DNA of 55,907 bases from a virus (lineage: Duplodnaviria > Caudoviricetes), in the IMG/VR virus record IMGVR_UViG_3300022752_006405, positions 1-55,907 of that record; one strand, 5' to 3'. The notes beneath the pieces were generated by a model that saw only the letters and a program-made list of their open reading frames with translations, had not been told where the DNA came from and ran no database searches. Below, in pieces: positions 1 through 55,907 of the stretch; within the stretch, counting starts at the first letter, position 1; every line of letters starts with the position of its first letter. The position numbers were made by a program, and so were the translations under genes.

Positions 1-1698
1 AGCAGCGACCGACCCGGCTCCGAGCGATGCGCTGGCGATGGTCGTCCCGTCGTTCGTCTGGGAGAGGCTGTTGCAGATGTTAAACTGGGGACCCCAGTGA
101 TACTTGCTCTCACCCGAAGCATTTGGGTCTGCAGCTGGCGCAAACGCGTTGATCGCGCGTCGGAAGAAGACGGGCGGCTCCTTCGCAGCGGTGGTCGGAA
201 CGTTGAGATGCGGTGAGTCGGCAGATCCCGTGGATAGGAATCCCGATCCGGATGTGACAAGGTGATAATAGCCACGGCTCGCGACGGGAAGCGTGTTCGT
301 CGGAACGATCTTGTTAATGACATCGTCCGAGAGCTCAACGCGGATACGTCGTGAAACTTTTCCGTACAAGCCCTCCTCAACTACCTTCTGCGCGTCGGCG
401 GTCCGATCGAAATCGAAGTACGTGTTGAGGTCTCCGATCTGCTTGCCTATGAAGGCCGTGCTGTCAGGATCGAGGTTACAACCTGGGTACACCTCAACCA
501 CCTGCATCGCGTCTTCCGAATCAGACCAGTTGTAAAGAGCAACGGTGAAGGTTGCATAACCGTCCGGGATTTCTGATGGCGCGATATCTCTGACCACAAC
601 CTTGTACGACGTGTTGGAGAACTCTCCGTCACCGCGGGCGTGAATCCTAAACAGGTCGTAGCGAGTTCCACCGAAATTCTGGGAAGCGATGAACGGAGTC
701 AGCGGGTGCTGGTAGCGGTCCTCAAAGTTCTCGTAGTTTGGAACAGTCTGTGATCCTGCGTTTCTTGAGAGCGATCCTGTCATGCAGAATACGATCTCCT
801 CGATCGCAGCGCTTGTGCTCACGCGGCGGACAACACCCTCATCCGCAATTCCCGACCCTGTCGGAACAGCAAAGGAAGGTAGGATATCGTAGTGGTTGTA
901 CAGAACGTACCCGTGCTCCTGGATGAGCAATGGATCGGTGTTTAGACGCTTCGCGAAGTAGTTGTCAGATACGACATCGAAGGACGCGGTCAGGACGCTG
1001 CGGTAAGCAGATGAGTCGGTGTGACCGTTTAGCAGGAGAACGAAATCCTGCTTGCCGTCGCGAAGATCTAGTGAACCTGTAAACCAGCCTCTTGCGGGTG
1101 ACGCTGTCACGGCGGTCGATGAGTAATCACTCGAATTAACACCCGGCGCTGAGCTCGATAGGGCAATTTGAACCCCAGAGGCCGCGAGGAGAACACCACG
1201 GATGATCGGTTGAGCTGCAGGTGAGGTCTGGAGTCCAGCATCTGAAAAGACCCATGATCCTGCTGACTCTGACATATAACAGCCGAGGAAGTACGTGCGT
1301 CCTAGATCGCCAGTCTCAGTAGCGTATGGGTTGTTAGCCAGCTGACCTGTCGAAGTTGAAACTTTCTGACCTCCGACTATGAATCCCGCGTTCGTCACTC
1401 GACCGGCATTCACACCGGTGGTGTTACGCTTCTTACCGTCTCCAACTCCAAGAATCCTGACGTATGTGCCCGCAGTAGCCCTGCTGAGCCACTGTGACAG
1501 CGCGATCGTTGAGGTGTAATTTACGTTCGTACCCCCGAACTCCGACCTGAACTGGGACTCATTCGCGAATGTGATCGGAACGAAAGCAGTGCCTCGCAAG
1601 GCAGTTCCGATCACGCCCGCGGATCGTCCCGTCGGCTGGATCTCGGTTACGACTCCGGTGCTGTCTCTCTCAGGTGTTTCTATGCCTGGTGCAATCAT
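1..1698 (-). CDS. Tail sheath protein, second paralog (3' end runs off the window; not in ORF track)
   Basis: Hand-translated open frame from ATG 1698 (SD AAGGAG at 1707-1712): MIAPGIETPERD...GVIGTALRGTAFVP...TYVRILGVG...LTASFDVVSDNYFAKRLNTDP...YPGCNLDPDSTAFIGKQIGD. It is colinear with the 1172-aa sheath (GPAFVP, TFIRVLGAG, LTASLDP..YLGKVLNTDP, YTGCDLNPNSPNYIAKKIGD). Confidence 0.88.
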   Translation of the reverse strand, partial: MIAPGIETPERDSTGVVTEIQPTGRSAGVIGTALRGTAFVPITFANESQFRSEFGGTNVNYTSTIALSQWLSRATAGTYVRILGVGDGKKRNTTGVNAGRVTNAGFIVGGQKVSTSTGQLANNPYATETGDLGRTYFLGCYMSESAGSWVFSDAGLQTSPAAQPIIRGVLLAASGVQIALSSSAPGVNSSDYSSTAVTASPARGWFTGSLDLRDGKQDFVLLLNGHTDSSAYRSVLTASFDVVSDNYFAKRLNTDPLLIQEHGYVLYNHYDILPSFAVPTGSGIADEGVVRRVSTSAAIEEIVFCMTGSLSRNAGSQTVPNYENFEDRYQHPLTPFIASQNFGGTRYDLFRIHARGDGEFSNTSYKVVVRDIAPSEIPDGYATFTVALYNWSDSEDAMQVVEVYPGCNLDPDSTAFIGKQIGDLNTYFDFDRTADAQKVVEEGLYGKVSRRIRVELSDDVINKIVPTNTLPVASRGYYHLVTSGSGFLSTGSADSPHLNVPTTAAKEPPVFFRRAINAFAPAADPNASGESKYHWGPQFNICNSLSQTNDGTTIASASLGAGSVAA

Positions 1699-1723
1699 TG
1701 ATCGAACTCCTTAATCTCTCACT

Positions 1724-1730
1724 TAACTAT
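1724..1730 (-). promoter_or_regulatory. Putative late-promoter motif ATAGTTA
   Basis: Copy of the recurrent ATANTTA motif, 25 nt upstream of the sheath-2 ATG. Confidence 0.55.
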
Positions 1731-1736
1731 TGCTGA

Positions 1737-4700
1737 TCAGACGAACTCAACACCCGCGGGAGTGATGATAAAATCTACTGCGATGAATTCAACGGCGCGG
1801 GTCGGAACGACCACGATTCGACCGTTGAGTCTGCTCGCAGCGACATCAGCCTGGGTGTTATTGGTTTCATCGCAGATGATCCTGAACTGCTCAATTCCCG
1901 CCTGAGCTCTGATCAAGCTGAGAAGTGGGGTCGCTCGATCAACGAAAGCTCTTCTAGTCGTTGCATCGTTGGGCTCGAAGAGAAGTCCTCGAGCAACGCC
2001 GATGATAACGCGCTTGAGCTCCAGGAAGAGGCGTCGAACGTTAACACGATCGAACGCTGACTTTGAGGTCTGAAGTGTGCGTTGTCCGAAGATCACGAAT
2101 CCGTTTCCTGGGAATGTCGCGATCGGATTGATCAGGTTCTCGTACAGGTAGTCTCTATCCGACGTGCTGAGTCGAACCTCAACGTTTCCTACGAAGTCCA
2201 ACGCCGCGCGGTTAAAGCCCGCGGGAGCGTACCAAGGATACGAGACCCGATCACCGTAGGCCAGCGCGCCGAGCGCTGCGATCGATGCTGGTGCTTTCAC
2301 CCTGCGACCGAATGTGGAATCATTCACGAATACGTCCGGGAAGTATGCAGCGACGTAATTGTTGTTCAGGTTACGTGAGAACAGAGAGTTCGCAGTCTTA
2401 GTAACATTCGGCTTCAGCCCAGAGGAATCTTCGAAGATTCTAACATCAGAGTCGGTGTAACCAGGAATGTCAATTACGTACATTCCCAGCGCGTATGTCG
2501 AAAGACGACGTGCGATGTAATCCGTGACCAGCGGCTCACGGACGCCGGGGATCGAGATCATGTTGACGTTGACAGTGAGCTTCTCTGTCATCATCCTCGC
2601 CGCGGCGCGGTAGGAGTTGACAGCGTTGTTGCTCAGCTTCTCACCGTTTGGATCGTATCCAAGGCCAGACCTGATGACGCCCGCCGCGGTGCTCTGCGCC
2701 AAACCGCCCACCTCAGTCGAGGTTGCACGATCTCCGAGACGTGCAGCGGCTCCATCGAGAATGTTGACACCGTCGAAGCCACCGTAGAAGACGGTGGAGA
2801 ACTTAGCGTACTCTGAGAATCTGTTGAAGGTTGAAGGAGAGCTGGAGAGCAGGGACGCGAAGGTTAGACGTGGGTTGGTCGACATTGAGTCGATGATTCT
2901 GTAATCCTGCGTGTCTGGTGCACCGTTTCTGATGTACGCAGCCTCCTTCATGTGCACGTCCGATGTTCCAGTCAGGTCGCTGACCGTCTGGTTCGAGAGA
3001 GCGACACGTGAGAGCGTGAACTTGTTCGCGTTAAACACGTCGGCATCGGATCCAGTAACAAGCGCGTCAAGCTTCTGAATGCCCTGAAACCTGGAGTACG
3101 AAAGGATCAACGGATTGAACTCGGTTCCATCGTTCGAGTTCATGATGGTATCCAGCGCACGTCCGTCGGAAGTTCCAGAAGGAATGAGCTTTTCGAACTT
3201 GACTCCCCAGTAGTACCTAGAATCTGGAATCTCGAGGATACCCGGCTCTCCGATGTAAGCAGAGCCGTTAACCTCGCCCTTCGTGATCTTGAACCTGAAC
3301 GGGAGGGGTGGAACGATCGCACCGGTGAGCTGTGTGGCGACAGGACTGACACACGTCAGTCGCGGCAACTGGTCGGCACCCGCTCCGAAGATCTTACCCC
3401 CTTCTGCCAACGCGGCGTTCGTATCCGTGAGCGTCTGTGTCGTGCGGATGACCGGAAGACCCCTGAATCCGAACGGAAGGGCGCTCTTCGGTACAACCCC
3501 CGAATCGAGTGTCTGGGAGATTATTACCCTGATCCTGCGGCTTGCGTTGGGGAAACGACCGCTGATCACCAGTCGCTGCTCGGCTTCGTCCGTAGCGTCA
3601 AAGTTGAACGTTACCTTACGATCTCCGATTTTCTTCGCGATGTAATTCGGGCTGTTCGGGTTCAGGTCGCATCCGGTGTAGCTCTCGAGAACCATCGTGC
3701 TGATGTCGTTATCGTACAGATCGCGCACGAGAACGTCGAAGGTTCCGTAAGGATTGCTGGAATCCGTCGATGCCCTAACGTTCGCGATGGAGATCTTGAA
3801 AAGACTGTTGCCGGACGCACCGTCGGTGACTGTCTCGAAGTGGAAGAGATCGTGCTCGAGATTGCCGAATGGCTGCGAAATGATGGCTGGCGTGCGAGCG
3901 GTCGTGTAACGCGTATCGAAACGACCGAAGTTCCCCAGGTAGGTGGAATTGGAACCCGATGCGATGGCGATGCACTTATCGCCCGTTGTATCGAGAGGAG
4001 CGATCTCATCCTCGACGGGAAGGTCGAGGTAAAGAAGATGCTGCTCGTCCTTGAACTTCTTCGGATCCGTGTTGAGAACCTTCCCGAGATAATCCGTGGA
4101 GCTCGGGTCAAGAGAAGCCGTAAGGACGCGGAGACCCGCGTAACCGTCGGTTGTTCCGAACGATGAACCCTCGGAAGAGGAGATAACGAGCTTGAACTTC
4201 TTGTAGGTGGAAGAGGACGTGCTAAGATCAGTTGAAGCAACGTCATCGATGAATGCGCCGGTTCCTGACCACTGAGAGCTTGATCCCGTCATGTCGAGCA
4301 GCATTCCGCGAGCCCCCGTCGGGAACATCAGGACACCACGAACGATATTCAGCGTGTCCCCGAGACCCGGATTGAAGCTCGGATTATCGCTGAAGATCGG
4401 GAACCCTCTCCACTCGGACGGTGCGTCGGCAGAAGCCGGCAGCTTGTGGCGGGCGACGATGAACTGCACAGTGTTGGTCTTACGACCGTCGAAACCAGCC
4501 TCATCACCACCTGTGAAATTTGTCTTGGTGATCTCACCGGCGCCCACGTTCGTGAGTGTAACGGTCGTGTTCCCAGCTACACCAGGAACGACCTGCGTCA
4601 ACGTTAAGGCTGGACCGGCACGAACGACTGTAATTTTCGAAGATCCATGTCCATTGGCGGACGCTATAGCAGTCTTGAGCTCCTCGGCAAGAGTATGCGT

Positions 4701-5255
4701 GTCCGTTGGGCCGCCCACGTCAACGATGACGTCCGTTCCGTCTAGAGCTCCTGTGGTTCCGACCTTAAAGACGTAGGTCTTGCTGGTTCCATCAGCGCTG
4801 ATGAGCGCGACTTTCATATTTCCAGCGGTCTGAATCGCTGAAAAATCAACCATCGTTACGGTCGCTGTCGCAAAGTCGGATGTTCCGTCATTCGGAAGGC
4901 TCACGGCCTGCCCAGCGAGCTTGAAGCCCGCGTTTCTCACGATGCCCTGGGCAACCGTCGTGGACACATCACCCGCTGTCGCGTTGGCGCCAGCTCCTAG
5001 AACTCGAATGAACGTGAGGGCTCCCTTGTGCTTCAGCCACTCATTGGCAGCGTACGTTGCGGGACGATCCGGGTCGAGTCCGCCGAATCGAGCCTCAAAG
5101 TCTGCAAAAGATGCCACGGTCGTCGGCACGAACGCCGGCCCCGAGGCAGCCGCGCCGATGATTCCACCCGGGATACCGGATGGGGCCGCGCCCGGCGCTG
5201 TAAGCTCAATCTCCTGCTCGAAGAATCCAGGAGAGCGAAAGGTCTGTTCCGACAT
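1737..5255 (-). CDS. gp18: Contractile tail sheath protein (T4 gp18-like)
   Basis: N-terminal SPGFFEQEI and GPAFVP. C-terminal PWYAPAGFNR, INPIATFPG, IFGQRTLQ, DRVNVRRL, CDETNNT and PTRAVEFIAVDF are sheath hallmarks. SD AGGAG. Confidence 0.95.
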   Translation of the reverse strand: MSEQTFRSPGFFEQEIELTAPGAAPSGIPGGIIGAAASGPAFVPTTVASFADFEARFGGLDPDRPATYAANEWLKHKGALTFIRVLGAGANATAGDVSTTVAQGIVRNAGFKLAGQAVSLPNDGTSDFATATVTMVDFSAIQTAGNMKVALISADGTSKTYVFKVGTTGALDGTDVIVDVGGPTDTHTLAEELKTAIASANGHGSSKITVVRAGPALTLTQVVPGVAGNTTVTLTNVGAGEITKTNFTGGDEAGFDGRKTNTVQFIVARHKLPASADAPSEWRGFPIFSDNPSFNPGLGDTLNIVRGVLMFPTGARGMLLDMTGSSSQWSGTGAFIDDVASTDLSTSSSTYKKFKLVISSSEGSSFGTTDGYAGLRVLTASLDPSSTDYLGKVLNTDPKKFKDEQHLLYLDLPVEDEIAPLDTTGDKCIAIASGSNSTYLGNFGRFDTRYTTARTPAIISQPFGNLEHDLFHFETVTDGASGNSLFKISIANVRASTDSSNPYGTFDVLVRDLYDNDISTMVLESYTGCDLNPNSPNYIAKKIGDRKVTFNFDATDEAEQRLVISGRFPNASRRIRVIISQTLDSGVVPKSALPFGFRGLPVIRTTQTLTDTNAALAEGGKIFGAGADQLPRLTCVSPVATQLTGAIVPPLPFRFKITKGEVNGSAYIGEPGILEIPDSRYYWGVKFEKLIPSGTSDGRALDTIMNSNDGTEFNPLILSYSRFQGIQKLDALVTGSDADVFNANKFTLSRVALSNQTVSDLTGTSDVHMKEAAYIRNGAPDTQDYRIIDSMSTNPRLTFASLLSSSPSTFNRFSEYAKFSTVFYGGFDGVNILDGAAARLGDRATSTEVGGLAQSTAAGVIRSGLGYDPNGEKLSNNAVNSYRAAARMMTEKLTVNVNMISIPGVREPLVTDYIARRLSTYALGMYVIDIPGYTDSDVRIFEDSSGLKPNVTKTANSLFSRNLNNNYVAAYFPDVFVNDSTFGRRVKAPASIAALGALAYGDRVSYPWYAPAGFNRAALDFVGNVEVRLSTSDRDYLYENLINPIATFPGNGFVIFGQRTLQTSKSAFDRVNVRRLFLELKRVIIGVARGLLFEPNDATTRRAFVDRATPLLSLIRAQAGIEQFRIICDETNNTQADVAASRLNGRIVVVPTRAVEFIAVDFIITPAGVEFV

Positions 5256-5289
5256 CAGTTGCTCCTAATCTAATGGGATAATCAGATGT

Positions 5290-5296
5290 TAAGTAT
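5290..5296 (-). promoter_or_regulatory. Putative late-promoter motif ATACTTA
   Basis: Intergenic ATANTTA copy 34 nt upstream of the sheath-1 ATG. Confidence 0.55.
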
Positions 5297-5320
5297 CACG
5301 TAGCGGGTGAAACTTCGACA

Positions 5321-6586
5321 TCATTTTAGATCCTTGTCGGTCTTAAATGTTTTCACCACGGTCGTGAACACTTCCTCTCCGTGGGCGCTGGATATGCGAC
5401 GTGCCTTCACGGTTACATCCATGGGTTTGCCTGTGATGGGATCCTCCTTGAGGTCCCTGGCGATGCTGGGTGTCACGAGTGATGTGGATTCCGTACCTCC
5501 TACGGCTGTCGTTAGAGGTTGATGGAATGAAGTTCCTTGGCGCTGCGATCCTGCCGCCGTCCGCTCCGATTGGGATGTGGATGACGTCCCGATGGCTCCA
5601 ACAGAATCATTATCGTCCACCGTCGCGACTGAGTCAAGAATCCTAGAGTCTATCCTCATATCCGTGACGTTACCAGTTGCTTCGGGCTTCGGCACGCCAT
5701 CAACAATACCAAATGAGAATTGGGTCGCTGAGAGAGTCCTACGGAGGCCGTTTGGAATCCCTGGGGCATCCGGAAGAACTATGAATGCAGGAACGGTGAC
5801 GGTCATCGAGTGCTTGATCGCCCTCTCGTCATCGGACATATTGTCGAATGTCGTGTCCGATGATATATCGGGTTCGAATGTCGCGTTGAACCAGTATCCG
5901 CTTGATGTCTCAATTCGATAAGATCTCGCGCGAACGTTATGATATCCACTCATGATCGTCGTCAGCAGGTTGTTGCTGTGCTGCATGAACTGGGTCCACA
6001 ACGTGATCTCATACTTCGCAGTGAAGAACTTCGGGACGGGTATTGATATCGTCTCGTAAATTCCAACTCCTAGATTAGGTTCCAGCTCCCGACCACCTGT
6101 CCTGCGCCCTGAGCTGATCTGCGGATCACGTCGTGTTCCCGTTCCCGGAGCGCTTGCATTCTTAAAATTTGTGGAGTTGACGAGACGCTGGTAGACGGCG
6201 TCGTCCTTGGAGATCCTTCTCTTTATATCAATCGTGCCGATGTCACCCATCTCGATGGACTTCGAAGCTTGCTGCTCGATACCTGTCCTCGAGATCGTGA
6301 CAAGCGGCAGGATCAGCGCTCCGTTCTTATCGCGGAGTGGTTCCTTTCTTCTGGTGATCGCGAATCGCTCACCTGTCGCGAAGATGACAGGAACCCGCTT
6401 AGTGCTTCCGTCCTTTGTTTCATAAATGAGCGGAAGATCCCGGTTGAAAAGCTCAAAGAGAGCACGATCGACGTCCTCAAGACCACAGCTAGGAACCTTG
6501 TAATCATCAGGAACATTGCTACCCTCGTACCCCAATTGTATGGCGTCACGCCCGTATCGTTTGCCTACCGAGTATCTTGTGCTCAT
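5321..6586 (-). CDS. Tail terminator / sheath-stabiliser-like protein (T4 gp15-like)
   Basis: VPVIFATGERF, LPLVTISRTGIE and PVPKFFTAKYEITLWT resemble the gp15-like pattern. Position between neck genes and sheath matches T4 order 13-14-15-(18). Confidence 0.65.
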   Translation of the reverse strand: MSTRYSVGKRYGRDAIQLGYEGSNVPDDYKVPSCGLEDVDRALFELFNRDLPLIYETKDGSTKRVPVIFATGERFAITRRKEPLRDKNGALILPLVTISRTGIEQQASKSIEMGDIGTIDIKRRISKDDAVYQRLVNSTNFKNASAPGTGTRRDPQISSGRRTGGRELEPNLGVGIYETISIPVPKFFTAKYEITLWTQFMQHSNNLLTTIMSGYHNVRARSYRIETSSGYWFNATFEPDISSDTTFDNMSDDERAIKHSMTVTVPAFIVLPDAPGIPNGLRRTLSATQFSFGIVDGVPKPEATGNVTDMRIDSRILDSVATVDDNDSVGAIGTSSTSQSERTAAGSQRQGTSFHQPLTTAVGGTESTSLVTPSIARDLKEDPITGKPMDVTVKARRISSAHGEEVFTTVVKTFKTDKDLK

Positions 6587-7236
6587 TTATCACCGTAGAA
6601 CGATGAACTTATACCATCAGGTGAAACCTTGTTAGGACCTGTGAGAGGAGCGTCCAGCTTTCCATCCGCCTGCAGCTCGCGGCGATCCGCGGTCTGACCA
6701 AGCTCGTTGGTGGATGCGCCGCGCTGCTGCACGAATGTATCTTGCACCACGCGCTCCGTCTCGAGTGTCTGGGCAGCAGGGCCCTGGACCATCCGATCGA
6801 TGAGACCTTCCCGTGCCTGCTTGCCTGCCAGCTTGTATCCAGTGATATGCTCAACCTGTCCGAAGATCTTACTGATCGTGACGACCTGCGTTATCTCAAA
6901 GAATACTGAGCCATATGAGAAGAAGTCTCCCATCTTCAAATGTAGACCCTTGTCAATGAGATCCTGCGCGTGCACTCGAGCCTCGATCGAATGAAATTTC
7001 TCGCTGCTGAATTTGTTCGTTTTGATCTCACCCGCTGACCATTCAACAAGAGCGTCGACCTCCAGCGGCGGGTCGAATACCTTCTCGACAGACTCCTCGT
7101 AAACGTCATGGACTTGAGTGACATCAGTTCGTACAGCGTAATAGTAGATCTTCTGCCCGATCACGTCCTTGATGACCTCTTTGGTAAGATCACTGATCAG
7201 GTCAAGCTCTCTGGGAGTTATGAAAAGACGAGCCAT
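6583..7236 (-). CDS. Neck / head-closure protein (T4 gp14-like)
   Basis: GQKIYYY...VYEES..KVF and GDFFSYGSVFFEI pattern; synteny; ATGA overlap with the next gene. Confidence 0.65.
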   Translation of the reverse strand: MARLFITPRELDLISDLTKEVIKDVIGQKIYYYAVRTDVTQVHDVYEESVEKVFDPPLEVDALVEWSAGEIKTNKFSSEKFHSIEARVHAQDLIDKGLHLKMGDFFSYGSVFFEITQVVTISKIFGQVEHITGYKLAGKQAREGLIDRMVQGPAAQTLETERVVQDTFVQQRGASTNELGQTADRRELQADGKLDAPLTGPNKVSPDGISSSFYGDK

Positions 7237-7240
7237 TACA

Positions 7241-8413
7241 TCACCCTATCGTGATCACGCGTCCCATTGGGACCGGGATCGACTTCAGGATCTTCTGAAC
7301 GTTATCAATTTCCGTCGCCTTCGTCTCGATCAGCTTGTTGTAGGTCATCGAATCGAGCATTTCTTTCAGATCGGTTCGAAGTTTATCCTTCTCTTCCTTG
7401 GCAGCTGACTTGAGATCTCCTCCATCCAACTGTAGGTCACCGCCCGGAATTGGAACTGAGTTGAACTTCGATCTTATCATTCCAAGCAGCTCCTTGGAGA
7501 GAGCCAAAGTATACTGCCTGACCCACTGCCGGGCGAGGGAATTAACTTTCGAGTATATGAAATTGCCATAGGGAACGTTGGAAAGATTGGAGACACCACC
7601 GATCGAATTGTCGGTAAAAGCTGGATTCAACGGGTTCGATTCGAAACCGACCCGTATCCACAGCTTTAAAGGATTCTCTGCCGTGGGGGTCGGAAAGATC
7701 CTAAGTTTGGTTCCGGTCACACGATAGCTGTAATTCGAGCGACGGACGCGATTCGAGATGTTCATCTGCCCGCCGCGGAGAATATCCTCGAACACCGGTA
7801 GGACATAAAAGACGGTCTCAGGCGTGAATGATTCGAACGAGAACTCGTTGTTGAGGTAGTTGATTGCCGATGTCGTATCGAAGAATCGATAGGCCGCCGA
7901 TGGGTTAAAGTGCATGATCTCGAACACCCTCATCTTCCTGTGCTCAGGATTGAGGGACGAGCTCACGACGGGGGTTCCTGTCGATGGATCGAGCAGCTCA
8001 GAGTAGAGATCGTAGTCCTGCACGTTCTGTCGAAGTTGTATCGAACCTGACACGGAATTGTAAGTGCCTCCCAATCCAGCTTCGACAGCGTATGGTTCCG
8101 CGAGTCTTATGATGTAGTTGAGGGTATCACGTGGTAGCTTCTGGGTTGCCTCATTCAAGCTGCCAGTCTGCATGCCAAGAAGAGAGAGAAGCTGACTTCT
8201 CGCCTGGTACTGGTTGACGATGGATCCATACTCGAGGAATGCCTCCTCAAAGCATGCCCAGATCTGCTTTTTTGTTAATTCCACAGAGAGGACGTCATCT
8301 CCCAACTTGCGCTTCACGAATGTGATCATGGCGTCCGCCTCTGTCTGGAACTCAGAGTCAGAGTCAAAAAAGCCGAACGGCGTTGGGTTTAACGTGGTCA
8401 TGAAAGTTGACAC
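7241..8413 (-). CDS. Neck / head-tail adaptor protein (T4 gp13-like)
   Basis: RKLGDDVLSVELT..Q and WVRQYTLALSKELLG.IRSKF..VPIPGGDLQLDG match gp13-like motifs. GTG start with AGGAGG. Confidence 0.8.
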   Translation of the reverse strand: MSTFMTTLNPTPFGFFDSDSEFQTEADAMITFVKRKLGDDVLSVELTKKQIWACFEEAFLEYGSIVNQYQARSQLLSLLGMQTGSLNEATQKLPRDTLNYIIRLAEPYAVEAGLGGTYNSVSGSIQLRQNVQDYDLYSELLDPSTGTPVVSSSLNPEHRKMRVFEIMHFNPSAAYRFFDTTSAINYLNNEFSFESFTPETVFYVLPVFEDILRGGQMNISNRVRRSNYSYRVTGTKLRIFPTPTAENPLKLWIRVGFESNPLNPAFTDNSIGGVSNLSNVPYGNFIYSKVNSLARQWVRQYTLALSKELLGMIRSKFNSVPIPGGDLQLDGGDLKSAAKEEKDKLRTDLKEMLDSMTYNKLIETKATEIDNVQKILKSIPVPMGRVITIG

Positions 8414-8448
8414 GGCCGACCTCCTAATCTAAATAGGAGGTCGGCCGT
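8412..8448 (-). promoter_or_regulatory. 15-bp perfect hairpin sequestering the SD and GTG start of the neck gene, overlapping a promoter-motif variant CTATTTA (8430-8436)
   Basis: Minus strand reads ACGGCCGACCTCCTA-TTTAGAT-TAGGAGGTCGGCCGT-G. The arms are 8448-8434 and 8426-8412. Confidence 0.75.
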
Positions 8449-8474
8449 TGTTTGCCGAGCTAGCTGATCAAGAT

Positions 8475-9620
8475 TTACAGCAGGACCCGCGCGCGATTCT
8501 CCGGTGTGACATTCTCTGATAGAAGCTTGCGAGCGTACGATATCGTGCACACCTCAAGCGCGAGCCTGTCTAGGGCGGCTCGTGCCACAGACTCGGGCAT
8601 CGCCTGCCCGGCTGCCTTAACCGCGCCGCCTGCGGCTATGAGACCGTCACCGACTGCAATAACGGCAGCCTTAATCGCAGCGCCCAGCGCCCGTATTCCA
8701 GCGAGCCCAAGCCCAAGGAGGCTCGTGATCACTGCGCCGATGAGACCCGCGACGGCTGCAATTGCTCCTCCTATAGCCGCGAGAACCGCTCCGACACCAG
8801 CAACGACGGCGCGAAGCATGTTACCGACGCTCGCGAATCCTGCTTGGATCGTTGCACCGGCAGCAGAGAAAGCATTCGTGAATGCAGCTTCAATAGCCGT
8901 AGCGAACGCACGATAGCTGCACTTATTCGGACCTTGCACGAAACCTGCTTTTGCGGCGCGGATTCCCTGCGCGAGTGTCCCAATATAGGTAAGACACGCT
9001 CCGATGAGCTCATTCGCGCCTCCAACAGCTGCATCCGCGAGACCAGCAAAGAATCCGCCGCCCTCTCCCATCGTTGCAGCTCTCTGACCTGCGGCGATGA
9101 TGTCGGCGGGCTGCACTGGAAGCGCATCCTGGATCATCAGATCTACGTAAAAAGCAGCCGCCGTCGTGTTCCTCACGACGCTTCCAAGCTTCTGCTTGAG
9201 ACCTGCACTCATCGATGCGAGATTACATCCAGGAAGCGTGCCTGCACCGCCACCGGCCGCTGCTCCACCACCACCACCACCACCGCCAGAAGTTGGAATC
9301 AGATTTCCTGACTTCGGGATAATTCTTCCGATCGACGACTCGACGGGGCCCGATATGACCTTAATCTTACCGCCGCCGACGTCCTCATATGTGAATGGAT
9401 CACCGAATCCAGTTCTGTAAGCACCGGGCCCGCGGTTCGCGTCGTCAAGCACGAAATAAGGATCATCCTTGTAACGTGCTGTGTAGTTTGCCTGTACGCC
9501 CTTCTCCTTCAACCAGTCGGATGTTTTCTTCCCGGTATTCACAGCAGCCTCGGTGAGGCGTGACGAACGACGAAGCTCCTCATTCACGATCGCGCGGAGC
9601 TGTCTCTCTGAAATTCTCAT
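8475..9620 (-). CDS. Probable nested in-frame product (381 aa), candidate internal head / ejection protein
   Basis: In-frame ATG 9620 (MRISERQLRAIVNEE) with SD AAGGAG at 9629-9634 and motif ATAATTA at 9640-9646. Confidence 0.6.
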   Translation of the reverse strand: MRISERQLRAIVNEELRRSSRLTEAAVNTGKKTSDWLKEKGVQANYTARYKDDPYFVLDDANRGPGAYRTGFGDPFTYEDVGGGKIKVISGPVESSIGRIIPKSGNLIPTSGGGGGGGGAAAGGGAGTLPGCNLASMSAGLKQKLGSVVRNTTAAAFYVDLMIQDALPVQPADIIAAGQRAATMGEGGGFFAGLADAAVGGANELIGACLTYIGTLAQGIRAAKAGFVQGPNKCSYRAFATAIEAAFTNAFSAAGATIQAGFASVGNMLRAVVAGVGAVLAAIGGAIAAVAGLIGAVITSLLGLGLAGIRALGAAIKAAVIAVGDGLIAAGGAVKAAGQAMPESVARAALDRLALEVCTISYARKLLSENVTPENRARVLL

Positions 9621-11435
9621 ATCTGATTCTCCTTGTTTGTAATTATTCGTACGAATTGATTCTAGAAGGGCGCGAAGTGCTAATCTTCTGCCGTCTTGAA
9701 TATCTCCATGCTGGCCTTTAATTATACTCCAATACTTGTCTTTCATTTCCTGACTTAAGCTTTGCGGTACGTAGCGATCGAACGCGCCTTTATCATCGTC
9801 AGCTATGAACTGTCGCATCTTTGTTCCTGAGATGTCGACGGTCTCAGTCCTTGGAACTCCGACCTGTTGCAATTTAGCGAGGGCTTCCGGATCCCTGATT
9901 CTCTCCGCCATCTTCGCGGGAGAGTACTTGACCCTAGCGTCCTCCTCGTCGGAGTAGAATACGAATTTACTGACCACGTTCTTCAGCTCTTTCATCTTGT
10001 CTACTGCGATATCGAGCGGTGACTCCGAGGTGATGATAAGCGTTGCGTTCGGATAGTCACGATGAAATTGCGGTTCCAGTACCGCTTTCCATGCATCGAT
10101 CATGATTCCCGATGGGATCTCACCACGACCAGCAGTCGAGGTGATGATGAGCGCCTCATCGCACTCACGACGTGTTCTATCTATCATCTGCCAGTGGCCC
10201 TCGTGCACAGGCTTACCAGCGAGGACGAAGATGCCGACGCTGATACCGTTTTGAGTTCCAATTGCAAGTCTTCTCATGACCTGGGATTTGGTCGTTAGAA
10301 ACAGGTCTTCCTGACGCTGAATCAGAGATTTTGGATGTGATAGGGCCCCGAGTCGATTGGAGATAGCTGCGTCGAAGTAACACTCTTGATGGATGTCCTG
10401 TAGGATCTCGTCAAACTCCGCCTCTGGCACATTCCTTCGCTGCTGCGGTGCGAATTCCTGCGCTATTTCACCCGCGATACCGACGACGGTGTTCCAGTAC
10501 TCTTGCTCTGCCTCCTGGGTCTCAGCTCGAAACTTCTTCTTTATATTGAGGCGATGCTGCTTATCGTGTTGATCGTAGCGTAGAGCTTTATAAAGTGCAC
10601 CCGCGGCCGACGTGCTGAAAACAGCGCCTTCGGCAGCAGGGTACTCACCCTTTTTCGAGACGTCCGCATCCGTGGAGAGGGTCGTCTGAAAGTCAGAAAA
10701 CATCGAGTATATTGCGTTGACGATCTTCAATGGTCGATCAGGACCGTTATCGTCATACGCCGCTTTTAGATTATCAAAAAGGTTCACATAACGATTTTGG
10801 ATCATCCGGCTTCTGATCCCGTTCCTAAACTCTTCGAGACTTGAAAGACGACCTTCAAACAGAACGGGATAGGTGCTTACGCCCAGAGTATTCGCGTATG
10901 TTGTAAGGTTCGGTTGTCCATCCTCGGGAGTAATATCGGTGACCAGATGGGTACCAGTTGCCTTGTATCTTGATTTTCCGTACAGGGTGAGGAAAATGCC
11001 GTGCTTCTGTGGGTATTCACGGCTGATCGTAGGTTTTCTCTGCACAAACTCAAGAAAGAATTCAGTCCCGGGTGGAATCGAAGCGGTGTTCGAATGAACT
11101 CTGGCCATGTGCGAATGAACAAGGGAGTACTGAGCCGTTCCACTTGAGGAGGACCTGACCTCCTCCTCACGTGATGAGAGGCCACGTGCTTCGCCCGGGT
11201 AAATGATGTTTCCTTTGTACGCGATATACCAGTTTTTCGTGTAATCGTCGGGGTCGAAAGGATTGTTGCGACGAAGAAGGGTGAGCTTTGTTCCGTCGAT
11301 CTTTTCGACAATTTTTATATTGGGGTCGTTCAAGAATGCTTGGGCTTTTCTTCGATCATTCGCAAGAGCACGCCCTTCCACACCGTCGCGGGCCAACGCA
11401 TCCTTGAGATCTTCTATGGATATGTTTGTCGACAT
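8475..11435 (-). CDS. Multidomain protein: KxDG ligase-type adenylation domain + HxGH (cytidylyltransferase/NMNAT-like) nucleotidyltransferase + Gly/Ala-rich hydrophobic C-terminal part
   Basis: VEKIDGT (motif I), FFLEFV (III), AEGAVF (IV), LYK (V). Then GIFVLAGKPVHEGH and DISGTKMR, a poly-Gly linker and long apolar helices. Confidence 0.72.
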   Translation of the reverse strand: MSTNISIEDLKDALARDGVEGRALANDRRKAQAFLNDPNIKIVEKIDGTKLTLLRRNNPFDPDDYTKNWYIAYKGNIIYPGEARGLSSREEEVRSSSSGTAQYSLVHSHMARVHSNTASIPPGTEFFLEFVQRKPTISREYPQKHGIFLTLYGKSRYKATGTHLVTDITPEDGQPNLTTYANTLGVSTYPVLFEGRLSSLEEFRNGIRSRMIQNRYVNLFDNLKAAYDDNGPDRPLKIVNAIYSMFSDFQTTLSTDADVSKKGEYPAAEGAVFSTSAAGALYKALRYDQHDKQHRLNIKKKFRAETQEAEQEYWNTVVGIAGEIAQEFAPQQRRNVPEAEFDEILQDIHQECYFDAAISNRLGALSHPKSLIQRQEDLFLTTKSQVMRRLAIGTQNGISVGIFVLAGKPVHEGHWQMIDRTRRECDEALIITSTAGRGEIPSGIMIDAWKAVLEPQFHRDYPNATLIITSESPLDIAVDKMKELKNVVSKFVFYSDEEDARVKYSPAKMAERIRDPEALAKLQQVGVPRTETVDISGTKMRQFIADDDKGAFDRYVPQSLSQEMKDKYWSIIKGQHGDIQDGRRLALRALLESIRTNNYKQGESDMRISERQLRAIVNEELRRSSRLTEAAVNTGKKTSDWLKEKGVQANYTARYKDDPYFVLDDANRGPGAYRTGFGDPFTYEDVGGGKIKVISGPVESSIGRIIPKSGNLIPTSGGGGGGGGAAAGGGAGTLPGCNLASMSAGLKQKLGSVVRNTTAAAFYVDLMIQDALPVQPADIIAAGQRAATMGEGGGFFAGLADAAVGGANELIGACLTYIGTLAQGIRAAKAGFVQGPNKCSYRAFATAIEAAFTNAFSAAGATIQAGFASVGNMLRAVVAGVGAVLAAIGGAIAAVAGLIGAVITSLLGLGLAGIRALGAAIKAAVIAVGDGLIAAGGAVKAAGQAMPESVARAALDRLALEVCTISYARKLLSENVTPENRARVLL
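9640..9646 (-). promoter_or_regulatory. Intragenic putative late-promoter motif ATAATTA
   Basis: 19 nt upstream of the internal ATG 9620, in a locally AT-rich patch. Confidence 0.5.
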
Positions 11436-12967
11436 CAGCTACCCCACACAGCAGCTTCGATGAGCCTGCCAATACGCCTCATCCTCGATTCATCAACTCT
11501 GGGTTGATCATCATCTTCTACGAAACCTGCCTGTCCACGAATTTTGTATCTTGAGTAGAAGTCATTCTTCATCGCCTCCACATTAATGGTGGAGGCCTCA
11601 GCTTCGGGAAGATGTTGACGAAAAACTTCAAGCACCTTGTCCTTCACACTGCGATCCTCCTCTGGATCTGTTGCTGAGAGTTGTTGCCCACGATCTCCGA
11701 AAAAGCGATCGACCATCTCCTCATATACTTTCACGATTTCCTGTGGCGTGAATCTATTTTTAAGCAACTCCAACGCACCGAGAAATGATCCGAAATTTTC
11801 GAGGTCTTCCTCGGTCGCCGGTGGATTTACACCCATCAGATTATCAAAGATAAGCTTAACATCACGTATTGCATTAGTTCTCTCAGCGCGCTTCAGATAT
11901 TTGTAAACTTCATCGCCGTTGTAAGTCCAATCGAGACGTTGATAACGATCGCCCAAACCAGTTACAAGATCAAGTGTCCGAACTGGTCTGAGGGGAGCAG
12001 GCATTTTTGATTCATGACCTATCTCAATCCTGACTCTTCTTTCTGCTTCTTCACGCGCCTTTTCAGGGTTCTTACGCTTTTGAGCAGCTAGAATCTCACT
12101 CTCACGCTGACTCACTCGCTTCTCAATTTCCTCTGGCGTCGGAGGAGCGTAGCTTGGGTTTGCCGTCATTTTTACCGCGGGTTTCTCCGCCGTCGCTGTC
12201 GGAGTAGCCTCACGAGCTCCGACTGGTGGTGGAGACCTCACGGCTGCAATCGAGAACAGCAGAACTTTATGAGCGAGACCCTTAACGCCCGCTATGACGT
12301 CCCGCCACGCCGAAGAGTATGAGAACTTTGCCCATTCAGAGGGTCGTCCGCTCTCGTACTCAGAACCTTCGAAGTCAATCTGGAAGAATGTGTCTCCCTC
12401 ACCCTCTGGGGCTTGGGAGTCCCACGTGTAGGCGAAAAGAGCGTTGATCTGGTGCGATCCTGGTGATTTTTTGTTATGACCGACATAGGCGATCTTGGGC
12501 GTGAGCTGCGCGTCTTCACGTCTGTTGAGAGTTTGAAACAATCTGTCCATTTTATCGACTGGTACCGTAAGGTCGATATCTCCTACCGCGGGTTTGTATG
12601 TCACGAATTCATCATCCGACAACGTCTCAGGAGGTGCAAAAAGATGTGAGGATGATCCGTTAAACGCGAATCCTGACCCGAGGATATCATCACGCTGCGT
12701 GCGATCCCAGATAGGCTCCCCGTGATCTCTCTCGAACTCTTCGTCAAGCTTACGAAGCATCTCGATCACGTCAGTCCTGAGCTGCTGCCTCGTGATCCTA
12801 CCGGATCTTAGATCGATCTTCTCGGCGTACGCTTCACGACCGCGGAAAGTTTTAATTTGCTCGCCTCCGACGACGAGGCCAGTGGCAGGGTCACGAACAA
12901 GAGCACGGGTGTTTCCGCCCTCGTTGATTGAACCTGAATCGAAGATAAACTTAGCGATGCTAAACAT
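11435..12967 (-). CDS. DNA polymerase-beta superfamily nucleotidyltransferase
   Basis: FNGSS...GDIDL (GS + DxD) and a third acidic residue in FQIDFE. N-terminal INE-GG resembles a prohead-protease site. TGATG coupling to the next gene. Confidence 0.7.
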   Translation of the reverse strand: MFSIAKFIFDSGSINEGGNTRALVRDPATGLVVGGEQIKTFRGREAYAEKIDLRSGRITRQQLRTDVIEMLRKLDEEFERDHGEPIWDRTQRDDILGSGFAFNGSSSHLFAPPETLSDDEFVTYKPAVGDIDLTVPVDKMDRLFQTLNRREDAQLTPKIAYVGHNKKSPGSHQINALFAYTWDSQAPEGEGDTFFQIDFEGSEYESGRPSEWAKFSYSSAWRDVIAGVKGLAHKVLLFSIAAVRSPPPVGAREATPTATAEKPAVKMTANPSYAPPTPEEIEKRVSQRESEILAAQKRKNPEKAREEAERRVRIEIGHESKMPAPLRPVRTLDLVTGLGDRYQRLDWTYNGDEVYKYLKRAERTNAIRDVKLIFDNLMGVNPPATEEDLENFGSFLGALELLKNRFTPQEIVKVYEEMVDRFFGDRGQQLSATDPEEDRSVKDKVLEVFRQHLPEAEASTINVEAMKNDFYSRYKIRGQAGFVEDDDQPRVDESRMRRIGRLIEAAVWGS

Positions 12968-12974
12968 GCAAATC

Positions 12975-12981
12975 TAAATAT
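12975..12981 (-). promoter_or_regulatory. Putative late-promoter motif ATATTTA, probably giving a leaderless mRNA
   Basis: Only 7 nt before ATG 12967, no SD, immediately after the capsid terminator. Confidence 0.55.
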
Positions 12982-12993
12982 GTCTCACAAACT

Positions 12994-13021
12994 AAAACGG
13001 CCACCTCTTTCGAGGTGGCCG
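12994..13021 (-). terminator. Rho-independent terminator after the major capsid gene
   Basis: 10-bp stem CGGCCACCTC/GAGGTGGCCG with a GAAA loop, followed by TTTTAGTTT on the minus strand. Confidence 0.85.
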
Positions 13022-13048
13022 CCCTAGATTGACCCCGCGGTCAGAACA

Positions 13049-14932
13049 TCAGATGATGTTCATGTCGAGGCAGGTGACCGTTCCGTAGAAGTCGGAGCGG
13101 ACCATCTTCTTGCCGTAGCGGGTCATGACACCCTTGCGTGGCGTGAAGTCCTCGGGCGCGAAGATCGTCGGAGTGACGATGAGCGGGACGTAGGGGGCGT
13201 AGACGTAGCCGGTCTCGAGGTAGCTGCCGCCCTTGAAGCCGACGAGGATCTTGTTACGGGGGAAGTAAGGATCCTTGTAGACCGTGAAGCGGTTCGAGAG
13301 AGTACCGACCTTCTCCGCGCCGATCGAGAACGGGGCGCCGACCTGGCCGGAGCCGTCGATGCTGTAGCTCGGACGGTAGTACGTGGAGGCCTCGAGGATC
13401 GTCGCGACGTCCGGGCCGACAACGATGAAGTTGGCGGAGCCGCGGAGGGTCTTGCGGTGGATCTCGTTGGCGACGTCGATGATCGTCTCGGTGAGCGTCT
13501 CGTACCACTCGCGGACCGTACCGGTGAAGTTCGGGCCGGGCTGCGTAGCGCCGCTGCGGGTGATTTCGGTGCCTGTGGTCTTATTGACGAACTTGCCAGG
13601 AGCGCGGCTCCAGAAGTAGTTCGCACCGTTCGCCTGGGTGAGGAGGTCGTTCAGGATCTCGCGGTCGAGCTCGAGAGCGATCTGCTCGGAGAGGATCTGG
13701 GTGAGCTCAACCTCAGCGTCGATGCTGTGGTAAGCGTTCAGATCCTGTGCGAGCTCCGGAGACCAACGAGCGCGGAGCTTGCGGGTCGTCGCGGTGACGG
13801 CGATCGACTCGATCTTGATGTCGATCTCGGGGATGACCGGGGAGGGGGTCGCGCCGAAGTTCGACTCGAAGACCGGAATGGTGACCGTGGAGCCGGTGGA
13901 GCTCTCAACGTCGAGCGCCGAGGCGAGCGGGTAGCTGAGCGAGCAGCTCGCCGCCATGTTCGCAGCCGCAGTACCGGTCACAACGCAGAGAAGGTGCGTA
14001 CCGGAGAGCGGGGTCGGGGTGAATGTTGATCCGTCCCAGGATCCGATCTGGTTCAGTCGACGAAGGTTGAGGACATTAGTGCCACCCTGGAAACCCTCAC
14101 CCCATGCGCGGGTGTTGAGAGGGTTGTTCACCGTGCCAGCCTTGGCGACGAGAGCAAACTCCTTCGCGAGAGTGTGATCAGCGGAGGAAGAGATGTTACC
14201 GAGCGTAACGACGGCGAACTTGAACTGGGCTGTTGCCACACCAGCAGTTCCGTTCTCGATCAGGCTTGTGAGAGCAGGATCGAAACCGAGGAGACGACCA
14301 TCCGTGCCTGTGGCGAAGATGTAGTTCGTCGCTGCGAAGGCGCCCGAGCCACCGAAGGCGCCGGAAGCAGCCACCGTGACGTCAGTGTGTCCGTGGACGC
14401 GGCTGAAGCTGACACCGGCGAGGTCGTACATACCGCCCGTCGCGAGAGAGCCTGTCTGGATGCCCTTGCCCGCTGGGTTGTTGTAGATCGACTGGCCCGC
14501 AGTGTAGGTCGAGGCCGCAGCGTTGTCGCTGAGGTTCGGACCTGCGAGGCCGCCCACGTTGCTACCGTAGGTGTAATCCAGGTAGAACAGGAGACCCGAG
14601 GGAAGGCTCATCGGCTGGATCGAGACGAGCTCGTTCGCCACGAGGCCGCCGAAGACGCGACGGACGATGGGGAACGCGATGTTCGAGAAGCCGCGGATGT
14701 CGCCGTTGCCAGCGGCGGTGGAGCCGCCACCTGACGAGAGAGCGTTCGACTCACGGAGGAGGTTAGCAGTCTGGTTCTCGAGGAGGCGAGCCATGTTCTC
14801 GCGATTGGTGCCCTCGAGGCCACGAAGCAGGCCGGTGCGGCTCCACTTCTCAACGAGGCGGCTGTTCTCCGCCCCAACGTCACGCCCGCGGATTCCCTCG
14901 GCGAGCTGATCTAGTGTGAAAGTCCTTGACAT
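13049..14932 (-). CDS. gp23: Major capsid protein (T4 gp23-like)
   Basis: VSIQPMSLPSGLLFYL, TRKLRARWSPELAQDLNAYHSIDAE, YVYAPYVPL and FTPRKGVMTRYG; strong C/G-ending codon bias. Confidence 0.97.
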   Translation of the reverse strand: MSRTFTLDQLAEGIRGRDVGAENSRLVEKWSRTGLLRGLEGTNRENMARLLENQTANLLRESNALSSGGGSTAAGNGDIRGFSNIAFPIVRRVFGGLVANELVSIQPMSLPSGLLFYLDYTYGSNVGGLAGPNLSDNAAASTYTAGQSIYNNPAGKGIQTGSLATGGMYDLAGVSFSRVHGHTDVTVAASGAFGGSGAFAATNYIFATGTDGRLLGFDPALTSLIENGTAGVATAQFKFAVVTLGNISSSADHTLAKEFALVAKAGTVNNPLNTRAWGEGFQGGTNVLNLRRLNQIGSWDGSTFTPTPLSGTHLLCVVTGTAAANMAASCSLSYPLASALDVESSTGSTVTIPVFESNFGATPSPVIPEIDIKIESIAVTATTRKLRARWSPELAQDLNAYHSIDAEVELTQILSEQIALELDREILNDLLTQANGANYFWSRAPGKFVNKTTGTEITRSGATQPGPNFTGTVREWYETLTETIIDVANEIHRKTLRGSANFIVVGPDVATILEASTYYRPSYSIDGSGQVGAPFSIGAEKVGTLSNRFTVYKDPYFPRNKILVGFKGGSYLETGYVYAPYVPLIVTPTIFAPEDFTPRKGVMTRYGKKMVRSDFYGTVTCLDMNII

Positions 14933-14987
14933 TTTATTTTCTCCAATTTAGAAAAGATTTAGAAACTGATCAAAACCAACGGGGCAA

Positions 14988-16784
14988 TCACTTGCCCGAC
15001 TTGATACCTGCGAGGACAGCCCAGCGATCCACCTCGACGGATTCATTCAGGCTAGCAGCAGGGCTAGCTGACCGCGTCGATCTGGAGGACGAACCAAGGA
15101 TCCGACCCTCAGTCATCGTGCCTGACTTCGACTTGAGAGACTCAGTCAGGCTGGTGTAGAGAAGCTTTGCCTCTCGCACCGACTTCGCAGCGTCGAGCGA
15201 CTCAACGATCGCTCTCTGCTGACGTGGGGTGAGGTCCCGGTTCTGCATCAGCTTATTGACATAGAGAAGCTTCGCGTTGAACAGGTTAACCTCCTCGAGC
15301 TGCTCGCGGAGGGCAACAGCCTCCTTGGCAGCCTCAACCAGCTTGGACTTGAGAGCACGATTCATGCGTGCCTCCTCGACCCTGGCATTACGCTCTTCCT
15401 TGGCAGCCTCGGTAGCCTTCTTGGCAACCTTGAGAGCCTTCTCGGCGACCTCCTCGGCCTCCTCAAGCTCGTCCATCTCAGACTCGGAGAGATGATTCAA
15501 CTCATCCGGAAGGCTCTCGACGGAACCACCACCAAAACTCTTGGGCATCGCGTCCTTGATGCCCTTTGCATTCTTACCCTTGGAGCTCTTAGCCTCACGG
15601 AGGCGACGGAGCTCACGACGGAGCATGGACTCATCAACGTGGAAAGTCTTGCTCTCCATCATGCTGTCGTCATCCATCTCGTCAAGCTCGGGATCCATCA
15701 TCTCGTCGAGCTCGGAGTCAGCCATCTCCTCAACGTGATATCCTTCTTCCTCATCGAGGTCAGAATCCATCATCTCATCGAGGTCCATCTCGTCGTACAT
15801 CTCCTCATCGAGATCATACTCAGATGGAGCGGGGGGAGCAGCCGGTGGGGGTTCGGGTGCAACTGGAGCACCAGCTCCAGTATCAGCGACGTCGACCGGC
15901 ATCTCACCGCCGGCTCCCTCGGCACCAGCCTCCATCTCGTCACCGAGATCAACTGTGAAAGTCATTGCCTTGAGCTTCTCTTTGACAGTGTCATCGAGAC
16001 CCTCAAGATCAGCTGGCTCAAACATGAGCTTCGCTTCATTACGAAGGCGAGGCCTTCTCTCCATTTCCTCGAGCAGACGGCGGAACCGCGCGCTAGTTGA
16101 CATATCTCTTATCTCCTTTACGATGCTGTTGAATTTTTTCCTGATCTCAGGAGTGCTACCATTAGATATCATATGATTCCTGAAATCATTGACATTTTTA
16201 ACCAGAATTGCATACGCTGACCTAAAATTCACGCTCTCGGTCAACGGAAGTTTGTGTGAAACTCTCTTGAGAGATTCGAATTGGCGACGAATCTTCCCGA
16301 GCGAGACTCTTTCGCGATGACGCTCTCCTAGAACCATATCAGCCAACGCGTTCAGAGCTTCCTCATTCATCGACACATCGACGTCATCACCCTCAGCTAC
16401 GTCAGCGTCCGCAGCAGCAGATGCCTCACCGTGCTTATCAACGCGAACGTTGATCTTCACCTCTGTTCCGGAGGCAGTTTTGGTTGTCACCGTGTGAGTG
16501 ACCTCCTCATCGGGATCAGGTGCGGGCGCCCCAGGAGCAGCAGCGGCTGCAGGAGCTGGTGCGGCGACAGCAGCAGCAGGATCGTCTGGTAAGGGTTCGA
16601 GATCAAGGTTCGGAGCTTCCTCAGTAGCTTCCTCTTCCTCTCCCTGCTCAGCTAAAATCTGCCGCTCGATCATCCGACGGATCTGCGGTGAAATTGACTC
16701 GATAATCTTATTTCTTGCATTTCTCTCCGCCATCTCCTTGAGAGACTTGGCGTCTGCGATCGCTTCATCATAAAGATTCGACAT
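14988..16784 (-). CDS. Prohead core / scaffolding protein (T4 gp22-like)
   Basis: Directly upstream of the capsid gene. MSNLYDEAIADAKSLKE start, acidic low-complexity middle, coiled-coil C-terminus (EVNLFNAKLLYVNKL...DRWAVLAGIK). Confidence 0.75.
   Translation of the reverse strand: MSNLYDEAIADAKSLKEMAERNARNKIIESISPQIRRMIERQILAEQGEEEEATEEAPNLDLEPLPDDPAAAVAAPAPAAAAAPGAPAPDPDEEVTHTVTTKTASGTEVKINVRVDKHGEASAAADADVAEGDDVDVSMNEEALNALADMVLGERHRERVSLGKIRRQFESLKRVSHKLPLTESVNFRSAYAILVKNVNDFRNHMISNGSTPEIRKKFNSIVKEIRDMSTSARFRRLLEEMERRPRLRNEAKLMFEPADLEGLDDTVKEKLKAMTFTVDLGDEMEAGAEGAGGEMPVDVADTGAGAPVAPEPPPAAPPAPSEYDLDEEMYDEMDLDEMMDSDLDEEEGYHVEEMADSELDEMMDPELDEMDDDSMMESKTFHVDESMLRRELRRLREAKSSKGKNAKGIKDAMPKSFGGGSVESLPDELNHLSESEMDELEEAEEVAEKALKVAKKATEAAKEERNARVEEARMNRALKSKLVEAAKEAVALREQLEEVNLFNAKLLYVNKLMQNRDLTPRQQRAIVESLDAAKSVREAKLLYTSLTESLKSKSGTMTEGRILGSSSRSTRSASPAASLNESVEVDRWAVLAGIKSGK
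16163..16169 (-). promoter_or_regulatory. Intragenic promoter-motif variant ATATCTA ahead of internal SD + ATG 16103
   Basis: Same variant as at 33511, followed by AAGGAG-N9-ATG in frame with the scaffold gene. Confidence 0.35.
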
Positions 16785-16804
16785 GTTGTATCCCTACGCT
16801 CAAT

Positions 16805-16811
16805 TAACTAT
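16805..16811 (-). promoter_or_regulatory. Putative late-promoter motif ATAGTTA
   Basis: Intergenic, 20 nt upstream of the scaffold ATG. Confidence 0.55.
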
Positions 16812-16818
16812 ATCGCTC

Positions 16819-17391
16819 TCATTCTTTTTCGAGGTCCTGCCGCAAATGAATTGCTCTGATCAAGCGACGAAGTCTGGACATCGTCAACTCGTCAGGTCCA
16901 GGTATCTCCTCTAAAGTGTAAGCAGGTTCCATGGATCCCGCATCTCGAAGCGGTAGTGAGCTGGAATATCCAGCTTTTGATCCAGCGAGTGATATTCTGG
17001 CCGGAGCAGGTCTAATCGCCGGACCATCGGCGCCAACCCCCAGAATACCCTGCTTATTTTTGTACAGATTTGGAATCGGAGACATTCCACGACCCGTCGT
17101 CTGCTCGTGCATCCAGAAATCAGCGCCCACGAATCGACGATTATCCGCAGCACGATCGGCATACGAGTCCCAGCGAATGTGACCCTGACCCGCCTTGTTA
17201 CCTATCGCAACTTGCGTTTCTGGGTCATCAATCTCCGGCTCATCATCGACATCGTGCTCTGGCGGCTCGACATAAGGCCAAATTGCACCGCGTGAACGAG
17301 GAAGATCTCGTCTAGCGTCCGTGCCGTAACCAAGACCTGTTCTAACGTCGTAGTTCGGATTGTTAGCTTCGCTAATCTTCCTGTAAGACAT
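16819..17391 (-). CDS. Hypothetical head-module protein
   Basis: Fills the gap between neighbours on the coding strand; C-terminal LRRLIRAI helix; no recognised family. Confidence 0.6.
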   Translation of the reverse strand: MSYRKISEANNPNYDVRTGLGYGTDARRDLPRSRGAIWPYVEPPEHDVDDEPEIDDPETQVAIGNKAGQGHIRWDSYADRAADNRRFVGADFWMHEQTTGRGMSPIPNLYKNKQGILGVGADGPAIRPAPARISLAGSKAGYSSSLPLRDAGSMEPAYTLEEIPGPDELTMSRLRRLIRAIHLRQDLEKE

Positions 17392-17394
17392 TTA

Positions 17395-17994
17395 TCACGA
17401 AGGTGACGGTGTTGCCGGTGTGTCGTCGCCCAAAGCTCCGTCGTTGATCGTGTGAGTGTGGACCGTCCCGCTGGATAGATTGGCTCCGCTCTTACCGAGC
17501 GGCGCGATGGGTCCGGTCGGTACGATCGTGGTTTGAGAGATGATCGCAGCTGTTGCCGATGGAAGCACAGTGTCAACCGTTGCGCCTGTTCCGAAGTTGT
17601 CATTCGGAGAACGAGGATCACCCCCGAGCTTAGTTCCTTCTCCACCTGCAGGATCGCTGTTAGCGATAAGATTCGGGTAGTAAGATGAATCGAATCCAGG
17701 TGGAGGCGTAGATAGGTCGGGAGACTCTCCGTAATTCATGTCGACAGGGTTGTCGAAGTGCGGGTAATTTAGCGTGTCGGATTGAGTGTCTGGAGATATA
17801 AGCCCTGCTGCGACAGATCGATATGCTGCGTCAGACTGTGCCGTCGTAGATAGCGCGTCGGAATAATACGTCGGAGATTTTGGAAACATCTTTTTCAATG
17901 TTGCCGTGTCAGACCTCGAAGTGCCCGTAGAGCTTGTCGTGATCGTTGATCGAGACGATTCGGGGGATGTGATTGTTGGATACCTTCCAGGCAT
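17395..17994 (-). CDS. Hypothetical Ser/Thr/Pro-rich protein, possibly structural
   Basis: SD AGGAG and an upstream promoter motif; no recognised family. Confidence 0.62.
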   Translation of the reverse strand: MPGRYPTITSPESSRSTITTSSTGTSRSDTATLKKMFPKSPTYYSDALSTTAQSDAAYRSVAAGLISPDTQSDTLNYPHFDNPVDMNYGESPDLSTPPPGFDSSYYPNLIANSDPAGGEGTKLGGDPRSPNDNFGTGATVDTVLPSATAAIISQTTIVPTGPIAPLGKSGANLSSGTVHTHTINDGALGDDTPATPSPS

Positions 17995-18014
17995 GATGCT
18001 TATCTCCTATCCTC

Positions 18015-18021
18015 TAATTAT
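18015..18021 (-). promoter_or_regulatory. Putative late-promoter motif ATAATTA
   Basis: Intergenic, 20 nt upstream of ATG 17994. Confidence 0.55.
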
Positions 18022-18029
18022 TCGCTCGA

Positions 18030-18320
18030 TCAGAGCTGCTCGAGGATACGGGAACGAATTTCCTGACGAGCCTCATTAACCTCGGAGAGTTGCTGCGCAA
18101 GCTCAGCTGCTTCTTTCTGGAGGTTCTTGTAGTGCTGCACTTCCTTGGCGAGAGTGTGCGCCATATCCTTTGCCTCGACCTCTCGAGTCTGCTTCGCGAC
18201 CTTTTCAACGTCCTGCGCCTTGCCGGATGGCTTCTTGGCGCGCGACTTGAGGATCTTCTTCTTCTCCTCGTTGATAATACGACGAAGGATATCAGGCGTG
18301 AGATTTACGACTCTTGACAT
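18030..18320 (-). CDS. Small basic coiled-coil protein, candidate prohead core / internal protein
   Basis: SD AAGGAG; LTPDILRRIINEE helix, Lys-rich stretch, heptad-like C-terminus. Confidence 0.65.
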   Translation of the reverse strand: MSRVVNLTPDILRRIINEEKKKILKSRAKKPSGKAQDVEKVAKQTREVEAKDMAHTLAKEVQHYKNLQKEAAELAQQLSEVNEARQEIRSRILEQL

Positions 18321-18347
18321 ACGGAACTCCTTATGGTGATCAACGTT

Positions 18348-18354
18348 TAACTAT
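18348..18354 (-). promoter_or_regulatory. Putative late-promoter motif ATAGTTA
   Basis: Intergenic, 27 nt upstream of ATG 18320. Confidence 0.55.
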
Positions 18355-18370
18355 TATCTCAAGTTGATTA

Positions 18371-18838
18371 TCACACCGCTTTTTTAGACGACGCAAAAGC
18401 GAGATCAGCCCAGTTGGATGCTCCCTCGAATATAGACATCGGGTCAACATTCGTCACACCGTTCACGTCATCAGCCCGCTGGGCCAGCGCGGATCCTGGT
18501 GAACGATCGGCGGACATCTGGGCTGGTAGAGTGTTTCTAACGGTGTCCTCGAATATCTGCTTCATGATATCGCGCTGCTCGGCCGGAAAAGCAGTGGCTA
18601 GCTCATTTACGACGGGCGGCACTGGCCTTCGACCTTGAGCCTGATTCGCGACACGTGAAGCTCCATCAGAGAAGCTGATGCTGTCCAGATGTTTTTTTCC
18701 GGACGCCGGTGGGCTAACCCGCACCGACTCTTGAACGCTCTTCGTCACAGGACGATGGGCTGGCTTGATACCATCCAGCATAACCTCGAGAATGCATTCT
18801 TTGATTATGTCCTTCAACTCAGATCTTGTCATCGCCAT
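18371..18838 (-). CDS. Hypothetical head-module protein with N-terminal ELKDIIKE helix
   Basis: Abuts the protease stop codon; starts MTRSELKDIIKECILEV. Confidence 0.65.
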   Translation of the reverse strand: MAMTRSELKDIIKECILEVMLDGIKPAHRPVTKSVQESVRVSPPASGKKHLDSISFSDGASRVANQAQGRRPVPPVVNELATAFPAEQRDIMKQIFEDTVRNTLPAQMSADRSPGSALAQRADDVNGVTNVDPMSIFEGASNWADLAFASSKKAV

Positions 18839-19453
18839 TCATTTCTTCCATGTTAGAATATCGTTGAATATTCTATCGATGCGATCACTTCTATTAAACG
18901 TTCTCGAAAGATCTGCCTGCTTGACCTGACGACCTTCACGCATCATGAAAGCGCCCGGTGTCGAGGGCTCGGAAACGAAATCCCAGCATATGAGCTGGAA
19001 GTCGTCCTGTACTATCTGATGCTCGCCGGACTTTCGTGTGGACCCAACGCCTCGTGATGAAATTCCCAACGTGACACCAGCCTCGACCAAGCTTTGAAGG
19101 ATCTTGCCACACGGAGTATCGAGAATCTCGACCGAACCGTAGCAGACATTGCCCTCCATGTACGCTTCACGAACGATGTGGCTTACTTTCTTAAGCTCTA
19201 CCACGGAGGAATCTGGGTGATCACATTCTCCCAATGCTCGATTCTCGCGAATAAACTTCTGATAGTTGCGAACTTCACGTTCGAGGATATCGCGTGGATA
19301 CACTCGTCCATTCTGATTGAGAGTCTCAGCTTTCTGGAGGATCCCTTTCATGATAAGCTTTCCCCCGTTCGCGGCCCTGTTCTCCTTTATCGACTTCGCG
19401 TCATAGGAGAAGGGTGTCCACTCCGTTAACAGAGTCAGTGATTTGTCACTCAT
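18839..19453 (-). CDS. gp21: Prohead core protease (T4 gp21-like)
   Basis: NQNGRVYP, ALGECDHP, VSH, GISSRGVGS and WDFVSEPSTPGA. Confidence 0.95.
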   Translation of the reverse strand: MSDKSLTLLTEWTPFSYDAKSIKENRAANGGKLIMKGILQKAETLNQNGRVYPRDILEREVRNYQKFIRENRALGECDHPDSSVVELKKVSHIVREAYMEGNVCYGSVEILDTPCGKILQSLVEAGVTLGISSRGVGSTRKSGEHQIVQDDFQLICWDFVSEPSTPGAFMMREGRQVKQADLSRTFNRSDRIDRIFNDILTWKK

Positions 19454-20282
19454 CTTTACTCTCCAGTTCTTGGTAAAGCTGCGTCATCTGCATGAATTTC
19501 ACAATGCTTGAATCATCCAGCGATTTAGCGTTTGCACTCTCAACCAATGCTTTAACGTCTTCAAGTTTCTCTGAAAGAACCTGACTGTCTGTTGAATCTC
19601 TTAATCTATCGAGACCTCTCAGGGCTCTACGTTTGATGCTCTCAAGCATTCTCTCGTCCACGGACCCGTGCACGTAATCGCGAATGAGAGCGCGTTGCGT
19701 CTCATTGAGCTTATCTCCCCACTTCTTTTCGAACTTTTCATTCATCAACTTGACCGTCAAGGATGAAACTTCTTTGGTGGTAAGCTCTTCCAACCGCTCG
19801 CCCGTATCTTTTTCCGCCTTCATCCACTCCAAAAGCTTGCTCTCATAATCGATCACACGGTTTAGGTCGGCTTCTTCCTCTTTACGCCAATCGTTAAGCA
19901 GGGTTTGAACGGTTGCGTATGTGCGGTATTCCCTGACGGGCTGGTTAAAAAAATCAGGATCGTTGACAATTTTATTGATGTCACGTATTAGGGCTGACTT
20001 CTCAATATCGATCTGCTGTTGGGAGAACGAATGAACTCCCCGGCGCGCCTCCTGTATGAGACGTAGGCCGAGTGATTCCGTCTTTACCGTGGTGTTTAGA
20101 AGCGCTTGAAATAATCTAAATTCACGAAAAATCTCGGTACCAGGCTTGTAGTACTTCTTGATTATAGACGTACACTTAGCGGCTGTCGCGACGTCATTAT
20201 CAACCAAAGCAGCAGAAGCTCTACGAAGCAGCTGCTCATAGATGATTCCGACGTTTCTTTTCTTGTTGTGTTGATTACTCAT
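19446..20282 (-). CDS. Hypothetical helical protein between portal and protease (start revised to ATG 20282)
   Basis: MSNQHNKKRNVGIIYEQL start overlaps the portal stop and is preceded by AGGA and motif ATACTTA. Confidence 0.7.
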   Translation of the reverse strand: MSNQHNKKRNVGIIYEQLLRRASAALVDNDVATAAKCTSIIKKYYKPGTEIFREFRLFQALLNTTVKTESLGLRLIQEARRGVHSFSQQQIDIEKSALIRDINKIVNDPDFFNQPVREYRTYATVQTLLNDWRKEEEADLNRVIDYESKLLEWMKAEKDTGERLEELTTKEVSSLTVKLMNEKFEKKWGDKLNETQRALIRDYVHGSVDERMLESIKRRALRGLDRLRDSTDSQVLSEKLEDVKALVESANAKSLDDSSIVKFMQMTQLYQELESKDE

Positions 20283-22194
20283 CTGCGCTTCCTGAATTGT
20301 TAAGTATCTCTGATGATTCTGACATGAGAGTACTTCTTGCATTACTTATGCTGCTGCGCATGTGCTTTAGCGCGTGTCCCATCTCAGGAGTCATCTTTGT
20401 CTTTGAGAATGGAAGGTCATCGTAGAGCTCTTGCACCAAGCTGAGACTCTTTTTTGATTCGGTGGCAACCGAGAGCAGCTCATCCTCGTCGAACACCTTA
20501 TTCGAGGTGTCCTGATCACGCGCCCAGCTTCCGACGCCTGCCATCTTGAACATGTCTGGCATTTCGATGGATGCTGCAGTGCTACGATCACGGGTGGTTT
20601 CCACCTCTTTCCCAAAGACATTTCTTATCGTTTTCTCTGCTCGAAGAGGAAGCTCTTCATTTTCTATCTCGAGAACAGGGGGTCTTGTGACCCCAGCGGA
20701 TACTATCTCACCTGATCGTTCAACTCCAGCCGTCAGCGCTCCACCAGCTGCCTCACCGCCGCCGCCGCCACCGCCGAGGCCACCCGCACCCTCAGGTCCA
20801 GGCTGCGCCTCAAGTTCAGCGTCCTCCTGCTTATCCTTCTTACGTCCTTCCTTAACGTTCTCAATGTCCTCATCAGAAAGACCCATGATATTCTTACGAA
20901 CCCACCGACGATCGACGATGCCCTCGGGAGCCTTTCCTGCAATATCGAATCTCGAAGAGATGAGCTCTAGCTTCTGCTGCTGTGCGATTGTGGAAGGATT
21001 GGAAAGCTTCAGCGTAAAATCAAGAAGATCCTCGCCCTCGTATCCATGAGAGTAAAGATGAATCATGGCAATCTTGTTGAGCTCAGAAATGATGACTTTC
21101 TGAATCCTTGTGATTGTACGCGAGAATCTTATATCCTCTTGGGCTAGCGTAGCCTTAGCTCCGATTTCCTCATCGTAACCAAGATAAGCTTTCGGAATCT
21201 TTAACGCAGCAAAGAGTTTCTTCTGGATATACTGAACGTCTTCAATTGCTGCCGCGTTGGAACCTCCCGCCAGGGAGTCGATCTTAGTTCCGGTCTCGCC
21301 GCCTCGAACTGGAATAAAGTAATCCTCGTCAACAGCAAGCGGATTGTAACGTAAATCCATCTTTCCGTTGGCTTTGTCGGTGACGCGATTGCGTTTCAGG
21401 CTTGTCTGCGCCTGCTCCATAACGTTCGCAATCTCTTCGGGTGGAACATTACCAACGTCAATATAAAAGACGCGACGTTCAGGAGCACGAACGATACGAT
21501 ACACAAGCATCGCGTCCTCCATGAGAATTAGCTGACGCCAGATGCGACGCGCCGACTCCAGCACAGATGAACCGTACGGAAGAAATGCGTCATTTCCGAG
21601 GAGCCTAAAATGGGAGATCTGCCAGTTCTCAAGAACCTGATTGCCGCGTGTGATCCAACGGAATCGAACCGCCATTGGATCCTTCGGATCGTACCCTTCC
21701 TCGCGCTCCATTTCAGAGATTGGAATAGGGTACGCGTTAACGATTCCGTAATTTGGGTGTACGTCGTTGAAAAGGAAAAAATCTCCGTACTTGCAGAGAT
21801 TTCTCGTCCACATTGGTAAGTTGAACTCAATGTTCAACGTATCGGTGAAAAGAGTCTCCAACAGCTCTTTGATTCTTCGATTTTCGGAATGAATGTGCAG
21901 AACTTGTCCTCTTTCATCCTGTGAGACCGTTTCCTCGGCGTAGATGTCGAGAGCAGACGCGATCTCAGGAGTCGCCTCCATTTCTGAGAAATCAGAATAC
22001 CTTGACATTCTGTCGAATGCGCCGTAGGCCGACACCGTGCTTGAATAGATGTCGGATTGATTTCTCCTAAACATCTCATAGGCTGACGAAGCTGTCGGCT
22101 CCGAAAAGTTCTTGACCTTTCGACGTATTACAGGTCCAGACCTGAACAGTTGGGTCAGTCTTTGAAAGAGATTTTTGTTAGTTTTTTCTGCCAT
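20275..22194 (-). CDS. gp20: Portal protein (T4 gp20-like)
   Basis: EDAMLVYRIVRAPERRVFYIDVGNVPP, EDYFIPVRG, EDVQYIQKKLFAALKIP and EDIRFSRTI. Confidence 0.96.
   Translation of the reverse strand: MAEKTNKNLFQRLTQLFRSGPVIRRKVKNFSEPTASSAYEMFRRNQSDIYSSTVSAYGAFDRMSRYSDFSEMEATPEIASALDIYAEETVSQDERGQVLHIHSENRRIKELLETLFTDTLNIEFNLPMWTRNLCKYGDFFLFNDVHPNYGIVNAYPIPISEMEREEGYDPKDPMAVRFRWITRGNQVLENWQISHFRLLGNDAFLPYGSSVLESARRIWRQLILMEDAMLVYRIVRAPERRVFYIDVGNVPPEEIANVMEQAQTSLKRNRVTDKANGKMDLRYNPLAVDEDYFIPVRGGETGTKIDSLAGGSNAAAIEDVQYIQKKLFAALKIPKAYLGYDEEIGAKATLAQEDIRFSRTITRIQKVIISELNKIAMIHLYSHGYEGEDLLDFTLKLSNPSTIAQQQKLELISSRFDIAGKAPEGIVDRRWVRKNIMGLSDEDIENVKEGRKKDKQEDAELEAQPGPEGAGGLGGGGGGGEAAGGALTAGVERSGEIVSAGVTRPPVLEIENEELPLRAEKTIRNVFGKEVETTRDRSTAASIEMPDMFKMAGVGSWARDQDTSNKVFDEDELLSVATESKKSLSLVQELYDDLPFSKTKMTPEMGHALKHMRSSISNARSTLMSESSEILNNSGSADE
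20301..20307 (-). promoter_or_regulatory. Putative late-promoter motif ATACTTA within the portal 3' end
   Basis: 18 nt upstream of ATG 20282. Confidence 0.5.
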
Positions 22195-22232
22195 CTTGCT
22201 CTCAATTGTACTTAATTTATCGATCCCTTAAA

Positions 22233-23828
22233 TTAACCCTTCACCACCCACCCAAAATGTGCGTAAGGATTGATTCCAGCTGTCACTTTTCCCGGGAGTG
22301 CGTCGACCATTATCGGCGATAGAGGGTTTCTTGGATGAGGAACGTTTGGGTCTTGTTCATCATTTTTCTTATTCACTGCGAACGCAGCTATCATCGCCCG
22401 CGTCACTTCCTGGCTGTGACGTGAGTAATCCGTGTCCGTGTCAAACAGCCATATCGCAATCGCCAGTGCCATGACAAGATCATCGTTGTAACCTTTCATA
22501 GCCTTCGCAGTTTGACCGATCCACGTGAACGTCTTGAGCTCCTCGGACATCCTGGTGGATCTGATTCGTATCTGCTTGTTTCGAATCACCTCTTCCAGTT
22601 TCGTTAATATCTTGGTCCGATTCGAGGGGCCTGTCGTGAAGCCTATGTTTGCAACGTCACCGGAGCCGGCGTTCGCTCCGAGGTAGGCGTATTTTCTGTC
22701 CCGATAGTACAGGTTTGGATATGCCAGCTCTTTTAGCTTCATACATACCGCGTAGCCGTAGCTGTTGTTTTCAGGACAAACAAGCGCTTTATTGTATCTC
22801 ATCCCAGCTTCATTCAGAAGAACGGCGAATTGATCAGGTGGTATCTTACCCTTGAATTCTGCAACCTGCTCACCAAGGCTGGTATCGATAACATGAAAGC
22901 TGGAGTAATCAGCACCGTCGCCTCTTGCGACGTCCGCAGCGATTATGTATTTGTGTCCTGGAAGCGCGTACCTCCAAACCCAGACCCCCATCTCGGGACC
23001 CCAGCGCTCAATAGGTGTCTGGGTACTGGCGATTATGTACTCCAAATCGTTCGCATTTAGAAACGTATCACCTGATGCAGCGAAATCGCAAAGGAGCTCC
23101 TGCGCCACCTGCTTGCGGGTCATGTTTCTAGATTCATTGTCGAACCAAGATTGATCACGCTCTGGATGCACGTCCCACGGAAGTTTTATGGCATTAAATT
23201 CGTTGAGACCAGCCTCTCCCTCAATGTAGAGCTTATGATACTGACCTCCGACGCCGTTGGGAGTCGAAAGAACGATCGCTCGACCACCCGTTGACAGCGT
23301 GGGGTACAGACCAGTCCAAAGCTCGTCGAAGTTGCCGATGAACGCAGCCTCGTCAACAATTAGAAGCGTTAGAGCTTCGGATCGACCTGCGTCCTCTGAC
23401 GTTGGAATAGCTTTGATAGAGGAGCCATTGCTGAATTCCACCACCTGCTTTGTGTCAGATCTGACGCTTGGCATCACCAACCAGGTCGGAAGGTTCTGGA
23501 GCATGACCTTCACCTTCTTGATGAAGTTCTGCGCCACTGCAAGCTTGGTCGCGATGATGAGAACCGACTTATCCTTGTAGAACAAGGCGAGCCAAAGCGC
23601 ATACGCAGCAGCAAGGGTCGAAATTCCAAGCTGCCTTGACTTCAGTATGACATTGAATCGATGCTTTTCAAATTGATCAAGACAGTCATCCTGAAACTTG
23701 TACGTGTCAAATCCGACCAGTCCACGGGTCGGATGCTGAATTTTTACGTACTTGTTTATGAAATACGACGAGTTCTTACCGCACGCGACAATCTCAGCGA
23801 CTTGCCGATCCTTGGATAGGACAGCCAC
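22233..23828 (-). CDS. terL: Terminase large subunit (T4 gp17-like; start revised to GTG 23828)
   Basis: Walker A ILKSRQLGIS, Walker B LIVDEAAF, LSTPNG, and nuclease motifs ADVARGDGADYS and DDLVMA. GTG follows AGGTGG just after the upstream stop. Confidence 0.95.
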   Translation of the reverse strand: MAVLSKDRQVAEIVACGKNSSYFINKYVKIQHPTRGLVGFDTYKFQDDCLDQFEKHRFNVILKSRQLGISTLAAAYALWLALFYKDKSVLIIATKLAVAQNFIKKVKVMLQNLPTWLVMPSVRSDTKQVVEFSNGSSIKAIPTSEDAGRSEALTLLIVDEAAFIGNFDELWTGLYPTLSTGGRAIVLSTPNGVGGQYHKLYIEGEAGLNEFNAIKLPWDVHPERDQSWFDNESRNMTRKQVAQELLCDFAASGDTFLNANDLEYIIASTQTPIERWGPEMGVWVWRYALPGHKYIIAADVARGDGADYSSFHVIDTSLGEQVAEFKGKIPPDQFAVLLNEAGMRYNKALVCPENNSYGYAVCMKLKELAYPNLYYRDRKYAYLGANAGSGDVANIGFTTGPSNRTKILTKLEEVIRNKQIRIRSTRMSEELKTFTWIGQTAKAMKGYNDDLVMALAIAIWLFDTDTDYSRHSQEVTRAMIAAFAVNKKNDEQDPNVPHPRNPLSPIMVDALPGKVTAGINPYAHFGWVVKG

Positions 23829-23829
23829 T

Positions 23830-24201
23830 TCACACCACCTGTAAGACGACCTGTCTCCTGTAGTATGCAGCACGACGAGGTGACAGATTGGTCGCCGCGA
23901 TCACCTCAAGTGAATCCTTGTTTGAAATTTCCTTGAGCTTGATCGACTTACCAGTCATATCCTTAAACTGCGCTTTCAGGTCAGCGACGCATTTAGTCAG
24001 AATATCGATGGATTCATGGTTGACTCGATCGACCTGCGACCTTAGCGCCTGCTCAGCGGCAAAATGCACAACGGTCATATACTTGAGCGTTATCGTATCA
24101 CCCGCCAGCGAGCAGTTCACAGAGTTAGGCATCGATGATACGCCCCACCCTTTCATTGCTATCTGTGATAGCACATTCAATTCTTTAGTTGACAAGTGCA
24201 T
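23830..24201 (-). CDS. Hypothetical protein immediately upstream of terL
   Basis: SD GGGAG and own promoter motif; no recognised family. Confidence 0.65.
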   Translation of the reverse strand: MHLSTKELNVLSQIAMKGWGVSSMPNSVNCSLAGDTITLKYMTVVHFAAEQALRSQVDRVNHESIDILTKCVADLKAQFKDMTGKSIKLKEISNKDSLEVIAATNLSPRRAAYYRRQVVLQVV

Positions 24202-24219
24202 GTAGACATCTCTCCCAGT

Positions 24220-24501
24220 TTAAATATGCTTTCTCGAGTGAGGCGACGAGAATCTCTTCCTTTTGATTTCTGAAATCGTGATTTCATCAGGTCTCCAGCC
24301 TTTCAACCATCTTTCTCGATTTGGGTCTGCAACTTCAACCTCACAGTCAAAGCAGCATTTCGATCTCGAAATCGATATCTCATCAATTTCATCTATGAGA
24401 ATGCATGTACACAGCGGGCAGTCCAGAGGAGAAGACTCATTTTTTACCTCTCCTCGTCTTACGATCCTGAAATTTTTTTTCTTCTCAACTACCGTCTGCA
24501 T
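24220..24501 (-). CDS. Small Cys-rich zinc-finger-like protein
   Basis: CPLC...CCFDC followed by W..GWRP; TGATG-coupled to the Mre11-Rad50 fusion. Confidence 0.7.
   Translation of the reverse strand: MQTVVEKKKNFRIVRRGEVKNESSPLDCPLCTCILIDEIDEISISRSKCCFDCEVEVADPNRERWLKGWRPDEITISEIKRKRFSSPHSRKHI
24221..24227 (-). promoter_or_regulatory. Putative late-promoter motif ATATTTA
   Basis: Overlaps the upstream stop; 19 nt before ATG 24201. Would drive the 123-aa gene, terL and portal. Confidence 0.5.
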
Positions 24502-27500
24502 CAGTATCTCACCCTCGCGTCAATCCCATCATGGGAGATCTCTATGACGTTATCAACGATGTCTTTGATGCTGTCAACGTGGGAGATCACGAGCATATTC
24601 TTGAAATTTCGCTTGAGTGAGGTTAGAAGTCGAGCGCAAGCCTCGAGGTTCGTGTCATCAAGAGCGCCGAAACCTTCGTCGATGATGAACAGATCTGGCT
24701 TCGGTATCGCCGACACTTCAATCAGAGCTGTTCTAATCGCCAACGAAGAAATCATCTTCTCCATTCCAGATGAGAGCTCAATTGGTCTCTGCGAGTCACC
24801 GTAATCGATAAAGATCTCAAGATCACCATCCTCCTCGTTCGCTGCCAGCTCAACGTTGAAGTTCGCGACGCCAGTTAGAACCTTTGAAATCTCGTTATTG
24901 ATCCTGGGAAGTTGGGAAGCGATAATTTGAAGTGGAATCCCGTCCTTGCCGGTCGCGGCAAGAATCGTCTCAAAAACTTTCCAATCAGCTTGGAGCTTAT
25001 TGATCCTCTCGATGTCCTGCTTGAGCCGGGTGATCTCGGCACCGATCGCCCCGATTCGCTGGTTGTCCTTCAAGATCTTCTTAGAGATTTCCTGCGACTT
25101 CTTCTCCTGCTCATCAACCTCGAGCTGCATCTTCTTTACCTCTTCCAGAGCAGAGACTGAGATAGCAGCGCGAATCTCTTGTAACAATTTGTTCACTCGC
25201 TGATACTCTTTTTCAAGAGACTCTCCGAGAGACTCCAAGCTCTTCGCCTTACCCTCATGGGCAGCGAGTGAGGTTCGCGCTGCGGGAAGTTTCGATTCAA
25301 TCGAGACGAGCTTCTCGTAACGAGATTTCATCTCACTCAGGTCACTCGCGTCAAAACTCTGCTTCAGCTCATCGATCAACGCTGTAATCTCATCCAGCGA
25401 AGCTCGATGCTTCGGAATCAGCAGACGATCAGCATGGGAATCCTTGATGTATTTGCATGTTGGGAATTTATCACCGCATGGAACGTCAGAGAGCTTGGTA
25501 ACAGATCTTTCCAGACGTTGGAGCGTCTCACTCTCGAGCTTAAGCTTCACCTGCGCGTCATTTATCTTCGTTGAAATTCTTTCGGTGCGCTCGATATCTG
25601 CCTTGAGAGCAACGATATCAGCTGTTGCAAGCACACTCTCGGTCTTCTCAATCTTAGCTTTGAGCTCATCACGTTCAGCAATAGATCTTTCAAGCTCGTC
25701 GCGATTCTTCTTGATCTTGAGGTGGAGATCGATGATCTCCTCGTCGTACTTCTTGATGTCGTCTAAGGTGTGAGAAGATCCCGGCGACTCGCGCTCGAGG
25801 ATAGCGCGGATCTTCTTAACGTGGGACTCGATAGAGTTCTTTTCACGCTCGAGAACCGCTATTTCATCATGAAGTGTCTCCTCCTCCTTCTGCTTCGCCT
25901 CTATCGCAGCTTTAAGATCGAGAGCCGGAGTCCTACGAAGCTCTGATTTTATCGAGCTCGAGCTCTCCTTTGCGAGTGAGTTTAAGGAGTCGAACACCTG
26001 CAGGTTCAGGAACTTCGAAAGGATGTTCTTTCTTGCGGTCGCTCGCTCCTTCAGGAACGCGTTCATCTCTCCTTGCGCCGCGAAGGACGTCAGAAGGAAG
26101 TCATCAGAGGTACCGATGAGGGATCGAAGCGCCTTGTCGGAATCCTTACGCTGCTCGCCCGAGATATCCTCAACGGGATTACCGTCATGATCGAGCCTGA
26201 ATAGGTTCAGGTGGGTGACAGCGTGGTTTAGTCCCGCTTTCGTCTGATGCTTGACGGACTGACGTTCAGAGAGATAAGTTTCGGACCCCGCCTGAAACTC
26301 AACGGAAGCCTTGCAGTAATCCTTTCGGGTATTGATGATGTGAAGATTCTTGATCGGCCCACGGTCGGTCGTATTAAACAGCGAATACATGATCGTGCCC
26401 GGAATGGAAGACTTTCCCTGCGCATTTCGACCGAAGATTCCAGTGATGCCGGTGAGATTTTCGAAGTCGATCTCGTTGTCCTTACCGTATGAGTACGTGT
26501 TATCCCATCTCAACTTCTTGATGGACCACTTCACGCTTCCGAGACGCTCGTCCTCCGGCAGGGAATCAATGAGCTTCGAAACTGCTGCGTCGAGTTTCAC
26601 CAGCGAGTCACCGTCAAGGCCCTTCGACTCGGCGTAGCTCTTGAAGAGACCCTTTATCGTGGCAGGGTCACGAAGATTCTCACGTGAGAGTGTGGTCGCG
26701 CCCGCTCGCATCTCCTCCTTTAGCTGCTCACCAACGAACTTCCAGACAACTTCGGAGGCTGCCCTCTTCTTCTTGAGCTCGCCAGCGAGCTGGCGAGACT
26801 CCGAGATTGCAACGTTCTCATTGTTCAGAATCCTGAAACGGGAACCAGCTGGAAGCTTGTCGCAAACTTCCATCGTAGCCGAGACATCTCCCTGCCACTC
26901 GATAGTTTGGAAGGGACGAGGATTCTTCAACTTAATGAAGTTAACGCGGTAATCATCTCGATTCTTGATCTGCCAGAACAAGAACCCCTTTTCGACATCC
27001 TCACCATAGTTCTGTTGAACCGTGGATCCTGGATATGCAATTCGAGTATCACCGTCAAGAAACTGCTGTCGATGAATATCACCGAGAAGCGAGAAATCGT
27101 AGGGTCGAAACATGTCGACGGTTACTTCACCCTCGATCGACATACCCGTATCAAGCAGAGATCCACCGACGGCTCCATGATAAAGGGCGATGTTGATCAG
27201 ATTGGGATTAGGGCTACACTTATTCCATCCTTCCTCATCGAAGCATGAGAAATTAGCGAAGTTAACTCCGTTAATCTCGTAATTCCCTGAATCCTTTAGG
27301 AAATGAATATTGTGATGATCAAGCGCCGCGATAATTGGGGAGATCGCGTCGAGGCGCGACTTGTTATGGATGAGACCATCATGATTCCCAAGAATGACAA
27401 CCGTCGGCCAGTTCGAAAGTTTCTGAAACCACCAGCGAAGTCGATCGACAAGCTCTGGCGTGATGCCCTGGGTCTTGGAGTGAACGATGTCTCCACCCAC

Positions 27501-27623
27501 GACAATCATGTCTGGATGTAGGTCTTCGAGTTTCTTGAAAAAATCCTCGAATACCTCGGTGTACTCGTCATGACGCTGGAGGCCACGCCAGTGGATATCT
27601 GCGATATGTGCGATCTTGATCAA
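24501..27623 (-). CDS. Single-chain Mre11/SbcD nuclease - Rad50/SbcC ATPase fusion (T4 gp47+gp46-like)
   Basis: Phosphoesterase motifs ADIHW, GGDIVH, GNHD, LYHG, GDIH, YPGS. ATPase motifs GRNAQGKSS, AAQG, coiled coil, SSGME, IIDEGFGALD, VISH. Confidence 0.93.
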   Translation of the reverse strand: MIKIAHIADIHWRGLQRHDEYTEVFEDFFKKLEDLHPDMIVVGGDIVHSKTQGITPELVDRLRWWFQKLSNWPTVVILGNHDGLIHNKSRLDAISPIIAALDHHNIHFLKDSGNYEINGVNFANFSCFDEEGWNKCSPNPNLINIALYHGAVGGSLLDTGMSIEGEVTVDMFRPYDFSLLGDIHRQQFLDGDTRIAYPGSTVQQNYGEDVEKGFLFWQIKNRDDYRVNFIKLKNPRPFQTIEWQGDVSATMEVCDKLPAGSRFRILNNENVAISESRQLAGELKKKRAASEVVWKFVGEQLKEEMRAGATTLSRENLRDPATIKGLFKSYAESKGLDGDSLVKLDAAVSKLIDSLPEDERLGSVKWSIKKLRWDNTYSYGKDNEIDFENLTGITGIFGRNAQGKSSIPGTIMYSLFNTTDRGPIKNLHIINTRKDYCKASVEFQAGSETYLSERQSVKHQTKAGLNHAVTHLNLFRLDHDGNPVEDISGEQRKDSDKALRSLIGTSDDFLLTSFAAQGEMNAFLKERATARKNILSKFLNLQVFDSLNSLAKESSSSIKSELRRTPALDLKAAIEAKQKEEETLHDEIAVLEREKNSIESHVKKIRAILERESPGSSHTLDDIKKYDEEIIDLHLKIKKNRDELERSIAERDELKAKIEKTESVLATADIVALKADIERTERISTKINDAQVKLKLESETLQRLERSVTKLSDVPCGDKFPTCKYIKDSHADRLLIPKHRASLDEITALIDELKQSFDASDLSEMKSRYEKLVSIESKLPAARTSLAAHEGKAKSLESLGESLEKEYQRVNKLLQEIRAAISVSALEEVKKMQLEVDEQEKKSQEISKKILKDNQRIGAIGAEITRLKQDIERINKLQADWKVFETILAATGKDGIPLQIIASQLPRINNEISKVLTGVANFNVELAANEEDGDLEIFIDYGDSQRPIELSSGMEKMISSLAIRTALIEVSAIPKPDLFIIDEGFGALDDTNLEACARLLTSLKRNFKNMLVISHVDSIKDIVDNVIEISHDGIDARVRY

Positions 27624-28576
27624 AGGATGCTCCCGCTTCTCATGATTTTGGAGAGGTTAATAATACCCTGAAACTTGTCCCAAGTTCTAGCCGTGGCCTT
27701 TGCTTCCAGAAATTCCTCACGTGTCATCTCACCAACATCTTTTTTGCTGCCCAGATCCAATATCCTCACCGGCACGTCAAACTCGGAGAGTGCTTTCGCC
27801 CATTTATGCTGCTTCTCTGGCATATCACTGTCGAGCGCGAGGACGACGGGAGTTCGATTTCTCGCTATCGCTTGAAACAATGCAGACCTTCTGGACATAT
27901 TGGACCCAAGGATGGCGGTCGCGTTGCTATCACACTTCGTTAGATCGAATGGTCCTTCAACGAGCGTCATCTCATGTCTCCAATCAAGATTAAGCTCGTT
28001 GAAAATAAACTCACCACGTGGAACTGGGGGATTCACGTATTTTCCGGTAACGTTCTTGTCTATCGCGCGAGCGGTCCAGTAATTCAATTTACCGTCCGAG
28101 TCGAACGACGGCATGATTATGCGTCTTGCCAAGCGACCTCTTCGAACAAAACCAAGCCTGAAATACCACATCTCTCGAATTCCGAGCCCTCGTTGATGAA
28201 TGTAGTCGATACAGGCTCGTGTATCCGGATCACGTGCGTCCATGCACTCAGCTAGCAATCGAAATCCAGGAGGCAGTTCAACTTTCGGTGCTTCAACAAC
28301 CTCGTCCAGGAACCGACGCTGGTGTGAACCAGTAACCCCCTCCCACCTCGCAGAGACCTCGGGTGATAGCTTACGCAGCACCTTGGCGATCGAGGCTCCA
28401 CGGGCATCGCAGACCCAGCAGTGATACTGTCCCGTATCGATCCGAACGATGAACTTCTGCTTCTTCGACTCCTTACAATCCGGACATCGGAAAGCTGCAT
28501 TGATGCCCTTCCTGTCCAGGGTACACGCGCCAAGCGCGCGCGTCAGAATCTCGATTCTTTCCTTGGCGTCTATCAC
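27620..28576 (-). CDS. DNA primase (DnaG-type zinc finger + TOPRIM)
   Basis: CPDC...HCWVC zinc finger, RRIIMP, YWTAR, VEGPFD, LALDSD and KDVGE. Confidence 0.9.
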   Translation of the reverse strand: MIDAKERIEILTRALGACTLDRKGINAAFRCPDCKESKKQKFIVRIDTGQYHCWVCDARGASIAKVLRKLSPEVSARWEGVTGSHQRRFLDEVVEAPKVELPPGFRLLAECMDARDPDTRACIDYIHQRGLGIREMWYFRLGFVRRGRLARRIIMPSFDSDGKLNYWTARAIDKNVTGKYVNPPVPRGEFIFNELNLDWRHEMTLVEGPFDLTKCDSNATAILGSNMSRRSALFQAIARNRTPVVLALDSDMPEKQHKWAKALSEFDVPVRILDLGSKKDVGEMTREEFLEAKATARTWDKFQGIINLSKIMRSGSIL

Positions 28577-28593
28577 CTTGGAATAGTAAACTG

Positions 28594-29133
28594 CTATTGT
28601 GATTTTAACAAATACGCAGCCCGAGCCATCACGTACGCGTCAGCTGCGTCGTTGACACCTGCAGCGAAGAGCGTCATGCCCTTCTTTTTACCAACTGTAG
28701 CAACCCGACGTGGAAGTTGCTTTCCGGTCACGACCTCCACCCATTCCATGATCTGATCCTTTGTGTCCCTGCTCTTGTCTATCTTAATTCCCAGCCCACG
28801 ACGGGCTGATGTCGAATCGAAAAAGATCGGTTTCACGTCGAACACGTCATAGGCGAGCCAGGACACGATTCCGTTAAACCGAGCGAGCGTTAGCAAGGTA
28901 TGGGCCGAGCTCATCCCGCGACGAAATCCCTGAAGCGGCTCCTCGATGGAAATCTTGGAAACGTTGTATTGACCCTGGAGGTTTTTCAGACCGACACGAA
29001 TCGCTTGCGCTTTATCGAAGAGATTATCGTACTTAGTGATCTTAAAGCTGCCCATATCAACCAAGCTGCCATCGTCATTCAGGATCGCCCAGCCCGTTGA
29101 TGATGTTGAAACGTCGAGACCTAAAATCATCAC
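28594..29133 (-). CDS. RuvC-like Holliday junction resolvase
   Basis: ILGLDVSTSSTGWA, IEEP, LARFNG, K..I and DAADA. Confidence 0.88.
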   Translation of the reverse strand: MMILGLDVSTSSTGWAILNDDGSLVDMGSFKITKYDNLFDKAQAIRVGLKNLQGQYNVSKISIEEPLQGFRRGMSSAHTLLTLARFNGIVSWLAYDVFDVKPIFFDSTSARRGLGIKIDKSRDTKDQIMEWVEVVTGKQLPRRVATVGKKKGMTLFAAGVNDAADAYVMARAAYLLKSQ

Positions 29134-31454
29134 CAGTCCATCTTAATTCTAAACAGGTACTTGTCTTCGCTTCTCTTAATCACTGGTTGCGCCAGGGTAG
29201 CCCTTGCGACGACATTCAGGTTGTCATCGTGAAGGTTAATTCCAGTTATGATGACGGGACCGACAGATGTCTCGTCCGGATCGTTGCTAGCAGTTAGAGC
29301 GGTGAAGGTTGGGTTGGAACTCGAATTAATCTGGCCCGCGGGACAAGGAACGGCAATCTCCATGACGTGAACCTTCCTCTCACCGCGCATCGAAATCTCG
29401 AACTGATCCTTTCCGAAGAGAAATATCAATGGAGATTTAACGACAGCGATCCCCTCATCATAGAGGGCGGTTCCGACACCAGCCCATTTAGCGTGTGGCG
29501 TGAGAGCGTCAGCTCGGTAGATCCCGCCCCGGCCGTTATCACGTAGAGTGATACCGAACGTTCCGTTCGAACCTGTGAACGACGAGTCGACAATCTCGAG
29601 ACTAGTCGGATGGATCCTTCCGCCGTAAAAGAGATTGCTTGTGTCAAAAAACGTGACCGAGTTAGAGGAATTATCACGTTGACGCTGGAATATCGTCAGC
29701 ACGTCTCCTACCTGGTTCTCGCTGTTCAGGTTGTCAGGTCCAGCTCCCTCAACTTCGCTAGATATCGATGATGGAAGATCGTCACCCGACGCGATCAGTC
29801 CCGGGTACAGGGACGAGGTCGAGATGATGTTATTTAAGCTGACCAGCGATAGATCCAAGTTTCCGAGGTCGTTCACGAATTTTGACATCGGCGATGAGCT
29901 GTCAGGATGATTGCTGAACGTTCCCGTGATAAGCAGACTGTAGTCTGGCCTTGTTAAACCATTATCACAGGGCAGAACCGTTAAATTTCTCTTGATGAAA
30001 GACCCGGTTGCGTACAAAAGCACGTTCGCCTCTTCAAAATCAGTGATATTCCATGTTATCTCTGACCCTGTCAGGTTGTGCAACGTCGGGTAACGTCCCT
30101 GCACAAACTCACGTACAAAATTTTCAACATTTACTTCATGACCTCCGACCCCCAGCGACATGGTCACATTGTGAGCGTCTGTCGTTGAAACGTTGTCGGA
30201 AAGCTCAGTTTTTTGGAATGGAGTTTTGAATACCTCTCGAACCGGTGACTCCTTGGTGAACAGCACGGGTAGATGGAAAAGCAAGCCTTCTATACTTGAG
30301 GACCCAATACCGCTCGATCCGTATGCGAACACGCTCTCGTCATCTAAGAACTTATCCCAGATTCGCATCTCATGCATTTCAGCTCGTAATGGAAAATCAA
30401 AGCTGAAATTTGGGATGACCCCTCCCAGGTCTGGGTCAACAAAATTTGCCGTTCCATTTAAACCGTTGTTGGGGCCATCGTAATAGTTGCCCACGAATAG
30501 AACATCCTGGTCCTGCGGATTCGGACCCACAAAGACCGGCGAGATTGAGCTCGCAGACATTGCAAAATATCCACGTTCAACGCCATCGATGACGAACGAC
30601 CCGGTTCCGTTGTCATACTGCGGCGACCACCGAATGACGATGTGATGCCAGTTATTGAGACTTAAGCAGTTATCATCAGAAAAAAACGTATAATCACCCG
30701 CGACCGCAGCGTCAGGCCGAACCTCTGCGGACGCTGACGTCTGCAGAAGAAGGCGAAATTTATCGACAAGACCGTTGGCGTCCCTGGATGAACCGGAACA
30801 CAACGACAAAGCAAGCGTTGACGAGAGGTGATATATCGTTCCCGGATAGTATACCTGATTTGCGTCTAGATTCTGGTACTTCGGGTTCAGGTAGCACTCT
30901 AGCGAGAATGCTGAATCCGGTGTATACGGCCCTCGTGAACCGCCTGTTACTCCGTTGTCATAGATGATCGCGGATCCGGTAGGTACGTTCGAGGAAGTGA
31001 AGAAATTCAAGCATTGGTAGTTCGTGAATGCCCAATGCGCGTACGGATTTTTAACTCGATAGTGTGGAAACAGATTCTGGCGAACGTTAGATTTCCGCAG
31101 AAAATCTGAATTGAACGCGAATGGCGGCTCAAATCTGAGCGATTCTACTTTTTTATCCTTCGCTGCAGATCTTGAAAGGGAATTAACACCAGACAGATAA
31201 TTTTGAATCTGTGAGCTTATGTCCAGCGTCCCCGTTGTCTTGACCGCAGCGATTCGTATCGATTCAGGGTCCTCGGATTCGAATGCATCGTCAGTAAAAA
31301 CAGGTTTGTCTATATCTTTTTCTATCGTTGAAGATCTGGCGAAGACGGGCACGGAGCCCGTCACCCCTAACGAGCTCGACGAGAAAGTTCTACGCGGTCT
31401 AGCAACGACGGAAAATCTTTCGAAGCTGTCCTTACCTAACCTGACTATGGACAA
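29130..31454 (-). CDS. Baseplate/fibre-associated structural protein with LamG-like domain
   Basis: NNWHHIVIRW and EMRIWD (LamG). C-terminal SSNPT...ITGINLHDDNLNVVARATLAQP is paralogous to the 435-aa neighbour. TTG start with AGGAGG. Confidence 0.65.
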   Translation of the reverse strand: MSIVRLGKDSFERFSVVARPRRTFSSSSLGVTGSVPVFARSSTIEKDIDKPVFTDDAFESEDPESIRIAAVKTTGTLDISSQIQNYLSGVNSLSRSAAKDKKVESLRFEPPFAFNSDFLRKSNVRQNLFPHYRVKNPYAHWAFTNYQCLNFFTSSNVPTGSAIIYDNGVTGGSRGPYTPDSAFSLECYLNPKYQNLDANQVYYPGTIYHLSSTLALSLCSGSSRDANGLVDKFRLLLQTSASAEVRPDAAVAGDYTFFSDDNCLSLNNWHHIVIRWSPQYDNGTGSFVIDGVERGYFAMSASSISPVFVGPNPQDQDVLFVGNYYDGPNNGLNGTANFVDPDLGGVIPNFSFDFPLRAEMHEMRIWDKFLDDESVFAYGSSGIGSSSIEGLLFHLPVLFTKESPVREVFKTPFQKTELSDNVSTTDAHNVTMSLGVGGHEVNVENFVREFVQGRYPTLHNLTGSEITWNITDFEEANVLLYATGSFIKRNLTVLPCDNGLTRPDYSLLITGTFSNHPDSSSPMSKFVNDLGNLDLSLVSLNNIISTSSLYPGLIASGDDLPSSISSEVEGAGPDNLNSENQVGDVLTIFQRQRDNSSNSVTFFDTSNLFYGGRIHPTSLEIVDSSFTGSNGTFGITLRDNGRGGIYRADALTPHAKWAGVGTALYDEGIAVVKSPLIFLFGKDQFEISMRGERKVHVMEIAVPCPAGQINSSSNPTFTALTASNDPDETSVGPVIITGINLHDDNLNVVARATLAQPVIKRSEDKYLFRIKMDW

Positions 31455-31465
31455 GATCCACCTCC

Positions 31466-32773
31466 TTAGAAATCGAGGCGGACTCTAACTGTCAGATCCT
31501 TCTCGTCGTTCTTCTCAATTGGTCTGGAAAGCTTTGCCACCGCGAGTAAGTTGTCATTCGCATCGTAAAGACCAACAGTCGTGATGAACGAGAAGCTACG
31601 TTGCGTGTCCTCCTGCCCTTCGTCAATAACGATAATACGACCGTCAGAGTCAACGTACGTTGGGTTCGATGAGTAGTTGAATTCATCAGCTGTCGCACGA
31701 CAAAACAGCAAGGTACTGTTGATATTCGTCACGTTCTGGAAAGTCACAGCAGTGTTTGAGCCCGAGCTAAAGCGGCATGAGGCAATGTGATCGACGATAT
31801 CGTCAATGCTTCCAGATGTCATAAAATCAGGAATGAAACGAGCGGCTGGATTGGAACCATATGCTGTCTGCATGGTACTTCCAGACCCTATGATCGTCTC
31901 ATTTGTCGCGAGGCCAGACACTGTCGGGTTTCCTACCACGGAAGAGATTGCGCCTGACACGTGCTGGTCTCCCCACATGATCTTTGATAGATCGAGGACC
32001 GCTGTACCAGCATCGTAGAACATCAAACCTACTTTACGTGAGGTGTTTGAGGCGTCGACAATCTCACCTACCTCGCCTCCGAAAGTTGTTCGCTTCGAGC
32101 TTGCTGCCCCAACATCTGTAAAAATAGAAGATCCAGAAGTTGAAGTTTTAAAGAGATTGCTACCAGTGTACGAGGTCGTGGCGCTTGATATAGCGGCTTC
32201 TTGCGTCGATCTATTCGCGTTAGGTGCACCATCGATGACTCCCGTGGCGTAGAATCTCATCGCGAACGTCTCACGCTTGATCTTGTCACGAGCAAAAAGA
32301 CGCTTGAAATTGAGGAAGAGCGCCTCATTAATACGATCGGTAGAAGTCGTTGTGGGGTCGGTTGACACCTGGAACGGTGAGTAAAAAGCCTGGTCAGCAT
32401 CTCCCAGGAGCTTTGCAGCATGCTGACGATACACATCGATCTTCTCTCTCATCTGCAGAGATGAGCTTGGGAAAAGTAACTTACCCGTTGTATCCTCACC
32501 TAATTTGATATTCTGGACCGTGCTGCCTGAGTACCACAAGCCCACAGTCATATCGAACATTGGGTTCGCTGTCTGCAGGGTGTAATCCTGATCGTACACC
32601 GTCTGAAATAAGGATGCTGTGACGGATGTCACACCTGAGCCGGTCACGAATACCTGATAGGCTCGACGCGTCGCGGATCCGGAGACGTCCTCTTGGATCA
32701 TATCGACGAGCTGGTTGAGGGCAGACTTGCTCGTCTTTACGTCTGCTGCTGAAATTTCTTTGAAGGTCGCCAT
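31466..32773 (-). CDS. Baseplate-associated structural protein
   Basis: C-terminal EFNYSSNPT...ITTVGLYDANDNLLAVAKLSRPIEK...VRLDF resembles tail-collar/baseplate-attachment domains. Confidence 0.65.
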   Translation of the reverse strand: MATFKEISAADVKTSKSALNQLVDMIQEDVSGSATRRAYQVFVTGSGVTSVTASLFQTVYDQDYTLQTANPMFDMTVGLWYSGSTVQNIKLGEDTTGKLLFPSSSLQMREKIDVYRQHAAKLLGDADQAFYSPFQVSTDPTTTSTDRINEALFLNFKRLFARDKIKRETFAMRFYATGVIDGAPNANRSTQEAAISSATTSYTGSNLFKTSTSGSSIFTDVGAASSKRTTFGGEVGEIVDASNTSRKVGLMFYDAGTAVLDLSKIMWGDQHVSGAISSVVGNPTVSGLATNETIIGSGSTMQTAYGSNPAARFIPDFMTSGSIDDIVDHIASCRFSSGSNTAVTFQNVTNINSTLLFCRATADEFNYSSNPTYVDSDGRIIVIDEGQEDTQRSFSFITTVGLYDANDNLLAVAKLSRPIEKNDEKDLTVRVRLDF

Positions 32774-32784
32774 CTAAATCCTCG

Positions 32785-33495
32785 TTACTGTGAAATCTGA
32801 ACTTCGAATTCTTTTGTTGCGCCAGACTGCAGACCAGTTACGCTGACCACCGCAGTTATGATGGTCTTGTTACTAGAATTTCCGAAAACCGTAAACTGCG
32901 TGTCAGTCAATGACCTGACAGCAAGAGGAAGTGTGATTGTCGAACCTCCCGCCGCCGTCTCACCAGGAGCTCTCAGAAGCACGTAGGTAGCGACCCCGTC
33001 CTTGTCGATTGAGTCTGGGGTGAATCCAGTCAACGTGAGGAACTGATTGGCCATCTTTACGATGTACGCTTGATCGCGAAGCTCAGGATCTATGAGAGAC
33101 TCGCCCGTGATCGTCTGGGTTAACGTGACGCTTCTGGAAGAACCGGCTCCAGTTCTGCTCATAGTTACCAATGTTCCCGTTGAATCAAGGCCGTCGCTCG
33201 TGAAAGTCACACGTGGAATTCTAACCAAGTTCGGATTTGAAACGGAGACAGCTCGATATTTGAGAGCGAGATTCGCATTCGTTTGAGCTTCAAAGACAGG
33301 AGTGTTCTTTTCGATCTTCTCCTTCCCGACAGTTCGACCGAACTTTCGTATTGTCGTGTAATCGACCTCATCATCGCCCAATGCGAACTTAACGATTGAG
33401 AAGCTTCCATCGTTTCTTGCAAGAAACTCACGTCCGATATCGGTCAGCACCGCATCAACGATGATGTTATTGGTTGAGTGGTCAAGATATCCCAT
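32785..33495 (-). CDS. Baseplate-associated structural protein
   Basis: MGYLD...DAVLTDIGREFLA...KFALGDDEVDY; paralogous N-terminus to 41539-42453. Confidence 0.65.
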   Translation of the reverse strand: MGYLDHSTNNIIVDAVLTDIGREFLARNDGSFSIVKFALGDDEVDYTTIRKFGRTVGKEKIEKNTPVFEAQTNANLALKYRAVSVSNPNLVRIPRVTFTSDGLDSTGTLVTMSRTGAGSSRSVTLTQTITGESLIDPELRDQAYIVKMANQFLTLTGFTPDSIDKDGVATYVLLRAPGETAAGGSTITLPLAVRSLTDTQFTVFGNSSNKTIITAVVSVTGLQSGATKEFEVQISQ

Positions 33496-33510
33496 GATTC
33501 TCCCTTACCC

Positions 33511-33517
33511 TAGATAT
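33511..33517 (-). promoter_or_regulatory. Promoter-motif variant ATATCTA
   Basis: Intergenic, 15 nt upstream of ATG 33495 (SD GGGAG). Confidence 0.45.
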
Positions 33518-33525
33518 TATTTTTT

Positions 33526-35280
33526 TCAGAACTTTGTTAAACTTTTTGGCTTATCGTTCAAAGAGCCATCCAATCTTAAATCTCGAAGATCATCTATTTT
33601 AATGTCAACGTTCGCTTGGGCTTGTCGATCAGTGTTCAAAAACATCAGCCTATAAAGACCGTTTCTGTCCCCCGTCTTAAGAAGCTTCATATCTCTTCCT
33701 GCGCTGTCAGTAACCTGTAAGTATTCAGGATCAAAATATACTCTTACCCGTTGTGATCCGGATGACTTCACACTATCAAGACTTAGTTCAGCTTTCAGGA
33801 ACGTATTCGGGTACTGCTTGGGTGCTCCCGCGCTTGAAATAAGAGATTTGATAAGACGATTCTTCACACGATCAAACGTTACCCTAAACTGTGAACTATA
33901 ATTGGACGTCATTCCGTGAGCATCTACCGAGCAGACAGCGTATATGTAATTTGAATCTTTGTTGAATTCACTCTCAATGTAGAATGTTGTAGATGACTTA
34001 AATTTCGTTATGAGGCTCGCGTCCATCGTTTCTGTTGGGGGGGTTCTTATCACTGAATCATCAAAATCGAGATATGCAATTAAAGAAAATGGCTCATCGA
34101 TCGATGATCTTCTGAAGATTTGCCATCCCTTGATATCGAGTTGCGGATTCGTCGGAAATGACCAGTTTATCTGCAGAGAAGCTTGCTGAAAATCCCAGTA
34201 AAAATTTAGATCGGCGGGTGGCGCGGGCGGAATGTACTCCTCAGTTCTCGCAGCTGAGAATGTTGAAGGTCTTGATGAAACAAGAAATCTGGATCTTTGA
34301 AGACCACCGCTGTCACTTGCAGTGATTACGTAGAAAGATGCTAGCGTTCTTATGCTATAAACATATTGCGTTCCATACTTGATTTCTGGATCAAGATAGC
34401 TATTCACCCTGGGAGACCTTATGAAGATCGTCTTCTTGTTACCTATTACGTCCCCCGGCAGCATCTCATATCTTTCGACGATGTAGCCTAGATGCTCTAT
34501 TTTCGACACCGAGCCTGGCGAATTCACGATTTGATCGCTAATCGATGCTAATTCTAGTTCGAGCTCTTCGTCAATGGGAAATTTGGATTTACGAGAATTA
34601 AGACGTCTGCTTATTGATCGTGAATTTCTACGAACTGCTGTTGCCGCTGAACCGACTGGTGATATGTAAGCTTCGCGTGAGTTACTCACGATGTAATCAT
34701 TATCGATTATAATAGCAAGCTGCTCTGAAGCTGATGCATCGACAGGTTCGACGAGATTGTCTCCCTGGATGAACACGGCTCGTGACTGCGACGCGATGCT
34801 CAAGTACCTCTGTATGATGTCACCATCAGAGCTATCCGAGGTAACAGAGTTCAGGCGAGCAGCGATGTCAGTGCTAGACCCGGACAGGATCCCACGCATT
34901 CGGGCTGAGGCTTCAAAACGCTCTCCTATCCTATTAAGGTGGTCAAAATCTTGAAAGTATAAGAGAGTAGAATCGTTAAGTATTGAAGACTCATCAGCAA
35001 TATCATCAGAATTTTTTCTAATAAATTCTGGTGGTATGTCAACTTCGATGGAGCGCTTCGGATCAAAGCTCACTTTCGGCCACGAGACATACATTAAACG
35101 TGGTATCTTGATTGCAATCTCTCGTGGGCTCAAGCTGGTGATGGAACGACTCAGGCGCGGTGGTATCTCGCTGACTCTTTCATTAGCTTCAAAAAAATTG
35201 TATTGAAACTTCAAGTTAGGCTTCGATGGAGTCGGAACATCCAAAAGGTGGATCGGACGACTGATGTATGTTGGTTTCAT
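33526..35280 (-). CDS. Structural protein with fibronectin-III-like repeats
   Basis: GYIVERY...YGTQYVYSIR, PAPPADL...INWSFP...GWQIFRR and YIYAVCSVDAHGMTSNYS. Confidence 0.6.
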   Translation of the reverse strand: MKPTYISRPIHLLDVPTPSKPNLKFQYNFFEANERVSEIPPRLSRSITSLSPREIAIKIPRLMYVSWPKVSFDPKRSIEVDIPPEFIRKNSDDIADESSILNDSTLLYFQDFDHLNRIGERFEASARMRGILSGSSTDIAARLNSVTSDSSDGDIIQRYLSIASQSRAVFIQGDNLVEPVDASASEQLAIIIDNDYIVSNSREAYISPVGSAATAVRRNSRSISRRLNSRKSKFPIDEELELELASISDQIVNSPGSVSKIEHLGYIVERYEMLPGDVIGNKKTIFIRSPRVNSYLDPEIKYGTQYVYSIRTLASFYVITASDSGGLQRSRFLVSSRPSTFSAARTEEYIPPAPPADLNFYWDFQQASLQINWSFPTNPQLDIKGWQIFRRSSIDEPFSLIAYLDFDDSVIRTPPTETMDASLITKFKSSTTFYIESEFNKDSNYIYAVCSVDAHGMTSNYSSQFRVTFDRVKNRLIKSLISSAGAPKQYPNTFLKAELSLDSVKSSGSQRVRVYFDPEYLQVTDSAGRDMKLLKTGDRNGLYRLMFLNTDRQAQANVDIKIDDLRDLRLDGSLNDKPKSLTKF

Positions 35281-35283
35281 CGA

Positions 35284-38200
35284 TTACCTTGATATTTTCT
35301 TCAGCTTGCTTGATTTAGTTATGGACTTCGTAGATTTTCCTGTGAGTTTGGAAGATTTTGAACTTTTAGCCGTCAGCCCAACAGATGGTAATGAAACAAG
35401 CCGAGAAGATAGATTTTGACGAGAAATACGAAGCAGAGATCCGCTCTCACTACTTGCGATATGGGGTATGAACTGGCAGTACAGGCTTCCCACAGAGAAT
35501 CCTCCGGAAAGAGGATCTCGTGGCATGACTTTTATCTTCTCCCCGTCCTGAATTAGTAAGCCTTGCTTCCTTAAAGAGCTAAGCATCATTCGGGCCGCAG
35601 ATCCGTTTTGCTTGATCGATGCTGCACGATCAATTTCAAAGTCATCTGGATCAACGACAACGGACAGCACACGATCAAACTTTGAACTTGCAAAAATACG
35701 ATCCGTTAGCTTGTCACTCCTAAGCATAAGCGATGACATCAAATTTCCAATAAGCTCTTTGTCTCCCGTAGTCAAAACTCCAGAAGATCCATCAATCAAA
35801 ATCTCCCCAGAATCATCTATTAATGAATTTATCTGATCTGCATTCGGAAGGGTGACCCCTTGTAAATTGAGACCAGCCAAAGATACAACGGCAGAGATTC
35901 CAGCAGCTGATGGTGCTGAGTTTATGTTAAGCGATACGCATTCATCGAATAGTGATCCGCAAAGTTTGAAAAGGTAGCTTTCCATCAAGTAAGAAATAAC
36001 AGTGTTTCTAACGATCTCATCTATCTGCTTTTCAGTTAATCCTGAGTATCGAGGATTCGATCTTAAGCTAGAGTAAGTCAATGAAAAACTTTCTGTTCGA
36101 TCATGAAGTGAAAACTTCGTGCGCTTGGCGATCGATAAAGCTGAATCTCTATTCAAAGTTGAGCGTTGGGATGTCAAATCATCGAAACTTTCAGGCGAAA
36201 CGAACAGTTGGGGATCAAACAGAAAAACTTTCTCTTTAAAAATTAAATCATCGAGCTCATGGTCTTTTCTACCCACGATCACCTCGATCATTCCCGAGCG
36301 ATTGACATGACCGATATCTTTTTCAACATATCTTTTCTCATTATTGATTACGCCCGAGGGAATCGCCAAGGTAACGATTCGATTATTCTCGGATGATCTT
36401 CTCGAAAAATCAGGAGATGCAAGAAGCTCATTGAGAGCAGCATCTTCAAATTGAGAGTACGCCACACGAGCTGGGATGTACCCTGCGTTGGTTTTTGCAG
36501 AGTATCTCTCAATCAATGATTTACGATATACGATCTGTTGCGTTGTAAGTGACGAGATTAGCTTTCGACCTTCCGCGTTGTCTATCAACTGCCTGCGATT
36601 TGCATCAGCCAGCAAGTCGGAGCTTTTAGATATAAGCTCACTTGTAGATTCTTTTAGAACCTCAGAAAATGCAGAAAAATATGCGAAGATATTTTGGACT
36701 CGCTGCTGCTTGGACAGTAAGTTCAAAATCGCTGTTCTTGCTGGCTCTCCAACATCGCACTCTATGTCTCCTAGCTCAGTTTCATCATCGGTAGACACCA
36801 ACGTCATAAGATCACTTTTAAGAGACTTAACCGCTCCCTTACTAGGGACGTTCGGGTTTATATTTTCTCTTGAATCAACCTCGGACGATATCTGCGCAAG
36901 CGACGCGAGACGTACAAAGCACTCTACAACCAGAGACATTAATCCGAACTCGTCCAACTTACCATACTTGGTTAACCCACGATCATCGGTCATAAGTTCG
37001 TCGGTCGGGAGTCGAGCTTCAGCAGCTTCTAAAATTTCATTGTAGGACTTAACGATCTGAGAAAAAAAGTTTTCTGATGTTTTTTTCTGTGCCTCTTCTA
37101 GTGACGTTTTCGCAGCGTTGACGGGCAAAAAAGTAACAGAGTCACGTAATAGCTGACGAAGATCATCGATTTCTTCATTTATAGATTCAACCTTGTCAGT
37201 ATAAAACTTCAAAGTTTTTATCGCGCTGTTGATTGCAGCGCTACCACCTGCAACTGCTGCAAGACCTGCTGTCAGAAGAGACGCATACACGGTGATACCG
37301 ATGGAAGCGATGAGCGCCGCTTCGGCAGCGTCTTTCTTAGCTTTAAAGTTGTTGAGCTCTTTCGTCTTACTGGAAATTTTATTGTTGATGTCTTGCCGCG
37401 ACATCGCGCCTCTTTTCGACGCCGATACAATACTGTCATAGATTGATCCAGCAAGCTCAGCAGCAGAAGGAGAATCACCCGCCAGTCGCGCGATCACTCT
37501 TTGTCCTAAAGCTCTACGTGAATCGACGCTTGACGTCACTGACAAACTCTTAGTCTGCGATGTTGTCACTTCTGCATCGCTTTTCAATGATGAGCTGTCT
37601 TTCGACGTACGCGTGGTCGAGAGAGACTGACTAGCTGTTCCTTCATTTAAGTCGACCGATGTAAGATCAACGCTCTTAAGCTGATAGTATTTTATTCTAG
37701 CTGCCGAGCGTAGAATATGCTGGCGCGGATTGACGTTAAATCCTCCAGCGCGGCTCCATGATATGCCGCTCACGTCATTTGGAGAGAATTTTGCCGCAAG
37801 CAATTGCAGCATTGAATCAAAGCTTTTCGTCGAGTAATCAAGGCCATCAACAAAATTTCTGATTATGATCCTGAGAACTTCTACGGGTGTTAACTCATTG
37901 GAAGGATCAGCCTGTCCTATCATCAGATTGAGATAACTTTCGATGTCGCTTCTACTTTCTTCAAATTTATCTGAAAAGCTTTGCAAGTCTGGAAAGTTGA
38001 ACTCTCCGTCAAGTATTGGATTGCGAATTAGAGCAGTTGGACCCGAGATGTATGATGATTTTTTTGCAGGATCATCAACTTCGACAGGAATTACCGGCGT
38101 TCCATTTTTCCCGTCAAACTGAAGAAGTGATAGAGAGATTGTCGAAGAAGGAGGTCCAATTTTGCTGAGGCTCTTCCTGAACGGGAGAGGAGACGGACCT

Positions 38201-39147
38201 ATCGTCTTCCCTGGGATTTTTTTATCTTCGGTGCCTTCGAAAATTGATGTTAACCTAGTGGGTTTGAAAGAAATTTTCTCTGACAATGGATCATTTTGGA
38301 CTCGAACGATACCCGTCGAGATAGACAGAATATGCGAAATAAGCTCCGCACAAGCGACTAGCCTGTCCGATGTCGAGTCTGGCAGATTATCGATGTATTC
38401 CCAGGCGAACGTCGAGTCCGGAGCGTTGAGATCATTTTCTCTTTTTTGACTAACCCCATTTATAACGTCGGAATAGGATTTCTCGCTTTCAAATGTTAGA
38501 GCCTCTCTAAGAGCTCCTATCATTTTTTTTAGTATTTCAGAGTTCGTATCATTCTCGAGCTCATCAACCAGAGTTGTTAGAACACTTTTCGGATCAAAGT
38601 TTCTATTCTCAGGACTTTTCTCGTATTTTTTCAATCTATTCGAGAGATATTCCCTCGCGATAGTCGACGTTCTCTCATCTATTTTACGACCAAAATCAAG
38701 CGAGCTCTCTGCTCTCTCGATACTATCAAGAAATTGTGACAAGTCGTTAACGAGATCTATTGCCTCTGCCTGATCACGCTCTAATGCATCTCGCAAGGTT
38801 TGCCATTGACTTGCAACATCACTTTCGAGAGCTTTCTCTACGATATATTTCACGTCCTCCGTCGAAAGAGAGTGAACCGATCGAAGAACATCGTAATACA
38901 AGCCATAAGGAGTTTTACCAGTTTTTCCAATAGCGGCGCCCGACTCATAAACTCTATTGAAGTCAGATATCGCTATAATTTCTGCTGGTGGAGCGTTGTC
39001 GATTCGATCAACGCTGTCATTATTAGACTTTGACTGCTTAGAAGTGACGACGCCAACTTTGCTTGTTGCTGGCGAAATGTTCTTGAGTGTGCCAGCAGCT
39101 GGCTTAGAAACTGTTGTCTTTCTTCCAATCGCCGTTTTAAAAGCCAT
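35284..39147 (-). CDS. Large hypothetical protein (probably virion-associated) with central hydrophobic segment
   Basis: 1287-aa open frame in the baseplate block; apolar ALIASIGITVYASLLTAGLAAVAGG flanked by coiled coils. Confidence 0.6.
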   Translation of the reverse strand: MAFKTAIGRKTTVSKPAAGTLKNISPATSKVGVVTSKQSKSNNDSVDRIDNAPPAEIIAISDFNRVYESGAAIGKTGKTPYGLYYDVLRSVHSLSTEDVKYIVEKALESDVASQWQTLRDALERDQAEAIDLVNDLSQFLDSIERAESSLDFGRKIDERTSTIAREYLSNRLKKYEKSPENRNFDPKSVLTTLVDELENDTNSEILKKMIGALREALTFESEKSYSDVINGVSQKRENDLNAPDSTFAWEYIDNLPDSTSDRLVACAELISHILSISTGIVRVQNDPLSEKISFKPTRLTSIFEGTEDKKIPGKTIGPSPLPFRKSLSKIGPPSSTISLSLLQFDGKNGTPVIPVEVDDPAKKSSYISGPTALIRNPILDGEFNFPDLQSFSDKFEESRSDIESYLNLMIGQADPSNELTPVEVLRIIIRNFVDGLDYSTKSFDSMLQLLAAKFSPNDVSGISWSRAGGFNVNPRQHILRSAARIKYYQLKSVDLTSVDLNEGTASQSLSTTRTSKDSSSLKSDAEVTTSQTKSLSVTSSVDSRRALGQRVIARLAGDSPSAAELAGSIYDSIVSASKRGAMSRQDINNKISSKTKELNNFKAKKDAAEAALIASIGITVYASLLTAGLAAVAGGSAAINSAIKTLKFYTDKVESINEEIDDLRQLLRDSVTFLPVNAAKTSLEEAQKKTSENFFSQIVKSYNEILEAAEARLPTDELMTDDRGLTKYGKLDEFGLMSLVVECFVRLASLAQISSEVDSRENINPNVPSKGAVKSLKSDLMTLVSTDDETELGDIECDVGEPARTAILNLLSKQQRVQNIFAYFSAFSEVLKESTSELISKSSDLLADANRRQLIDNAEGRKLISSLTTQQIVYRKSLIERYSAKTNAGYIPARVAYSQFEDAALNELLASPDFSRRSSENNRIVTLAIPSGVINNEKRYVEKDIGHVNRSGMIEVIVGRKDHELDDLIFKEKVFLFDPQLFVSPESFDDLTSQRSTLNRDSALSIAKRTKFSLHDRTESFSLTYSSLRSNPRYSGLTEKQIDEIVRNTVISYLMESYLFKLCGSLFDECVSLNINSAPSAAGISAVVSLAGLNLQGVTLPNADQINSLIDDSGEILIDGSSGVLTTGDKELIGNLMSSLMLRSDKLTDRIFASSKFDRVLSVVVDPDDFEIDRAASIKQNGSAARMMLSSLRKQGLLIQDGEKIKVMPRDPLSGGFSVGSLYCQFIPHIASSESGSLLRISRQNLSSRLVSLPSVGLTAKSSKSSKLTGKSTKSITKSSKLKKISR

Positions 39148-39149
39148 AA

Positions 39150-41537
39150 TTAGAACTCCGCTGGCCCGACCATCGAGCCCTCACTGAGATTTACGAACAC
39201 GGGTTGTGCATAGTACCTGATGCTCTCGAGAGGAGCTGCGATTCTCTCGTCTAGATACATCATACTGGTTTGTCCTGAAAAATGAATCGCTCTTAAAGGA
39301 GCAAGTGTTCCATTGTAATCGGCGAACAATACGATGTGATCTATAATCTGCAATCCTTGATTCACTCTCCATCTGACAAAATTTCCTCTTGGGCCAGATT
39401 CAACTTGTAAGTTTTCGATGGCGGTATCACGAGAAGGTATTGTGACTTGAACCTCTCCCGTAAGAGAAGTTATTCCCTCAAACATTTCACCGTTGCTGCT
39501 TCTGTCAAGTGCAAGCTTCAAACCAGTTTTTGAGCCGATACCTAGTTGAGAAGCATTTGAAGACAAAGTTCCGCGACTAATTGTCTTAGGAGAAATAAAT
39601 TTTCTCATTTGGGTGCTGTACTGACGACCCGTTTCTAGATCCGTACTCGTGACTTGTGCGCTGTCGAATAAAGTGCTTGATGCTCGCAGCAAAAGCCTGA
39701 ACTGGTATATGTACGTTCTTCCTTGCACAAGGGCTGACACGTTTTTTGAATCGCGGGAACGAGTGCTATCTTCAAAAACGCCAGGGTTTATGATTCCGAA
39801 CGATTCATTTAGACCTGTAGTGGTGTCGAACCTCAACATTTCTAGCGCAGCTATTTTCCCGAGAAGTTCTCGATTTTGCTTTATTTCATCAACGTACTGC
39901 GTATCCAGTCCAGATGCTATCAGAGTCTCGTATATGAAATTAAGGTTAGACTCATCATTCGGAGTTTCAACCTGAAATGATATTTTAGGGTTAGGATCCA
40001 AAGCTACCGTCTGAGATCTTGATACGAGCTTATAGGTTGGGCTTTTTCCGCTATCTCCAACGTACTTGACTAGAGAAACTTTAGAAGAGCGATGAGTACC
40101 GCCTTTTATGTCGATAAGTTCCACAGCGTATTCATAACTTACACCCGGTCGACTTGGTCTATCCCTGAATTCTACAACCTCGCTTTCTCGATTAAGCTGC
40201 TGTATAATTTTTGTCTGCGCGACCTGTACGGTGTCGGGAGTTCTAAAAGTTGTCTCATACAGAGTGGGAGACCTTCTCAGAATCCTTACAGCGATTATAT
40301 CATTGGGAATATTAAAAACTCTGATTCTGATTCCTCTCTCATCCTCTGTCGCTAAGATAGAAGAAGTATCGGGATGGGAGCTTCTTTTTATTTCTCGTGC
40401 TCCGATCGTCACCGCGCTTGTGAACTCACCGGATGTTAATGAGAGTTCGTTGAATGGTACAACACGATAAATACACTTTCCAGCAGATGTGGGTCGATCG
40501 ACAAATTGAATTGTATCTCCCACAGAGGCTGGTATGTCAGCTATTGTAGAAAATGGCTCTGGGTTTGATTCGCTTGTTTCAATAACTCGACGATAAACTC
40601 GTAGACTTGCTCCATTTTTGTCACGTTGTCTAGCCCTAATGAAACGTGAAGATCCGACGACAGTAACGTCTAGGGTCGGTGGGATTGTTGGGACGATAAA
40701 TTCCTCAAAAGCCTCTCGAAGATTAACGTTGAAGCTTATCGTTTGCAGGATTGATCTCACAAAGTTAGCGCTAGTAACAGCGTCAATTTCAAATGTATAA
40801 GTTTTAAGAAGAGATTTATCAAGCTTGAAGATGCAAGCAATTTCGATCGATCTTTCCTCTTCATCTTCAATTTTTAACCTGCGATTTGTTCCCGTTCGTG
40901 ATGAGATGCTCTTACGAAAAAGCCTTTGCTTCACCGTCAACTTTGAGATATTGTCGACAGACCGCAAACCTCTAACTGCTGTCTGTACCGGGCTTTGAAA
41001 ATTGGCAACGTTAACCTCTGAGGCCGGATCTTTGGAATCGAGATGCAGCAGATCAGTTCTAAACGGACGTAAAGAATTACTATTTTTCACGATTTGAGAA
41101 TCTACCGAGGGTTCGATATCTTTGATTTCGATTGAATCATCTTCTCCAGGATCTGCTAGCTTTACAATCTTACGAGTTCGAACAGGAGCACCAGCTATGA
41201 TACTACGAGTTTTATCGTTCGGAAAGCTTTTCGTTAAATCAACCTCACCGCGTACAACGACGGTTGACTGCTTGCTTTGGGCATTCAACTTTCTCGTAGT
41301 TGGAGAGCTCAAAGCTACGGATGAATCAAGAGCTCCAAGTTTTTGTTTAGATTTTAAAATGCTTTGATTAGTAAGAACCCTAAAGCTGCAGAGATTAACG
41401 TTGTGTTCGATCGCAGCGAGAGCGTCGATCATAAAAAAAACTTTAACGGTAGCCTTTGTGCCGTCAATACGCAGAACCTCTGGTTCACGATCAGATGCGG
41501 ACACGATCTGCAGCTGCTTTTTCTGCTTGACTCGCAT
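39150..41537 (-). CDS. Structural protein with FN3/Ig-like beta domains (start revised to ATG 41537)
   Basis: LRVYRR...FVD...IYRVVPFN, FRD...SYEYAVE and TYIYQFR patterns. ATG follows GGAG and the upstream stop. Confidence 0.6.
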   Translation of the reverse strand: MRVKQKKQLQIVSASDREPEVLRIDGTKATVKVFFMIDALAAIEHNVNLCSFRVLTNQSILKSKQKLGALDSSVALSSPTTRKLNAQSKQSTVVVRGEVDLTKSFPNDKTRSIIAGAPVRTRKIVKLADPGEDDSIEIKDIEPSVDSQIVKNSNSLRPFRTDLLHLDSKDPASEVNVANFQSPVQTAVRGLRSVDNISKLTVKQRLFRKSISSRTGTNRRLKIEDEEERSIEIACIFKLDKSLLKTYTFEIDAVTSANFVRSILQTISFNVNLREAFEEFIVPTIPPTLDVTVVGSSRFIRARQRDKNGASLRVYRRVIETSESNPEPFSTIADIPASVGDTIQFVDRPTSAGKCIYRVVPFNELSLTSGEFTSAVTIGAREIKRSSHPDTSSILATEDERGIRIRVFNIPNDIIAVRILRRSPTLYETTFRTPDTVQVAQTKIIQQLNRESEVVEFRDRPSRPGVSYEYAVELIDIKGGTHRSSKVSLVKYVGDSGKSPTYKLVSRSQTVALDPNPKISFQVETPNDESNLNFIYETLIASGLDTQYVDEIKQNRELLGKIAALEMLRFDTTTGLNESFGIINPGVFEDSTRSRDSKNVSALVQGRTYIYQFRLLLRASSTLFDSAQVTSTDLETGRQYSTQMRKFISPKTISRGTLSSNASQLGIGSKTGLKLALDRSSNGEMFEGITSLTGEVQVTIPSRDTAIENLQVESGPRGNFVRWRVNQGLQIIDHIVLFADYNGTLAPLRAIHFSGQTSMMYLDERIAAPLESIRYYAQPVFVNLSEGSMVGPAEF

Positions 41538-41538
41538 C

Positions 41539-42453
41539 TCAGTCGATCTCCATCGTGAAAATGTTAACAAACGTTGGATTTCCGAACCCGTCCTGCATGA
41601 TCTTACCTGCGAATAAAGTTCTAATGTTTCTTGATGGATCCTGCCTTGATGGTCTCTCACCGTAGTCAATCACATCGAGCTTTGTGATGCTCGCGTCGTC
41701 TGATAGTTCGAATGCCTGCATTACCCAGTTGTTCTCGATTGATGTTGCCACAAATTCGATATCAGCGAATTCAAGATTTGACAGCCTTAATTCGAACGTC
41801 TGCTTATCTTTGTCGATGCTTTCATTGTCATCAGGAAAGCTGCCGATGGGCTGTCCAGACAAAGCTCCACGAGAATTTATCGGTGGAAGGTACTTAAAAT
41901 TCTGAAGCTTTGAGAGCCTAAAATCGTGGTTTAGACTTTCAATATCATCCACCACTGCAGATTTCACGTCTCCTGAGCTAAATGGAAAGTCGTCCCTAAT
42001 TGAAAAGTTTATTCTGCTTCTAGACAGCTGAAATCCTTGCACATCGTCGAGCGGATCTTCCGTGCCGATCACTTGCAGATTTTGCCAGCTCTCTAAAATA
42101 GCTCTTGAAATCGCTGCTGATGAATCAGAGAACGATCCAGTTCCAACAAGCGTACCTGATACCACAAGGTTATTTCCGTTCGCGCCGAAGGAATCGGCGC
42201 GATATGGAATGAGAAACCCAGAGTCGTCCGTTTCAAAAGTGATCAGATCGGAAGGAAGATCGCTTGCCGCCTCAAAATACAATCGATTTGTCGGATCTTC
42301 AATCACTCCATCCTCGTCACCCGAGTAGAAAGATCCCAAGTCCGTGAATGTCGCGTACTCGACGCGCATCTGACCTGAGGCGATCTGACGACGCCCTTGA
42401 TCGGTGATCACGACGTCCATGATCCTTGATTTTGAATCTAGAATTCCAGCCAT
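41539..42453 (-). CDS. Baseplate-associated structural protein
   Basis: MAGILD...DVVITDQGRRQIA...YATFTD; paralog of 32785-33495. Confidence 0.65.
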   Translation of the reverse strand: MAGILDSKSRIMDVVITDQGRRQIASGQMRVEYATFTDLGSFYSGDEDGVIEDPTNRLYFEAASDLPSDLITFETDDSGFLIPYRADSFGANGNNLVVSGTLVGTGSFSDSSAAISRAILESWQNLQVIGTEDPLDDVQGFQLSRSRINFSIRDDFPFSSGDVKSAVVDDIESLNHDFRLSKLQNFKYLPPINSRGALSGQPIGSFPDDNESIDKDKQTFELRLSNLEFADIEFVATSIENNWVMQAFELSDDASITKLDVIDYGERPSRQDPSRNIRTLFAGKIMQDGFGNPTFVNIFTMEID

Positions 42454-42460
42454 GCTACTC

Positions 42461-42467
42461 TAAGTAT
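42461..42467 (-). promoter_or_regulatory. Putative late-promoter motif ATACTTA, probably giving a leaderless mRNA
   Basis: 7 nt before ATG 42453, the same spacing as at 12975. Confidence 0.55.
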
Positions 42468-42474
42468 AATAACG

Positions 42475-45400
42475 TCAAACACTCAGAAGTGTCTCATCTG
42501 GATTATCGCTTCTATTTCTAGCGATGCCATCATCAAAAAATGGCATGGATGATGTCGCGAATGTACTAAGGTTCTGTGTGTGGGTATCTGTTGGATTGTA
42601 AATAACGTTGGACCCTGACACAAATCTTATTTTTATTGGCTTGGCTCCACCAACTGTTACGACGTGTTGCCGAGGTTCTAGCATGTCGCGAAAATATCCA
42701 TAGTGATCAGGGCGCCATCGAGCTGAGGTGAACTCAGGCTCAATATTTGAGATTCCGTATCGATACGTCCCTGCTTTTTCATTTCTTGGTAGAGGGTCTG
42801 CCGGAGTGCTGACTGTTGCATTGCTTCCACTTCCAATTTTGTGACCGAAATTGTAAAAACCATCCGGGTCTACATTTAACCAGAACTCACGATACAGGTA
42901 TCTCGTTCGAAATATCAAGTCTCTGGTTATTAGGAGACCAAATCTCTCGGCAGTTCTATCATCGTCCGTCGCGTATATTCTACTATTCGTCTCCTCGGGC
43001 CCACCGTACCGATCGATTTGGATAAACCCTCTCGGAATATTAACATTTCTCTCTGGATCAAATTGGAACGGGAACTGATTGGCTAGAAACCCACCCCTTT
43101 CTAGAAGATCTCTTTCAAAGTCTAGCCAATCTATAGAAATTTTTTCAAAATTAGATATGTTGAAAACTTGATTGTTATACAGCTGAACATCTATGTTGGT
43201 GCTTCCGTTAAGAAAATCGGCGTAGCTTGGTAAACAGCTGTCATACGTTCTTTCCTTAGCGTCGGATAGCTTCAAAAATCTCTGCAAAGAACCTGTTATT
43301 CCTGCCTGCCCTAACGAAACTCTCGATATAACACGTCGTGACTGATCCTGGTTGGTTGTTGAGAAAGTGACTCCATCTGATAACGGGGTCGCCATACTTC
43401 CTGTAACGATGTCATCGAGATATGATCCGTAATACGAAGAAACCGGACTAATTTGGAATTGATCGAATTGAGGTTCAGCACCTATGATCTCATGAATAGA
43501 GTTTGATGATAGATCCTGGTTTAAGGTGGACTCTACATATTTTCCATCTTTTATTAAGGATCCGTACATGTTGATGTTTATGTCACCCGGTGGGAGTAGC
43601 ATGTACGAAGCAGGAGATTCGAACGCCGATGTTTCATTTCCTTCATAGTACTTGTCTGCAGGAATTCCTGCATCGATGCCTAAAACTAGTTCGTCGCCCG
43701 GGAGTAAAAGGTACGGAGATTCGTAGACAGTGGATTCGTCTATCGATGATGGTATGTAACGATACGCCGATGGTGGAAAAGCTCTATCTACCTGATCGTA
43801 GTCTAAGAGAGTTTTTGTCAGAGATCCTGATACGGTCGGATCAAAATCATCGTCAAAGCTCAGTCCCGCTCCTGTCAAATTTCTTGCGTCACGCTCATCA
43901 TTCGTGAAAATGAAATTCTCGCGTCTACGATCTAAGTTTGAAATTCCGAGCGGGGTAACTGCTGCGTTCAGCCCAGTGTGAGTTGTGTATGTGGGCGGAA
44001 GCAAAGTCCCACTCAAACCGTATGCACCTTGAAAATATTGATAAGATCCATGCGTGTTTCTCGAGCTGTAAGTTCGTCCGCCCGCCCAGAAATTCTGCAG
44101 AAGCACCGGCGCTGGACCTGGGTTACTGGGATCATTGAAGCCAGTTCCGGGCGCGCCGGGCAGAGGAAGCTTGTATGGCCAACCCCCCAGATTAAATAAA
44201 CTCGAGCCAACAGGATAAGCGGCGCCCCCTCCGTTGTAGAATGAGCATGATCCGATGAGACGTGACGTTGCTTTCAAACCCGGAGAAACAACAGAGGGAG
44301 TCATCTCAAGTCTTACTTCCCTCGTGGTGCTTCCATTGACGGGTAGTCTCACGCTAAAATTTGGTGAGTGTAACGGGAGAGCGCTGCAGGCTGCTGTATC
44401 AATCACACAGACGGATGCCGAGGCAATCAAATACCTTTTTGACGTTGAGATGTCGGTTGTACCATCGACCTCGGTAGATCCTCGTCTAGATTGCCTGTAG
44501 AGGAATACGGTGTAATTTTCCATGTCCCGTAAGTTTGGGCTACCGCCGTGAAACAGACCAACTTTCATAGAAACTGTTAGCTTCTCGAGTAAAAACGGTG
44601 ACGAGATCTTATCGCTAATTGAGAAAACTTGGGATGCTGTCGCGTGGTAAACAGACCCGTAGTGTGGTGCCTCGCCGAGTATAGTCGGGTGACCAACGCT
44701 TTCATACCCCAACGTTCCGTATGTTGCAGACGGAATTGTTGAACCAGCGATATAAACGTTGGGAGACCACGAAAACTGAAATGGAGCGTTGTAGCTCGTG
44801 TTTCCTATTGATCCTGCTATCTTTTCATAGCTAACGCACGTTGAAAAATCTCGAGAAATTCCAGTTGCAACGTCGACTGAGCCCTTGTCCTCCCACGAAC
44901 CACGCGAAGGATTGAAATAGCAGAACCCTGTGACATCTCTGCCAGCAAAAAGTCCGGTAGGATCTAGGGCGTCTCCTTTCAACGATGAGTATCTTGTTAC
45001 GTAATGGTTCTCATTATTGCTAAATCTAAAATTGACGATTGTTTTTGAGGCAATCTTTCCAGAAAGTCCTGGTACAGTTGATTCACTCGTACCAGTTAGA
45101 TAGAAACTTGAAAGATCCAAATCTTTCGAATCTTCGTTAAACGGACCGATAGTCTCAGTCGGTGAATAATGCAGATGATTAGGCTGCTGGTACGATTTTA
45201 TTGGTAGTGAGGCGCTGATATCAGACTCCTGTCCTACGATATCAACAGCCTGTGAGATGAATGAGCTTCCCCTTGGTAACATCGCAGGAAAGACTACGTT
45301 TCCAGACTCTGAGAAGATTATTGTTGTTTTATCGCTGAAGCTTGACGTCAATACGCCCGTCCGAGTGGTATCACCCGTGCGACGCGTGGTGGAGTAAGAG

Positions 45401-45507
45401 CCGGGTAGGTCATCGAGCTCACGGATCATAAGACGCGGAGAGCGTGAGATGAATCCAGACCCCGTGATGTAATTTGTTCCCGTTACTTCCTGTCTAATTC
45501 TAGGCAT
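42475..45507 (-). CDS. Large virion structural protein (baseplate / receptor-binding candidate)
   Basis: 1010 aa, Ser/Gly/Thr- and aromatic-rich; assignment rests on baseplate synteny only. Confidence 0.55.
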   Translation of the reverse strand: MPRIRQEVTGTNYITGSGFISRSPRLMIRELDDLPGSYSTTRRTGDTTRTGVLTSSFSDKTTIIFSESGNVVFPAMLPRGSSFISQAVDIVGQESDISASLPIKSYQQPNHLHYSPTETIGPFNEDSKDLDLSSFYLTGTSESTVPGLSGKIASKTIVNFRFSNNENHYVTRYSSLKGDALDPTGLFAGRDVTGFCYFNPSRGSWEDKGSVDVATGISRDFSTCVSYEKIAGSIGNTSYNAPFQFSWSPNVYIAGSTIPSATYGTLGYESVGHPTILGEAPHYGSVYHATASQVFSISDKISSPFLLEKLTVSMKVGLFHGGSPNLRDMENYTVFLYRQSRRGSTEVDGTTDISTSKRYLIASASVCVIDTAACSALPLHSPNFSVRLPVNGSTTREVRLEMTPSVVSPGLKATSRLIGSCSFYNGGGAAYPVGSSLFNLGGWPYKLPLPGAPGTGFNDPSNPGPAPVLLQNFWAGGRTYSSRNTHGSYQYFQGAYGLSGTLLPPTYTTHTGLNAAVTPLGISNLDRRRENFIFTNDERDARNLTGAGLSFDDDFDPTVSGSLTKTLLDYDQVDRAFPPSAYRYIPSSIDESTVYESPYLLLPGDELVLGIDAGIPADKYYEGNETSAFESPASYMLLPPGDININMYGSLIKDGKYVESTLNQDLSSNSIHEIIGAEPQFDQFQISPVSSYYGSYLDDIVTGSMATPLSDGVTFSTTNQDQSRRVISRVSLGQAGITGSLQRFLKLSDAKERTYDSCLPSYADFLNGSTNIDVQLYNNQVFNISNFEKISIDWLDFERDLLERGGFLANQFPFQFDPERNVNIPRGFIQIDRYGGPEETNSRIYATDDDRTAERFGLLITRDLIFRTRYLYREFWLNVDPDGFYNFGHKIGSGSNATVSTPADPLPRNEKAGTYRYGISNIEPEFTSARWRPDHYGYFRDMLEPRQHVVTVGGAKPIKIRFVSGSNVIYNPTDTHTQNLSTFATSSMPFFDDGIARNRSDNPDETLLSV

Positions 45508-45508
45508 C

Positions 45509-47191
45509 TTACCTCTTCATCCCTGCGTATGCAATTGAATCTGTACCCGGAGAATCCTCCAAGTTAACGAATTGACCACTGCGAGCTGATATTGATCCGC
45601 GCGGAAAAAACTGCTCCGCGGAGACCCGACCTAGAGTTGCAGGATAATTCTCAAAGTATGTGGTGCTCTGATCTGAATTCTGCAGCAGATATAACGCGTT
45701 AGCTTGATCTGAGTCTAATTCTACATTGTAAAACTCGAACGAAGCTACTTTTCCTTGAAGATCGATTGTACTGGTAGAATAAAGACTTCCGATGTACATA
45801 TCGAATGATGAATTTTTAGGTGATGTGAAAGTACCGTCAGTTGCTGTCCCGCCCGCGTCTAGATTTCCATTTACGTATACCTTCAATGCTGTGGCTGGGT
45901 CTGTCCCGCCATTGTAGGTGAGAGTAATGTGATACCAAATTCCTGTCGATAGGATGGAAGATTGAGATTGAATATATCTGTTTCCCAGAACCGTGCTGCT
46001 TGTATCATTCACTCTAAATTGCACACGTCCCGTGTTGCTTGCAATCGCGCAATACTCAGCTACTTCACCGCTACCAATTTTTGCAAATATTATCTGATTT
46101 CCAGATATCACGTTGAGTTTAAGCCAAAAGCTAATGCTAATTCCTGATCCAAGCGACGCAATTAAAGCGTTGTCATGATATATCTTAACGCGATCTAATG
46201 CTCCTACCCCAGCGTCCGTTGTCAGGTCTATACTGCCACGATTTGTGATGTATCCCGGGTAATCTCCTAGATCTACAACTGCTGCATTTTCTAATGTTCC
46301 ATCGTTTCCATTTCCCGTCTTATCGACTATCGTATCACCAGATGAAGCAGCTTCCTCAAAGTTTAGGTGCATAACGATTAAGTTTCTAAAATCATGTTCG
46401 ATCAGTGACCCATTCAAGATCGTGTAGTAAACGACGTTTGCTGGATCCCAATCTGTCAAAGTTTGATTAAACGAATAACTCTCTGTGTATGTCCCGACGT
46501 TGTAATTCTCTTGGTCTTCCCAATCTGTTCCATCCTCGAAAGGTGGAGCGAGGTCCGAAGGGTCAGAAAAAAATCCAGGTTGCGGCAGGCCCAACGTGTC
46601 CTGCTCAAAGCACTCATCTAGGTAAGGCTCCGCAGATCGATCTACGGGATAGACATAATCAACGATCAGGTTACCACGCCGACGTACGTCCTCGGCTGCA
46701 TTTGAGAGAGCAGCGCGAACGCCATGCGGTTCGTAAGGCCAGTCTATGGAGTTTCTGGATGCACGAGCACGAATTGTCAACGGCTCGATAACTCCGTCAT
46801 ATCCGTCCAAGTCCTTAGCTGATAGATTCCACAGGACCTGTGGGTAAATCAACGTTGAGCCAGCATCCTGTATGAATGAGACAGGATCGAATTTCGCCAT
46901 ATCCTCAAAAATTGTATCGTCTTTAAACTCTTTTGGAGCTCCAAAGGACAGCTCCTCACGTTCAAAGTTAGGAAACTCCTCCACCTTACCAGTACCGACG
47001 GCGGTTGTCAGATTCTCATCGTAAATCCTAACATTATCTATGCGCTGCCCATCTACAACAAGAATATTGGAGTTCAGCGGTCTGATTTTAGGCATCATCC
47101 CCTGGTATACCTGTCCGAACGTGCGTAGCTCAACGCCTTGCAGGCTACCTGATATCGATTCGTTTCCGATCGTTATCGCTTGTGATGCCAT
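45509..47191 (-). CDS. LamG / concanavalin A-like domain structural protein
   Basis: D.TGNGNDGTL, ISISFWLK, GIWYHITLTY and VYVNG. ATG 47191 follows GGAGG and is TGATG-coupled. Confidence 0.72.
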   Translation of the reverse strand: MASQAITIGNESISGSLQGVELRTFGQVYQGMMPKIRPLNSNILVVDGQRIDNVRIYDENLTTAVGTGKVEEFPNFEREELSFGAPKEFKDDTIFEDMAKFDPVSFIQDAGSTLIYPQVLWNLSAKDLDGYDGVIEPLTIRARASRNSIDWPYEPHGVRAALSNAAEDVRRRGNLIVDYVYPVDRSAEPYLDECFEQDTLGLPQPGFFSDPSDLAPPFEDGTDWEDQENYNVGTYTESYSFNQTLTDWDPANVVYYTILNGSLIEHDFRNLIVMHLNFEEAASSGDTIVDKTGNGNDGTLENAAVVDLGDYPGYITNRGSIDLTTDAGVGALDRVKIYHDNALIASLGSGISISFWLKLNVISGNQIIFAKIGSGEVAEYCAIASNTGRVQFRVNDTSSTVLGNRYIQSQSSILSTGIWYHITLTYNGGTDPATALKVYVNGNLDAGGTATDGTFTSPKNSSFDMYIGSLYSTSTIDLQGKVASFEFYNVELDSDQANALYLLQNSDQSTTYFENYPATLGRVSAEQFFPRGSISARSGQFVNLEDSPGTDSIAYAGMKR

Positions 47192-50100
47192 CAAAACCTC
47201 CTAATTGTACCTACAACCTGACCTAACTTTATCGTTCCGCGGAGACCTCTCCGATTATTTTCGCCGATGTAAATCCCGCTCTGTAAGTAGTTGAATTTTG
47301 ATCTTTCTAACGAGTGAGGTTCAATGACGTAATTAGAGCCTAAGAATCTCGTGTTACCTGGCATAAACTTTTCAATTAAAGCCCCCATCGATGAATCAAA
47401 CCACCTAAAGAATTCATACAGCTGCTTTAGCTTAATTTTCTCAGTTAGTCTGTTGAAGTAAACGTCTCTTAGCACGTCCAATCGCGGGTAGTCGGGTGAG
47501 AACTGAAGTTCTGGAGATCCGATTGCATCGTCAATTTCGTCCAGCGTGGCAAAGATTTTTGCGATGTCTTCATCTAAAACTCTGGTAGCAGACACTTCGA
47601 TTGAGAATCTCAGATCGTCCAGTGGAACTTCTGATCTTATCGTTTCATACGCAGGTGCCACCATGACTCCCTCACGAGCAACTTGATCGAAATCTTGAAA
47701 ACTTCTGATTCTTATCTTGTTATCCGTTTGAGCTTCATCGAACTGCATCGATATAACAGAGGACGTCAGCCTTTCATTCTGAATCACCTGTGATCCTGAT
47801 CCGAAGCCAGATCCTGTGAGATGGTATTCATTCTGAGAGTAATCGAATATTCTGATACCACCGCTCGAAGCCGACGATGTCACCTCCTGGCTGCATGCAG
47901 CATCGATTCGTAATCTCTCCCAAGAACCCGACTGATTCAATACGAAGTTGTAGTTTTTCGAAGGAGTTTCCACACCCACAGACTCAACGTTTCTAGCATG
48001 CTCTAGAAGCTCAACATCACTTAGTAATTTGGTCCAGAACCTCAGACGACCTATTTTTCCGCTAAACATGGATTCCTGGGCGTCTGCTGGAGCTGCTGTG
48101 GAATTTAGAAAATCATTTCCCGCTACATAGATTGATTGTGGACCTACGCATATGAAAGATCCGGATGTGTTGTAAGTTGAAATAGTGTCGATGACAGTCC
48201 CTTCATCGAAATATGATCCCGTAGCTTTGAAATAGTCAGATGACTCAGAGTTCTGACGTGCTGCCCAAATATAATACGACGAGCTGGGTTCATTCTCAGT
48301 TACGTTTCTTCCGAATGACACGTGCCAGATCGATCCGTCAAATATGCTGCTGCCGGTTAGCGTCAGCTGCATATGTGGAGCTGATAATGATGATGTGGTT
48401 GACACGTACAAATCTAACGATGACGTTGCGGCTCCCGCAGTAGCAACGAGATTCGCGATAACGCCTTGATTAATGCTCGGCGATGATGTTCCTGTCACGT
48501 GAAGACGTGCAAGACTCTGCACGTTTGGATGCGATACGCCCGGCTCAAATTTATAAAATGCTTCATATGACCATGAACCTGATGTGAATAATCCATCTGA
48601 AACAGTGTTTGACAAGCTTGGAAGTCCAGGCTCAACTCGAGAGGCGCTCAAATACGAGCTCGAGATGAAAGGCAGCGCATCAGGAACTCCAGTGGTAGCA
48701 TCGTAGTTAACAGTCCCCGTGAACAACGATCCGCTGAAGTTCAACATACCTTGGACGACAGATCTCTTAGTTCTGTTCGGCAATATGTAACCGTCTTTTG
48801 TGCCGCCGTATTCTTTAAACTTTAGTATGCTATCAGGCTCGATTCCTGCAGCTCTGATCAAGCTCTTGACGGCATGCAACGTTCCCTTTGACTTTAGAAC
48901 GTTTGGAAGCTCATGCAGTATCCTTCTCCAGATCGTGTTTTGAACAGTCTGATATGACACAGCGAGCTGCTCTGTCTCTGGATCAGATGATTCTCCTGTT
49001 ATGAAGCGCTCGGCGGAGACGCTTCTAAACATGTTTGGGAGCTGAATTCCATAGTAATTTGCAAGGTCGGGGAGCATCTGATCTGATACGGTACCTGAGT
49101 CTGTGTAATCCGTTGCTCTTAGCTTTGACATATGATCGATAAAGCATTTCGTCTCATCAAATTGCTTCGCCCATGTGTACAGAAGCGAGCTGATCAACTG
49201 TATGGATCCTAGCTGCGTATTTCTAGGTATAGTGTTGCCAGAACCTATTGAGCTGCCCGCTTCTCCATCTATGCTATCTAATACGTAAAACTCTTGCTCA
49301 GCCTTCAGATAATGTTGAGGTATTAGTTTCGTAATTAAGTTAGGGTTATTGGCATCGTATTGAGATGCCGATGCTAGCAATGACGAGTTAAGCGTAACAA
49401 CGTCAGGGTGATCAGGGAACAGCACGGGTGATAGATTCAGCTTCTCATACGTTAGAGGATTCTGCTCATGAGCGACTCTCTGCGATGCAGAAAAGTTTGT
49501 GATGCTGGCATGTAATCCATTCCCAGAGTGATCGATCACTGTCGAACTGTTTGTATAAGATCCTGTTGGTTCATTGAATCGATAGTGAAGCTTTAACTTC
49601 GGCTCTGGATAAACTGTGTTTCTCATGCTAGAGCTAATTTCAGATATCGATCTGTTGCGATGATAAATTCGTAAATCATCGATTGATCCTGAGAATTTTG
49701 ACGATGGTAAGAACGTGTATGTACCTGCAACGTGAGAAGATCCAGTTGCAATAGTTAATGGGCTACTTTTAAAGTCTATCTGCCCGATGTAATTCGACAC
49801 GCTGGATGATGATACAAGTTCGCCATCGACGTACAAATAAAGTCGATCGACCCCTGAATTTCTGTTGAACTGAGCTCCTAGCGAGAAAAATTGACCCTTA
49901 CTAATTTGAGTTGAAGCTGTCATGTAGGTAGAACCTGACGTGACATAAAAATCTAAATTACAAGAGCTAAGAGATACGCTTTCTGACAATGCTAGAGTGA
50001 AACCTTTATCAGAGCCGCTAATCTTTTGCAGTATGACTTGGTTGGAATTTGCAACGTCAGATACAAAAAGTTGCATTTCCAAAGTCATAGATGAGTAACC

Positions 50101-50580
50101 CGGATCTAGCTTTGGATCTCCGGATGCATCTTTTGACATTTCGGATATCTCAGCTCCCGCTGCGTCAGTTACTCTAATATGATTTGATCCATCAAAATTT
50201 AAATAACCTACACTTTTCGGTGAATTATCGTAGATGTATTTTTCAAAGCCAGTTAAAGAATCAAAAAATTCTTCCATCTCCAATCGAGTTCCGTCAAATG
50301 GAAATCTATTGAATATCGTTTCAAAAGCAACGTTAGTTTTGACCTGCGCAGAGTTAAAGAATGTGTGATTTTCAAACAATGACCAGTCGATCGGAAGCTG
50401 CTGAGTTGACTTCAGACCAGTTCCGGGAGGATCAAGTCTAAATGACGATGTCGGACTTACGCTTAAGTTTGAGATGTCGGCAGACGTAACGTCTCGTATG
50501 ACCGAGCTATTTCCATTTAGCTCTTTCATAAGTTGATCGACTGAGAATCCCCCTGCAAATAACGAGTTTGACACGATCAC
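47191..50580 (-). CDS. Baseplate wedge protein (gp7-like) with two LamG-like domains
   Basis: LPDLANYYGI and WRRILHELPNVLKSKGT...SLIRAAGI wedge pattern. LamG motifs LYVDGELV/FSGSIDDLRIY and WHVSFGR/FSGKIGRLRFW. Confidence 0.68.
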   Translation of the reverse strand: MIVSNSLFAGGFSVDQLMKELNGNSSVIRDVTSADISNLSVSPTSSFRLDPPGTGLKSTQQLPIDWSLFENHTFFNSAQVKTNVAFETIFNRFPFDGTRLEMEEFFDSLTGFEKYIYDNSPKSVGYLNFDGSNHIRVTDAAGAEISEMSKDASGDPKLDPGYSSMTLEMQLFVSDVANSNQVILQKISGSDKGFTLALSESVSLSSCNLDFYVTSGSTYMTASTQISKGQFFSLGAQFNRNSGVDRLYLYVDGELVSSSSVSNYIGQIDFKSSPLTIATGSSHVAGTYTFLPSSKFSGSIDDLRIYHRNRSISEISSSMRNTVYPEPKLKLHYRFNEPTGSYTNSSTVIDHSGNGLHASITNFSASQRVAHEQNPLTYEKLNLSPVLFPDHPDVVTLNSSLLASASQYDANNPNLITKLIPQHYLKAEQEFYVLDSIDGEAGSSIGSGNTIPRNTQLGSIQLISSLLYTWAKQFDETKCFIDHMSKLRATDYTDSGTVSDQMLPDLANYYGIQLPNMFRSVSAERFITGESSDPETEQLAVSYQTVQNTIWRRILHELPNVLKSKGTLHAVKSLIRAAGIEPDSILKFKEYGGTKDGYILPNRTKRSVVQGMLNFSGSLFTGTVNYDATTGVPDALPFISSSYLSASRVEPGLPSLSNTVSDGLFTSGSWSYEAFYKFEPGVSHPNVQSLARLHVTGTSSPSINQGVIANLVATAGAATSSLDLYVSTTSSLSAPHMQLTLTGSSIFDGSIWHVSFGRNVTENEPSSSYYIWAARQNSESSDYFKATGSYFDEGTVIDTISTYNTSGSFICVGPQSIYVAGNDFLNSTAAPADAQESMFSGKIGRLRFWTKLLSDVELLEHARNVESVGVETPSKNYNFVLNQSGSWERLRIDAACSQEVTSSASSGGIRIFDYSQNEYHLTGSGFGSGSQVIQNERLTSSVISMQFDEAQTDNKIRIRSFQDFDQVAREGVMVAPAYETIRSEVPLDDLRFSIEVSATRVLDEDIAKIFATLDEIDDAIGSPELQFSPDYPRLDVLRDVYFNRLTEKIKLKQLYEFFRWFDSSMGALIEKFMPGNTRFLGSNYVIEPHSLERSKFNYLQSGIYIGENNRRGLRGTIKLGQVVGTIRRF

Positions 50581-52085
50581 TCCACCGTAAATCTAACGTT
50601 TTTGTCTTCAACAATATACTCAGACCCCCTATCGATGACCAGATAGTCGATCGTAAGCAGTCTACCTTTCGGAAGTCCGTCGGTATGTAAATCAAAGAAT
50701 AATCCGCTAGAATCGGAAGAGAGTCTCGTACCGTTGTGCTGCCGCTCAAACGGAACGTACACGTTTCCTTCTATATCCTTCACGCGGAAGTAAGTCTCTG
50801 GCGTTGAACTTACGGTGGGTTTTGGAATTCTTGATGACGATGGTTCGTAATTCGAATCGTACGAGAACAATCTAACTCGATGTAAGCTGTTCACATTGTA
50901 CTTGCTCTTCACATTCGTTGAATACATCCTAAGTTGCCGTGGAACAGCATCGAAAGTTGTTCTGGTAGGAAGAGAGCAAGTAAGAAATGTTGAGACAAAA
51001 GTTACGCTGTTGTCGAGTGATTTCCACTTTTCGCTAAATACAATCGATCCAGACGCTGTGATATGATCAGCAAGTGTTAACGAGCCGCTGACCACAGATG
51101 AGTTCTGCGCTGAAATATAGAATGATCCGCTGTAAGAGCCTGTTACAAAATTTGATCCCACCATCTGCTGCGAAGCTGTGACAGTGGTGCTGAACGATCC
51201 GGTGGATAGAACTATGTGCAGGCACTGATTCCCAACGATCGGCGCTGACGCTGACAGAAGGTTGGCTTGACTAGAACCTACAAAATTTCTAAGGTACAGC
51301 GTTCCTGTTGCATCGAACGTTGCGCCAGCGTGAGCATCGAAAATTGAGCTATCACTGTGAACTTCTAAGCGCGGACGCAGATGTTGCTGCGTAACGTGAC
51401 GAGATGCAAATCTCTTTACGAATCGAGTTGTAGTGTCAGATTCCTGGCTCGAAGTGAACGATAAGATGAAACCATTATCTGGTATGATACCAGAGATCGT
51501 GGCTGATAACACGTCGCTAACGTCAACGAAAAGTTCCTCGTTTCCATCGATAAATACTTGCTTACTCTCAAGCGATCTCAGCCCTTGGCCATCGAATAGA
51601 TTACCGGACGCGTAATAGTCTATGCCTGCATCGCCAACAGTGCCCGAGGAGTATGCGCCTGATATCGTCCACGTTGATCCAATTGAGGAACTCAGGTAAT
51701 TAGCAGCTCCGACATCAGAAAACGCTGATACGTCTCTGCCTTCTCCCTCTTCGAAAGATTTTGCAAGCGGAAAAATTGAAATGGTAAAATCGCGCGGAAC
51801 TGGTAAATTCGACTCTATCGGCAGCAGTCTGATTTTAGCTCGAAAATTTGATGAATTCAAATCAAGAGAGCTTGACGCCAGTTCTTTTACTCTTTCTAAG
51901 TCGAATTTTAATAAAATTCGAGAAAGCTCAACATGATATCCAGTCGATCCGGACAGCGTTTCATCGTAGAGCTTAAATAAGTCAAGAGTGCCAGCTCGGC
52001 CGACGTTCGCATCCTCAACTCGGGATCCGTCAACTATCTTATTGGTAATGTATGTATCAGCGGATGCTGTAGCGATGATGTACAT
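50577..52085 (-). CDS. Baseplate-region structural protein (DNRLRE-like beta-sandwich)
   Basis: ASADTYI...NVG...SRILLKFDL...DNGFIL...RPRLEV pattern; follows the gp6-like gene. Confidence 0.58.
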   Translation of the reverse strand: MYIIATASADTYITNKIVDGSRVEDANVGRAGTLDLFKLYDETLSGSTGYHVELSRILLKFDLERVKELASSSLDLNSSNFRAKIRLLPIESNLPVPRDFTISIFPLAKSFEEGEGRDVSAFSDVGAANYLSSSIGSTWTISGAYSSGTVGDAGIDYYASGNLFDGQGLRSLESKQVFIDGNEELFVDVSDVLSATISGIIPDNGFILSFTSSQESDTTTRFVKRFASRHVTQQHLRPRLEVHSDSSIFDAHAGATFDATGTLYLRNFVGSSQANLLSASAPIVGNQCLHIVLSTGSFSTTVTASQQMVGSNFVTGSYSGSFYISAQNSSVVSGSLTLADHITASGSIVFSEKWKSLDNSVTFVSTFLTCSLPTRTTFDAVPRQLRMYSTNVKSKYNVNSLHRVRLFSYDSNYEPSSSRIPKPTVSSTPETYFRVKDIEGNVYVPFERQHNGTRLSSDSSGLFFDLHTDGLPKGRLLTIDYLVIDRGSEYIVEDKNVRFTVE

Positions 52086-53923
52086 TAGAGTGCCGTCCCT
52101 ATGATGTCCTGTTGGGGGTAGCGAAGCTCGAATATGCTACCAGGTGGTCCGTATAGAATTCCACGACGTGTGTACTGCTTAATGTTCAGCGAAACATTTG
52201 AGTACGTGCGATCTTGAATTACACCTGATAAGTTCTCAATCTTGAGATCTACAAGGGTCAAAACCCCAGGTGTGTTTATGATAATATTCTGCAGGTCTGA
52301 TAGAAGTATTGGCTGATCAATTTGAAACCTACTGACATTTAGAACCTCAGACAATCTTGAGATCACCGTTTGCAAAGTTGCAGATTTGTTAGAGTTAGGA
52401 TTCACGAACACGGTGAATTTGACTCTAAAGTTGATTACCCTAGCGTCAAGCACATCAATTGCGTCGCTTATTAGACGAAACTCATTTAGATAAATTCTTA
52501 GATTCTTTTTCAAAGTGTCAGGCGAAATCGTTAGAAATCCGTTGATGTCTTTGGAGCAAATGAAAAGTTGGCTTGCAAGTGGGTTATCTGGACTCGGTCT
52601 AACTGCAGCTCTGTAGACACGACCTAACTTAGATGGAAGCGTGTACACTCTAGAAATTAGATCTTCTTTTGTGACAATTCTATCCTGCTGCGATCTAGCA
52701 GCTGGAATCTGCGCTCTAAAATCCTCTATTGTTGGTGCTGAGTCTCCGCCTGATGCCGCCTGATCATTTCGAACGTCAAATGATGTTCTTACGGAGTTTG
52801 CAACGGCAGCAGAACACTCATCCGGGAATTCCATATTAAGAACCGACACTCCTCTAATTGTTCTCGATGCAACGTTATGTGATATTCCTCCTCCGTAACG
52901 ATAGACAACATTTATCGTTGTGTTGTTCGGAAGAATTCCCAATGTCTTACTTTGAAGCAACGAATTTGGATCTATAGAGAATCGACTCAATGTTGTCGTT
53001 CCATAGAGAGGAAGCGCCAGAGTCTCAGGGTCTGGTATCGCGTCATCCTGTGTAGTTAATGAATTTCCACCTCCGAACTGGATCGTTGAATTCTTGCTCA
53101 CAGGATCTATCGTGTGTACGAATCTTCTCGGAGCTGGTATGACCTCGATTGAGCGTGGTACTTCCTCCGCATCACTTGACATGTTAGGAAATGTTCGAAA
53201 CACCGTGTCCTGACTCAGGCTTTGAACCTCAAAGTACTCGTTTCCTTCTGCGTCTTTCACGCTCAATACTTCGCTCACGTTTGAGTTTGAGAGAGTTATC
53301 GTAAAAAATGGAACAGGATTCGCTGTTATATTGAAGTTTTCGGACGCAATATCACCTGAGACGCATGTCACGCTTCTCTTTATCACAAAAGTAGTAGGAT
53401 TTCCTGACGCGTCCGTATCACCGATTGTATAATTTGCTCTCAGATTTCCGAGCCTATCTTTTTCTGCAAAATCGACGTCTTCAGCCGTCGTAAATACGAT
53501 GTTGTTAGTCGAGATCAGACGAGTGTTCTGCAAAATTCTAGGAAGCGCGACCTCATCAGGAACGTATTGACCTGCAACAATCTTAGAAGGCACTTCGATA
53601 AACATCGAAACAGAAACTGTTGCGGGTGATGCTCCGCGAGCTTTTATTCCAGCTTCCCGTATCATCCTGGTTAAATTTGAGTTTTCAACAGCTGTTGACC
53701 ACGAAAGTTCTCGAAATTGATGATCCATGTAAAATGACATGCTGTCAGATACTGACGCAGCCAAATCAAGAAGTAATCCGCCCAAGCTTGCTTCTGAAAA
53801 ATCCTGAATCTTGTCGCCGAAATAAGCTCTAGCATAACGAAGCAATTCATTTCGATACGAGTCGAAATCTTTGGCTACGTATGTTCTATTTCTAGCTACT
53901 TTGAGCTGCTGATCGCCTGCCAT
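52085..53923 (-). CDS. gp6: Baseplate wedge protein (T4 gp6 / P2 J-like)
   Basis: KDFDSYRNEL, DFSEASLGGLLLDLAA, IQFGGG, YRYGGG, ASGGD and QDRIVTKED. Confidence 0.9.
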   Translation of the reverse strand: MAGDQQLKVARNRTYVAKDFDSYRNELLRYARAYFGDKIQDFSEASLGGLLLDLAASVSDSMSFYMDHQFRELSWSTAVENSNLTRMIREAGIKARGASPATVSVSMFIEVPSKIVAGQYVPDEVALPRILQNTRLISTNNIVFTTAEDVDFAEKDRLGNLRANYTIGDTDASGNPTTFVIKRSVTCVSGDIASENFNITANPVPFFTITLSNSNVSEVLSVKDAEGNEYFEVQSLSQDTVFRTFPNMSSDAEEVPRSIEVIPAPRRFVHTIDPVSKNSTIQFGGGNSLTTQDDAIPDPETLALPLYGTTTLSRFSIDPNSLLQSKTLGILPNNTTINVVYRYGGGISHNVASRTIRGVSVLNMEFPDECSAAVANSVRTSFDVRNDQAASGGDSAPTIEDFRAQIPAARSQQDRIVTKEDLISRVYTLPSKLGRVYRAAVRPSPDNPLASQLFICSKDINGFLTISPDTLKKNLRIYLNEFRLISDAIDVLDARVINFRVKFTVFVNPNSNKSATLQTVISRLSEVLNVSRFQIDQPILLSDLQNIIINTPGVLTLVDLKIENLSGVIQDRTYSNVSLNIKQYTRRGILYGPPGSIFELRYPQQDIIGTAL

Positions 53924-53927
53924 TCAT

Positions 53928-54410
53928 TCACCCGCTAAAGTTAAAGATGATGCTAATAGACTGTTCCGTAATCTGAGCACGAGGTACTGAATACGTTATT
54001 ACCATTTTTAGACGTGCAACAGATCCGTCCGTTGTCTCAACCGGAGCTGTCAAAAAGTTCTCAAGGGAGACAAACGGCATGTATTTTGATACGGCTCTCT
54101 GTATTCTAGCCATAGCCTCTTCATCTCCATCGCTTGAGCCAAGCTCGTGAGTGAGAGATTTTAAATTAGCTCCGAAATCTGGAAAATTCAACCTCTCATA
54201 CTGATTTGTCATCAGGAGATTGATGAGATTATCTCGAATTTGATCGGCAAGTGATCTGTGCATTTTGAAAATGCCATCAGTTCCCTCACCTAACTCGAGA
54301 GGTGTCTTAATTCCGATCGGTGGTTCTACAACAGCAGCAGCATTGACGCTATCAAACTGATTTTTTTTAACGCCAACGCTGCTGAAGCTGTAAGATCTTG
54401 AGGATGCCAT
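53928..54410 (-). CDS. gp25: Baseplate wedge / sheath initiator (T4 gp25-like)
   Basis: QIRDNLINLLMT...ER...PDFGANL...AVSKYMPFV. Confidence 0.9.
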   Translation of the reverse strand: MASSRSYSFSSVGVKKNQFDSVNAAAVVEPPIGIKTPLELGEGTDGIFKMHRSLADQIRDNLINLLMTNQYERLNFPDFGANLKSLTHELGSSDGDEEAMARIQRAVSKYMPFVSLENFLTAPVETTDGSVARLKMVITYSVPRAQITEQSISIIFNFSG

Positions 54411-54426
54411 GCTGTCCCTTACACCA

Positions 54427-54433
54427 TAAATAA
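54427..54433 (-). promoter_or_regulatory. Promoter-motif variant TTATTTA
   Basis: Intergenic, 16 nt upstream of the gp25-like ATG; one mismatch to consensus. Confidence 0.35.
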
Positions 54434-54479
54434 TCCGGTAACAGCTTTCTGACCTACTACTAGCATCAATGAACTGAGA

Positions 54480-55907
54480 TCATTCACCGTAAATAGTTGT
54501 TGATCCCAGCGGGTTCACGCCGTCAGCCGTGTTTAATTTGAGAAATGCAATTTTTGCAGTTAGAGTGGCTAACGTCTTTGATGCAGCCAGCGTCAGAGTT
54601 GTGCCAGCAGCAACTGCTCCAGCAACTGGGCCGCCTGCGTTTGTAGAAGTTGAGAGAGATCCGGCAGCCGTTACAATCTCCGAGCATAGAGTACTGAGAT
54701 CAGTCAAAACACCGGTCAGGAAAGAAACAACCGCGCTTTGCTTGAGATACGGTTCTGTCGCCCCTGAAGTATTATAGCTTGATAGTATAATCTGACGAGC
54801 AGCAATTTGCAGCTGACCATCACTGTACATCATGATTGCAGAACCATCATTCTTTCCTTCTGATGGTTCTTTCACGATTCTAATTGATCCTACGTTACGA
54901 GACACCAGTCTCAAGTTGTCGGACTTTATCACAGCGAATGCACCGCGCTCGTTAGGGGGAGAATCGTTACGTTTAGTAGCTTCGGGCAGCACAGAACCAA
55001 GCAAAACATCTGGATGATAGGATGAACTTGTCTTAGACGAGTTTGAAGTTAGATAAATTCTCGTTGCATCTGATATGAAGTGCGCGTCACCCTCAACGAT
55101 AGACTTTTCGCGTTTATCAATTTCCTCTAACCCAAATTCATTCTTTATGCTTTTTCCGCTGGTAGCCTTGTAGTCGGTCTTCGTTTTTTTAAACCCACGA
55201 CCGACAACAATGTCGATCGCAGGATGACCTGCTTCAATTCCCTCTGGTGGATTATTGGCGTTGTCTATCAAATACTTGTCCGAAGCCCAATGCCCGCGCT
55301 CTTCTCCTAACATTATCAATGAATTGTTAGATCCCTGTAATACCAGATCTCCGGGTCTCTTAGTATATCTTGGAACAGGTTCAAATCTATGAACTTGATT
55401 CGCCAGATTCACAAGCTCTATCATTTCCTGCGGATTTGCAGTTGGACTTTGCCATGAGAATGTTTGAAGCTCATCCGGCTCGACGGTCGGACCATCAAAT
55501 TTTTCGCTAGCTTTTGGTTTTTCTTTCTCAGGTACCTGCGTGAAAGTGCGAGTGGAGAATGTGTAATTCACGTCCTCAACATGATTTGGCTCACTCACTC
55601 TCGAGATCCAATACGCGATCGACCCCTTGTTTTCTGGATCTTCGTATATGAACCAGACGTATTCTCCTGGCTTCACAGGCATACAAAAATGAGATGAAAA
55701 CATCGGATAGCAGACAACGGATGTTCCCGACTTCTTAGCTTGTCCTTCCGACACCGTTTTTACGATAACAGTGTTTCGTGGAAAGTTTTTCATCGCGTCC
55801 GATGTAACGTTATCCTTATTTTCATCAATAGATCTGTTAGTAATCGATGCTTTGGACGTTGAGCTTAAAACATCTACAACCAAACCCTTGAAGAATGTCG
55901 TTGCCAT
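54480..55907 (-). CDS. Baseplate hub / central spike protein (gp5-like OB-fold, no lysozyme domain)
   Basis: YPMF...PVKPGEYVW OB-fold-like start, PGDLVLQG..NSLI and IKSDNLRLVSR; directly upstream of gp25. The ATG is the last codon of the window, so the true start cannot be confirmed. Confidence 0.6.
   Translation of the reverse strand: MATTFFKGLVVDVLSSTSKASITNRSIDENKDNVTSDAMKNFPRNTVIVKTVSEGQAKKSGTSVVCYPMFSSHFCMPVKPGEYVWFIYEDPENKGSIAYWISRVSEPNHVEDVNYTFSTRTFTQVPEKEKPKASEKFDGPTVEPDELQTFSWQSPTANPQEMIELVNLANQVHRFEPVPRYTKRPGDLVLQGSNNSLIMLGEERGHWASDKYLIDNANNPPEGIEAGHPAIDIVVGRGFKKTKTDYKATSGKSIKNEFGLEEIDKREKSIVEGDAHFISDATRIYLTSNSSKTSSSYHPDVLLGSVLPEATKRNDSPPNERGAFAVIKSDNLRLVSRNVGSIRIVKEPSEGKNDGSAIMMYSDGQLQIAARQIILSSYNTSGATEPYLKQSAVVSFLTGVLTDLSTLCSEIVTAAGSLSTSTNAGGPVAGAVAAGTTLTLAASKTLATLTAKIAFLKLNTADGVNPLGSTTIYGE

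Follow-up and report, generated by a model that had tools for sequence, protein, structure and literature searches.

A conserved three-enzyme nucleotidyl-transfer module of T4-like phages as candidate head cargo acting on nucleic-acid ends

Why a phage might keep three nucleotidyl-transfer enzymes between its capsid and neck genes is the question raised by the window analyzed here, the whole stretch of 55,907 nucleotides. The phage is a freshwater, T4-like one, and the enzyme set at this position is conserved. The explanation which we favor, and which we regard as evenly poised, is that the three enzymes form a module, conserved in T4-like phages, whose targets are broken nucleic-acid ends and which serves as head cargo in this lineage.

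The locus consists of two open reading frames on the minus strand, gene A (11435..12967, 510 aa) and a longer frame containing gene B (8475..11435, 986 aa), which have base 11435 in common, their junction ...AGCTGATGTCG forming a TGATG overlap. On one side the unit is bounded by a strong terminator hairpin that follows the gp23-type capsid gene, on the other by a second hairpin before the neck gene. By sequence reading and folding, the first is intrinsic-terminator-like with a U-rich tail (12985..13031, minus strand): a 16-bp hairpin at about 12992-13027, absent from the list of a simple consensus terminator scan, is followed by UUUUAGUUUG and folds at -32.3 kcal/mol (z -5.43; 0 of 200 shuffles as good). 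Just 5' of the ATG of gene A lies TATTTAGATT, a candidate signal recovered by exact-copy search (12971..12980, minus strand), whose only other exact copy in the window, at 8426-8435, directly precedes the neck gene. There it lies in the loop of the strong hairpin at the end of the unit (8410..8451, minus strand; -33.6 kcal/mol, z -7.0), the 3' arm of which contains the neck gene's AGGAGG. When one mismatch is allowed, 6 matches are found versus 3.3 expected, a count reached by 10 of 100 shuffles, and thus nothing beyond the two exact copies stands out. An earlier, sequence-only reading of this DNA had proposed a separate, TGATG-coupled unit after the capsid terminator, which the overlap and the hairpin folding bear out; the unit's own motif, placed at 12975, is present with its second copy, without enrichment at one mismatch.

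Gene A encodes a predicted Pol-beta-superfamily nucleotidyltransferase (phrog_19290, of unknown function), as judged from motifs and a structure model (pLDDT 87.7). Its catalytic core (residues 99-200; 12368..12673, minus strand) contains the motifs NGSS (G104 S105), VGDIDL (G129 D130 D132) and FQIDFE (Q196 D198 F199 E200), and all of these named residues are invariant in 43/43 aligned sequences. When the model was searched against 48,161 chains, the top 8 matches were all family-X polymerases (166-192 residues aligned) at Z 6.9-7.7, hence below 8, in the range that the search tool calls common; the best Foldseek matches were TdT, Pol lambda, MenT4 and alarmone synthetases (E 0.03-0.2). Invariant motifs and weak-to-middling structural matches thus support a Pol-beta nucleotidyltransferase which is probably, if weakly, closest to family-X polymerases. 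Membership in the RlaP family was considered and ruled out, as neither hmmscan of A to E 1 nor a six-frame search with positive controls found a PF10127 match.

The first 392 residues of B (10260..11435, minus strand) are predicted, from Foldseek and motifs, to form an Rnl2-like ATP-dependent polynucleotide ligase with an adenylyltransferase domain, a helical C-domain and K45 as the motif I lysine. The motifs are EKIDGTK (E44 K45 D47 G48), LEF (E129 F130), AEGAV (E269 G270) and K283. In the model of B (pLDDT 84.6), this fold is clear: Foldseek places T4 Rnl2 (2hvr) at E 1.3e-6 with prob 1.00, together with Trl1, Rnl3, Rnl5 and Rnl1, and the best structural matches are RNA ligases without exception. 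At the level of sequence, PF09414 is matched by relatives of B, the window's own B falling below its threshold, and a profile comparison of B with T4 Rnl2 (hhalign) detected nothing (prob 0.6%).

Residues 393-580 (9696..10259, minus strand) follow as a small HIGH-motif (HxGH / ISGTxxR) nucleotidyltransferase, assigned by structure matches to the PPAT/NaMNAT/NMNAT size class, with the motifs KPVHEGH (H411 G413 H414) and ISGTKMR (S536 G537 R541). The motif residues of B, in its ligase and HIGH parts alike, are invariant in 32/32 sequences. The HIGH fold is likewise clear in the model (VIA Z 11.4-12.6 over 140-162 residues; Foldseek matches to NMNAT/NaMNAT/PPAT at E 6e-5 to 7e-4), and its role is a guess, since PPAT, NadD and NadM tie as relatives in the structure search. 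In sequence, the domain comes nearest to archaeal and NadR-type NMNATs (E 0.014-0.3; NCBIfam E 0.013-0.015); all sequence matches fall under curated cut-offs, the NMNAT ones far under them. Because these closest sequence relatives are NMNATs, the formation of NAD+, or of a like dinucleotide, from NMN and ATP would be the first guess. The three activities read earlier from the letters, a Pol-beta-type enzyme (GS, GDID, QIDF), a KxDG adenylation domain (EKIDG, EF, EGAV, K) and an HxGH enzyme (KPVHEGH, ISGTKMR), thus reappear as motifs invariant in homologs and as folds recovered by the Foldseek comparison of models that had been suggested at the time, that of A being the weakest.

The remainder of the longer frame is of a different kind. 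After a C-terminal tail of B with a conserved L-L-E/S site (slashes mark predicted cuts) and a short basic tail, without a stop codon in the window (9621..9695, minus strand; homolog comparison), comes part C, residues 606-986, a Gly/Ala-rich hydrophobic protein of head-internal type (8475..9620, minus strand) that is a separate gene in relatives. Sequence reading places a Shine-Dalgarno-like AAGGAG (9629..9634, minus strand) 8 nt 5' of its internal ATG (9618-9620); at the same boundary relatives show a stop codon followed by GGAG and an ATG. None of 23 relative loci carries the B-C fusion, which is in frame in the window's ORF and in matching contigs. The fusion is real: contigs from 3 studies, one of which is possibly the source of this DNA, show the same stop-less junction. 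The hydrophobic tail noticed earlier on B is indeed joined in frame here, and its reading as part of the enzyme was a misreading. Part C begins with a targeting-like motif (ISERQLRAIVNEELRR...; 9549..9617, minus strand), which ends in L-T-E/A and was detected by a small HMM. C-type neighbours and proteins of the head-core region have an N-terminal motif in common; the HMM, built from the relatives' N-termini, scores 15.9 bits on the N-terminus of C and 9.0 on a 96-aa head protein, the best of 20 shuffled proteomes reaching 4.4 bits. PG_binding_1 or LysM was found in 2 of 8 C-type proteins scanned.

Gene order and fusions in relatives link the enzymes. A lies directly upstream of B at 20/20 loci reaching that far, the neck gene follows B at 23/23, and the capsid gene is upstream at all 11 that reach it, so that the neighbourhood survey which the sequence-only reading had called for returns the A-B-neck order intact. 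B is also present in 21/23 isolated-phage records with A; in Xanthomonas phage BUDD, the order is A, two unknown genes and a stand-alone HIGH nucleotidyltransferase. The order ligase-HIGH-A occurs within a single chain in four proteins (927-985 aa), sixteen longer proteins have an N-terminal A followed by a weak HIGH match, and one longer protein has EKIDGS and then A. Fusion of A, ligase and HIGH domain in several orders suggests that they work together and, with the synteny, supports the view that the three folds probably form one functional unit, as had been claimed.

A further feature of A is its N-terminal leader of 16 residues, disordered in the model and ending in I-N-E before the invariant G17 G18 N19 (12920..12967, minus strand), which homologs and the T4 rule mark as a predicted prohead-protease cleavage and capsid-targeting peptide. 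In T4, gp21 cuts after L/I-X-E, CTS leaders span 10-19 residues and both ends of Alt are trimmed (PMC9026906). Among 74 A homologs, 48 have a leader, all 48 ending [LIVM]xE/GGN, 23 open with M-GGN and 3 are truncated at the N-terminus. All 17 longer forms follow the rule, including an internal RLQE/GGN, and the four ligase-HIGH-A fusions carry [LIVM]xE/[GS]G at the junction (4/4). Of 146 further representatives, 61 obey the rule and 76 start M-GGN; the other 9 comprise 6 with M right before GGN, 1 with LLE/GGGN and 2 without GGN. Judged by these sequences, the rule is without true exception in the A family and is the cleavage motif of T4 gp21, with which the window's protease has 35% identity (E 2e-25). 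Leaders such as MKSFKQFLLE/ and MKKFKQFLKE/ resemble MKTYQEFIAE/ of T4 IPII/IPIII, and CPT_0100 of CP220 begins MKLSELMFILE/GGN. The homolog of Vibrio phage Va1 is leaderless, and since about half of the family is so (76/146), packaging would not be a property of the whole family.

The protease-like sites read earlier, INE/GG (A residues 14-18), LLE/S (B 590-593) and LTE/A (B 627-630), are all present. In this clade, B lacks an N-terminal leader; [LI]xE stands a few residues from the C-terminus of both A and B, and [LIVM]xE 4-13 residues from that of B in 54/54 clade homologs, a short motif which occurs once per 65 residues in these proteins. The C-terminal helix of A showed no significant similarity to the head-protein motif (0.8 bits), and neither homolog is among the 11 major bands listed for a CP220 gel. 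The earlier proposal of packaging and injection with the DNA thus gains support by comparison, from the leader rule, the CTS-like leaders, the gp21 homolog and the fusion to the motif-bearing part C.

There is direct support for the folds, for the invariance of catalytic residues, for a functional link between the enzymes by fusion and synteny, for the leader rule and the gp21 homolog, and for the fusion of B with C as real; from these we infer cleavage, packaging, ejection, substrates and the order of reactions. A, with a predicted palm-plus-thumb arrangement nearest to that of family-X polymerases, would extend a 3'-OH end by one or a few nucleotides, the ligase of B would form Lys45-AMP and seal 3'-OH/5'-PO4 breaks, and the HIGH domain would contribute an accessory adenylyl transfer. 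The gp21-type prohead protease would remove the 16-residue leader of A after I-N-E, leaving GGN as N-terminus. In the window, translation of B runs on into a head-internal-type protein with its own putative targeting motif and L-T-E/A site; this fusion and the leader of A suggest that the enzymes enter the prohead core, are then trimmed and leave the head together with the DNA, and may act before phage gene expression. End-healing enzymes (kinase, phosphatase, phosphodiesterase) for ends left by toxin RNases were not found in the unit.

The alternative that survives best, although unlikely, is repair or joining of DNA instead of RNA, by family-X-like gap filling or (ribo)nucleotide addition and ligase sealing at breaks of the injected genome; the module would then be a set of end-joining or nick-repair tools, injected to counter restriction or nicking. 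Nicks with ribonucleotides at the end of the 3'-OH strand are sealed by Rnl2-type ligases, and ribonucleotides are often what end-joining polymerases add. The eight top matches of A, all family-X DNA polymerases, fit this reading, but they score below Z 8 and neither an 8-kDa nor a helix-hairpin-helix domain was identified in A; the uniform RNA ligase matches of B also speak against it. Searches of the window and of four related records (103-172 kb) for a further DNA ligase (PF01068, PF01653) were negative, but the records are just 18-51% complete, and in CP220 a putative DNA ligase is encoded separately.

Also improbable is an ordinary late cytoplasmic repair system in which [LIVM]xE/GGN is a timing switch, removal of the leader activating the nucleotidyltransferase late. 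Cleavage by prohead proteases can switch on Pol-beta-type CD-NTases (preprint PMC12991175), the invariant GGN after the cut and the many M-GGN forms suggest a role of the free N-terminus in activity, and the leaderless B would suit a cytoplasmic enzyme. However, several leaders match the T4 CTS in length and key positions, two distant lineages have the module genes amid their head genes, and an enzyme is fused here to a head-internal-type protein; moreover, activation and packaging are mutually compatible.

We give little credence to a central role in NAD+ rebuilding, with the HIGH domain as NMN adenylyltransferase against NAD-depleting defences and the other two enzymes as accessories. The archaeal/NadR-type sequence neighbours and the SGT form of the second motif point this way, as do phages carrying NadM or NadR with NadV for NAD+ salvage; however, by the same source NadV is present in every NadM-bearing phage (PMC9503650), and five records, all partial, gave no NAPRTase/NadV family match. 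The NMNAT matches far under cut-off and the structural tie with PPAT and NaMNAT weigh against it too, and the constant partnership of ligase and Pol-beta enzyme would be left unexplained. Very improbable, finally, is an Alt-like nucleotidylylation of host proteins or small molecules for take-over, for which Pol-beta enzymes that modify proteins and small molecules, the C-terminal [LI]xE of A and B, and Alt as an injected ADP-ribosylating enzyme trimmed at both termini could be adduced, but the ligase fold with its complete motif set argues for polynucleotide joining and the best matches of A are polymerases and RNA 3'-end nucleotidyltransferases.

Among known systems, the module in our preferred reading resembles RlaP (PF10127; bacteria, jumbo phages, T4 NrdC.11), in which a Pol-beta nucleotidyltransferase genetically tied to an RNA ligase adds 1-2 NMPs onto damaged RNA 3' ends, prior to ligation (preprint 10.64898/2025.12.29.696909; PMC7824862). 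Compared with RlaP systems, nucleotidyltransferase and ligase are here adjacent, translationally coupled and, in other lineages, fused; A differs in lacking PF10127 and in its nearest folds, the ligase has an extra HIGH domain, and many A members bear predicted head-targeting leaders. Like T4 RNA ligase 2 (gp24.1) and the Rnl2/Rnl5/Rnl3 nick sealers, B has invariant motifs I, III, IV and V, and T4 rnlB likewise has head genes as neighbours, being adjacent to gene 24 and in the same orientation as hoc and inh; B differs in that its sequence is not detectably similar to T4 Rnl2, in its fused HIGH nucleotidyltransferase and in the single lysine of motif V. With T4 IPI-III and Alt the module has in common a short leader ending L/I-x-E, a gp21 homolog and, as in Alt, [LI]xE near the C-terminus; some A-family leaders nearly match the T4 CTS pattern, the window's own (16 aa, MFSIAKFIFD...INE) less so, and the putative cargo is nucleic-acid enzymes, not an ADP-ribosyltransferase or restriction inhibitor. 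The HIGH domain corresponds to NadM/NadR/archaeal NMNATs, PPAT and NadD in invariant HxGH and ISGTxxR and in whole-domain fold, but has neither a Nudix nor a kinase partner domain, and NadV was not found in the five partial records.

The logic of the module would also be that of the kinetoplastid RNA-editing insertion pair, a terminal uridylyltransferase with an Rnl2-family ligase, and of family-X polymerase and ligase repair pairs, where filling in at a 3'-OH by a Pol-beta-type enzyme is followed by sealing by a covalent-nucleotidyltransferase ligase. The likeness is at superfamily level, and phage context, HIGH domain and head-targeting signals set the module apart; the T4 record itself annotates rnlB as 'related to RNA editing enzymes'.

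Genes A and B, which encode a predicted Pol-beta nucleotidyltransferase (NTase) and a protein with predicted ligase and HIGH domains, respectively, constitute a real and coherent finding. The best-supported picture is that of a nucleic-acid end-repair set, which would be loaded, trimmed and ejected in those lineages where A bears a leader, i.e., an N-terminal extension before an invariant GGN. Both genes are embedded in a T4-type morphogenesis module, formed by the large ORFs of this 55.9-kb fragment of an uncultured virus record (completeness about 18%), all of which lie on the minus strand. The window annotation places there a terminase (22233-23873), a portal (20275-22194), an acidic scaffold-like protein (14988-16784), a neck/adaptor-like gene with a GTG start (7241-8413) and a sheath gene (1737-5255). 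Also on this strand are a gp21-type prohead protease (18839-19453; phrog_207, E 4.8e-50; 35% identity to T4 gp21, E 2e-25) and a Gp23-family major capsid protein (13049-14932; Pfam E 4.6e-76), and A and B sit between the capsid gene and the neck/adaptor-like gene. No close isolated phage was found, the best capsid match (38.6% identity) being an uncultured huge phage, and the metagenomes with contigs holding stretches of the window come from lake, freshwater and drinking-water samples. The G+C content is 0.55-0.59 in the capsid and tail part (1-16000) versus 0.43-0.45 at 34000-55907, with one strand used throughout. The window also encodes a 1040-aa ORF (24501-27623, minus strand) in which SbcD-like (residues 1-352) and SbcC-like (363-1030) nuclease subunits are fused, as they are again in locus L033 (1060-4263).

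Gene A (11435-12967, minus strand, 510 aa) and the 986-aa ORF that begins with B (8475-11435, minus strand) share a single base in a TGATG overlap, and the capsid gene is followed by a 16-bp hairpin with a U-rich tail (-32.3 kcal/mol, z -5.43). This coupling and this terminator had been proposed in an earlier sequence-only reading, and both are confirmed, as are all the motifs named there, which are present and do not vary in the alignments (43 sequences for A and 32 for B, with identities as low as 27-30%). That reading also assigned the unit a motif of its own near 12975; TATTTAGATT, the reverse complement of TCTAAATA, is indeed found just upstream of A, but a second exact copy, the only other one in the window, lies just upstream of the neck gene. 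It may be a promoter, with a T4-type late kind considered, and in our own reading the orientation is opposite for the words resembling TTCTAAAT that precede the capsid gene. Directly before the neck gene GTG, a 14-bp hairpin (8410-8451, minus strand; -33.6 kcal/mol, z -7.0) contains TATTTAGATT in its loop and the neck-gene ribosome-binding site AGGAGG in its 3' arm, and may either gate neck-gene translation or end the A-B unit. Scanning the window for sigma-70 and terminator consensus sequences was uninformative (6 versus 3.8 expected and 9 versus 6.6 expected).

Gene B corresponds to the N-terminal approximately 605 residues of the 986-aa ORF, and its model (pLDDT 84.6) displays, in the N-terminal part, a predicted adenylyltransferase fold followed by a helical C-domain of the Rnl2 type. 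Residues 1-392 match T4 Rnl2 in Foldseek (2hvr_A, E 1.3e-6; 1s68, 4.2e-5; 2hvq, 5.8e-5; all with probability 1.00), followed in order by Trl1, archaeal Rnl3, Naegleria Rnl5 and T4 Rnl1, and the ligase motifs I (E44, K45, D47, G48), III (E129, F130), IV (E269, G270) and V (K283) are invariant in 32/32 sequences. As Rnl2-type traits, formation of a ligase-(lysyl)-AMP and sealing of 3'-OH to 5'-PO4 ends are predicted for B. In sequence comparisons, PF09414 gave no match at E <= 1 on the window B, nor in six frames, and no similarity to T4 Rnl2 emerged when the B profile was compared with it by hhalign; a 62%-identical relative scores 27.5 bits against the PF09414 cut-off of 27, and two relatives are annotated with PF09414 in precomputed tables.

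The HIGH domain of B carries invariant H411, G413, H414, S536, G537 and R541, and is modelled as an HxGH / ISxTxxR nucleotidyltransferase with a Rossmann-like fold. Residues 397-575 match PPAT, NadD and NadM/NMNAT (Z 11.4-12.6, 140-162 of about 160 target residues), with PPAT and NadD tying with NMNAT by structure. The nearest solved proteins by sequence are archaeal and NadR-type NMNATs, matched weakly (E 0.014-0.3) over about 35 residues, and the NCBIfam NMNAT models reach 14.6-15.1 bits, far below their cut-offs of 127-341. No description of a ligase-HIGH fusion was found in the literature searched.

Gene A has the hG[GS] and the carboxylates of the Pol-beta superfamily (G104, S105, D130, D132 and D198, with E200), which are invariant in 43/43 sequences, with a GS-to-DxD spacing of 24 residues that is longer than usual. 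Its model (pLDDT 87.7) contains the predicted minimal alpha/beta fold of Pol-beta NTases, recovered at modest scores: the best Foldseek matches (E 0.03-0.2) are Pol-beta superfamily members only, with no close solved relative among the structure matches. The best Foldseek and VIA matches comprise TdT, Pol lambda/beta/mu, MenT4, alarmone synthetases, cGLR, OAS and TUTases, and in an exhaustive VIA comparison with 48,161 chains, the top eight are family-X polymerases (Z 6.9-7.7; Z below 8 being a common, middling range). These align over 166-192 residues (model span 33-396) at rmsd 3.5-5.2. The modelled likeness to family-X polymerases, in a putative palm-plus-thumb (nascent base-pair binding) arrangement, is weak. 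In the atlas, A neighbours viral clusters labelled 'nucleotidyltransferase family', in one of which 33% of the members have PF01909, and matches among predicted viral structures are uncharacterised phage proteins only, including one of Agrobacterium phage Atu_ph07. The family is large and unnamed (756 cluster representatives at 50% identity with E <= 0.001, 490 at 1e-30), its PHROG being labelled 'unknown function'. Against PDB sequences, the A profile returned one chance match (E 0.34), Pfam gave only chance-level matches on A and B (VLTF3, Olduvai, ATP-sulfurylase E 0.061), and NCBIfam gave none on A and on part C, the downstream portion of the 986-aa ORF. RlaP, a name reportedly originating with Burroughs and Aravind in 2016, was rejected as an identity for A: PF10127 (curated cut-off 23 bits) has no hmmscan match to A at E <= 1 and is absent from six frames of the window (E <= 0.01), with B. 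subtilis and M. jannaschii as positive controls. The three folds read from the sequence are backed by structure searches on the models, A having the weakest scores.

That these folds form one unit had also been claimed, and comparative data strengthen the linkage beyond what the window itself could reveal. Gene A lies directly upstream of B in 20/20 loci that reach that far, and in an AT-rich lineage (30% GC), the three domains are joined in a single protein of 927-985 aa in the order ligase-HIGH-A, encoded just upstream of terminase and portal with one 199-aa ORF before the terminase. In 16 longer proteins, A is N-terminal with a weak HIGH match farther on, and one further long protein has a ligase motif followed by A. 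Among isolated phages, B is also present in 21/23 records with A, namely in 15 of Campylobacter, where the genes lie apart, and in 6 of Vibrio, where they are 2 kb apart and near Rnl1 and a CCA-adding enzyme. In the Vibrio phages (Va1, locus L001, 984-6083), the leaderless A and B homologs have within a few kb of them a CCA-adding tRNA nucleotidyltransferase and a ligase of Rnl1 type, a gene content by which this region is an RNA-repair neighbourhood. Xanthomonas phage BUDD (L037, 6007-9356) has an operon in which two proteins of 333 and 286 aa are encoded between an A homolog and a separate HIGH NTase (Pfam CTP_transf_like, E 1.7e-6; hhalign to the B HIGH domain, E 1.8e-4). Its 333- and 286-aa proteins match neither Pfam nor the B profile, no ligase was identified in the operon, and the two may stand in place of the ligase. 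In phage T4 (L036, 12637-16008), rnlB, which encodes RNA ligase 2, adjoins gene 24 and runs in the same direction as 24.2, 24.3, hoc and inh, the last two specifying a head decoration protein and the prohead-protease inhibitor; the window lineage is therefore not alone in having a ligase gene next to head genes.

The C-terminal part of the 986-aa ORF requires a different view from that of the sequence-only reading, which took its hydrophobic tail as part of the enzyme: the last 381 residues (part C, a Gly/Ala-rich protein of head-internal type) are a separate gene or absent in related loci. In 23 of these, the gap between ligase and neck genes holds an extra gene in 10 and none in 13, and in no case is there a fusion. 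Where relatives have a stop codon, GGAG and ATG, the window reads ...AACAAGGAGAATCAGATATG in frame, and this junction occurs without difference in the contigs of three studies, one of them possibly the source of the window DNA; their agreement rules out an assembly slip. Since an AAGGAG stands 8 nt before the internal ATG, the sequence suggests that part C may be made on its own as well. C-type genes are highly variable in their bodies and have in common, at the N-terminus, a motif of the form M-x-I-S-E-x-x-L-R-x-I-V-x-E-E, for which a small HMM was built from the N-termini of relatives. In the window ORF, residues 607-624 reach 15.9 bits with it (best in 20 shuffled proteomes, 4.4), and a 96-aa protein whose gene lies between those for the protease and the scaffold reaches 9.0 bits. 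Small proteins encoded in that same interval, at 18030-18320 and 18371-18838 (minus strand), and also in L017-L020 and L025, have a C-type-like start (...LTPDILRRIINEE... and MTRSELKDIIKECILE), and the motif common to them and the C-type genes may serve, in this lineage specifically, to target proteins to the prohead core. Sharing of this motif by A and B themselves was considered and dropped, as the HMM gives at most 0.8 bits on A and on B C-termini. A domain scan of eight C-type proteins showed PG_binding_1 in one (E 9e-10) and LysM in another (E 2e-4), which fits a putative exit from the head and contact with the cell wall. Because an additional C-type gene separates the capsid gene from A in some relatives (L007, 465-1427, this copy with a LysM domain; L010, 706-1896), the capsid-to-neck stretch looks like a variable cargo island.

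Signals that point to head loading lie at the termini of A and B. The first 17 residues of A are disordered in the model, G17, G18 and N19 are invariant, and the 16-residue leader of the window ends INE/GGN, with the slash marking the predicted gp21-type cut. Whatever precedes GGN in A homologs ends [LIVM]-x-E: among 74 homologs, this rule is kept in 48/48 leader-bearing sequences, while 23 start M-GGN and 3 are truncated. It is also kept in 17/17 longer fused forms, once at an internal domain boundary, and ligase-HIGH-A fusions have [LIVM]-x-E-[GS]-G at the junction in 4/4 cases. A further 146 representatives comprise 61 that follow the rule, 76 beginning M-GGN, one with LLE/GGGN, two in which GGN is missing, and six whose GGN comes immediately after a Met, apparently through a mis-called start. 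In CP220-type phage, the A homolog has an 11-residue leader that reads ILE/GGN at its end. Leaders range from 5 to about 45 residues and are highly variable in sequence, and because they otherwise differ so widely, we conclude from these alignments that the constant three-residue ending is under selection. A review (PMC9026906) describes T4 gp21 as cutting after L/I-X-E, T4 internal proteins as having capsid-targeting leaders of 10-19 residues removed at such a site, and T4 Alt as being trimmed at both ends. Family leaders such as MKSFKQFLLE, MKKFKQFLKE and MKRFNEYLIE resemble MKTYQEFIAE of T4 IPII/IPIII (T4 record), including residues 4, 7, 8 and 10, positions that matter according to the same review; two leaders (P0042 and P0047) carry the C-type motif itself. 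The window capsid protein has L-R-E/S near the place of the T4 gp23 L-T-E/A. No N-terminal leader was found on B in the window clade; its C-terminus has [LIVM]-x-E 4-13 residues from the end in 54/54 scored clade homologs (0.46 expected per 30 residues), which are related sequences and no independent counts. In the window, the LLE/S site of B is followed by the putative targeting motif of part C and an LTE/A site, and the predicted cuts fall after E16 in A and after E592 and E629 in the 986-aa product. Packaging and injection, as first proposed, thus gain comparative support from the leader rule and the gp21 homolog, but about half of the A family has no leader, and head loading would therefore be a lineage-specific addition. 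Homologs of A and B are mentioned neither for the 11 bands of the CP220 virion gel nor in the passages considered of the CP21 paper. Instead of marking loading, cleavage may also switch activity on, as suggested by the abstract of PMC12991175, and the two readings are compatible.

In the end-repair picture, A would add nucleotides and the Rnl2-like domain of B would seal ends, both substrates being suggested by fold, and the HIGH domain would contribute an accessory adenylyl transfer. In leader-bearing lineages, including that of the window, the prohead would take up the set, the prohead protease would trim it, and it would leave the head together with the DNA. The repaired molecule may be DNA, with A acting as a family-X-like polymerase beside a ligase; no other ligase family was found in the five phage records searched for DNA ligases, which are 18-51% complete, and absence from them means little. 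The role may instead be repair of RNA-toxin damage, but kinase, phosphatase and cyclic phosphodiesterase are all absent from the unit, and a P-loop kinase search of the five records yielded one AAA_33 kinase, in G001. Rebuilding of NAD+ may be a role of the HIGH domain, but NadV was not found in the same five partial records, and phages bearing NadM always have NadV according to a review (PMC9503650).

Returning to the loaded end-repair set, we consider it possible, though short of probable, that many T4-like lineages load a complete nucleotide-adding, ligating and adenylylating set via T4-type leaders and inject it with the genome. To our knowledge, few injected phage enzymes have been described, among them T4 Alt, the virion RNA polymerases of N4 and phiKZ, and the P1 Dar proteins. 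If true, the set would be the first machine for nucleic-acid repair or joining known to be injected, and it would place the phage RNA ligases of the Rnl2 class, long unexplained, in a biological setting; as cargo for counter-defence or genome care in the first minute, it would form a new class. The leader rule could then serve to predict head-cargo members of the A family from sequence alone.

Among known systems, the closest described logic to the A-B module is that of RlaP with RNA ligases. Damaged RNA 3' ends receive one or two NMPs from RlaP, and the repaired tRNAs are functional again (10.64898/2025.12.29.696909; PMC7824862). A feature in common is the association with an RNA ligase, here seen in the position of A directly upstream of the ligase gene in all 20 loci and in the fusions. 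T4-type capsid-targeted proteins have a short propeptide ending in L/I-X-E, as found in the window A, and a gp21-type protease in the same phage, here the ORF at 18839-19453 (minus strand). The module belongs with these known kinds, namely RNA-ligase-associated NTases and T4-type capsid-targeted cargo.
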